Source of the DNA: Candidatus Saccharimonadota bacterium
GTDB taxonomy: Bacteria > Patescibacteriota > Gracilibacteria > UBA1369 > 2-02-FULL-48-14
Assembly (NCBI GenBank): GCA_965230905.1
Contig: OZ246396.1
Location: 1,274,354 to 1,306,353 of the forward strand
Reading direction: 5' to 3'
Length of the DNA stretch: 32,000 bases
Positions within the stretch are counted from its first letter, which is position 1. Each line of letters begins with the position of its first letter. This document shows, one piece after another, positions 1 to 32,000 of this stretch. Made by a program: the position numbers and the translations under genes. The notes beneath the pieces were generated by a model. It was not told where the DNA came from. It ran no database searches and worked only from the letters and a program-made list of their open reading frames with translations.

Positions 1-1334
1 TGTTGAGCGCGGTCCATGATGCGCCAAGCTGCAAAAATTTCTTCGAAGTTCAGGAAGAGGCCGCGCTTGCCGTCCACTACGTCGAGGAGCAGGCGTCCGT
101 GTTCACCGAGGCAATCGCCGCTGCAATAAATGGGGCGGCCGGTGGTGAGTTCGTGGAAGTCGAAGGTCTTGCCGCCGAGCTTGGTGAGCAAATGGAATTC
201 AATTTTTTCGTAGGGTTGGAGCTGAATCACAATGCGGTTCGGCGGAAGATCCGGCTGATTTTTTTGCACCTTATGCGGCTTGAATTCCAGCACCACGGCA
301 GTCCACTTTTTCTTCAAACATTTTCCACTGCGAATGTAGAGCGGCACGTCCTTCCAGAGTGGATGTTTGATTCGGAGTTTGAGCGCGGCGTAGGTTTCGG
401 TTTGAGAATTTGCCGGAATATCTTTGGTTTTGTTGTAGCCTTTGTACTGGCCGCGCACGATGGATTCGTGGGGTTTATCCAGACGCAGTGAACTCAGCAC
501 TCGAGCCTTTTCGTGATGAATGGCCTCCCCCGTTTGTTCCTTGGGCGCGTACATGGTGAGGTACGCGATGATTTGCAAAAGATGCGACTGCACCATGTCA
601 CGCAGAATTCCGACGTTATCAAAATAATTGGCGCGGCCTTCGATGTCTTTTTCTTCCAGCGCGGAGATTTGGATATTGCTCACGTACTCGCGGCTGAATA
701 AATTGGTGAGAATGGAATTGGCGTAGCGCAGCGAAAGCAGATTGCTCACCGCTTCTTTGCCGAGGTAATGATCGAGCAAATAAACCTGTTCGGGCTTGAA
801 ATGTTTGTCGAGTTTTTTCTTGAGTTTTTTGGCGGAGCTGAGGTCGTAGCCGAAGGGTTTTTCTATAACGAGACGGAGTGCGCAACGCTTGGTGTTGAAG
901 TTCACGCGCGCGAGATTTGTGAAAATCTCTGGGAAGACGGAGGGCGGCACGGAGAAGTAAGCCATGCGCACGCGGTCCGGCGTTTCTTCAATTTCTCGCA
1001 AGCGCTTAAGGAAGTTTTTGTAGTCGGCCTCGCTGTCGTAGGCGCCGGAAAAATAAAATACATTGGCTAGGAGTTTTTTGAGCGCGGCTTCGTCCACATT
1101 TTTCTCACTTTTGCGAATGGATTTTTCAAAAAGTTTTCGGAAGGCGGCGTCCTCCATGGGCGTGCGAGCGTAACCCACAATCTTAAAATCCTTGGGCATG
1201 CGGCCTTCTTTCACCAGTTCGTAAATGGACGGAAAAAGTTTCAGCTGCGCCAGCGAACCGGACGCTCCAAAAATGAAGATCGTGAAATTGTGCGCGGCGG
1301 TTTGAAAAGTAGCTGCTGGGGATTTTTTTTTCAT
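1..1334 (-). CDS. zwf: glucose-6-phosphate dehydrogenase; the C-terminal part lies beyond the left window edge
   Basis: Absent from the supplied ORF track because no stop falls inside the window. Minus-strand translation from the ATG at 1334-1332 reads MKKKSPAATFQTAAHNFTIFIFGASGSLAQLKLFPSIYEL... It contains the GASG-x-LA dinucleotide-binding N-terminus, EKPFG and DHYLGKE, all G6PD hallmarks. The start overlaps the gnd stop in ATGA (1331-1334). Confidence 0.9.
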   Translation of the reverse strand, partial: MKKKSPAATFQTAAHNFTIFIFGASGSLAQLKLFPSIYELVKEGRMPKDFKIVGYARTPMEDAAFRKLFEKSIRKSEKNVDEAALKKLLANVFYFSGAYDSEADYKNFLKRLREIEETPDRVRMAYFSVPPSVFPEIFTNLARVNFNTKRCALRLVIEKPFGYDLSSAKKLKKKLDKHFKPEQVYLLDHYLGKEAVSNLLSLRYANSILTNLFSREYVSNIQISALEEKDIEGRANYFDNVGILRDMVQSHLLQIIAYLTMYAPKEQTGEAIHHEKARVLSSLRLDKPHESIVRGQYKGYNKTKDIPANSQTETYAALKLRIKHPLWKDVPLYIRSGKCLKKKWTAVVLEFKPHKVQKNQPDLPPNRIVIQLQPYEKIEFHLLTKLGGKTFDFHELTTGRPIYCSGDCLGEHGRLLLDVVDGKRGLFLNFEEIFAAWRIMDRAQ

Positions 1335-2719
1335 GGCCACACGGTGTGAAATTCACCTTCTTGATCGACGCGTTCATAGCCGTGCGAACCAAAACGGTCA
1401 CGCAGGCCTTGGATGAAATTCGCGGGCAGATGCTCGCGGCGCATGCTTTCAAAATGCAGAAGCGCGCTAGAAAGAGCGGGCAACGGAATGGAGGCCTCCA
1501 CGGCCGCCGCTACGATTTTTTTCCAGCTGGGGAGCGCCGCGGTGAGCGTTTGCTCGGTCCAGAGTCCGCCGTACAAAGTTTCGGAGTGACTCAGCACACC
1601 CGCGAAGTTTTTTAAAAGACTGCAGCGGATGATGCAGCCGCCCTGCCACACACGCAGGATGTCGGCAAAGTTTAAGTTGAAACCGTATTCTTTGTTGGCC
1701 GCGGTGAGCACGGCGATGCCTTGTTCAAAGTGGGCAATGCGGGAGGCGAGCAGCGCTTTTTCTAAATGATTCACAAATTCGGAGACGAGCATTTTGGGTG
1801 CGCCGCCGGCTGCGGGATACGCCGCTGCGAGCTTGAGGCGTTTTTCTTTTTCAGCCGAAAAGGCCCGCGCGAAAACGGCATTCGCGAAAGAGGGCGCGGG
1901 CACGCCGAGGCGCAAGGCTTCTTCCGTGGTCCATCGTCCGGTTCCCTTTTGCCCGGCTCTGTCCACAATCACATCGAGCAGAAAATCTCCATCATCTTTT
2001 TTACGTAGCACGTCCACGCTTATATCCATTAGGAAAGAGCTGAGTTCGCCCTGACTCCATTTTTCAAAGATATCTCCAATTTCTTCCTGGCGCAGTTGAA
2101 AGAGCGAACGCAGTAAATCGTAGGCTTCCGAGAGCGCTTGCATCTCCGCGTACTCGATTCCGTTGTGGACCATTTTCACATAATGTCCCGCTCCCCCGTT
2201 GCCCATGTAGGCCACGCAGGCACGGCCCTCAAAATCGGCAGCGGCAATGGATTCCAAAATGGGTTTGAACTCGTCCCAGGCGTCGCGGCTTCCCCCCGGC
2301 ATGATGCTGGGACCTTTGAGCGCGCCTTCTTCCCCGCCGGAGACTCCGGTTCCCAAAAAGTGAATACCTTGTTCACCCAGTTCGCCGAGCAGTTTTTCGG
2401 TGTCTTTGTAAAAAGAATTGCCCCCTTCCAAAATGCAGTCGCCTGCACGGAGGGTTCGCTTGAGTTGGGATAAAACTTCTTCGGTTGCAGCGCCGGCCGG
2501 CACCATCAAAACAATGCGGCGTGGCGTTTCCAGGCTTTCAATAAAATCTTCAAAATTTTTGGCGCCGTAAAAAAAATCATTCCCGTGGTTTTTCAAAAAA
2601 GTCTCAACTTTTTCCTGCGTGCGATTCCACACGCTTACCTTAAAACCGTGGTTCGCAATATTCCGAGCTAGCGCAGAGCCCATGGTACCGAGACCAATAA
2701 CTCCAACTTGAGACGACAT
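1331..2719 (-). CDS. gnd: 6-phosphogluconate dehydrogenase, decarboxylating
   Basis: 462-aa ORF with an N-terminal Rossmann motif (VIGLGTMGSALARNIANHG) and the 6PGDH signature region GNGGAGHYVKMVHNGIEY. Translationally coupled to zwf. Confidence 0.92.
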   Translation of the reverse strand: MSSQVGVIGLGTMGSALARNIANHGFKVSVWNRTQEKVETFLKNHGNDFFYGAKNFEDFIESLETPRRIVLMVPAGAATEEVLSQLKRTLRAGDCILEGGNSFYKDTEKLLGELGEQGIHFLGTGVSGGEEGALKGPSIMPGGSRDAWDEFKPILESIAAADFEGRACVAYMGNGGAGHYVKMVHNGIEYAEMQALSEAYDLLRSLFQLRQEEIGDIFEKWSQGELSSFLMDISVDVLRKKDDGDFLLDVIVDRAGQKGTGRWTTEEALRLGVPAPSFANAVFARAFSAEKEKRLKLAAAYPAAGGAPKMLVSEFVNHLEKALLASRIAHFEQGIAVLTAANKEYGFNLNFADILRVWQGGCIIRCSLLKNFAGVLSHSETLYGGLWTEQTLTAALPSWKKIVAAAVEASIPLPALSSALLHFESMRREHLPANFIQGLRDRFGSHGYERVDQEGEFHTVWP

Positions 2720-2728
2720 AGGCGTGGA

Positions 2729-3412
2729 TTAAGACTGGGACGTTTCGGCTGGCGGGCCTTCAATGATTTCCGTGTCCGACTTTTCCTTGGCGGCTTCACG
2801 AAGTTTAATGAGTACACTTTGAATGCTGAGCAGAGCGACTTGGCGAATCTTGTCTTCGGAGAAATCCAAACCATGACGCTGGAAATATTCTTCGAGAGAA
2901 AATTGCAGAAGATCTAAAATAAGGGATTTGAGTTTTTGATCGGGCGTCAGCACGGTTTGCAGTGTTTTGCCGGGCAGTTTCATGCCGGAGTCCACAATGG
3001 CATTCCCCCACGCATTGAGTTCACGTTTGATTTCTTCAGGGATAAAAGCCTCGCCCGGAACAGTGGTGAGCGCAGAATTTTCGGAAGGTTCACCTCGGTC
3101 AAAATCTTTGAGAATTTCTTTTTCCATTTCTGGGTCAGCGATGGAAAGCACGGCCAGAATAAACATGCCCGGTACGTTTTCTTGCAAAAGTTTCACCACC
3201 AAAAATACGATGTCGGACTTTGCGGGATCTTTCATAAAGCGCATCAAAATTTTTGCCAGCTTGTCTTCTTGTTTCTTTTGCGCGGCCTGATTGGCGCTCA
3301 TGTTTTTAATAGCCTTTGCGCTTTCACGCATCTGCTCCTGGAACTGCTCGCGGGCTTCGGCACTGGCACCCGCGCCTTCCGTATCTAGACCAAAAAAGGA
3401 TTCTAAAGACAT
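2729..3412 (-). CDS. hypothetical protein (227 aa, helical, charged; no motif recognised)
   Basis: Long ORF in the same orientation as gnd, 9 nt upstream of it. The opposite-strand ORFs (2936..3388 and 2967..3290) look like shadows. Confidence 0.6.
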   Translation of the reverse strand: MSLESFFGLDTEGAGASAEAREQFQEQMRESAKAIKNMSANQAAQKKQEDKLAKILMRFMKDPAKSDIVFLVVKLLQENVPGMFILAVLSIADPEMEKEILKDFDRGEPSENSALTTVPGEAFIPEEIKRELNAWGNAIVDSGMKLPGKTLQTVLTPDQKLKSLILDLLQFSLEEYFQRHGLDFSEDKIRQVALLSIQSVLIKLREAAKEKSDTEIIEGPPAETSQS

Positions 3413-3418
3413 GTGAAT

Positions 3419-3682
3419 TTATTTACTAAGTTTGCGGGCGAAGAAATTGTAGAGCCAAACTAGGATATAAGCGCCTAAGAATCCATCAATGAAGCCCCAA
3501 AAGAGACCAATCACGGAACCCATTCCGGTGAGTTCGTAACCCGGATATGCGTTTGTGAATATTTCCAAAAAGCTTTCACCGTAGCCCCACTGCATCGCAA
3601 CCCAAGTTCCAATAAGAAGGGATACTCCCCAAAAGACACCTGCGGCAAGGCCTGCCGCTAAAGCATTGAGTTGGTTTTTCAT
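3419..3682 (-). CDS. small integral membrane protein (87 aa, Gly/aromatic-rich TM helices)
   Basis: ORF with hydrophobic segments (AAGLAAGVFWGVSLLIGTWVA and GSVIGLFWGFIDGFLGAYILVWLY). It lies 6 nt upstream of the next gene in the same operon. Confidence 0.6.
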   Translation of the reverse strand: MKNQLNALAAGLAAGVFWGVSLLIGTWVAMQWGYGESFLEIFTNAYPGYELTGMGSVIGLFWGFIDGFLGAYILVWLYNFFARKLSK

Positions 3683-3749
3683 ATGGCGTTTGTTAATAAA
3701 AAACTACCCGAGTAGGATAGCTTTTTTAGTGTTGAAAGGCAAAGCTGAT

Positions 3750-4031
3750 TTAAGCAGCTGCAACGATGTGCACCAAACTGTCATAGTGGGTGCTTCCATC
3801 GAACTTCTTTTGGCGCTTTTTAGTGAAGGCTACTTTTCCGTCGGTGAGAGCGTAAAGGGTCCAGTCACGTCCAGTACCAATGTTCTCACCAGGGTGCCAT
3901 TTGGTTCCCTTTTGACGAACAATGATTGAACCAGCTGTAACGAACTCTCCTGCGAAGCGCTTGATACCAAGACGTTTCGCCTGCGAATCGCGACCGTTTT
4001 TACTACTACCTCCAGCTTTTTTGGTTGACAT
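3750..4031 (-). CDS. rpmA: 50S ribosomal protein L27
   Basis: From the internal ATG (4031) the protein reads [61 protein letters not shown]. This closely parallels E. coli L27 ([28 protein letters not shown]...). The 52 upstream codons of the track ORF (to 4187) have no L27 counterpart. Confidence 0.93.
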
Positions 4032-4135
4032 ATACTTTAGAGTTTTGGACGAGTGCAGAGGGATTTTAGGTGGGTTTCGCCCTTTTTGCAAGTGGATTTG
4101 ATAAAATGGAAGATTTGTGTAAACTTTGGAAAGCC

Positions 4136-5776
4136 ATGAAGAAACTCCTCGCTGCAATTCTCTTCGCCCTGCTTGTAACAAGCTCACTGGTATTTGCCTC
4201 CAGTTTTTCAGATGTTTCAGGCCACAATAATAAGGAGGCGATTGACTACCTTTATGATTTGGGGGTAGTCGAGGGTTACAACGATGGCACTTATCGCCCG
4301 AATAACACTATCAATCGGGCGGAGTTTGTTAAAATTTTGACAGAAATCGAGTATCCAAACGAAGCAACTGGTGACGGCTGTTTTTCAGATATGAGTTCAG
4401 AGTGGTACGTAAAGTACGTTTGTTATGCAGAAAGACATGGAATTGTTGATGGTTATAGCGATGGGACCTTCCGTCCAGGCAACCAGATCAATCTCGCAGA
4501 AGCTTTGAAAATTGTACTCGAAACTTATGAGTTTGATATTTGCACAACTTGTTACGAAATTTGGTACGAGTCCTACTACTGGAAAGCCTACCCATTGGGG
4601 TTACTCTCCGACATCTCAACAGTCATAAGTCATGAAGTGACTCGAGGTGAAATGGCGCAGCTGATCTATAACGTAGAAACCTACCTCACCTCAGAATATG
4701 AGGATGAGGAATTAACATTCGATGATTCGGTCAATGTAGACTCAATCCCAAATGTTGCAATCTTAGAGTTTGGTGAAGATGATGAATGTCGTTATTCAAA
4801 TGGCAATGTTCGTGGTGAATGTGTGGTCGAAAAATTCTACCAAAATCACGAAGATAATTATGACATGATTATGGTTATAGATGTTGGTGATTATGAAGGG
4901 CAGTATAATGGATGGTCCGGCAATAATGTCCAACGTTATGTGCCCACAAATTTAGGTATGGTTGAAGAATGTGGAGAGACCTGCCAGGAGGAATACCCGG
5001 AACGTCTACGACATATGCAACAGGCTGGTGATTCCTGGAAAGATTCTAATGATGTTATTTTTCTACATGAATTGGCACATTACTGGGGAGTAGCCTGGCT
5101 TTCTACTGACGAAAGTTGCTACGATGAATCTTTGGTGGAATATACCTTTGAAAATGGTCATTGGACGGAATTATTCCAGGCAGGCGGAGGCGCAAGTATC
5201 ATGGCTTATTTAATGAATGAAGTGAGCGAAGGAGATTTAAGTGGCATTCAAAAGGGTATGCTAACTGATAATAATGATGGTACGTTCTCCTTTTCTCGTG
5301 AAGACAGTCTCCAATTTAATGCGATGGATCTATATGCCATGGGTCTTATTGATGAAGAAACTTTAGAGTCAAAGGATATGTATGTTGTTTTATATCCAGA
5401 AGAGGTAGGTACTGACCTCTATTCTGGAACCAGATATGATCTAACTTTGGATGATTTTAAGAATTTATTGTTAGAAAAAGAAACCTGTGAAGATACAGGT
5501 CCAGACTATTATTACACTGGTGACGGTAGCCGTATTTTACATGAGTACGATAATGGCCAAGAGCTTGCGGAGAACTTCAAAGCTGCGATTGTACTTATAA
5601 AAGCGCCTGACCAAGAAATCACTACTTCTGATGCCTTTCAAATCTGTGAGGCAGTGAACTATAGGTGGCCAGACGCTTGGTACGAAGCCACCGATGAACG
5701 GTCTATCGTAGATCTATCTATAGAGGGCTATGTGGATGAAGAGACTTGTGAAGAAATGTTTGGGTACAATCCCTAA
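4136..5776 (+). CDS. secreted SLH-domain protein with a C-terminal HExxH (zincin-like) domain
   Basis: I prefer the start at ATG 4136 ([21 protein letters not shown] signal peptide) over 4070. Three N-terminal SLH-like repeats are present ([45 protein letters not shown]; FSDMSSEW...[25 protein letters not shown]; a third ends [12 protein letters not shown]). Later there is [10 protein letters not shown]. Confidence 0.75.
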
Positions 5777-5786
5777 GTTTTGATCC

Positions 5787-6860
5787 ATGGACTTCACGCC
5801 CCAGGAACGGAGTGAAATAGCAGAGCGGCTTTTAGCGTGGTTTGGGGCCAATCAACGTCCCCTGCCCTGGCGCAAAAACTATGACCCGTATGAGGTTTGG
5901 ATTTCGGAAATCATGCTGCAGCAAACGCAGGTGGCGACCATGCTGCCTTACTTTAAGCGTTGGATGAAGGCTTTGCCGAGTATTAAGGCGGTGGCGAAGG
6001 CCAAGGAAGACGCGCTTTTGAAACTGTGGGAAGGATTGGGCTACTACAGCCGTGTGAAAAATATACAAAAAACCGCGAAAATACTGGTGGCTGAGAACGG
6101 CGGTGAGTTTTTCATCAAATATAAGGATATTGTGAAGCTGCCGGGCGTTGGGCCTTACACCGCCGGCGCCATCTGTAGCATTGCGTTTCAGCAAGATAAA
6201 CCGGTGGTGGATGGAAATGTGATCCGCGTGCTCGCCCGCCTGGCGGATTTTCGTGAGAATGCGCAGTATTTTAAACAAATGTTTTGGGACGAAGCGGAGG
6301 AATTGCTCCCCAAGGGCCGAGCTCGGGAATTCAACCAGGCCATGATGGAGTTCGGCGCGCTGGTCTGCACCAAACTGCCCAAGTGCGAGATCTGTCCGCT
6401 GAAGGATTTATGCAAGGCATATAAGGCTGGGACGCAGGATATTCTGCCGAACAAAGGTCCTTCTAAATCCAAGGTACCGATTCAAGTGGCCATTGCGGTG
6501 ATTAAAAAAGGCGGCAAGATTTTCATTCAAAAACGGGCGGAAGGTGGACTCATGGGAGGACTTTGGGAATTCCCCGGTGGAAAAGTGGAAAATGGCGAGG
6601 ACTTGGAAAATGCGCTGAAGCGCGAAATTAAGGAGGAGCTGGGCGTAAAAGTAAAGAATGTGAAGCCTTTTATGCAAATTCAGCACGCTTATACGAAGTA
6701 TTTAGTGGACTTGCGCTGCTACACCGCAGATTTTGACTCTGGAACGGTGGTTTTGGGCGCGGCTAGTGAGTTCAAGTGGGTTTTGCCGGGGAAATTAGAA
6801 GAGTTCCCCTTCCCGGCAGCGAATGTGAGGTTGATTCAAGGCTTGCTGAAGAAAGACTAG
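5787..6860 (+). CDS. mutY: A/G-specific adenine DNA glycosylase with a C-terminal MutT-like Nudix domain
   Basis: HhH-GPD region (WISEIMLQQTQV, LPGVGPYTAGAI, VDGNVIRV). 4Fe-4S loop C-x6-C-x2-C-x5-C (CTKLPKCEICPLKDLC). C-terminal GLWEFPGGKVENGEDLENALKREIKEELGV. Confidence 0.9.
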   Translation: MDFTPQERSEIAERLLAWFGANQRPLPWRKNYDPYEVWISEIMLQQTQVATMLPYFKRWMKALPSIKAVAKAKEDALLKLWEGLGYYSRVKNIQKTAKILVAENGGEFFIKYKDIVKLPGVGPYTAGAICSIAFQQDKPVVDGNVIRVLARLADFRENAQYFKQMFWDEAEELLPKGRAREFNQAMMEFGALVCTKLPKCEICPLKDLCKAYKAGTQDILPNKGPSKSKVPIQVAIAVIKKGGKIFIQKRAEGGLMGGLWEFPGGKVENGEDLENALKREIKEELGVKVKNVKPFMQIQHAYTKYLVDLRCYTADFDSGTVVLGAASEFKWVLPGKLEEFPFPAANVRLIQGLLKKD

Positions 6861-7013
6861 TCTTGCGATTTGTACCACGAGGGCACTCTGTGCACGTGCA
6901 CAAAGTCAATACAGGCGGGCTGGAATAGTTGCTTTAACATAACACATTCGCTAGACTGTCAAACTTGTGCCTTGCCCATGATCCGGCTCACCTGTTAAAA
7001 GGTGCCTCGAGGC

Positions 7014-7042
7014 TTGTAGCTTGGCACAAATTGTGCTATAAT
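7014..7042 (+). promoter_or_regulatory. candidate sigma70-type promoter for the M23 peptidase gene
   Basis: TTGTAG (7014-7019), a 17-nt spacer ending in TGC, then TATAAT (7037-7042). It sits 18 nt upstream of ATG 7060. Confidence 0.4.
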
Positions 7043-7059
7043 TATCAGATAACAAACAG

Positions 7060-8517
7060 ATGAAAAAGTTACTTTCTATCTTTATCGCGTTTGCACTTTG
7101 TTTCAGCCCTGTGGCGCTGGCCGACGAAGGACATAACGACGTGCACGTGGAAACTGAAACGCTCACGCAGGTGGTGGAACAGAGTACTTTGCTGCTCCAG
7201 CTCAAGCAAAAACTCGCGCAAATTCAGTATCGTTACACCCTGCTGGAGGAAAACGTGGAGGACGCCAAGGAAAGTTTGATTGAAATGGACGCGGCGATCA
7301 AGAACCTGGAAATGGTGATTGCGAATTTGGACGATCAGATTAAAGACAATCAACATCAAGTCACCAGTGTGAAGACGCAAAAGGAACGCAAATCGATGGA
7401 TATTGCGGATTTGGAGGAAGATGTGCAGATCTTGGAATTGCAGCTGTCGGATCAAAAGGTGCTCGTGGGCCAGCTCATGACGCTAATTTATGTGAAGCGT
7501 GACGTTTATTACGATGCCGATGGTGTGGATCCTGTGAAGGTTTTGGCGAGTCCGGACAGTGTTTCGCAGACCCTGCAAGACATCACGTATTTGGATTTGA
7601 TTGAGGCGGAAAACCAAACTCAAATCAATAAAATGACTTCGCTGAGCACCGACCTGGCGGACAAGTGGACGGAACTGCGAACGCGAAAAGCCGAGCTCGA
7701 AACCTTGGACGCTGAACTGGCCGATGAGCAAGTGAGGCTGATTGGAGAACGCACGGCTCAGCAGGAACTTTTGGATGAAACACGGGCTGAAAAGGCGGTT
7801 TTGGAGAGCATGCTTTCCACCTCCGATGAACGCGGTGAAGACCTTTTGCGCGACATTAAGATTTACGAAAACAACGTGAAGAGCATGGAGGAAAAATTGG
7901 CCAGCATGAATCTGCTGCTTACGCCCGATCAACAAACTACAGTGGCCCAGATCCAAGCCGATATGGCTGCTGACTTTGACGGCGGCGAAGCGTCTGCCTT
8001 TTTGGAACTTGATTGGCCCGTTTCCCCTGCCAGTGGGCTCACGGCTTTCTTCAATGACAGCGGCTATAAAGAACTATTCGGCGTAGGCCACGGCGCCCTC
8101 GACATTCGTGCCAAACAAGGCTCAAACATCTACGCTCCAGCCGACGGAGTGGTTACCTCGGTGATTTATGACGCGAGTTCCACGCGCTATGCCTACATTC
8201 AAATCGCGCACCGCATGGGTGTGATGACCGTGTACGGACACGTTTCCGCTACCGCGGTTGCCGCCGGTGATTACGTGACGCGTGGCCAACTCATTGGATA
8301 CACCGGGGCGATGCCGGGCTCGATTGGAGCCGGAGTGCGCACCACCGGGCCTCACCTCCACTTTGAAGTGTGGCAGGACGGAGTGCGTGTAGACCCGCTC
8401 AAATACTTGCCACTGGAAGAAGTGCCGATGGACTCCTTGCCTGAAGAATACTTGAACCAAGTTCAAGACGCCCTGGCTGACCAGATCCGGAATATTCAGG
8501 ATGCGATTGGGCTGTAA
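7060..8517 (+). CDS. secreted coiled-coil M23 family metallopeptidase (EnvC-like architecture)
   Basis: Signal peptide MKKLLSIFIAFALCFSPVALA, then a heptad-rich region of about 280 aa. The C-terminal LytM/M23 core carries HGALDIRA...YGHVSA...GPHLHFEVWQDGVRVDPLKYL. Confidence 0.85.
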   Translation: MKKLLSIFIAFALCFSPVALADEGHNDVHVETETLTQVVEQSTLLLQLKQKLAQIQYRYTLLEENVEDAKESLIEMDAAIKNLEMVIANLDDQIKDNQHQVTSVKTQKERKSMDIADLEEDVQILELQLSDQKVLVGQLMTLIYVKRDVYYDADGVDPVKVLASPDSVSQTLQDITYLDLIEAENQTQINKMTSLSTDLADKWTELRTRKAELETLDAELADEQVRLIGERTAQQELLDETRAEKAVLESMLSTSDERGEDLLRDIKIYENNVKSMEEKLASMNLLLTPDQQTTVAQIQADMAADFDGGEASAFLELDWPVSPASGLTAFFNDSGYKELFGVGHGALDIRAKQGSNIYAPADGVVTSVIYDASSTRYAYIQIAHRMGVMTVYGHVSATAVAAGDYVTRGQLIGYTGAMPGSIGAGVRTTGPHLHFEVWQDGVRVDPLKYLPLEEVPMDSLPEEYLNQVQDALADQIRNIQDAIGL

Positions 8518-8591
8518 GTAAGTGGTTAACTGGGTTGACCATGGAAAAGCAGTTTGATAAACTCTAGTTACTTTCGGGATTTTCCCGCGAC

Positions 8592-8622
8592 CCCTCCCAG
8601 AAATGGGAGGGACCTATTTTTT
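8592..8622 (+). terminator. possible terminator hairpin between the convergent M23 and mazF-like genes
   Basis: CCCTCCC (8592-8598), loop AGAAAT, GGGAGGG (8605-8611), then 5 nt and TTTTTT (8617-8622). The T-run does not abut the stem, so this is weak. Confidence 0.35.
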
Positions 8623-9013
8623 ATTGGCAAAGCTTTAGGAAACCTTCTTTCACTCGAAGGAAATCGGAATCATCAAGTTGCCCTAAATATGAAAGCACCC
8701 TTCTGTAATCAATCGAGCGAATTTGATGAAGACAGGCGGACATCTCAACTTTCTTTTGCTTAAAATTTACATACCAAGTTTCCTCGTGAATTTGAGTGGT
8801 AACTGGAATCACCAGATAAAAACCGTTGGCCACTTTTTTTAGAATAATAACTGGACGAGAAAATTTGTTATTTTTCCCATTGATCTCTGCGCCAATATTT
8901 TCACCTAAACTCGCCCACCATATTTCACCTTCAGAAACAAAGGGCGGTTTGTGAATTATTGAATGTAGTTTTTCTTTCATCCCAATCCACTCGAGGAATC
9001 TTTTAACATGCAT
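8621..9013 (-). CDS. PemK/MazF-family toxin-like endoribonuclease (solitary)
   Basis: 130 aa. GEIWWASLGENIGAEINGKNNKFSRPVIILKK...VIPVTTQ matches the MazF/PemK core pattern (I/V-W-x-x-x-x-G-x-E..., RPVLIL, hydrophobic-P-x-T). No ORF of antitoxin size lies in 9014-9200 on either strand. Confidence 0.7.
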   Translation of the reverse strand: MHVKRFLEWIGMKEKLHSIIHKPPFVSEGEIWWASLGENIGAEINGKNNKFSRPVIILKKVANGFYLVIPVTTQIHEETWYVNFKQKKVEMSACLHQIRSIDYRRVLSYLGQLDDSDFLRVKEGFLKLCQ

Positions 9014-9151
9014 AGTAAAAATTAGAGTATCTGTAACTCTACAGAATTATTTCTGAACCCGGAGGGTCACGAAGTACAAATTCCTGAAATTTTTCTGAAT
9101 TTTTAAAAAGGACGGATTGGTTTTGCACAAAGCATAAAACATCCGTAATGA

Positions 9152-9180
9152 TTGACTTTAAAGGTCAGATTGATTAAATT
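9152..9180 (+). promoter_or_regulatory. candidate promoter for tRNA-Gln
   Basis: TTGACT (9152-9157), a 17-nt spacer, then TAAATT (9175-9180). The tRNA starts at 9202. Confidence 0.35.
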
Positions 9181-9201
9181 TTCACCGCTAAGCAGATCCG
9201 T

Positions 9202-9276
9202 TGGGGATTCGCCAAGTGGTAAGGCACCGGGTTTTGGTCCCGGCATTCGGGGGTTCGAATCCCTCATCCCCAGCCA
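9202..9276 (+). tRNA. tRNA-Gln (anticodon UUG), CCA encoded
   Basis: Manual cloverleaf. Acceptor TGGGGAT/ATCCCCA. D arm GCC-AAGTGGTAA-GGC. Anticodon stem CCGGG/CCCGG with loop TTTTGGT (TTG at positions 34-36). T arm GGGGG-TTCGAAT-CCCTC. Discriminator G plus CCA. Near-collinear with E. coli tRNA-Gln. Confidence 0.92.
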
Positions 9277-9365
9277 TTACGGGCAGTTTGAAAGCCTATG
9301 ACCCACTTTCCTTCGGCTTAAGGAGGGCCGTTTACATAACACCTGTTTTGCTCTAAGCTTCAACG

Positions 9366-9683
9366 GTGAAAATCTTTAGCTTTCTCATTCTCGGGCTGAT
9401 CGCGCTCCACACCATTTGCCCTATGCAAATGGATATGAGCCTGATGCACCATCAAATACCAGAGACTGCTCAAGAAAACTGCTCTGAAACTCACTGTTTA
9501 AGCCATGTAAACAAAGGCGATGAAGTTTTAACATTCTCCAGTCCACTTTTTCCGATTCCACCAGTTCAAATTACTTATAATACGGTCAGTTCCGTAGTCC
9601 CATTTTTTGAAACCCTAAGGTTTCACTCTCCACCAAAGTACCCTCCCGCCTCTCCAACAAGAAACATTGTTTTTCGATTATAG
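9366..9683 (+). CDS. small secreted Met/His/Cys-rich protein (GTG start), putative metal-binding
   Basis: Signal-like N-terminus MKIFSFLILGLIALHT, then ICPMQMDMSLMHHQ and CSETHCLSH. It lies directly upstream of the copper module, in the same orientation. Confidence 0.45.
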   Translation: MKIFSFLILGLIALHTICPMQMDMSLMHHQIPETAQENCSETHCLSHVNKGDEVLTFSSPLFPIPPVQITYNTVSSVVPFFETLRFHSPPKYPPASPTRNIVFRL

Positions 9684-9724
9684 AAAATAGTTGAAGTGTT
9701 CGTATTCTTAACTCTTTGTTTGTT

Positions 9725-11101
9725 ATGGAAAATAATGACAACTCGATCCGCCTTTACGTTCAGGGTATGACCTGTGCGAGCTGCGAACTCATGATCGAAA
9801 GGAAACTCAATAAAGTCCCTGGCGTGCTCAAGGTGCATTCTAATCACCGCACGGGTTTTACCGTTCTTAAAGTAGATTCTGAGAATCCACCCGCCGTGGA
9901 AGCTCTTGAAGCGGCTGTACAGGAAGCTGGATATTCACTAACCAAAAAATCTGTTAAGGTCCTTGAGGCGAAAAACCAAAAATGGATTGAAATCGGAGGT
10001 TCACTGCTTCTTATCTTTGCTCTTTACACTGTTCTGAAGGGCTTTGATGTTTTTTCACTCGCCCCATCCGTAGAAGGAGCCAGCACACTGGCGGGTGTGT
10101 TTGTGATTGGACTTGTGGCCGGTACTTCCAGTTGTTTAGCCGTGACAGGAGGTCTGCTGCTTAGCATGGCAGCAAAGCATAACGAAGTGCATCAATACGA
10201 GTCCCGTTGGCAGAAACTCAAGCCGCTGCTTTCTTTCAATATTGGCCGACTTCTCTCCTACTTCTTTTTAGGAGGTTTGGTGGGCATCTTAGGACAATCC
10301 ATCGCTCTCAGCACGCGCATGACGGGCTACATGAATATTATTATTGCCCTCGTGATGCTCTTCCTTGCGCTTTCGATCCTGAAAGTTATTCCTAAAGGCA
10401 GTTTTCCAATTAAACCGCCCAAAGCACTCTCTCATTGGATTGCGTCGCTTTCCGAACATGAGCACCCCTTTGCACCCTTTGTTTTAGGAGCACTGACATT
10501 CTTCTTGCCGTGTGGATTCACTCAATCCTTACAACTCGCTGCTCTGGCTTCGGGAAGTTTCATGGAGGGCGCGCTTATGATGTTTGTTTTTGCCCTTGGA
10601 ACTTTGCCTGCGCTTCTGGGGATCAGTGTGATTTCCTCAACGGCACAAGGAAGAACGGCTCGATTTTTTCTTCGCTTCTCGGGTTCGTTGGTGCTGCTTC
10701 TCGCTCTGCTCAACTTCAAGAGTGGACTCATTTTAACAGGAGTAAATGTGGATGGGTTCTTCGGTGGATCTTCTGAAGAGGTGATAGATGAATCTGGCTC
10801 CTCCAGTGTGACAGAAGAAGACGGTGTGCAAGTCATCAACATGGATGTAACCAACTATGGATATTCCCCCTCTTCCTTCACGATTGAAGCCGGTAAGCCA
10901 ACTATAATCAAAGCGACTATGAATGAAACTATTGGAGGCTGCATCAGTGTGTTGACTGTGCCAGAGTTTAATTTAGTGACTTACCTTACTCCTGGTGAAA
11001 ATGAACTTGGTCCAATTGAGAATCCTCAAAATGACTTCCTCATTACTTGCTCGATGGGAATGTTCACTGCCAACGTGAAAGTCATACCTTCTACTCTCTA
11101 A
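9725..11101 (+). CDS. HMA-domain / polytopic permease (DsbD_2 / TauE-SafE-like) / cupredoxin-like fusion protein
   Basis: I prefer ATG 9725 (MENNDNS...). N-terminal ferredoxin-like HMA domain with GMTCASCE. A central region has about 6 TM helices with paired Cys (TSSCLAVTGG, FFLPCGFTQS). The C-terminal beta domain ends ITCSMGMFTANVKV, as in cupredoxin_1-type domains. Confidence 0.8.
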   Translation: MENNDNSIRLYVQGMTCASCELMIERKLNKVPGVLKVHSNHRTGFTVLKVDSENPPAVEALEAAVQEAGYSLTKKSVKVLEAKNQKWIEIGGSLLLIFALYTVLKGFDVFSLAPSVEGASTLAGVFVIGLVAGTSSCLAVTGGLLLSMAAKHNEVHQYESRWQKLKPLLSFNIGRLLSYFFLGGLVGILGQSIALSTRMTGYMNIIIALVMLFLALSILKVIPKGSFPIKPPKALSHWIASLSEHEHPFAPFVLGALTFFLPCGFTQSLQLAALASGSFMEGALMMFVFALGTLPALLGISVISSTAQGRTARFFLRFSGSLVLLLALLNFKSGLILTGVNVDGFFGGSSEEVIDESGSSSVTEEDGVQVINMDVTNYGYSPSSFTIEAGKPTIIKATMNETIGGCISVLTVPEFNLVTYLTPGENELGPIENPQNDFLITCSMGMFTANVKVIPSTL

Positions 11102-11112
11102 AACTGCAAATT

Positions 11113-11322
11113 ATGAAAACCACTCTTTCAATTCCTGGGATGCATTGTGCCTCTTGCCTACTCCTCGTTAAGGACGTAAGCAGTGAATTCACTGAAATTC
11201 AAAATGTCCACGTGGATCTGGAAACCAAGAAGGTGTTTTTAGAACACATGGACGACTTTGACCTGCAAAACTGGATAAGCGAAATTGAAGCTCTAGGAGA
11301 GGCTTACAAGGTGCAAGATTAA
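11113..11322 (+). CDS. copZ: copper chaperone, single HMA domain
   Basis: From ATG 11113: MKTTLSIPGMHCASCLLLVKDV..., 69 aa with a GMxCxxC motif. The longer track ORF (from 11047) overlaps the previous gene. Confidence 0.8.
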   Translation: MKTTLSIPGMHCASCLLLVKDVSSEFTEIQNVHVDLETKKVFLEHMDDFDLQNWISEIEALGEAYKVQD

Positions 11323-11353
11323 AAACAAGAAGCACAGTCCTGCAATGAGAACC

Positions 11354-11396
11354 CTATACACCCGAAGGTTCTGAATGAGCACCTTCGGGTGTATAG
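11354..11396. terminator. bidirectional terminator hairpin between the convergent copper modules
   Basis: Perfect 16-bp inverted repeat CTATACACCCGAAGGT (11354-11369) / ACCTTCGGGTGTATAG (11381-11396) with an 11-nt loop. It lies between the copZ stop (11322) and the DUF305 stop (11420). No clear T-run. Confidence 0.6.
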
Positions 11397-11419
11397 CTAA
11401 CAGAAATTGATGCTGCAGT

Positions 11420-11977
11420 CTATTCTAACCAACTCTTTAAAAGCGTCACTTCATTTGTTTGACTCTCAATGATGGCATCTGCCAATTCAAGAAGTTCTGA
11501 CCTTTCAGTGATTTCTTTGATTTGTTCAGCCATCATGATCGCCCCTTCGTGATGTTCAATCATACCTGCAATATAGGTCTGATCCAATTCATCTGCCTCG
11601 AGATCAGAAAGGTCAGACATCATAGCCATGTAGTCGTCGCTTGCTTTAAAGCTGGTTCCAAACCACTCAGCACCCCATGCTTCCATCTTAGCGATTTCTG
11701 CGGTCTGTGCATCTATAATGTTTTGAGCAAGTGCTTTCAACTCTGCATTCGTAGATTTTTCAAGAGTGATCTTGGATGTATCGATCGCTTCTTGGTGATG
11801 TGGAATCATCATCGAAATAAAATCTTCATCACTTGCAAGCATCATCTCTCCTCCCGTGTCATGGTTCATCATTGAATTGTCATCGTCCATCATCGTGTCG
11901 TAGCGGTCTCCAGACTCACAGGCAGTGAGAAGGAGTGAAGTAATGAGGACTGAGAAGAAAAGTAAGAAGTTCTTCAT
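11420..11977 (-). CDS. DUF305-family lipoprotein (four-helix, metal-associated)
   Basis: Lipobox LLLTAC. Duplicated MMIPHHQEAI and GMIEHHEGAI motifs typical of DUF305. Last gene of the copA operon. Confidence 0.8.
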   Translation of the reverse strand: MKNFLLFFSVLITSLLLTACESGDRYDTMMDDDNSMMNHDTGGEMMLASDEDFISMMIPHHQEAIDTSKITLEKSTNAELKALAQNIIDAQTAEIAKMEAWGAEWFGTSFKASDDYMAMMSDLSDLEADELDQTYIAGMIEHHEGAIMMAEQIKEITERSELLELADAIIESQTNEVTLLKSWLE

Positions 11978-12009
11978 AAGGGATTGGATTAGAATGTAAG
12001 GTTATTTTA

Positions 12010-14274
12010 TTAAAGTTTCTTCGTCTTAAGTCGTAAAGAATTCCCAACCACCGATACACTTGAGAAGGCCATAGCCAAACCTGCGAACACGGGACTTAGT
12101 AGCCACTGGAATAAAGGGTAGAAGGCACCTGCCGCTAAAGGGATGCCGACGATGTTATAAAAGAAAGCCCAGAAGAGATTTTGTTTGATTCCACGCATCG
12201 TGATTTTTGAGAGCTTAATTGCCTTTACGAGTTTTGAAATGTCTCCGTGAAGGAGTGTGATCCCTGCAGACTCTATCGCCACATCCGTTCCTGTGGCCAT
12301 TGCAATGCCCACGTCCGCCTGGGCAAGTGCGGGGGCGTCGTTCACACCATCTCCAGCCATAGCCACTATTTTACCTTCGGCTTGGAGTTTCTTAATGATA
12401 TTCAGTTTATCCTCGGGCAAAACTTCAGCCACCACTTCATCAATGCCTGCTTCCTTAGAAATATATGCAGCTGTGTTTTTATTGTCGCCCGTGAGCATCA
12501 CCACTTGGAGGCCAAGCTTATGAAGGTGAGCGATGGCTTCTTTGGCTTCGGGTTTAATGGCATCGGCCACGAGGGCTATGGCGAGCACTTCTTTTTCTGT
12601 AGCGAGGATGATTGGAGTTTTGCCCTGTGCTGTTTCTTTTTCAATCAAGCTGGAATCAATCGTTAGTTTAAGGTCATGGATCAATTTTTCATTGCCCACG
12701 TAGTAAGTGGTCTCACCGATGCTTCCCTTAAGTCCTTTTCCTTTTATCCCTTCAAAATCGGCGACGGTATGGAGTGAAAGCTTTTTCTCGGTCGCCGCAT
12801 TTAAGATGGCATGAGCGATGGGGTGTTCGGATTTCTTTTCAAGTGAGGCTAGAATAGAAAGCAGTTCGTCGTCCGTTTTACCCGACAGTTTTATGATTGA
12901 AATCAGTTCTGGTTTTCCTTTAGTGATAGTCCCTGTTTTATCTACCACCACGGTAGTCACCTTGTGAAGTTTTTCAAGCGTGGCTGCATCTTTAATGAGG
13001 ATTCCTTCTTTTGCCCCTTTACCCACTCCAACAATAATCGCAGTTGGAGTCGCTAGACCAAGAGCACAGGGGCAGGCGATCACTAGAATGCTAACGAAGG
13101 AAACGAGTCCGTAAGAAAGTGCTTGTGAAAAGCCCAAATATAGAGTCCCAATACTTAGCCACACGGCAAGTGCTACGAAAGCAAAGACCAATACGACGGG
13201 GACGAAAACGCTGGAAATTTTATCGGCCAGGGCTTGGATGGGGGCTTTGCTGCCCTGAGCTTCTTCAACCATCTTTATGATGTGAGCGAGCATGGTTTCA
13301 GAACCCACTTTGCTTGCCTTAAAAGTAAAAGAACCGCTGGTGTTCATGGTTCCACCCACCACTTTATCGCCTACGGTTTTATGAACTGGCATTGGTTCGC
13401 CCGTGACCATGGATTCGTCGATGTAAGAAGAGCCTTCGGTCAGTTCACCATCCACGGGAATTTTACCGGCGGGTTTCACAACAATAAGGTCGCCTTTCAC
13501 GACCTGATCAATCGGAAGCTCCACTTCTTTGCCATCACGGATCACGAGAGCGGTTTTAGCTTGAAGATTCAGAAGTTTTTCAATGGCGTCCCCTGTTTTG
13601 AGTTTCGATCGTGATTCTAAATATTTACCTAGGGTGATGAAGGTGATCACCACGATGGTCACGTCGTAATAGCTGTGCTCTGTGTTTATATAAGCAGAGA
13701 GCGGTGCCTCAAAAGCGGTGACAACGAAGCTGTACAAATAGGCAGCCACGGTGCCAATTCCAATCAATGTGTCCATGTTTGCTTTGCCGTAGCGAAGAAA
13801 ACGATAGAAGCCGAGCAAGTAAGGTTTACCTACCACAAAGAGTACATAGGTAGCCATGAGTGGTAGGAGATGGTGGAAAAATTCCATCCAAATTTCAGGT
13901 ATAGGAGATAGCACACCGAATTGAATCAAAGCGTCCCAAGTCATTAGGAAAATACTGAAGGCAGCCAAAGGAAGAGCGGAGAGGACCAATGTTCTGAGTT
14001 CGGAAAGTTCCTTGAGTTTTTCTGTCTTGGTTTGACCCATGCCTGTGTGCTTGGAATGATCTTCTTCAAGCACGAGCGAGTAGCCCAGCGGTTCAATCTT
14101 TTTTGAAAGGTCGGCTGCGTGTACTTTGTGCTCATCAAATGCAACCTTTGCGGTTTCCGTTCCGTAGTTCACTTCTGCGGAAGTGACGCCCTCGGTTTTT
14201 TTAAAAGTTCTTTCAATGATTCCTGCGCAGGAAGCGCAGTGCATGCCTTTGATCTTATAGGTACTGGTGTTCAT
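12010..14274 (-). CDS. copA: copper(I)-translocating P1B-1-type ATPase
   Basis: N-terminal HMA (GMHCASCAG), TGEP, CPC ([11 protein letters not shown]), DKTGTIT and GDGVNDAP. The P1B-1 selectivity residues are also present: YN (FFYNIVG) and MxxSS (MAFSSVSV). Confidence 0.93.
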
Positions 14275-14296
14275 AGTTATGGGTGTGCTTTTTAAA

Positions 14297-14518
14297 TTAA
14301 AGGATCTCCCCTCGCTTCTCCAGCATCATGTGATGGATGGTCGCAATCTGAATCCAAATTGCAATAAGGATAAGAATGGCCGTGCAGAACAAAGCGTCAG
14401 CCTTTGTAACTCCGAATACCAGGTTATCTGCTCCGCCGATCATGGCGACTAGTAGGGTAATGACTCCGGCAAAGCCCACTACAATACTAATCAGATGCAT
14501 TAATTTAGATAGTTTCAT
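14297..14518 (-). CDS. small two-TM membrane protein, unknown function
   Basis: 73-aa ORF between the YHS gene and copA (gaps of 17 and 22 nt). Two hydrophobic helices; it ends [16 protein letters not shown]. Confidence 0.55.
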
Positions 14519-14535
14519 ATGATTGAGTTAAATGA

Positions 14536-14718
14536 TTAATTAAGATATTTTTCTGGATCACTTACAAATTGATCCTTACACGCTGCGTTGCAGAAGTAAT
14601 AGATGGCTCCTTTGTGCGCAAATTGTAGGGTTTCTTCTGTGGGTTCAAGCCCCATGCCACAAACTACGTCCTTAACTGGAGATGAATTTTTGGGACTGCA
14701 ACAGGATGAATTTTCCAT
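14536..14718 (-). CDS. YHS/TRASH-type metal-binding domain protein
   Basis: 60 aa with VVCGM...AIYYFCNAACKDQF (YHS pattern) and an N-terminal SSCCSP. Confidence 0.75.
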   Translation of the reverse strand: MENSSCCSPKNSSPVKDVVCGMGLEPTEETLQFAHKGAIYYFCNAACKDQFVSDPEKYLN

Positions 14719-14824
14719 GGTTTTATTGTTTATTGGATAAGTACACTCTCAATACATTCGTTTACCGGTGTACGACTTTCGTTTTAAATTTTTGATTTAA
14801 CATGGATAGAGGTGGTGAATAGAC

Positions 14825-15097
14825 CTAACGATGAGACGATGTATAAACTTCGATCAGTTCTTTAATTGCTTTTTCTTGTTGCGCTGGGTCTTGCATTTGG
14901 TGTTTGACGTGAGAGCCTAGATGATTCTCCAAAAGTAGTTTGTCTAAACTTTTGAGCGAATTTTGGATGGAGTAGGATTGGTGAAGAAGTGACGTACAGT
15001 ATTCCTCACTTTCTATACTTCGCATCAATGCCTCAAGTTGGCCTTTTAGGATCTTGGCGCGATGAAGCGCTCTTTTTTTGATATTCTGGTTGACCAT
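14825..15097 (-). CDS. CsoR/RcnR-family (DUF156) metal-sensing transcriptional repressor
   Basis: 90 aa, all-helical. RAKILKGQLEALMRSIE...YC(34)...NH(59)LGSH(63). First gene of the copper operon. Confidence 0.85.
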   Translation of the reverse strand: MVNQNIKKRALHRAKILKGQLEALMRSIESEEYCTSLLHQSYSIQNSLKSLDKLLLENHLGSHVKHQMQDPAQQEKAIKELIEVYTSSHR

Positions 15098-15117
15098 ATT
15101 TAGCGATTAATGACCAG

Positions 15118-15151
15118 TACCCCTATACCCTATTAACTCTTGGCCAGTCAA
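15118..15151 (-). promoter_or_regulatory. candidate promoter plus C/G-tract operator of the csoR-copA operon
   Basis: On the minus strand: TTGACT (15151-15146), an 18-nt spacer, then TATAGG (15127-15122). This overlaps ATAGGGTATAGGGGTAC (15134-15118), and CsoR-type operators are G/C-tract sites of the TACCCC...GGGGTA kind. Only one half-site is good here. Confidence 0.3.
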
Positions 15152-15219
15152 GGCAACAGCTTATATATACACGGTTGCTCTGAACCTGTAGAACTTCTGT
15201 GACATATAAAACCGTATAA

Positions 15220-15363
15220 ATGTCTCGATCTTTGAACAAATCATCCCCCGAAGCTGGACCGTATAAAATCTTCACTCAATTTCAGCATGAAGGGAAAACT
15301 CCAGATGAGACTTCTGATGAAGAAGCTATGCCAGGAATGGATCACTCTATGATGGGGCATTAA
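15220..15363 (+). CDS. possible 47-aa Met/His-tailed peptide (not in the ORF track)
   Basis: ATG 15220 to TAA 15361-15363: MSRSLNKSSPEAGPYKIFTQFQHEGKTPDETSDEEAMPGMDHSMMGH. It is divergent from csoR. Its 3' end overlaps the stop of the 15347..15778 gene by 17 nt. No signal peptide and no RBS. Confidence 0.3.
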   Translation: MSRSLNKSSPEAGPYKIFTQFQHEGKTPDETSDEEAMPGMDHSMMGH

Positions 15364-15778
15364 AAGCCATCCATAAGGATATAGTCAGCACGCCGAAACC
15401 AATGAGTATCCCGACGGCAAAAATATTAAATAAGATTGAACAGGTGGCAATTAAAAAGGGCCGGAGCAAGGAAGGACGGTTTTTTTTGTGACTTACGTAT
15501 ATCAGCGTTATCCACAGCAATAGAGCTAGGATCAATAAAGTAGCTTCACTGTTTAGTGAGTAATCAAAAAATTTCATCAGGGGAAAGAATATAAGCAGAG
15601 CTAGGATTAATGTGTAAAGTTCGCACATTAATAGATGCTTAAAGCACAAGCTCATTTGAAGTCTCTTCTTTAGTAGTAACCGAGAAAAAAGACAATAAAT
15701 GGCTGGTAGAAGAATCAGGAAATCTGCCAAGAGAAGGAGCAGAAAGGAAAGAACAAAAATGAAACTCGGTCCCATCAT
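15347..15778 (-). CDS. polytopic membrane protein, unknown function (143 aa, about 4 TM, Leu-rich)
   Basis: ORF with several hydrophobic segments. No recognisable motif. Confidence 0.5.
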   Translation of the reverse strand: MMGPSFIFVLSFLLLLLADFLILLPAIYCLFSRLLLKKRLQMSLCFKHLLMCELYTLILALLIFFPLMKFFDYSLNSEATLLILALLLWITLIYVSHKKNRPSLLRPFLIATCSILFNIFAVGILIGFGVLTISLWMAFNAPS

Positions 15779-15865
15779 AGTTTTAAATCTTACGCATAAT
15801 GAATAACTTTTCCCCCATTATCCTAGGGCAAATAGTCTTAGTCCAGACCATTTAAAGTGCCATCT

Positions 15866-15948
15866 TTTTTATACCGTCTCATTGTCTCATTTAGCATGAA
15901 ACGCCACAATTGTTTCTCACGGCAAGAAACGGTAGGATTAGGCAGTCC
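15866..15948 (+). repeat. intergenic repeat family 1, copy A (TGTCTCA iterons plus conserved core)
   Basis: Aligns with 25209-25292 at about 88% identity by hand (a 1-nt indel and about 9 substitutions). It includes an exact shared 23-mer, TTAGCATGAAACGCCACAATTGT. It ends 38 nt before ATG 15986. Confidence 0.7.
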
Positions 15949-15985
15949 ATGATTAATTGACCGAAACATCTCTCATTATACCGCT

Positions 15986-17641
15986 ATGCAGACTGTTGCC
16001 ATTTTTGGTGCTGGCGTCGCGGGACTGAGTGCCGCTCATGAATTTTCACGATTGGGATATCAAGTAACGATTTATGAATCGAATCCGGATGCTGGAGGGT
16101 TTTTTAGAAGTGCGCGAATGGCCAAAGATGAAGGAATGCCGTCTGAATATTCGTGGCATGGTTTTGGTCCTTGGTATCACAATACGTATGAAATCATGAA
16201 ACAGATTCCGTTTGACGACAACAACAGCGTTTATGATAAAAGTCTTTCGAGGTCAATCAATTATGGTATTGCCTATGATCAGACAAACGAAGATGAGGAT
16301 GTGAACGACAGCTTTAGAATGTTAAAACGGTTTCGAATGACAACGTGGGACAAAATGCGATGGGCAATCTTGCTTTTTAAAACGTGGAGCGCAAATAATC
16401 GTACAAAGGAATATTATTCAAGGCTAAATGCTTCGGAAGCATGGAAACCAATCATGAGCGATCGGGGCTGGAAAACATGGCGTGCAACATTTGGCCCTTG
16501 GGTTGGGTCTGATTGGACGCGCGCATCGCTCCATCATGTCGGACAATTTTTTCGTCACAATCTCATGTCCGGAGAAAGGCATGACCATAAAGGTGATGAT
16601 CAAGGAGAAGAATGGTCTCAAGGCTCAGGTGACGGCTGGCTTCTGCTTCGCGGACCAAGCAACGAATTCTGGTTCGATAAATGGATAAAATATCTTCAAG
16701 AAAAAGGGGTCAAGATGGTTTGGCAAACATCGCTACAGAAGCTTGTCTATGATGGTAAAAGCATCACTGGAGCTTGTTTGGCATCTGGAGACATGGTTTG
16801 TGCAGATATTTATGTCGTTGCGACAAGTCCTTTTTCTGCTGCTGATATTTTTGACCAAACACCAGAGCTTGCAGCTTTGGACGAACTACGTCTTTTTAGA
16901 CCACTTGTAGGCGATGGTCCACACACGCAAGTCTCTTTCCGTCTAGCATTTTCCGAACGAGTATCTTGGCCCAAAGAAAGAAGTGCGCTTCTTCTGCCCG
17001 ATTCAGAATTCAATCTGACGCTTTTTCCAGAAGAACAAGTGTGGTCAGACGATGTAGCACTTGGTGACGGTGTTATTTCATTATGGACCGGTACTGCCTG
17101 TGTGGCGTCGGTACCAGGGAAAATATATGGTCTACCGCTTGCCCGTTGTACAAAAGAACAATTCATTGAAGAAATAAAAGATCAGCTTTTCCGCTGTGCG
17201 GATTTAAATCGTCTGCTGAAGCAAGCAAATCAAGGAAGAGAGTTAAAAGATTTTTCTTTGTTAAGAATTGAAGTCTGGCATGAGTGGCAATTCTCTTCAG
17301 CAGGTATTAAACCACGCCAGCCCAAGTGGGTAATGAGTAATCATACTCAGCCATATCTCCCAACCCAACAAACACCGGTTTCAAATTTGCTTCTTGCAGG
17401 TGCTCACACGAAAACAGATGCAGATATTTGGAGTATCGAGGCTGCGGTTGAGAGCGGCCGACGTGCCGTAAAAGTCATCGAACCAGGCGTTCATGTTATT
17501 ACGCAATACAAGCCAGCCTGGCTTCGTGCAATCAGTGTCATCGATGACATTTGTTTCCGCTTGAGACTTCCCCATATCATCGATGTCCTCCTCTGTATTG
17601 TTCCTGTAATCATAATTCTTTCCCTAGTGAGACTTGCATAG
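15986..17641 (+). CDS. FAD-dependent oxidoreductase (amine-oxidase / phytoene-desaturase-like fold) with a C-terminal membrane anchor
   Basis: N-terminal VAIFGAGVAGLSAAHEFSRLGYQVTIYE (GxGxxG followed by an acidic residue). C-terminal LLLAGAHTKTDADIWSIEAAVESGRRA. Terminal hydrophobic helix VLLCIVPVIIILSLVRLA. Confidence 0.75.
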   Translation: MQTVAIFGAGVAGLSAAHEFSRLGYQVTIYESNPDAGGFFRSARMAKDEGMPSEYSWHGFGPWYHNTYEIMKQIPFDDNNSVYDKSLSRSINYGIAYDQTNEDEDVNDSFRMLKRFRMTTWDKMRWAILLFKTWSANNRTKEYYSRLNASEAWKPIMSDRGWKTWRATFGPWVGSDWTRASLHHVGQFFRHNLMSGERHDHKGDDQGEEWSQGSGDGWLLLRGPSNEFWFDKWIKYLQEKGVKMVWQTSLQKLVYDGKSITGACLASGDMVCADIYVVATSPFSAADIFDQTPELAALDELRLFRPLVGDGPHTQVSFRLAFSERVSWPKERSALLLPDSEFNLTLFPEEQVWSDDVALGDGVISLWTGTACVASVPGKIYGLPLARCTKEQFIEEIKDQLFRCADLNRLLKQANQGRELKDFSLLRIEVWHEWQFSSAGIKPRQPKWVMSNHTQPYLPTQQTPVSNLLLAGAHTKTDADIWSIEAAVESGRRAVKVIEPGVHVITQYKPAWLRAISVIDDICFRLRLPHIIDVLLCIVPVIIILSLVRLA

Positions 17642-17726
17642 AATACAGAAATGACATCGTAAAACAGGGTTGGTACAGTCTAGCACCACATTCCCAAAAT
17701 GCCACCAGCTCTGCGGATGGATGTTT

Positions 17727-17755
17727 TTGACAAATTAGAGCTTTCCCATTAACGT
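17727..17755 (+). promoter_or_regulatory. weak candidate promoter for the RND operon
   Basis: Perfect TTGACA (17727-17732), a 17-nt spacer, then TAACGT (17750-17755, a poor -10). Confidence 0.25.
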
Positions 17756-17779
17756 ACCGGCCAAGTACTATAAAAAATT

Positions 17780-18172
17780 GTGAAAAAACTTCTTCATATA
17801 ATTTTCGTTCTCATTGTTGGTTTTTCTCTAGCAGGTAATACTTGCTTTAAATCCCATAGTTTTTTTGATGCTGCTTATGCACAAACCTCTTCTATAGACG
17901 TACAGGATCATGAAACGGAAGATTTCGAAGATAAAGAACTTGTTAAAAACTCTCATTGTTGCGATGAAAGCGGTTCAAGCGTGTCCACTAATAGGGGTAT
18001 ATTTAAAAAAGAAACTACAAATTCATTTAAACAAATTTCCGATTTAAGCTGTAAACCAGCTCAAGATTTTCCCTTCACGCCAAATAATTTCACTACTGAA
18101 AATTGGCCACCGATGAGCTCTCAATTCCAGCCAGATTCCTTCTGGTTAGGAACTATCGTTAAAAGGGAATGA
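17780..18172 (+). CDS. small secreted Cys/His-containing protein (GTG start), first gene of the RND module
   Basis: Signal-like MKKLLHIIFVLIVGFSLAG, then NSHCCDESG. The C-terminal WPPMSSQFQPDSFWLGTIVKRE loosely resembles the tail of the 9366 ORF. Confidence 0.5.
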   Translation: MKKLLHIIFVLIVGFSLAGNTCFKSHSFFDAAYAQTSSIDVQDHETEDFEDKELVKNSHCCDESGSSVSTNRGIFKKETTNSFKQISDLSCKPAQDFPFTPNNFTTENWPPMSSQFQPDSFWLGTIVKRE

Positions 18173-18250
18173 GTAAAATTTATTTTCATTTCTAAGCTCA
18201 CCTTTTGATCTTCAGAAATATTAGTTTTTATTCAATTTACTTTTTTTTAT

Positions 18251-18388
18251 ATGTCGTCCAAAAAAATCTTCAGTGTTACTGGTTTAATTTTGTTCTTGCT
18301 AATTATTGCCGGATGCTCAGGACAAACAACTCAAAACGTAGATGAAAGTGAACCGCACGGACATAGTGATGAGGATGCCCATGAATAA
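18251..18388 (+). CDS. 45-aa lipoprotein with a His/acidic tail (not in the ORF track)
   Basis: ATG 18251 to TAA 18386-18388: MSSKKIFSVTGLILFLLIIAGCSGQTTQNVDESEPHGHSDEDAHE. Lipobox LIIAGC. It lies immediately upstream of the adaptor gene. Confidence 0.45.
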   Translation: MSSKKIFSVTGLILFLLIIAGCSGQTTQNVDESEPHGHSDEDAHE

Positions 18389-18413
18389 AAGATTATTTTT
18401 AACAGATATTATT

Positions 18414-20336
18414 ATGAAAAATCTGAAAGCAATTGTTGTAAAAAATCAGAAATTAATAGTTGGTCTTCTTATCAGCAGTGTTCTTCTTGTTACCCCATTG
18501 GCCTTTGCGAGTCCAGGCCACGATGATGCCACTGGTGAATCACAAACATCCGAATCTACTCCTTCATCGCAATTAGGCACTATCCAAGAAACAGAACTGG
18601 AAAAATTAGGGATTAGTAACGTTTCTTTTGCAGGTGAAGTGCTTTCAACAGATGATGTACGGATTCATCCGCTTGTTGAAGGTCAGCTCATTGAATTGAA
18701 TGTGAAAATTGGACAGTACGTAGAAAAAGGTCAGGTACTCGGTAGATTATCCGTTGCACCAAATCCAGATTTAATTGCCACTTTAGCCGAAAAGGCAAAA
18801 AATGCAGAACGGTCCAGGTTGCAAATGATTGTTATCGACAAAATTACCAATGAAAATAAACAACTGATTGATCAATTAAAAACTGTTCTTGATCGCGCAA
18901 AGGATTCGGCCATCCAAATTATTTATGCACAGGCTGAACAAAATCTTATTATTGCTCAAGGTGCCTCACAGCAATTAAGCTCGCAAAACGAAGTTAAAGA
19001 AGCCATCATCCTGTCAGCACAAGCCGATTATGAACAAGCACTGACAGCGGTTGATAGCGAATTAATGAACGTGCGCACAGCTGCCCAGAATGCGTATGTT
19101 GAATTTACGTCTATAGTATCTGATAACATTGGTCTAAGCACAAATAGCACAATAGACGATAATAATTTTAATGAAGCCTATGGGAAGTTTGATCAACAAA
19201 CACGAGGAAATTTTGCCTCAGCAGTTATGGCTTTTAAAAATGCATTTGAAGATGAGACCAAACTTCCAGAAAACGAAATAGATGTTTTTTTTGATGCGGC
19301 TGGTAAATTGCTTTTGAGTTCTCACCCATCAACCTATGTTTCCGCTGAAAAACTTGAAGAGCTACGTCAGATTCTTACTGAAAATGAAGTAGATTATTAT
19401 GAAGCTTTAAAGAATTATAAAGATGCCCTTGGTGAATTAGTACAGAAACAAGCTGATTACGAAACAGTAAAGGCCGAACAGGAAAGAGACATTGTGGGTT
19501 TAGAAGTAGACGCTAAAAATGCTCAAAGTTCTTATGAAATAACCGAAAGTTTAATAGAGGCGAAAAAAGTTGAAATTGAAACTGATTTTGAGAAGCAAAA
19601 ATTTGAATACGATAATCAGCTTCTTGAATTACTAAAAGAAAAATTACTTTATGAAGCTGAAGCTCAAGCGGCAGAAGTGGCTTACCAAGTATTCGCTTCA
19701 AAGATTGGCGGTCAGGAAATTGTCGCTCTGAAGTCAGGATATGTGTCGGGGGTATATATGAATCTTGGCGATCATGTAACGCCAGAAACTGCTGTTCTTG
19801 CTATCACCGGAGATATAAATGCAAAGAAGTTTGTTCGGTTTAAAATACCTGCCGATACTAAATTAGTGAGCGTTGGTGAAGTAGTTGATATCGAATCACT
19901 TAATTCTCAATTTGGAAAGACACAGGCAATAGTGACTGGTGTATCTCTTTCTCTGGATTCAAATGGGTTTTTCTTAGCTGATGCCGATTTAAATATAGAT
20001 GCCAATTTACCAGTGCACGCGAATGTACGGATAGTTCCAAACACTCAAAATAATCTTCTTGTTGTACCGCTTTCAGCTCTAGTGGCTGATGAAAATGGCA
20101 AATATAGTATATGGCTTGTCGATAAAGATACTGTCATACATAAAAAAGAGTTAACAATTGGAAGAACTTTTGGTGATCAAGTCGAAATTCTTGATGGAGT
20201 TGCATTGAATGATCAATTCATTGTCAAACCTGCAGCAGATTTGGTTGATGGATCAAAGTGGGAAGGAACTGTACCAACAGAAGAAGCTGAAGAACCTGCC
20301 CCAGAGGGTGACGGACATGGTCATTCTCACGATTAA
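18414..20336 (+). CDS. RND efflux periplasmic adaptor (MFP/HlyD family), unusually long
   Basis: I prefer ATG 18414 (MKNLKAIVVKNQKLIVGLLISSVLLVTPLAFA signal) over 18342. Lipoyl-like half-motifs are present (RIHPLVEGQLIELNVKIGQYVEKGQVLGRL and ALKSGYVSGVYMNLGDHVTPETAVLAI). A very long helical insert separates them. C-terminal beta domains follow, with the tail EGDGHGHSHD. Confidence 0.8.
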   Translation: MKNLKAIVVKNQKLIVGLLISSVLLVTPLAFASPGHDDATGESQTSESTPSSQLGTIQETELEKLGISNVSFAGEVLSTDDVRIHPLVEGQLIELNVKIGQYVEKGQVLGRLSVAPNPDLIATLAEKAKNAERSRLQMIVIDKITNENKQLIDQLKTVLDRAKDSAIQIIYAQAEQNLIIAQGASQQLSSQNEVKEAIILSAQADYEQALTAVDSELMNVRTAAQNAYVEFTSIVSDNIGLSTNSTIDDNNFNEAYGKFDQQTRGNFASAVMAFKNAFEDETKLPENEIDVFFDAAGKLLLSSHPSTYVSAEKLEELRQILTENEVDYYEALKNYKDALGELVQKQADYETVKAEQERDIVGLEVDAKNAQSSYEITESLIEAKKVEIETDFEKQKFEYDNQLLELLKEKLLYEAEAQAAEVAYQVFASKIGGQEIVALKSGYVSGVYMNLGDHVTPETAVLAITGDINAKKFVRFKIPADTKLVSVGEVVDIESLNSQFGKTQAIVTGVSLSLDSNGFFLADADLNIDANLPVHANVRIVPNTQNNLLVVPLSALVADENGKYSIWLVDKDTVIHKKELTIGRTFGDQVEILDGVALNDQFIVKPAADLVDGSKWEGTVPTEEAEEPAPEGDGHGHSHD

Positions 20337-20356
20337 TAATTGCTCACTAATTTTTT

Positions 20357-23300
20357 ATGCTCAACCAAATTATTCTCTGGGCGATCAATCATAAGTGGAC
20401 AACTATTATTGTCTCAGCCCTGATAGCAGTACTCGGAATCTTCAGTTTGCTCACTATGAAGGTTGATGTATTACCCAATATAAACAAACCAACGGTCGCT
20501 ATTTTTACTGAAGGAGAAGGTCTTGCGCCGGAAGAAATTGAACGTCTTATTTTAACTCCAATTGAATCAGCAGTTGCTGGTGCCCCAGGAGTTGAGCGTA
20601 TCCGAGGAACCGCTTCGTTTGGCCTTGCCATCGTTCAAGTCGAATTTAATTGGGGGTCAGATATTTATCGTAACCGCCAAATCATTCAAGAAAGAATTGC
20701 TCAGTTAAATCTCCCTGAAGGTGCAAAACCAACGCTTGGACCTGTATCTTCAGTCATGGGAGAGATCATGTGGGTAGGTATATCTTCAAAGGAAGCTAAT
20801 CTTGATGGTATGGACCTCAGAACTCTTGCTGACTGGACGATACGTCCTGCTTTATTACGCTTACCTGGAGTTTCGGATGTCATTGTTATGGGTGGTGATG
20901 TGCGTGAGTGGCAAATTAATATTAATGCTGAGCGACTTGCTCAATATGAACTTACCGTAGAAGATATTGTAGAAAATGTTGAGGGTGCGCTACAAAATCG
21001 AGGTGGTGGCATTCTTGTAGAGAATGAACTTGAATACCCGATACGAATTTTGGTAGCTCCAAATGAAATTAATGAACTTCAATCCCTTGGCGTGGGTTCT
21101 TTTAATGATATGCCTATAGTTTTAGGCGATGTAGCGAGCCTCATAGAGGGGCCAAGTCCCGTAAGAGGCGCAGCTTCTATTGATGGAAAAGAGGGAGTTG
21201 TCATGAGGATTGTTAAACAGCCGGAAGCAGAGACCCTTGAGGTTACCAAGCTTGTTGATGAAACACTGGAGTCGCTTGAAAAAAGCCTTCCAGAGGGAAT
21301 AGAACTTCACAATGATCTTTTTAGACAAGAATGGTTTATCACTGCAAGCCTTGAAAATGTTATTGAGGCACTACGAGATGGAATAATCCTCGTGATTATT
21401 ATTTTGATTCTTTTTTTGGCAAATACTAGAACAACTCTTATTACGCTGACAGCGATCCCCATGAGTATTCTGGTCACCGCGATCGTATTCAAGCTCTTAG
21501 GTTTTTCGGTCAACGTTATGACTCTGGGGGGTATTGCGGTAGCGATTGGCGAACTCGTTGATGATGCTATTGTTGATGTAGAAAATGTCTTTACGAGACT
21601 TCGTGAATGGAGAAAAAATGGCAAACAAGAACCTCTGGAAAAAGTTGTTTTTAAAGCATCGAGCGAAGTTCGAAATTCCATAGTCTATGCGACACTGCTC
21701 GTAGCAATTGTTTTCTTGCCCATCTTTTTTATTCCAGGAGTAGAAGGAAAGCTTTTAGCTCCTCTCGGACTTGCGTATCTTACTTCACTTATTGCCTCAT
21801 TATTTGTTTCTCTTACACTTACACCGGCACTTTGCGTTCTCCTTTTAGGATCAAGCAAAAAAGAGGAAACTCATGAAGAAACAAAATTCGTTCGTTGGAT
21901 TAAGAAAAATATTACTCCTCTTATAGGATGGAGTATTAATCATTCACGTACACTTATTACAGGAATTGTAGGTGGTCTTATGATTGCTATCGTGCTTTTC
22001 ATGTATGCTGGAAAAGAAGGTGTACCACCTTTTAATGAAGGAGCAGTTACTGTTGGGGTCGTTATGCCCGTAGGGACTGACCTTCAGACATCCAATGATT
22101 TTGCTTCTCAAGTTGAAACAAAGATACGTGAAATCCCTGGGATTGTACGCGTAAGTCATTTGACCGGCCGTGCGGGGGCAGATGCACATGATAGTGGCGC
22201 AAACACGAGTGAAATCCAAGTAACTTTTGATCACGGACTTGAAGAAGAGCGTACACGTCTATTTGGAGAAATTCAAAAGGTACTTGATGAATTTCAAGGT
22301 GCAGACTTTAGCCTTGGGCAACCAATTACTCATAAAATGGAAGAGCTCTTATCTGGCGTTCGTGCTCCGATCGTCATTAAAGTATTTGGTGATGATCTTG
22401 ATGCTATGAGAGAAGTAGCGGAACAAGTTCGGGATGAACTAAAACTTCAACCTGGAGTTACGAATGCCCAAATTCCAAAAGAAGTACTCATCCCTGAATA
22501 TCGGATATTTCCAAACCGTGAAAGACTCGGCTCACTTGGTCTGTCTTCAGGAGAAATCGCAGATGAACTTGAAGCCGGCCTCTTGGGTGTATCGGTGGGT
22601 CAGGTACAGCTTGGATCAGCTCAAGTACCCGTTGTAGTGCGCTATGACATTTTCAGTAAAGGGAATATGGCCGCAATCAGAAATTTATCCTTTGCAGGAG
22701 ATCAAGTTACTACATTGAACGACACTTCTGATATTCAAATTCAAGGAGGCTTAAACCGTCTTAGTCATGAGGGTGGAAAGCGAGTCATAATCGTAAGCGC
22801 TAATTATCAGGGAAAAGATATTGTTGGTGCGGTAGAAGAGGTAAAACAGGATTTTGAATCCATAGAACTTCCACAAGGGATAACTCTTTCTTTTGAAGGA
22901 ACATATAAAAGCCAAAAGGAAAATTCCCTGCTTCTTCTAATGCTATTTGGTGTCGGACTTTGCTTTATTTTTGGAATTTTGTATCACGCCTTTCGGTCAA
23001 GCGCTATTGTCATCCTTATAATGCTTAACATCCCAACCGCACTTATAGGAGGAATAATAGGGGTATGGGTAACTGGTGGTGTAATCAGTTTGGCCCATCT
23101 TATTGGTTTCATTTCTTTAGCTGGAATCGTTTCTCGAAATGGAATCATGCTAATTAGTCACACTATTAACTTAGTGAAAAAAGAAGGCTTACCATTCACA
23201 CCTGAAACCATGCTGCGTTCAACTCTTGATCGAGTGGTGCCCGTACTTATGACATCTTTGACTGCACTCCTTGCTCTTATTCCATTCTTATTGTCATCAG

Positions 23301-23461
23301 AGGCCCCAGGGAAAGAAATGCTTTATCCGTTAGCTGTTGTTATTTTTAGCGGTTTGACTGTATCAACGATTATTTCATTATTCTTAACCCCTTCTCTTTT
23401 CTATCGCTTTGGTAAAAAGACAATGCTTTCACATACCGCTTCAATCGAAAGTTCAAATTAA
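20357..23461 (+). CDS. heavy-metal-efflux RND permease (CusA/CzcA family)
   Basis: 1034 aa. The N-terminus (WAINHKWTTIIVSALIAVLGIFSLLTMKVDVLPNINKPTVAIFTEGEGLAPEEIERLILTPIE) is typical of CusA/CzcA. The TM4 motif is GGIAVAIGELVDDAIVDVEN. The topology is 12 TM helices with two large loops. Confidence 0.9.
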   Translation: MLNQIILWAINHKWTTIIVSALIAVLGIFSLLTMKVDVLPNINKPTVAIFTEGEGLAPEEIERLILTPIESAVAGAPGVERIRGTASFGLAIVQVEFNWGSDIYRNRQIIQERIAQLNLPEGAKPTLGPVSSVMGEIMWVGISSKEANLDGMDLRTLADWTIRPALLRLPGVSDVIVMGGDVREWQININAERLAQYELTVEDIVENVEGALQNRGGGILVENELEYPIRILVAPNEINELQSLGVGSFNDMPIVLGDVASLIEGPSPVRGAASIDGKEGVVMRIVKQPEAETLEVTKLVDETLESLEKSLPEGIELHNDLFRQEWFITASLENVIEALRDGIILVIIILILFLANTRTTLITLTAIPMSILVTAIVFKLLGFSVNVMTLGGIAVAIGELVDDAIVDVENVFTRLREWRKNGKQEPLEKVVFKASSEVRNSIVYATLLVAIVFLPIFFIPGVEGKLLAPLGLAYLTSLIASLFVSLTLTPALCVLLLGSSKKEETHEETKFVRWIKKNITPLIGWSINHSRTLITGIVGGLMIAIVLFMYAGKEGVPPFNEGAVTVGVVMPVGTDLQTSNDFASQVETKIREIPGIVRVSHLTGRAGADAHDSGANTSEIQVTFDHGLEEERTRLFGEIQKVLDEFQGADFSLGQPITHKMEELLSGVRAPIVIKVFGDDLDAMREVAEQVRDELKLQPGVTNAQIPKEVLIPEYRIFPNRERLGSLGLSSGEIADELEAGLLGVSVGQVQLGSAQVPVVVRYDIFSKGNMAAIRNLSFAGDQVTTLNDTSDIQIQGGLNRLSHEGGKRVIIVSANYQGKDIVGAVEEVKQDFESIELPQGITLSFEGTYKSQKENSLLLLMLFGVGLCFIFGILYHAFRSSAIVILIMLNIPTALIGGIIGVWVTGGVISLAHLIGFISLAGIVSRNGIMLISHTINLVKKEGLPFTPETMLRSTLDRVVPVLMTSLTALLALIPFLLSSEAPGKEMLYPLAVVIFSGLTVSTIISLFLTPSLFYRFGKKTMLSHTASIESSN

Positions 23462-23487
23462 CAGAATCGGATCAAATTTTTGAGTGA

Positions 23488-23520
23488 GGAGGGATTAGTG
23501 TGATTTTCACTAATTCCTCC
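23488..23520 (+). terminator. hairpin 27 nt after the RND stop
   Basis: GGAGGGATTAGTG (23488-23500) / CACTAATTCCTCC (23508-23520). The stem is 13 bp with one mismatch and the loop is 7 nt. No T-run. Confidence 0.35.
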
Positions 23521-23552
23521 TATACTTCCTTATATTCTATTTGTTCATAAAC

Positions 23553-23581
23553 AAAAAGCATGACACTTCGTCATGCTTTTT
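23553..23581. terminator. bidirectional rho-independent terminator
   Basis: AAAAA-GCATGAC-ACTTC-GTCATGC-TTTTT. The A-run and T-run flank a 7-bp stem. It lies between the convergent RND permease (stop 23461) and the acidic SLH gene (stop 23597). Confidence 0.65.
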
Positions 23582-23596
23582 GAGCTTATAGATTAC

Positions 23597-25111
23597 TTAG
23601 AACAGTTGTTTAGCAAGGATGATGATCTTTGCTACTTCAGCACGGTTAGGGACTTCATCAGGACGGAAAGTACCTGTTGCTTCGTCACCTGATATCACCC
23701 CCATGCTTAGCGCATAATTGATTGCATTTACATTTGCATGATCTAGCGCAACATCACTGAAGGGTGCTTCACTTGCCTCTGTTATATCTAGATCAAGCAC
23801 ATCAATGATCAATTGAATGAGTTCACCTCGCGTAACTTCTGACGTGTATTCAGCGTCGTCTACAAGAGCGTTCTCGACTCGACTTAGAAGGTCTGCGCTC
23901 AGTAGATCAGAGAAATCATTTTGGAGCGTGAGTGCGTAGCCACGAGCCCAGGAATCACCCTCTGCAATTTCCTCGGGGTCTTTATCTAAGACACACTGCA
24001 ATACAAACTTCATGCTTTCTCCAAACAGCACTTCATTTGAAGGGCGGAATTCGCCTAATTCATTTCCTGCTTCGTCCTTGAATCCTGAGATACAAGCCTC
24101 TGAATCCATTTGATCAACAAAGTTGAAGAACCATTCTTCATCATCTGTATCTTTAAACGGAATCACATCATCTTCGAATTTATTTTTAGTAGATTCATTT
24201 TTAATTTCTTCAATCTTGTCTTCCAGGTCTGAGACCTTCTCTTCAGAATCATCATCTGATTCAATAATTCCTTCGATGTCTGAGATGACTTCATCTTCAT
24301 CTACTCCACTTACATTGAACGCAGCAAGAGCAACGAGTAGGTCACTTAACTTAGATTCAACGGTCTCTGCAAGGGAAGTAAGAGCTTCGTCAAGTTCAGT
24401 GTTTGCCGCTTGGTCCTCTTCAGACAATAATTCTTCAACAAAATCTGCTATTTCTTCTTCAAAGTCTTCGAAACATTCATCAAACTCTTCAGCGTCACTT
24501 TCATCTGAGAGTACTGCTTCGGCAATACATTCTCCAAAGTCTTCACCAAGTTCAGATTCTTCACTGTTTGAGTGGATATCTTTACCTTTGGCGTACATCG
24601 CTTCATGTTTAGCTTCCTTGGCAAGATCTTCTGCTTCTTCGTAGTTTCCTGCATCAAATTTAGTTTGTGCATCAGCAAGAAGCACTTTTGCACCTTCAAG
24701 TCGTACAAGGGCATCAGACACATCCTTACCTTCAGCTTCTTTTTCAACAATAGTTTCTTCTGCTTCAGCAATTTCTTCCTCAGCGTCTTCAATCTTATCA
24801 GCTGCATTTTCCATATCAGAATCCTCCTCTTCATCTTCATCGGAATCGTCGCCATCTTCGCTGTCTGAGTCAGTATCTTCATCCTCATCTACATCTGAGT
24901 CACCATCACTGTCTTCATCTTCATCTTCATCTTCATCTTCATCTTCATCCTCATCCTCATCGTTACCTGAATTATCAGAGTCTTCTCCTTCATCCGATAA
25001 TTCAACAGCGTCTGCATCAAACACGGACACTTCGATATCAGCGATGGACGCTAAGGCTATTGATGCAGGTACAAGAAGTACCAGCAGAGCTACAAATAGG
25101 TTTTTATACAT
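23597..25111 (-). CDS. secreted hyper-acidic protein with C-terminal SLH domains
   Basis: Signal peptide MYKNLFVALLVLLVPASIALA. A long D/E tract follows (DEDEDEDEDEDEDEDEDSDGDSDVDEDEDTDSDSEDGDDSDEDEEEDSD). The centre is acidic and helical. C-terminal SLH repeats are present (PFSDVALDHANVNAINYALSMGVISGDEATGTFRPDEVPNRAEVAKIIILA). Confidence 0.8.
   Translation of the reverse strand: MYKNLFVALLVLLVPASIALASIADIEVSVFDADAVELSDEGEDSDNSGNDEDEDEDEDEDEDEDEDSDGDSDVDEDEDTDSDSEDGDDSDEDEEEDSDMENAADKIEDAEEEIAEAEETIVEKEAEGKDVSDALVRLEGAKVLLADAQTKFDAGNYEEAEDLAKEAKHEAMYAKGKDIHSNSEESELGEDFGECIAEAVLSDESDAEEFDECFEDFEEEIADFVEELLSEEDQAANTELDEALTSLAETVESKLSDLLVALAAFNVSGVDEDEVISDIEGIIESDDDSEEKVSDLEDKIEEIKNESTKNKFEDDVIPFKDTDDEEWFFNFVDQMDSEACISGFKDEAGNELGEFRPSNEVLFGESMKFVLQCVLDKDPEEIAEGDSWARGYALTLQNDFSDLLSADLLSRVENALVDDAEYTSEVTRGELIQLIIDVLDLDITEASEAPFSDVALDHANVNAINYALSMGVISGDEATGTFRPDEVPNRAEVAKIIILAKQLF
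24912..24961 (-). repeat. in-frame hexanucleotide microsatellite encoding (DE)n
   Basis: (TCTTCA)x6 then (TCCTCA)x2 on the + strand, which is GAAGAT/GAGGAT on the coding strand. Confidence 0.9.
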
Positions 25112-25208
25112 GATTTTATGGTTAAATCATATTATTTTACCCTACTTTATAGGTATAGTCAAATTGCAGCCTCCGAGGGGCTACTTATAAATAGCCAAAT
25201 TTGATTCC

Positions 25209-25292
25209 TTTTTATACTGTCTCAAATGTCTCATTTAGCATGAAACGCCACAATTGTGTCTCACGACAAGAATAGGTAAGATGAGACAGTCC
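25209..25292 (+). repeat. intergenic repeat family 1, copy B
   Basis: About 88% identical to 15866-15948. It contains three direct TGTCTCA units and one inverted copy (TGAGACA, 25282-25288). It runs directly into a fragment resembling the start of the 108-nt repeat (25291-25316). Confidence 0.7.
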
Positions 25293-25371
25293 CAAGGGTA
25301 CTAGACCCGTGTGGCCAGCCAATCACTTATAGAGTATGACAGGTCTCCTTGTACATTTCAGGAACCTGGAA

Positions 25372-26034
25372 TTACAGCTCTTCCCCTGTAATAGTCTTAT
25401 AGACGTGCTGAGCGCCTCGTCCTGCTCGCACATTTTCAGAGTGCATGGCCTGGATTTGTTGGTACATGGCAGTTGCTTCGTCACCAAAGACTAAACGACC
25501 TGCAGTGTCGGAAGGGAGTTGTTCAGCAACGAATGCTACTCGCAGTGGACTTTCCCCTTGAGTGAAGTGCATAGCCATCCGAGGAGGTTGAACGTCGTCA
25601 GGATTTAAAGTAGTGCTAAAAATGTCACCATCGGAACAAAAAGCTCTGAGTGCGGCCACCGAGATCTCTCTTGCCGCACGCATATTTTCTGACACAGTAC
25701 TTCTTAGTGTTGCATCGTCCATTACGGAGATCCCCAGAAGCCTGGCGAACATCATCCCTGCGATTCTATTTCGTGGGTGTTCAGGAGTATATAGAGGTGT
25801 TAATGGCTTTGGCGTAGCGTATACGAAAGGACGATCTTGGTGATTCGTTGGGGTGTCATCAATCTGGCTCAACACTTCTCTTTCCACAAAAGCTTGTAAC
25901 CAAGTGTATGCATCCCGACCTAAAGGGAGATCAGCGGCCCCTTGACTCATTCCTTCTGCGAAGTGATCTTGCTCTAATTCTGAGAGTTCAGCCTGCTTAG
26001 CGAGGTCTTTGAAATTGATTGGGGCTTTATCCAT
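25372..26034 (-). CDS. hypothetical protein (220 aa)
   Basis: Long ORF, GC-richer than its neighbours. No motif recognised. Confidence 0.55.
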   Translation of the reverse strand: MDKAPINFKDLAKQAELSELEQDHFAEGMSQGAADLPLGRDAYTWLQAFVEREVLSQIDDTPTNHQDRPFVYATPKPLTPLYTPEHPRNRIAGMMFARLLGISVMDDATLRSTVSENMRAAREISVAALRAFCSDGDIFSTTLNPDDVQPPRMAMHFTQGESPLRVAFVAEQLPSDTAGRLVFGDEATAMYQQIQAMHSENVRAGRGAQHVYKTITGEEL

Positions 26035-26070
26035 GATTTTAGTGATGGCTCATATTAGAGCATAATTTCC

Positions 26071-26134
26071 TTGTAACGGCAAGAAAAAGCTCAGTTGTCT
26101 CTCAAAGCGGTAAACGGTAGAATTGGAGCGGCCC
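26071..26134 (+). repeat. intergenic repeat family 1, degenerate copy C
   Basis: TTGTAACGGCAAGAAA...TTGTCTCTCA...AAACGGTAGAATTGGAGCGGCCC parallels the 3' half of copy A (TTGTTTCTCACGGCAAGAAACGGTAGGATTAGGCAGTCC), with an internal insertion. It ends 27 nt before ATG 26161. Confidence 0.35.
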
Positions 26135-26160
26135 GCAGCCATAATATCAATTCATTCATC

Positions 26161-26628
26161 ATGGCACATCCAAACAGTGTAAAAGTTTTCTTAGAACGAA
26201 ATGAACGTCTTTGTAATCCTCGCGAGTACCCCAATCTTATGTCACCAGAGTTGCAGCAAGGCATTCACGAGAGACTTCTCGCAGAATCACGTTTTTCTCA
26301 AAGGGCTATAGGGGATGACCGCCCTAGAGAATTTCCTTCAAGTTTTAGCTCTGGAGAGGAAGTGCTCATTTTTATTACGGAGCAAACAGGTTTAGCTGCT
26401 GCAGATGTTTTACAAAAAGGACCATGGCTTCAATCTTTTGCTGGAAATTTGAGACTGGATTCTATCTTCTACGGTTCACAGATTGGAAATGTGGCTTCCA
26501 TAGTTTTTCATGGAAATGAACATTTTGCGCTACATCTCATATATAAGCCGGGGGCGGCGTGCCAAGTATTAACTCCTGCTGAATATCAGGTTTGGGAGGA
26601 CGAACGATGTTCCCTATCCCAAGGGTAA
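26161..26628 (+). CDS. hypothetical protein (155 aa from ATG 26161; the track ORF begins at TTG 26095)
   Basis: ORF with no recognisable motif. Its last codons run into the 108-nt repeat. Confidence 0.5.
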   Translation: MAHPNSVKVFLERNERLCNPREYPNLMSPELQQGIHERLLAESRFSQRAIGDDRPREFPSSFSSGEEVLIFITEQTGLAAADVLQKGPWLQSFAGNLRLDSIFYGSQIGNVASIVFHGNEHFALHLIYKPGAACQVLTPAEYQVWEDERCSLSQG

Positions 26629-26725
26629 GATCCACGTGGCCGCTCTACTTCCTTAAAATCTTTCCCATTGCCTTCCCTTTGGCTAATTCATCGATCAATT
26701 TATCCATGTAGCGGATTTTTTGCAT
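26618..26725 (+). repeat. 108-nt direct repeat, copy D1
   Basis: Identical to 31893-32000 at 106 of 108 positions (C>T at two sites). It ends at the AT of the MFS start codon. It contains CCACGTGG and AATTCATCGATCAATT. Confidence 0.9.
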
Positions 26726-27929
26726 GAGGTGGAGTTTGGTTTGGGATCATGATTTAATATTTCTATGCCAGGTTCATTACAAAATTCTCACACTGAATAT
26801 TAATTTTCTTTATAGTTCCGTTTTTTTTCAGCACTTTGCTTATGGATTGATCATTCCAACTTTGCTTGTTTGGCAACACCAAGCGGGACTCAGTTATGCT
26901 GAAATCGGAACCATCCAAGCGGTAGGATTTTTATTTATGCTTATCGCTGAGATTCCAAGCTCTTATTTTGCAGATCGAGTCAGTAAAAGAATCACTCTTC
27001 TATTGGGCTTTGCATTTTCCATACTGAGCTTCATCTTTTTAATTCAAGCAGATAATTTTGTGTTTTTTCTTATTATGCAGATTTTATTCAGTGTTGGTGG
27101 TGCCTTTTTTTCCGGCACACAAGAAAGTATGCTTCACGATTTAATGAGTGTAGAAATAAAAATGACCAAATCCTTGGGGAAGCTAAGTATTTTTGACGAA
27201 ACGGGTACTGTTTTAGGCATGCTGGGATCGAGTTTTTTTATTAGTAATTACTCTATTAAAGCTAGTTTTATTGCTGGTTTAGCGGCACTTATAATTGGCC
27301 TCTTAAGTATTGCGCTAATAAGCACGCCAAACACTCTTTCTCGTAAAGAGGATACCTTTTCAAGTTCCACAAAAGTTCATATTAAATCAGTAAGCACTTT
27401 GATTATTATTCTGTTTTTCTCCTTCATGGCCCTTCGAGGAGAAATCTTGTTTCAATCGACTTTCGAAGAACTCCATATAGATCTAGCTTTGCTTGGGCTG
27501 ATCTATATTTTCGGGAAAATATTTTCGATTGTAGGCTCGATGTATGCACATAAAATCGAGGATTGCCTTGGTTTTAAAAAGTCTATGACCCTAGTGGCCT
27601 GTCTACAAATTGCTAGTTTCAGCATCTTATTGTTTTCGGAACTAATCTTAACAATAACCGCTATTTCTATCTATTTCTTCTCTGAGAATATTTTTCGGAA
27701 TATTCGTGATTCATGGATATTATACCGTGCTCCGCTTAATCGACGTGCAAGCGCCATTTCCAGTGTTAGTTTTTCGACAGCTGTTTTTGCCTTAGCATTT
27801 ACCCCTATAATTGGGCTTGGGATAGATCAGGCCGTATATTGGGGTATTGCCATACTTGTATTCGCCAAATTAATAGGTTTTGTTCTTGTTTTTAACGGTC
27901 GGTTGAATAAACCTAACTTACAGTTCTAA
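26724..27929 (+). CDS. MFS transporter
   Basis: About 400 aa and polytopic. A motif-A-like [14 protein letters not shown] follows TM2. The start codon is uncertain. The stop overlaps the convergent 397-aa gene by 12 nt. Confidence 0.8.
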
Positions 27930-29111
27930 CCATGATGTCCTTAGCTGCCCATCTTTGGTAAGCATGGCATCTCTTGGATTTTCTATCCCACTCAGCAACA
28001 GTTGTTTTGGACCCAGAACATAGACACCGCCCAATCCTGTTAGGGAATAATACTTATATACTTCAGCTCTAGCGGTCTCTAAATCTAATTGAACTATTTT
28101 TGCAACCTCTAATGCAGTCTCTTCAAAGTTTTTTCCTTGTAAGGTGAAATGATCGCCCAATAATCTTGCCACTCTTAATCGTGCCTCAAAGATCCTATCC
28201 GCCAGCATCCACTCTTCAAGCTTTCTGGCCTCGAGGCCCCTTTCTTTGTCCAACAAATCAAACATTTTTCTCACTTGTTCTGACCCAGAGCCCAATTTTT
28301 TCATAAACTGATGCTCAGATAAAACAGCAACAGACTCAAGAAATGCTCTTTCTCTCATTGAATCTATATAAGTGCCCACAGATATGTTGGCATGCTGCGA
28401 AAGATGCGCAATGTGCGCAGCATTGTGAGGAATATCGAAAGAGAATTGTGTCGCTAAATCATACTTAGCTGGCGTGACGTAATTAATTACACCATCCCTT
28501 GTCGTCCAAAATAAATGGTGATTTTTTGGATTTTCAATAATTGAAACGTTTACGTTTTCCACAGCTGGCATCTCAAAAATGTTTTCTATAACAAATTGTA
28601 TAAGTCGTTTGGTCTCTTCTAGGGAAACCTTGAGCTCAAGTCCGGGTAAGAGTTCAGGATGTGTGAATTGCCCCCCTTTGTCTTGAAGTTCAGCTACTCC
28701 AGCCTCTAAAGCATTTTCATACATGCCTCTCATGCCAAACATTTCCTCGATTTGGGTGCGTGTGATCAAAAGATTCTGATCAAAATTCCCCTCCTCTAGT
28801 TCTTCGAGAATTTTATACAAAACTCCCCTAAGCTCGCTGACTAAAGTTTCACCTAAAATTGTGATCAATTGGGCGTCAGTTGTAACCCTCAAAATCCTAG
28901 CAATGTCTTGTTTTACTTTTAAAAGTAGTACTGGATCAGCATGTGGGACGAGTGGTTTATTTAAAACCAATACATCTAATAATGTTCTTACAAAATTTGA
29001 GATAGCATCACGATCAACATTGGAAAGGCCCTCTACATAGCACCTTCCAAGCATGCTAGAAAGCATAGGAAGGTCATATGTTTTCGCAGGATGATCAGTG
29101 GGTATCTCCAT
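27918..29111 (-). CDS. hypothetical protein (397 aa), last gene of the four-gene operon
   Basis: The start codon directly abuts the stop of the upstream GTP cyclohydrolase-like gene (CAT 29109-29111 and TTA 29112-29114). It is helical and contains IPHNAAHIAHL...ERAFLESVAVLSEHQF and C-terminal YKYYSLTGLGGVYVLGPKQLL. No family is confidently recognised. Confidence 0.7.
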   Translation of the reverse strand: MEIPTDHPAKTYDLPMLSSMLGRCYVEGLSNVDRDAISNFVRTLLDVLVLNKPLVPHADPVLLLKVKQDIARILRVTTDAQLITILGETLVSELRGVLYKILEELEEGNFDQNLLITRTQIEEMFGMRGMYENALEAGVAELQDKGGQFTHPELLPGLELKVSLEETKRLIQFVIENIFEMPAVENVNVSIIENPKNHHLFWTTRDGVINYVTPAKYDLATQFSFDIPHNAAHIAHLSQHANISVGTYIDSMRERAFLESVAVLSEHQFMKKLGSGSEQVRKMFDLLDKERGLEARKLEEWMLADRIFEARLRVARLLGDHFTLQGKNFEETALEVAKIVQLDLETARAEVYKYYSLTGLGGVYVLGPKQLLLSGIENPRDAMLTKDGQLRTSWLEL

Positions 29112-30101
29112 TTAGTCTTTTAGACTCTCGCCGATATTACCAAGATTTGTATCTATAACCGTACGTACATCATGAATGTGGATACTATCGTTAAGTATAG
29201 ATTCAATTCTCAATCTTGTATCATCTGGGGCCTTGGTACCAAACTTTTCATAGAGACCTGCAGCAACGTCACGAACCACATCTTCAGTAAACTGTGGCCT
29301 ACTCAATGCTCTAACGACTAAATCGTGTTCATCAGGCCTTTTGAGAAGTTCATTTACCAAATGGGTTGTTGTATCTAAGACGGTTAAAAGTTCCCGAGTT
29401 GAGATCTCTGGATGCCGTTTATCCATCATCACCGTGATGGTACCTCTTTGAGTATGAGTCCCCGTTAGAACAGTATTTAATATTGCATTGATTTGAGTTG
29501 TATCAAAACCAAGTTCTTGTAAACGGGGCACCACCGAAAGTTTTGTATAGGTTCTTGTACACGGGCAGGCAGTGATATTATAGGCCTGTACTCCAGTTCG
29601 TTGCCTCACAATAGATTCTTCTGCCACCGCCTCACTGAGTAATATAACTTTATCATGAGTTTGTTTTCCTGTTTTTCTTGTATTTCTATGGTGTAAATGT
29701 GTAGCTGAAATTTTCACTATGCCTAGGTTTGAGCTCTGCTTTTCTCTTAATCTTTCGGCAAGAGCCACTGCAAATGTGTCTAAATCAGGGTAGTTCCCTT
29801 CAGCTAATTCAAATAATGCCTCTTCGCATCGAGACATATGTATTCCTCTATGACCCTTTAAATCTACAGATAAGGTGACGTCACATAAAATTGGCGACTT
29901 CTTAGTTGGATCTGTGATGTCATCTATTTCGATATATACTTGCTGGCTTGTGATACCAGCTTCATCGATTTCTATTGGGTTTAGGGGCTGTGACTCCGGG
30001 ACATCCGTAATTTTATCTAGAAATTTTCTGAACTCTTCTGGATCTCTAAATTCAGTTCCGTTAAGTTGATAGTTTACTGGATCATAAATGCGTTCAGGCA
30101 T
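29112..30101 (-). CDS. GTP cyclohydrolase I type 2 / MptA-like (FolE2, DUF198 family) protein
   Basis: HRGIHMSRCEE, ITACPCTRT and GTHTQRGTI match the FolE2/MptA motifs as I recall them (G-x-HMSR, CPC, H-x-QR-S/G). It carries an N-terminal extension of about 60-70 aa relative to short FolE2 proteins. Confidence 0.65.
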   Translation of the reverse strand: MPERIYDPVNYQLNGTEFRDPEEFRKFLDKITDVPESQPLNPIEIDEAGITSQQVYIEIDDITDPTKKSPILCDVTLSVDLKGHRGIHMSRCEEALFELAEGNYPDLDTFAVALAERLREKQSSNLGIVKISATHLHHRNTRKTGKQTHDKVILLSEAVAEESIVRQRTGVQAYNITACPCTRTYTKLSVVPRLQELGFDTTQINAILNTVLTGTHTQRGTITVMMDKRHPEISTRELLTVLDTTTHLVNELLKRPDEHDLVVRALSRPQFTEDVVRDVAAGLYEKFGTKAPDDTRLRIESILNDSIHIHDVRTVIDTNLGNIGESLKD

Positions 30102-30116
30102 ATTTAAATTAGGTTA

Positions 30117-30905
30117 TTAACTGATTAAAGATAGTACCTTTAACCTCATCTGATGAGGTAATAGTGGTAACAATTTTAAAAACCATTTGTCTCTTCCAAA
30201 AGTCAAATCTGTTGGATTCCTTGGTAGATTCGTCAACAAAAATTCTGCAAAGGCTTCTGGGGAGTGAATTTTCCCACGCTGCCTCATTGTTTCTGCAAAA
30301 TCTGTCATTCCTGCGATTTCAAAGAATTGAGTGTCCGTAACACCTGGCCTAGCAACTGTCACCTCTATTCCTTGCGAGGCTACTTCTTGTCTCACAGATT
30401 GAGCAAAGCCCTCAAGCCCAAATTTACTTGCGGAATATGCTGATAAATTAGGGAAGCCCATTTTCCCGGCTAGAGAAGTAATAAAAATCAAGTGACCTTT
30501 TCTGAACTCAATCATGACTTTCAAAATTTCTTGACTTAGCCTCATTGTCCCAAGGAGGTTGGTTTTTATTATACCCTCCATTTTATCTGTAGAAATATCT
30601 GCAGTTGGTGCACTCAACCCAGTTGCAGCATTATTGATAAGCATATCGATTCGTCCCGTGGTGCCTAAAGCCATTTCTTTTATATCTCTACTTGAGTTTG
30701 GATCGGAAATATCTGCAACCAAAGCGTGTATCGTTCCTGAAACTTGACCAGATACTTCTTCCAATTCCATTAAGAGATTAGCTCTTCTGGCTACAGCAAT
30801 TACATGAGCGCCATTTTCTGCAAGTTGGAGCGAAACTGCTCTGCCTATCCCAGAAGATGCACCCGTAACGATAGCCGTTTTTCCTTCGTAATATTTTTCA
30901 GACAT
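30117..30905 (-). CDS. classical short-chain dehydrogenase/reductase (SDR)
   Basis: TGASSGIGRA, NNAATG and the S...YSASK catalytic motif. Confidence 0.9.
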   Translation of the reverse strand: MSEKYYEGKTAIVTGASSGIGRAVSLQLAENGAHVIAVARRANLLMELEEVSGQVSGTIHALVADISDPNSSRDIKEMALGTTGRIDMLINNAATGLSAPTADISTDKMEGIIKTNLLGTMRLSQEILKVMIEFRKGHLIFITSLAGKMGFPNLSAYSASKFGLEGFAQSVRQEVASQGIEVTVARPGVTDTQFFEIAGMTDFAETMRQRGKIHSPEAFAEFLLTNLPRNPTDLTFGRDKWFLKLLPLLPHQMRLKVLSLIS

Positions 30906-30914
30906 AACTTGTTA

Positions 30915-31829
30915 TTAATGAATGTTAAATCTAATCCTCAACAAATGTCTCTCCAGATCTGAAAAAGAAGTTCTGCCATGTAGGATCTCGTGATTATTCA
31001 GGAATAAAACTTGTCCTCTTCTTAAATTAAATCTAATCTGAAGAGATGGATCGTTTAACACCTCATCTAGGTGATCCATGGCTTGAGCAATAGACTGATC
31101 CTTTTCTTTTGGATTCATTGTGTAAGCTCTTTCAATGGTCTCTCTGCGATATCTAATGTATGGAGATTCTCCTATGATGGGAGCTGAAAAAATCTCCAGA
31201 GAATCCTCGGTAGCTGTTGCCGTAAAGGCCGTCGGCACTCGAAAGGGGACTTTCTCTCTACTTAGTATTTCCACTGAATCTCTTAATCCCCTGGCAATTA
31301 ATTCGTGAATCGCCATCCTAGCATCGACCAAAATACTTTCACCTTCACCATTTTTATCTGGATTGAGACACCAAAGACTGACTCCACTCTCAGGCTCAGG
31401 AAAATATTGAGTATCGGTATGAAGACCAGCGTGCCCTTGATGTTCAGAGTAGGTTAAATTATCGCCAGTTTGAGTAGGGTCTGCTTTGATTGGCCACACT
31501 ATATTTTTTTTGACTCTATCTGTGCACGTGGTAACACCTATGAGATTGCTGATCGCAACCATATAGGCCTGCATTAATTCTGGAGAATTCTCGAATTCTT
31601 CAAAGGCGAGACCCTCAGCTAAGCAAAATCTAGTACCCTCATTTAGCCTTTGTATGACTGCTTGAGCAAAGGATTGAAATTTGATTGAGCTTCTAACCTT
31701 TTCATCAATATCACCAATTGGTAAATGGCTAATAGCTTCTAACTCTTCAGGAGAGAGACTAATACTGAGATTGATCTTTTCTGGTGAACTTGCTATCTGG
31801 TTTCTATTCCAAACCTCAAATTTTTCCAT
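30915..31829 (-). CDS. TauD/TfdA-family Fe(II)/2-oxoglutarate dioxygenase (gamma-butyrobetaine-hydroxylase-like)
   Basis: HxD facial-triad motif in GLHTDTQYFPEPESGVSLWCL. The distal His/Arg lie in LNNHEILHGRTSF. First gene of the operon. Confidence 0.8.
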   Translation of the reverse strand: MEKFEVWNRNQIASSPEKINLSISLSPEELEAISHLPIGDIDEKVRSSIKFQSFAQAVIQRLNEGTRFCLAEGLAFEEFENSPELMQAYMVAISNLIGVTTCTDRVKKNIVWPIKADPTQTGDNLTYSEHQGHAGLHTDTQYFPEPESGVSLWCLNPDKNGEGESILVDARMAIHELIARGLRDSVEILSREKVPFRVPTAFTATATEDSLEIFSAPIIGESPYIRYRRETIERAYTMNPKEKDQSIAQAMDHLDEVLNDPSLQIRFNLRRGQVLFLNNHEILHGRTSFSDLERHLLRIRFNIH

Positions 31830-31892
31830 GAGAGTCTTTAAGAGTAGTTCACGATTTTATATTTTTTAAACTTTAAATCAAGGTAAAATTGA

Positions 31893-32000
31893 CCCAAGGG
31901 TAAGATCCACGTGGTCGCTCTACTTCCTTAAAATCTTTTCCATTGCCTTCCCTTTGGCTAATTCATCGATCAATTTATCCATGTAGCGGATTTTTTGCAT
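31893..32000 (+). repeat. 108-nt direct repeat, copy D2 (truncated by the window end)
   Basis: See D1. The offset between copies is exactly 5275 bp. The window ends at the position matching the AT of the MFS ATG, so the repeat and a paralogous gene start may continue. Confidence 0.9.

Follow-up and report, generated by a model that had tools for sequence, protein, structure and literature searches.

Comparison of the two 108-nt direct repeats in the 32,000-nt stretch of DNA analyzed here (the window) with the gene at its right-hand edge showed that they are the 3′ end of a DUF2200 gene, duplicated on either side of an inserted five-gene cassette. One copy belongs to the intact gene; the other is an untranslated orphan, which adjoins the flank that once followed DUF2200. 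We propose, with a probability of about 0.55, that the repeats are the insertion-duplication scar left by integration of a circular form of the cassette through a single crossover.

The repeats had been described from the letters of the window as a 106/108 match 5,275 bp apart with two C>T changes, and sequence comparison bore this out: copy 1 has C and copy 2 has T at positions 26640/31915 and 26664/31939, which are the sole mismatches. The sequences outside the left ends of the two copies are unrelated, as had also been noted. The pair was the single long-range repeat of such quality in the window, and the further copies that had been thought worth looking for were not found, there being no third one in the window plus 10 kb beyond. 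A match of 108 nt at 98% identity within 32 kb cannot have arisen by chance. The window was also aligned to L001, a 1.3-Mb assembly that represents the same genome in reverse complement; there the right-hand limit of homology fell at the base equal to window position 32000, and the repeat would become 111 nt long if one mismatch were tolerated. The right limit is a true end, and the sequence-only reading, which had taken it as set by the window edge, was mistaken on this point. It had also stated that each copy ends at the AT of an ATG; however, the base following copy 2 is A, giving ATA on the + strand, and the CAT shared by the repeat ends is the Met90 codon of the minus-strand DUF2200 gene read in reverse complement, a coincidence of strand. 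Table 1 gives the positions of the features discussed.

Table 1. Positions of the repeat copies, the cassette and its genes, and the flanking ORF in the window
Feature	Position	Strand	Basis
Flanking ORF, 177 aa (155 aa in some assemblies)	26095..26628	+	ORF calls; no family match
Repeat copy 1, orphan DUF2200 3′ end	26618..26725	-	Repeat comparison; tblastn places DUF2200 residues there
Inserted cassette, 5,167 bp, between repeats	26726..31892		Same gene set clustered at 15 other loci
MFS transporter	26724..27929	+	Pfam MFS_1, E = 2e-25
U397, 397 aa, undescribed family	27918..29111	-	No family match; predicted fold
FolE2/MptA-family GTP cyclohydrolase	29112..30101	-	PF02649, E = 2e-39
SDR	30117..30905	-	PF00106, E = 2e-51
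TauD/TfdA-family Fe(II)/2-oxoglutarate dioxygenase	30915..31829	-	PF02668, E = 2e-26
Repeat copy 2, 3′ end of intact DUF2200 gene	31893..32000	-	Window/L001 alignment, L001 9563-9910 translated

Read on the minus strand, the repeat consists of codons 90-115 (26 codons) of the 115-aa DUF2200 gene, the stop codon, and 27 nt downstream; 81 of its 108 bases are therefore coding sequence, not the non-coding DNA for which the repeat had been taken. In copy 2, codons and stop occupy 31920-32000 and the 27-nt tail 31893-31919, and the remainder of the gene lies beyond the window at equivalent positions 32001-32267. The called gene is assigned to Pfam PF09966, and its C-terminal 26 residues in copy 2 agree with those of homologues. 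Copy 1 has the same layout (26 codons and stop at 26645-26725, tail at 26618-26644) without an upstream gene body, and it bears a Glu110-to-Gly change at a position where 113 of 113 homologues have Glu (104) or Asp (9), as would be expected of a dead fragment. The outer end of the orphan runs continuously into the stop codon of the convergent flanking ORF, of which the final three codons and the stop fall within the outermost 11 nt of copy 1; we infer that this overlap is the original convergent junction with DUF2200. The ORF itself had no family match.

The layout of copy 2 also bears on the proposal that a promoter or 5′ region was duplicated and now drives paralogous genes. Put more broadly, the 108-mer would be a functional element under selection, whether a promoter or 5′ leader, a structured RNA, a terminator, or a small ORF. 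The copies are nearly identical, and the MFS gene follows directly on copy 1, which must be co-transcribed with that gene or hold its promoter; the MFS gene in turn lies directly 3′ of the flanking ORF on the same strand. Beyond copy 2, however, there is no paralogous gene: homology is over at 32000, the + strand there is antisense to the body of DUF2200, and extension into longer assemblies revealed no second MFS-like gene. Rfam gave no match at a useful score, folding energies on both strands equaled those of shuffled controls (z = -0.4 to +0.4), and the repeat contained no promoter-like or terminator-like site. The promoter-like site found ahead of the TauD-like gene by promoter scan (31881-31854) is outside the repeat, within a 63-nt unique spacer. 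As the orphan also carries a radical change at an invariant residue, and repeats bracketing homologous cassettes at two other loci (below) are unrelated in sequence, we consider a duplicated promoter driving paralogues refuted and a functional element of any kind very improbable.

Even less credible is an assembly artefact, which the sequence-only reading had named as the outcome that would undo its proposal, in the form of a chimeric or collapsed contig end. The window and one other contig (L006) do end exactly at the repeat boundary, and several short contigs break within the repeat, as is typical of assemblers at repeats. Both copies, however, are present in the same order in three long assemblies, the window, ENA ERZ1292638 NODE_1, and NCBI JBBTQH010000001.1, which carry the whole structure and are a few SNPs apart elsewhere. 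Five short contigs from other samples span the body of DUF2200, copy 2, and the junction into TauD; the SNPs distinguishing the copies stay linked to their own flanks; and the 108-nt repeat is probably shorter than the sequencing reads. The host is an ultra-small groundwater bacterium, and public reads exist from the same aquifer samples.

The cassette forms a self-contained module capable of transfer. Its gene set was found clustered at 15 further loci, every organism-named one of which is from CPR bacteria (Patescibacteria), the others being unnamed metagenome contigs. The base composition of the cassette was not distinct from that of its immediate neighbors. The longest ORF of the MFS transporter begins at an ATG that spans the repeat/cassette junction. 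The more likely start would be the TTG at 26736, which has GAGG ahead of it at 26726-26729; MFS homologues start around residues 21-30. The other four genes form an operon of which the TauD-like gene is the first. The GTP cyclohydrolase scored 166 bits with the NCBIfam model for MptA and 98 bits with that for FolE2, each under its own cut-off. U397 had no match in Pfam, NCBIfam, PHROGs, or PDB sequences and only 8 relatives among 5.8 billion proteins; its invariant residues are PHN..H..H, E, E, and R. Its AlphaFold2 model (mean pLDDT 91) gave best Foldseek matches to 3o0y, 3u24, 5wvu, and 1k9x at TM 0.4-0.48; the predicted fold is thus closest to DUF885 lipoproteins and M32 carboxypeptidases, and U397 may be a new metallohydrolase-like protein. 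Recombinases were absent among the top fold matches.

We then compared the borders of the cassette among loci. In approximately 200 kb of these loci there were only three cases of direct repeats spaced by kilobases, and each of the three brackets the cassette. At L021 (Paceibacterota) a homologous cassette lies between two copies of the final 134 nt of a histidine-kinase gene, stop codon included, and at L015 the cassette is flanked in the same way by 160 nt of a lipoprotein gene. Gene 3′ ends are used at two of the three bracketed loci; the stretch duplicated at L015 is a 5′ part of the gene. The repeats at L021 and L015 are unrelated in sequence to each other's host gene or to DUF2200, and no shared motif was found at the cassette borders of the three bracketed loci. 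Bracketing repeats were present in only 3 of approximately 10 loci with both flanks visible. The members of the L021 and L015 repeat pairs differ mainly at synonymous positions (Fisher p = 1e-7 and 5e-5; dN/dS 0.035 and 0.17, respectively, with dS ~0.6), indicating that the divergence built up while both were functional genes, in separate lineages or as paralogues, and that it does not reflect decay in situ. No relative with an empty, cassette-free site was found; in the nearest relative with 134aa-DUF2200 synteny (L018), DUF2200 is not followed by TauD, and there is an unrelated downstream gene and then the contig end.

Indirect support for a circular form came from gene order. The adjacency of FolE2 and U397 is kept at 15 of 16 loci, and the sole break, at L021, falls exactly at the repeats, so that the order at L021 is a circular permutation of that in the window. 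Joining the two repeats of the window would recreate a divergent MFS-TauD adjacency, which is the arrangement seen at L019, L020, L021, L023, L029, and L032. Note that the position of the MFS gene differs among loci, and part of the permutation could therefore be ordinary rearrangement.

To account for these borders, a transposon or IS insertion was considered and rejected: no transposase was present, no inverted repeats paired the cassette ends, and the duplication of 108 bp contrasts with the 2-15 bp target duplications of transposons. Integrases and transposases were likewise absent from the window ORFs and from 10 kb on each side in Pfam scans and precomputed Pfam assignments. Relatives of a neighboring 220-aa gene adjoin tyrosine integrases and an rve transposase, with no DUF2200 nearby, and a phage-type Bro-N protein is encoded two genes upstream of DUF2200; the neighborhood is thus rich in mobile elements.

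Such surroundings would suit a recombinase encoded elsewhere. The repeats would then be attL and attR of a tyrosine or serine enzyme, and the cassette an integrase-less, cis-mobilizable islet that targets the DUF2200 3′ end and carries a replacement gene end. As in integrase islands at gene 3′ ends, the flanking direct repeats derive from the 3′ end of the target gene, one border holds an intact gene and the opposite border an orphan 3′ fragment, the cargo consists of accessory metabolic and transport genes, and an excision circle would hold one repeat. The 108 nt also fit the lengths known for att identity segments, that of Streptomyces SLP1 being about 112 bp, and the use of gene 3′ ends at two of the three bracketed loci is also in keeping with such a system. 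In contrast to integrase islands, the cassette is only 5.2 kb long, consists purely of enzymes and a transporter, and has no integrase or excisionase, and indeed no tyrosine or serine recombinase, inside it or within 10 kb on either side. Moreover, related integrative elements share an att site or target, whereas these homologous cassettes are bracketed by duplications of three unrelated genes (histidine kinase, lipoprotein, and DUF2200) without a common border motif, one of them a 5′ gene part. The cassette edge is only 10 nt from the likely MFS start and resembles an arbitrary break more than an att arm. Another parallel is found in Streptococcus thermophilus, whose CIMEs (cis-mobilizable elements) are islets between att sites that lack genes for recombination and conjugation; they are degenerate relatives of a resident ICE, with which they have the att site in common. 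The cassette resembles them in having att-like repeats from a gene 3′ end and no recombinase of its own, so that its mobility would need functions supplied in trans; unlike them, it has no ICE or matching integrase nearby (window plus 10 kb on each side) and no third repeat copy indicative of tandem accretion. We therefore regard site-specific integration as unlikely.

Less likely again, in our view, is an origin without any circle, in which linear foreign DNA would have entered by one-sided homologous anchoring and an illegitimate join, by template switching, or at a widely staggered break, with the join made 108 nt upstream of the end of the anchor and the target duplicated as a result. The tight, arbitrary-looking junction on the MFS side, with microhomology of 2-3 nt at CT(T/C)ATG, would be in accord with such a join. 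The synonymous bias of the L021 and L015 pairs would fit the fusion of part of a donor gene to a gene of the recipient, and uptake of DNA is widely assumed for CPR bacteria. Both copies in the window, however, have the 27-nt post-stop tail, including 11 nt of the neighboring ORF, so that the incoming DNA must already have carried the host junction, which calls for an extra prior step. In addition, insertions of this kind usually delete the target instead of duplicating it, and the circular permutation at the L021 repeats would be unexplained.

We favor instead the single crossover introduced above. A donor circle containing the cassette and a copy of the DUF2200 3′ end would have undergone a single recombination with that gene end on the chromosome (Campbell-type integration), most likely by host homologous recombination since no dedicated recombinase is present. 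DUF2200 would stay intact with the cassette directly behind it, and the displaced copy would come to lie at the other border. Campbell-type insertion-duplication takes place when circles integrate by single crossover in naturally transformable bacteria and in laboratory mutagenesis. There, as here, a homologous segment flanks the insert as two copies in direct orientation, beyond which the original locus continues uninterrupted; no dedicated recombinase is required; recombination between the duplicates can reverse the event; and one intact gene survives if the gene end is included. Laboratory work and plasmids supply most known cases of this type of insertion, and the donor circle here is a deduced one. 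To our knowledge, no natural recurrent case has been described for a CPR metabolic cassette. On this model the repeats are without regulatory function in themselves, and the first acquisition of a piece of the target gene by the circle is left unexplained.

The repeats would now be substrates for homologous recombination. Deletion would release a 5,275-bp circle and restore the junction of DUF2200 with the 155-aa form of the flanking ORF (ORF155), amplification would multiply the cassette in tandem, and an excised circle could re-enter any relative with the same gene end. A comparable arrangement is found in the Streptomyces AUDs, which hold a few kilobases of cargo between direct repeats and undergo RecA-dependent tandem amplification and deletion; the cassette has cargo of similar size between its repeats, but the unit is single-copy in every assembly and its repeats are much shorter than is usual for AUDs. 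The suggestion in the sequence-only reading that the repeats are the ends of a recombination-mobilized or amplified cassette was borne out in its essentials. Bracketing by a duplicated target end, and the same kind of bracket in two other CPR lineages, speak for mobilization; on the other side, each long assembly had a single unit, and no amplification, circle-junction contig, or cassette-free allele was found in the assemblies examined. A 5,274-nt Logan contig was considered as evidence for a circle and rejected, because a k=31 graph of the integrated form would yield exactly this unitig. It is conceivable, though we put it forward tentatively, that CPR bacteria harbor in this cassette a mobile unit which perpetuates itself without an integrase: recombination between the repeats would free a circle with the cassette and one repeat, uptake by a relative and single-crossover re-integration at the same gene end would regenerate the repeats, and occasional aberrant circles that gained new gene ends would account for the different targets and the permuted gene order.

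What the window contains is a scar of a familiar kind of insertion, here with no integrase visible in the window or in 10 kb on each side. An apparent regulatory repeat thereby becomes a dated, readable record of the entry of a metabolic cluster into a 1.3-Mb CPR genome, and its cargo, comprising an MptA/FolE2-type GTP cyclohydrolase, a reductase, a dioxygenase, a metallohydrolase-like protein, and a transporter, is uncharacterized. The repeats predict that this cargo can be lost or amplified in one step. The same type of scar at different genes in two other CPR lineages, one of them permuted, points to recombinase-independent transfer of operon-sized DNA among ultra-small bacteria. If general, such an integrase-free circle route would be a means of gene gain for tiny genomes with few classical mobile elements.

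The two direct repeats recognized from the sequence, here called copy 1 and copy 2, matched at 106 of 108 bases with a spacing of 5,275 bp, as first described, and were the sole long-range repeat of such quality within the window. The only two differing positions, where copy 1 has C and copy 2 has T, are 26664/31939 and 26640/31915, repeat offsets 62 and 86. A sensitive search that included 10 kb beyond the window detected no third copy (tandem accretion) in the window or in L001 and L025, two long assemblies of the same genome. The repeat boundary coincided with the window edge, and likewise with the end of a public contig, L006; in L001, homology between the copies ended at the base equal to window position 32000 and could be extended by 3 bases only if a mismatch was allowed, indicating that the 108-nt repeat length is real. 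An assembly artefact, the case that the sequence-only reading had named against itself, was rejected because three long assemblies agreed, five short contigs crossed copy 2, and both single-base differences stayed linked to their own flanks.

The window's TauD-like protein was encoded on several public metagenome contigs from the Hainich aquifer, including L001 (1,307,106 bp), and L025 (JBBTQH010000001.1), an NCBI MAG contig of 1,301,131 bp, encoded an identical DUF2200 protein, which NCBI lists under 'Patescibacteria group bacterium', in a matching gene arrangement. Both contigs aligned to the window in reverse complement, and the 9-11 mismatches found in about 10-11 kb lay far from the repeats without exception, indicating independent assemblies of one population. 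The mismatches (11 to L001, all within 22576-22786; 9 to L025) were clustered within an RND transporter gene, the rest of the ~10 kb compared being identical in each case, and the cluster looks like local recombination or a hypervariable tract. A 1-nt gap relative to L001 split the MFS gene into ORFs of 167 and 171 aa in L002, a contig of low coverage from a different sample; this is a sequencing error, or else the population includes a variant whose transporter is inactivated.

Coordinates of the repeats, genes and compared loci
Feature	Sequence	Position	Remark
Copy 1	window	26618-26725	
Copy 2	window	31893-32000	
Flanking ORF	window	26095-26628 (+)	called 155 aa in some assemblies
MFS transporter gene	window	26724-27929	
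Four-gene operon	window	27918-31829	
U397 gene	window	27918-29111 (-)	
220-aa flank gene	window	25372-26034	
504-aa SLH protein gene	window	23597-25111 (-)	
Asp/Glu-rich tract of the SLH protein	window	24767-24985	12-nt periodic repeats
RND transporter gene	window	20357-23461	
Mismatch cluster	window	about 22160-23200	extent from comparison with L025
Second direct repeat	window	about 15864-15948; about 25208-25292	
DUF2200 gene	L001	9563-9910	just past window 32000
Bro-N-domain protein gene	L001	7940-8899	beyond window
Split MFS gene	L002	6363-7461	= window about 26830-27929
Bracketing repeat pair	L021	958-1091; 6382-6515	synonymous : non-synonymous 13 : 2; dN/dS 0.035; Fisher p 1e-7
Bracketing repeat pair	L015	300-459; 6457-6616	synonymous : non-synonymous 12.8 : 12.2; dN/dS 0.17; Fisher p 5e-5
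Homologue context of 220-aa gene	L039	3537-7826	
Homologue context of 220-aa gene	L040		
Homologue context of 220-aa gene	L037	1631-2446	
Conserved cluster, TauD-like/SDR/MptA-FolE2-like/U397 (+ MFS)	L014, L015, L019-L024, L028-L036		

The minus strand just past 32000 carries a DUF2200 gene (Pfam) encoding 115 aa, and on this strand the repeat reads as codons 90-115 of the gene, its stop codon and 27 further bases; the repeat is therefore not the non-coding DNA that it had been taken for. The proposal of a duplicated promoter or 5' region continuing into a second MFS-like gene was refuted, as the longer contigs carry the body of DUF2200 beyond copy 2 instead, and a consensus scan detected no promoter or terminator within the repeat. 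A promoter-like site of the four-gene operon sits in the 63-nt unique spacer. Copy 2 is the working end of the DUF2200 gene. Copy 1 has no gene body upstream, where the antisense of the MFS 5' end is found instead, and its two differences from copy 2 are one non-coding change and a Glu110-to-Gly substitution, at a position where 104 of 113 DUF2200 homologues have Glu and the other 9 have Asp. We concluded from these two properties that copy 1 is an orphan, decaying fragment. The DUF2200 protein itself shared 77-83% identity with its counterparts in Chitinophagaceae (Bacteroidota) and Peregrinibacteria, which is either unusually high conservation for 115 aa or else a sign of horizontal transfer.

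Other readings of the repeat were also rejected. Rfam searches for RNA elements, in the 25-32 kb region at E <= 1 and in the whole window at the gathering threshold, together yielded one tRNA-Gln and otherwise chance matches alone (bxd_1 at 21 bits, IS009). Folding of both strands of both copies gave z-scores of -0.4 to +0.4, and a stable RNA structure was rejected. A transposon was rejected because the ends lack terminal inverted repeats and there is no transposase. Another pair of direct repeats (about 66-85 nt, 89% identity) is intergenic at both sites, upstream of a 551-aa amine-oxidase gene and of the gene for an acidic SLH protein; folding of the minus strand gave -32 and -36 kcal/mol, and the pair had no Rfam match. 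The SLH protein (504 aa) has a signal peptide, a C-terminal SLH domain and a long Asp/Glu-rich low-complexity tract.

The convergent flanking ORF ends inside copy 1, whose outer 11 bases hold its last three codons and stop codon. The simplest ancestral state is therefore the DUF2200 gene, then 16 bases, then the stop codon of that ORF, and the simplest account of the present state is this locus plus a 5,167-bp insert and 108 bp of duplicated target. An empty site, with the DUF2200 gene joined to the flanking ORF, was not found near DUF2200 homologues (L016, L017, L018) or near homologues of the 220-aa flank gene (L037-L040). The likely MFS start is TTG at 26736, with GAGG at 26726-26729, so that the cassette edge lies 10 nt upstream. 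As a side effect of the insertion, the MFS gene now directly follows the flanking ORF on the same strand, and transcription probably reaches it through the orphan fragment.

The remaining cargo is one operon, on which the MFS gene converges, encoding a TauD/TfdA dioxygenase, an SDR, a FolE2/MptA-family GTP cyclohydrolase and U397, a 397-aa protein of undescribed family. U397 had only 8 relatives among 5.8 billion proteins, with invariant PHN..H..H, Glu and Arg residues (the PHN..H..H motif standing in place of HExxH), and no match in Pfam, NCBIfam, PHROG or PDB sequences. Its confident AlphaFold2 model (pLDDT 91) distantly resembled DUF885 lipoproteins and M32 carboxypeptidases (TM 0.4-0.48); by this predicted fold U397 is enzyme-like, and its candidacy as a hidden recombinase was rejected. 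Protein-pattern scans found the gene set clustered in 15 other loci, and all those with an organism name were from Patescibacteria (CPR): Saccharimonadales, Paceibacterota, Gracilibacteria, Peribacteria and unclassified Patescibacteria. In L015 a radical-SAM gene replaces TauD. The cluster is probably a pathway from GTP to a pterin-like or deazapurine-like product, and this pathway was absent from every library searched.

Base composition did not discriminate a foreign origin, since the GC3 of the cassette (0.30-0.35) is that of its neighbours at 16-26 kb. GC3 shifts sharply between 1-14300, where it is 0.45-0.61 in most genes (6PGD, MutY-like, M23 peptidase, P-type ATPase), and 15300-32000, where it is 0.26-0.43 in all genes (RND pump, SLH protein, cassette), indicating that the cassette sits inside a larger region of atypical composition.

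Self-comparison of the cluster loci revealed only two further kilobase-spaced direct repeats, and both bracketed the cassette, in L021 (Paceibacterota) and L015, two other CPR contigs; bracketing repeats were absent from the remaining loci with both flanks visible. In L021, the 3' end of a gene for a 355-aa histidine kinase (134 nt, stop codon included) is repeated 20 nt past the final cassette gene, ahead of a DUF1003 gene; in L015, 160 nt from the 5' part of a lipoprotein gene recur on the opposite side of the cassette, inside a truncated 78-aa copy of the lipoprotein gene. Both pairs were 86-89% identical, with dS about 0.6 and differences that were mainly synonymous. This bias contradicts decay after in-place duplication and indicates that the copies diverged as parts of working genes, either donor and recipient or paralogous. 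FolE2 is followed by U397 in 15 of 16 loci, the exception being L021. Its order (U397, MFS, TauD, SDR, FolE2) is that of the window (TauD, SDR, FolE2, U397, MFS) circularly permuted, with the break exactly at the flanking repeats of L021. If the two repeats of the window were joined, MFS and TauD would stand divergently back to back, as they do in L019, L020, L021, L023, L029 and L032. The permutation and this adjacency, both features of gene order, are indirect evidence of a circular intermediate, somewhat weakened because the MFS position varies among loci. A 5,274-nt Logan contig considered as the circle itself runs from repeat offset 32 to repeat offset 30, exactly the k=31 de Bruijn unitig predicted for the integrated form, and so is uninformative on this point.

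The best-supported origin of the repeats is a single crossover between a circle and the chromosomal gene end. We propose that a circle carrying the cassette and a homologous gene end would have met the end of the chromosomal DUF2200 gene, and that one reciprocal crossover between them would have duplicated the homologous segment while keeping one gene intact. There was no integrase or transposase in the window or within 10 kb, no viral carrier or phage by protein-pattern scan and exact-DNA scan of IMG/VR, and no border motif shared by the three bracketed loci beyond trivial AT-rich words; together with the unrelated targets of these loci, this speaks for homologous recombination by the host rather than for a site-specific enzyme. 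The repeats may instead be the work of a recombinase acting in trans, as homologues of the 220-aa neighbour gene adjoin a pair of tyrosine integrases in one relative and, in a second relative, an rve-family transposase, suggesting that this gene belongs to, or marks, a mobile-element hotspot, and a phage-type Bro-N-domain protein (strong match to phrog_15286, E = 1e-93) is encoded two genes upstream of DUF2200; the unrelated targets and the lack of a recombinase within 10 kb stand against this. Another rival is joining that was homologous on one side and illegitimate on the other, but this requires that the host tail of 27 nt was already present, base for base, on the incoming DNA.

Comparison systems for a repeat-flanked cassette are SLP1, CIMEs, AUDs and insertion-duplication. 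The anatomy of the locus matches that of att-flanked islands inserting at gene 3' ends, but such islands have an integrase and a common att, whereas here no integrase was present within 10 kb of the window and the bracketed loci use unrelated targets; laboratory-style insertion-duplication is the closer match. We filed the locus as a small genomic islet with target-gene-end duplication and without a visible recombinase. That integrase-free circular cassettes spread among CPR by homologous single crossover seems to us rather unlikely, and is left open because the bracket recurs across CPR lineages and the permutation falls at the scar.

Homologous recombination between direct repeats can delete the intervening DNA as a circle or amplify it in tandem. 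The two copies now offer identical tracts of 61 nt and shorter in direct orientation. Neither event was seen in the assemblies; what stands of the suggestion that recombination could excise or amplify the cassette is that the repeats allow either event, the deleted circle measuring 5,275 bp.

Follow-up and report, generated by a model that had tools for sequence, protein, structure and literature searches.

A compact five-gene set, known to date only from the ultra-small bacteria of the candidate phyla radiation (CPR), is best read as encoding a short biosynthetic route that starts at GTP and ends in a modified small molecule of pterin type (or a closely related guanine-derived one), plus a transporter for it; our confidence in this reading is about even. 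The genes were identified in a 32,000-nt window (the whole stretch of DNA analysed here) from a Patescibacteria (CPR) MAG, and specify a GTP cyclohydrolase of the MptA/FolE2 family, a classical short-chain dehydrogenase/reductase (SDR), a TauD/TfdA-family Fe(II)/2-oxoglutarate dioxygenase, a 397-aa protein with a predicted gluzincin-like fold, and an MFS transporter. Literature searches returned no published description of this five-gene module, in line with the first-pass annotation, which did not recognise the combination as a described pathway; the interpretation given there, a pterin-like pathway starting from GTP, is as a whole partly supported by the analyses presented below.

Results

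Organization of the locus

Four tightly packed minus-strand ORFs were confirmed, in the order dioxygenase (30915..31829, 304 aa), SDR (30117..30905, 262 aa), cyclohydrolase (29112..30101, 329 aa) and the 397-aa gene (27918..29111), and are met by a convergent MFS gene on the plus strand (26724..27929, 401 aa as called). The junctions read TAA-9 nt-ATG between dioxygenase and SDR, TAA-15 nt-ATG between SDR and cyclohydrolase, and TAAATG (0 nt) between cyclohydrolase and the 397-aa gene, whose start codon abuts the cyclohydrolase stop codon, while the MFS and 397-aa genes overlap by 12 nt (27918-27929); the layout, gaps and overlap first reported for this locus are thus borne out by the ORF coordinates. 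A promoter-like TTGATT-16 nt-TAAAAT on the minus strand (31854..31881) lies 24 nt upstream of the first ATG, inside the 90-nt gap after the upstream DUF2200 gene, as a candidate from a consensus scan in which the count of such sites in the region was not above the shuffled expectation. No riboswitch or regulator tying the operon to a known metabolite was found.

Recurrence of the module across CPR bacteria

The whole set of five, with the MFS gene, is found again at about 18 independent loci of Saccharimonadia (Saccharimonadales), Paceibacteria (Paceibacterota), Gracilibacteria (code 25) and other CPR, in four different arrangements, and because the same set recurs in this way it is more than a chance neighborhood. 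The earlier interpretation depended on synteny in other genomes, which is present in many, and lineages with code 25 keep the module as well. The SDR, cyclohydrolase and 397-aa genes are contiguous at every locus (18/18), with the SDR always directly upstream of the cyclohydrolase (18/18); the dioxygenase is present at 15 loci, and the MFS gene adjoins the module at 16 of the 18, making it a fixed fifth member and not a mere neighbor. When all ORFs of the loci were clustered against each other, these five families alone recurred, and a pterin-4a-carbinolamine dehydratase gene was found nearby in one locus only. The usual partners of tetrahydrobiopterin (BH4), folate, queuosine and Moco synthesis were reported as missing in the first-pass annotation, and we likewise found no folB/K/P, PTPS, queD/E/C or moaA in the window, in the 10 kb upstream of it on the source contig, or recurring among about 20 related loci. 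In CPR, most cofactor pathways have been described as absent (PMC11974145).

The cyclohydrolase belongs to a CPR-specific clade

The family assignments originally made for the dioxygenase, SDR and cyclohydrolase were right, all three scoring above their Pfam cut-offs (PF02668, PF00106 and PF02649), and the motifs named for them were verified by translation. For the 329-aa cyclohydrolase, membership of the FolE2/MptA family is given by 136 bits against PF02649 GCHY-1 (cut-off 25), and its motifs comprise GIHMSR (residues 86-91), CPC (179-181; 29559-29567), HTQRG (216-220; 29442-29456), KRPDEH (254-259), FTED (271-274) and HIH (308-310). The family motifs are invariant across 32 clade members, and when aligned to FolE2 3d2o the protein keeps His159, Glu201 and Glu216 as well as the CPC cysteines. 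All FolE2/MptA catalytic and metal-binding motifs being invariant, the canonical GTP reaction therefore fits. Of the curated NCBIfam models, MptA is the best match for this protein (166 bits, cut-off 220) and for all 32 CPR clade members, with FolE2 at 98 bits (cut-off 215); sequence comparison thus places the enzyme in a CPR-specific clade, nearer to archaeal MptA than to FolE2. As both equivalog cut-offs are missed, the enzyme may use a different guanine-type substrate.

Archaeal MptA is the Fe2+-dependent GTP cyclohydrolase IV that, followed by MptB, carries out the first steps of methanopterin/folate pterin synthesis. The CPR enzyme resembles it in length (about 300-330 aa) and in conserved GxHMSR, CPC, HxQR, RPDE and HxH motifs, and the metal-dependent enzyme encoded beside it could, like MptB, act on the phosphorylated product. 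However, the host is bacterial, the partner has a DUF885-like fold whereas MptB is an HD-domain protein, MptD/MptE (aldolase, pyrophosphokinase) are not part of the module, and the cyclohydrolase is instead grouped with an SDR, an MFS transporter and either a TauD or a radical SAM enzyme. Bacterial FolE2 (GCYH-IB; structures 3d2o, 5k95, 8g6c) shares the Pfam family and the aligned residues given above, but the CPR enzyme matches the structure sequences at E 1e-8, is not beside folate or queuosine genes, and is without a demonstrated Zur-regulon context.

A remote gluzincin-like fold in the 397-aa protein

The 397-aa protein had been listed as unknown; this still holds in that it has no match in Pfam or NCBIfam, but not for its structure, since AF2 modelling and Foldseek revealed a remote DUF885/M32-like fold. 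It represents a small family: a search of 5.8 billion proteins gave 8 homologues, and one of 1.84 billion gave 59 representatives. The model (pLDDT 91.4) contains a gluzincin-type sheet, an HxxxH helix and a Glu helix, and matches DUF885 3o0y/3u24 and M32 carboxypeptidases, with Foldseek probability 1.0 to 3o0y, 3u24, 5wvu, 1k9x and 3hoa but TM-scores of only 0.4-0.48. At the sequence level, weak DUF885 (PF05960) profile matches were obtained for 11 of 35 family members, a remote signal to 3o0y reached E 3e-4, and the segments 'E-x-VAV-x-SE' and 'R-x-x-R-L-x-x-D ... E-x-x-K-Y ... G-L-G-x-x-Y' align with 3o0y, although the window protein itself gets no Pfam match. It is also about 400 aa long and cytoplasmic, whereas solved DUF885 proteins are lipoproteins of about 600 aa, and DUF885 itself has no function on record.

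The invariant P-H229-N-x-x-H233-x-x-H236 lies at 28404-28430 and E259 at 28335-28337; H229, H233 and E259 are invariant throughout the family, as are R255, R306, R313 and R316. Residue 230, which follows the first His, is Asn in 34/35 members and never the Glu of DUF885/M32 proteins. The protein is therefore predicted, from its model, to have a remote DUF885/M32-like gluzincin fold (MA clan) with the catalytic Glu replaced by Asn.

The dioxygenase, the SDR and a radical SAM alternative

The TauD-type protein carries H137-T-D139 (31413-31421) and a distal H284-G-R (H284 at 30978-30980), scores 94 bits against PF02668 (cut-off 27), and yielded an AF2 model with pLDDT 90.5, for which the best Foldseek PDB matches were TtnM 7n7v (E 7e-17), BBOX1, TmpA, clavaminate synthase, AsnO and VioC. 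It shares the fold and the HxD...H triad of clavaminate-synthase-like Fe/2OG hydroxylases (TtnM, BBOX1, TmpA, CAS, AsnO, VioC, CsiD), with Foldseek E-values of 1e-17 to 1e-12 and sequence matches too, but identity is only 15-20 % and the substrate is not transferable. Moreover, six invariant Arg (R226, R228, R286, R294, R298, R300), beside the invariant H137, D139 and H284, define a subfamily of its own. The SDR has TGASSGIG (residues 14-21) and Y157-SAS-K, scores 175 bits against PF00106 (cut-off 26.6), and has clavaldehyde dehydrogenase 2jah (3e-32) and FabG enzymes as its best solved relatives. Both enzymes are generic, and the substrates of their closest structurally solved relatives are amino acids, betaines, phosphonates and a polyketide; none is a pterin.

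Two loci (L002 and L016) have no dioxygenase gene; there the 397-aa gene is followed by one for a divergent SPL/Rv2578c-like radical SAM protein (CxxxCxxC). Some lineages thus have a radical SAM enzyme in place of the dioxygenase, which suggests a C-H activation step with O2-dependent and O2-independent forms.

Discussion

In the order of steps that we infer, the MptA/FolE2-type cyclohydrolase would first open the imidazole ring of GTP, giving a 7,8-dihydroneopterin phosphate in the form of the triphosphate or, if it works like MptA, of the 2',3'-cyclic phosphate with release of PPi. The translationally coupled 397-aa metalloprotein (predicted metal ligands His229, His233 and Glu259) would take over this labile product and process its phosphorylated side chain, for which the four invariant Arg would be suited to phosphate binding; the case for this putative role is built on gene position, conserved residues and analogy, and the protein is without the catalytic Glu found in MA-clan hydrolases. 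Its chemistry may be a non-hydrolytic elimination as in PTPS, consistent with the missing Glu, or a phosphoester cleavage as in MptB. In analogy to sepiapterin reductase, the SDR would then reduce or oxidise a carbonyl or hydroxyl group on the side chain, the dioxygenase would perform a C-H hydroxylation, with the radical SAM enzyme as its O2-independent equivalent in some lineages, and the MFS protein would export the product or import a precursor.

By analogy, this scheme may be likened to the tetrahydrobiopterin pathway, in which GTP cyclohydrolase is followed by the Zn enzyme PTPS and then by the SDR sepiapterin reductase, as both would pair a cyclohydrolase and a classical SDR with a metal enzyme that works on the triphosphate side chain. 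They differ in that the CPR module is without a PTPS/QueD T-fold protein, its metal protein having an MA-clan-like fold instead, that its SDR is without specific similarity to sepiapterin reductase, and that an oxygenase or radical SAM step and a dedicated transporter are added.

The same chemistry could also yield a weapon or a signal and not a cofactor, and an unlikely alternative is that the product is secreted and bioactive (an antibiotic, an antimetabolite or a signal directed at the host), with the MFS protein as efflux and self-protection pump. The transporter, which scores 89.7 bits against PF07690 MFS_1 (cut-off 33.4), is fixed to the module and finds its best NCBIfam matches among drug-efflux types (2_A_01_02 multidrug model, HP1165, TetA(P), QacA/B), but these are weak and far below cut-offs. 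In L017 the module is interrupted by a gene for an ABC-F type ATPase, and in L022 such a gene lies just past the MFS gene; the ABC-F family includes ribosome-protection resistance proteins, but also housekeeping translation factors, and only 2 of the roughly 18 loci have a member adjoining the module. The loci showed neither a resistance-type target copy nor a regulator, and such a wide distribution and vertical conservation would be unusual in an antibiotic cluster.

We also see little probability in a catabolic, salvage or detoxification route, by which a purine, a pterin or another metabolite of the host would enter through the MFS protein and be oxidised by the dioxygenase and SDR, and the cyclohydrolase-like and metallohydrolase-like proteins would open or trim a ring, GTP not being the substrate. 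CPR bacteria depend on salvage and lack most biosynthesis (PMC11974145). The many catabolic hydroxylases among TauD-family relatives (TauD, TfdA, CsiD/GlaH, TmpA), the hydrolase ancestry suggested by the MA-clan-like fold, and the sub-equivalog cyclohydrolase scores would likewise suit such a route, but the invariant FolE2/MptA motifs, the loss of the hydrolase-type Glu, and the lack of any salvage-typical kinase, phosphorylase or phosphoribosyltransferase recurring nearby in the ORF clustering argue against it. No characterised PF02649 member is known to be catabolic.

Rather improbable is ordinary folate or tetrahydropterin housekeeping, with a FolE2 serving folate (or queuosine), a FolM/PTR1-like pteridine reductase, and the other genes as passengers. 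FolE2 is a known replacement for FolE, and SDR pteridine reductases exist (FolM, PTR1), but these have a TGxxxRxG motif, unlike the ordinary TGxxxGxG of the module SDR. While folA, glyA and folD are common in CPR (PMC11974145), no folB/K/P/C was found within roughly 42 kb of the 1.3 Mb contig around the locus or recurrent in about 20 loci, the cyclohydrolase is not a FolE2 equivalog, and passengers would not be expected to co-occur as a set of five, in four arrangements, across CPR classes.

A riboflavin/deazaflavin-type route, in which the cyclohydrolase would stop at the formamidopyrimidine like GTP cyclohydrolase III, the 397-aa protein act as an ArfB-like deformylase and the SDR convert ribosyl to ribityl, is highly improbable. 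A metallopeptidase-like fold could suit a formamide hydrolase, and L004 has two RibD_C genes at a distance of about 4 kb from the module, but RibD_C is not recurrent, no RibH/RibB/RibE or CofG/H recurs nearby, riboflavin is imported in L018 through an FMN-riboswitch-controlled transporter, the general-base Glu of a deformylase is missing, and the dioxygenase is left without a role.

If the route from GTP to a modified pterin-type molecule is the true reading, the module would constitute an undescribed GTP-derived pathway with its own dedicated transporter.

Organization of the operon and its surroundings

The first-pass annotation had described four tightly coupled minus-strand genes as one operon, and our reading of the open reading frames (ORFs) in the window bears this out. 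A TauD-like dioxygenase (31829..30915, 304 aa), an SDR (30905..30117, 262 aa), a cyclohydrolase (30101..29112, 329 aa) and a 397-aa protein (29111..27918) follow one another with gaps of 9, 15 and 0 nt, the junctions being TAA-9 nt-ATG, TAA-15 nt-ATG and TAAATG, and the last of these genes overlaps a convergent MFS transporter ORF on the plus strand (26724..27929) by 12 nt. Every motif quoted for the dioxygenase, the SDR and the cyclohydrolase was present on translation, and the family calls were upheld by HMM searches, with 94 bits for PF02668 (cut-off 27), 175 bits for PF00106 (cut-off 26.6), 136.3 bits for PF02649 (GCHY-1, cut-off 25) and, for the transporter, 89.7 bits for PF07690 (MFS_1, cut-off 33.4); the 397-aa protein matched nothing in Pfam or NCBIfam. 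The first ATG is preceded, at a distance of 24 nt, by a promoter-like TTGATT-16-TAAAAT, which is a consensus match only, and no riboswitch was found when the region upstream of the operon was scanned with Rfam at six loci.

The source MAG originates from groundwater. Elsewhere in the window are genes for 6-phosphogluconate dehydrogenase, MutY, an M23 peptidase, copper handling, an RND efflux pump and SLH-domain proteins, and past the window end the next 10 kb encode DUF2200, hypothetical proteins, methyltransferases and ZnuA, with nothing pterin-related among them. GC content falls from ~52 % at 1-3000 to 37-41 % at 27000-32000, with the module in the low-GC part. The SLH-domain proteins are two (4070-5776, plus strand; 23597-25111, minus strand), and the N-terminal half of the second is long, extremely acidic and rich in Asp, Glu and Ser, and accounts for a strong local dip in GC skew at 24-25 kb. 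Between this gene and the MFS gene lie two divergent ORFs (25372-26034, minus strand, 220 aa; 26095-26628, plus strand, 177 aa) without a Pfam or NCBIfam match, neither of which reappeared when the ORFs of related loci were clustered. A PemK/MazF-type toxin gene (8621-9013, minus strand) and a tRNA gene (9202-9273, plus strand) separate the M23 peptidase from a cluster of copper/heavy-metal-type domain genes (9716-14274), which comprises an HMA-DsbD_2 fusion with a cupredoxin-like C-terminus at sub-threshold score (9716-11101), a DUF305 protein (11420-11977) and a P-type ATPase with HMA (12010-14274). At 18342-23461 on the plus strand, the gene for a membrane-fusion-like protein (Biotin_lipoyl_2, sub-threshold only) precedes that for a full-length AcrB-type RND pump (772 bits); the usual view is that bacteria of the candidate phyla radiation (CPR, or Patescibacteria) have no outer membrane, and such a pump is unexpected in them.

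Conservation and synteny of the module

Few proteins are homologous to the 397-aa protein: a word-indexed search of 5.8 billion proteins recovered 8, and an exhaustive profile search of 1.84 billion proteins yielded a family of 59 representatives (42 of them below 1e-30). On every readable contig the same neighbours stood beside them. Pattern scans for the module, in which alignment A1 of the family was used in place of A2 (35 sequences, too diverse for a locus search), gave 6 loci from GTDB species genomes and 9 from JGI metagenomes. Across 20 non-redundant loci, tblastn with the five window proteins combined with all-against-all ORF clustering detected the cyclohydrolase in 19, the SDR and the 397-aa family in 18 each, the MFS protein in 16 and the TauD protein in 15, and no further family recurred except antisense shadows of module genes and generic ABC ATPases.

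The SDR, cyclohydrolase (GCH) and 397-aa (UNK) genes were always contiguous and in this order, and the positions of TauD and MFS varied among four arrangements: <MFS TauD-SDR-GCH-UNK>; TauD-SDR-GCH-UNK> <MFS, which is that of the window; UNK> <MFS TauD-SDR-GCH>; and SDR-GCH-UNK-TauD. Synteny of the four genes in other genomes, which the first-pass annotation had named as a test of its proposal, was found at ~18 loci. These synteny data exclude chance adjacency, and that the module has been retained through rearrangement in deep CPR lineages argues strongly that it serves a single function.

Named module records belonged to CPR without exception (Saccharimonadales, Saccharibacteria, Paceibacterota, Gracilibacteria, 'Peribacteria' and Patescibacteria group), and matches to the cyclohydrolase also included Levyibacteriota and Peregrinibacteria. 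Genes at two loci (L011 and L013) contain many in-frame TGA codons aligned with Gly of their relatives, and the TGA-rich ORFs (L011:5704-6897 and L013:3466-4686) were read as genetic code 25, so that the module is kept in code-25 lineages too. L013 is titled 'Candidatus Peribacteria' and may be a misassigned bin, since Peribacteria are not known for code 25.

Accessory genes were occasionally seen. Methyltransferases follow the module in L001 and L016 and are not consistent elsewhere. At L017:3048-4562, the gene for an ABC-F type ATPase, with two ABC domains and an ABC_tran_Xtn linker, separates the cyclohydrolase gene from that for the 397-aa protein, and a second ABC-F gene lies just past the MFS gene at L022:12982-14649; their proximity to the module could be a sign of self-protection against a product that targets translation, or may be chance.

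The cyclohydrolase as a third clade of the MptA/FolE2 family

The PF02649 match spans residues 32-312 of 329, i.e. that of a full-length member, which settles the membership in the FolE2/MptA family on which the original proposal depended. The best curated model was archaeal MptA (NCBIfam TIGR00294), at 166 bits and under its equivalog cut-off of 220, followed by the FolE2 equivalog (NCBIfam NF010200) at 98.4 bits, under its cut-off of 215. The same ranking, with both models below their cut-offs, was obtained for 32 of 32 sampled clade members. More than 430 relatives had E < 1e-20, and among the 120 of these that were listed, identities were 41-73 % and lengths mostly ~321-335 aa. The module cyclohydrolases are a third clade within the MptA/FolE2 family. 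The most distant member sampled (P0123, 41 % identity) stands alone on its contig, L014, with no module, and the clade therefore reaches beyond the module. That contig, probably from a DPANN-type archaeon, carries three TrmB-family regulator genes around the cyclohydrolase, with an ATP-dependent DNA ligase and a radical SAM-NUDIX fusion nearby.

Alignment to FolE2 of N. gonorrhoeae (3d2o) placed His216, Glu258 and Glu273 opposite FolE2 His159, Glu201 and Glu216, and CPC opposite the FolE2 CPCS; from the FolE2/MptA literature, we take these residues and the CPC to be metal ligands and the catalytic acid. Invariant among 32 clade members were GxHMSR, CPC, HxQ(R)G, KRxDE, ExxxR/ED and HxH, and the putative metal-binding and catalytic residues, namely the CPC Cys, the HxQR His, the Glu residues of RPDE and F-x-ED, and HxH at the C-terminal end, are all present. 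Because these family motifs are invariant, the cyclohydrolase looks, as judged from its sequence, catalytically competent, with GTP as the default substrate.

A new DUF885-like protein family

PDB and Pfam sequence searches with the 397-aa protein alone returned nothing, including no match of the window protein to Pfam DUF885, and DUF885 was reached by profile and fold methods alone. Eleven of 35 family members matched the DUF885 model weakly (best E 7e-5), and the family profile matched 3o0y (E 3e-4) through a C-terminal R-x-x-R-L-x-x-D…E-x-x-(K/R)-Y…G…Y-x-x-G. An AlphaFold2 (AF2) model built from an 8-sequence alignment (pLDDT 91.4, pTM 0.90) was compared with the PDB by Foldseek, and only two groups were found at probability ~1, with TM-scores of 0.4-0.48: DUF885 'putative lipoproteins' (3o0y, 3u24) and M32 carboxypeptidases (5wvu, 1k9x, 3hoa, 5e3x). 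The 397-aa protein and its relatives form a new DUF885-like protein family, and the searchable literature yielded no assigned function for DUF885.

The AF2 model follows the order of the thermolysin-like core of MA-clan gluzincins, with strands at 187-214, a helix at 219-237 (H229, H233, H236) and a helix at 252-275 (E259). Invariant across the 35 sequences were W202, P228, H229, H233, R255, E259, E266, R306, R313, R316, E350, Y354, L360, Y364 and G367. HExxH peptidases have their catalytic Glu directly after the first His; in this family, the residue at that position is Asn in 34 sequences, Thr in one and never Glu, and no signal peptide was detected in the 397-aa protein. These features point to a metal-binding enzyme that has departed from peptidase chemistry, and its arginine cluster would suit a phosphorylated or carboxylated ligand. 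In most loci the start codon of the 397-aa gene abuts or overlaps the cyclohydrolase stop, and the protein therefore probably takes the cyclohydrolase product directly.

Oxidoreductases of the module

The TauD-like protein, modeled by AF2 with a pLDDT of 90.5, belongs to a small subfamily (23 matches) in which H137, D139 and H284 (the HxD...H triad) and R294/R298 are invariant, the invariant arginines numbering six. It has the family's jelly-roll fold and C-terminal Arg for 2OG. Its structural and sequence kin are clavaminate-synthase-like small-molecule hydroxylases (TtnM, BBOX1, TmpA, CAS, AsnO, KDO1, VioC and CsiD), from which the substrate cannot be read. Two TauD relatives outside CPR, P0201 (Pyrinomonadaceae) and P0204 (Pacearchaeota), lie in contexts without the module.

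No TauD gene was found in L002 (the whole 11.4-kb contig) or in L016 (~6 kb either side of the module), and both loci encode, downstream of the 397-aa gene, a divergent radical SAM-like protein of 441-442 aa (L002:3663-4991; L016:9211-10536). The two copies are 59 % identical, share CSIGCQYC (CxxxCxxC), and match both Radical_SAM and the SPL-related Rv2578c/PA0069 radical SAM families at sub-threshold level. On the basis of these two loci, TauD and radical SAM look like an O2-dependent/O2-independent pair for one C-H activation. A class I methyltransferase gene comes next after the radical SAM-like gene in L016.

The SDR is of a generic classical type, with TGASSGIG at residues 14-21 (TGxxxGxG) and Y157-SAS-K161 (YxxxK), and its nearest solved relatives are clavaldehyde dehydrogenase and FabG.

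Discussion

The module is an undescribed and, so far, CPR-restricted set of five genes, and the first reading of it survives every test run. The usual partners folB/folK/folP, PTPS, queD/E/C and moaA had been noted as missing, and their absence holds for the window and 10 kb upstream, with none recurring in the ~20 loci; the same is true of MoaC and of other Moco, folate, BH4 and queuosine partners. A pterin-4a-carbinolamine dehydratase gene (PF01329, E 2e-24) does occur ~1.4 kb downstream of the module in L018 (L018:12622-14147), and an FMN riboswitch (RF00050, 86.6 bits) and then a multi-pass membrane protein gene, EamA-type by eye, come after it; the dehydratase was discarded as a pterin clue, being near the module in L018 only and not recurrent. 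In agreement with the first-pass annotation, which did not recognize the gene combination as a described pathway, searches of the literature on FolE2/MptA clusters, DUF885, COG1469 and CPR with GTP cyclohydrolase turned up no description of it. A recent survey of CPR reported that most cofactor pathways are missing and that folA, glyA and folD are common, and did not mention a cyclohydrolase (PMC11974145).

Among known systems, the module resembles the opening steps of pterin synthesis for archaeal methanopterin (MptA-MptB) and works like the GTP cyclohydrolase-PTPS-sepiapterin reductase pathway, but it belongs to neither: it misses the equivalog cut-offs of both MptA and FolE2, lacks the PTPS, MptB, MptD and MptE of the archaeal and BH4 routes, uses a metal enzyme of another fold class, and adds an oxygenase or radical SAM enzyme and a transporter.

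Our leading interpretation is a pathway, served by its own dedicated transporter, that makes a pterin-type small molecule from GTP, and we judge the case for it to be evenly balanced. The parts list and its linkage are observations, and the chemistry that we infer for them would run as follows. The cyclohydrolase would convert GTP to a dihydroneopterin phosphate, and the DUF885-like metalloprotein would then work on the side chain or the phosphate, either by a PTPS-like non-hydrolytic elimination, which would fit because the general-base Glu is absent, or alternatively as an MptB-like phosphodiesterase. The SDR would carry out carbonyl/hydroxyl redox, and TauD (or the radical SAM protein) would functionalize a C-H bond. 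In an attractive version of this step, a phosphate ester would be removed oxidatively, with the TauD-family UMP dioxygenase LipL as a precedent. The product would finally be transported by the MFS protein.

The same genes could instead produce a secreted antibiotic or signal, with the MFS protein providing self-protection. The best NCBIfam matches of the transporter, weak and of efflux type, would agree with such a role, as would the ABC-F ATPases inside the module in L017 and beside it in L022, and we nevertheless regard it as unlikely. Catabolism or salvage of an imported compound, in which case the substrate would not be GTP, we likewise consider improbable. The strict linkage of the five genes and the lack of folB/K/P nearby (window, 10 kb upstream and ~20 loci) argue against ordinary folate housekeeping, which seems distinctly improbable, and we give very little credence to a riboflavin-like formamidopyrimidine route.

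Returning to the GTP-derived pathway, a more specific and somewhat doubtful version may be offered: a self-contained, lineage-specific four-enzyme route from GTP would lead to a new pterin-like or guanine-derived metabolite that crosses the membrane, with a new enzyme family, the DUF885-like HNxxH metalloproteins, taking over the side-chain chemistry usual for PTPS or MptB, the Fe/2OG oxygenase and the SPL-like radical SAM enzyme being interchangeable as aerobic and anaerobic means to one C-H activation, and the product serving as a shared cofactor, signal or antibiotic in the symbiont-host relationship. Such a pathway would supply the first functional context for the DUF885-like family and for the third FolE2/MptA clade, and would be a new case in which an O2-dependent enzyme has a radical SAM counterpart. 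The four enzymes are small and soluble-looking, and are directly testable by heterologous expression.

The CPR comprise a large share of bacterial diversity; most are episymbionts that have not been brought into culture, and their biosynthetic capacity is close to nil. In organisms so poor in biosynthesis, a conserved module that would consume GTP and that always brings its own transporter is therefore likely to matter for life with their hosts. If the proposed pathway is true, CPR bacteria, in which cofactor and nucleotide biosynthesis are otherwise almost wholly missing, would keep a GTP-derived metabolite route of their own.
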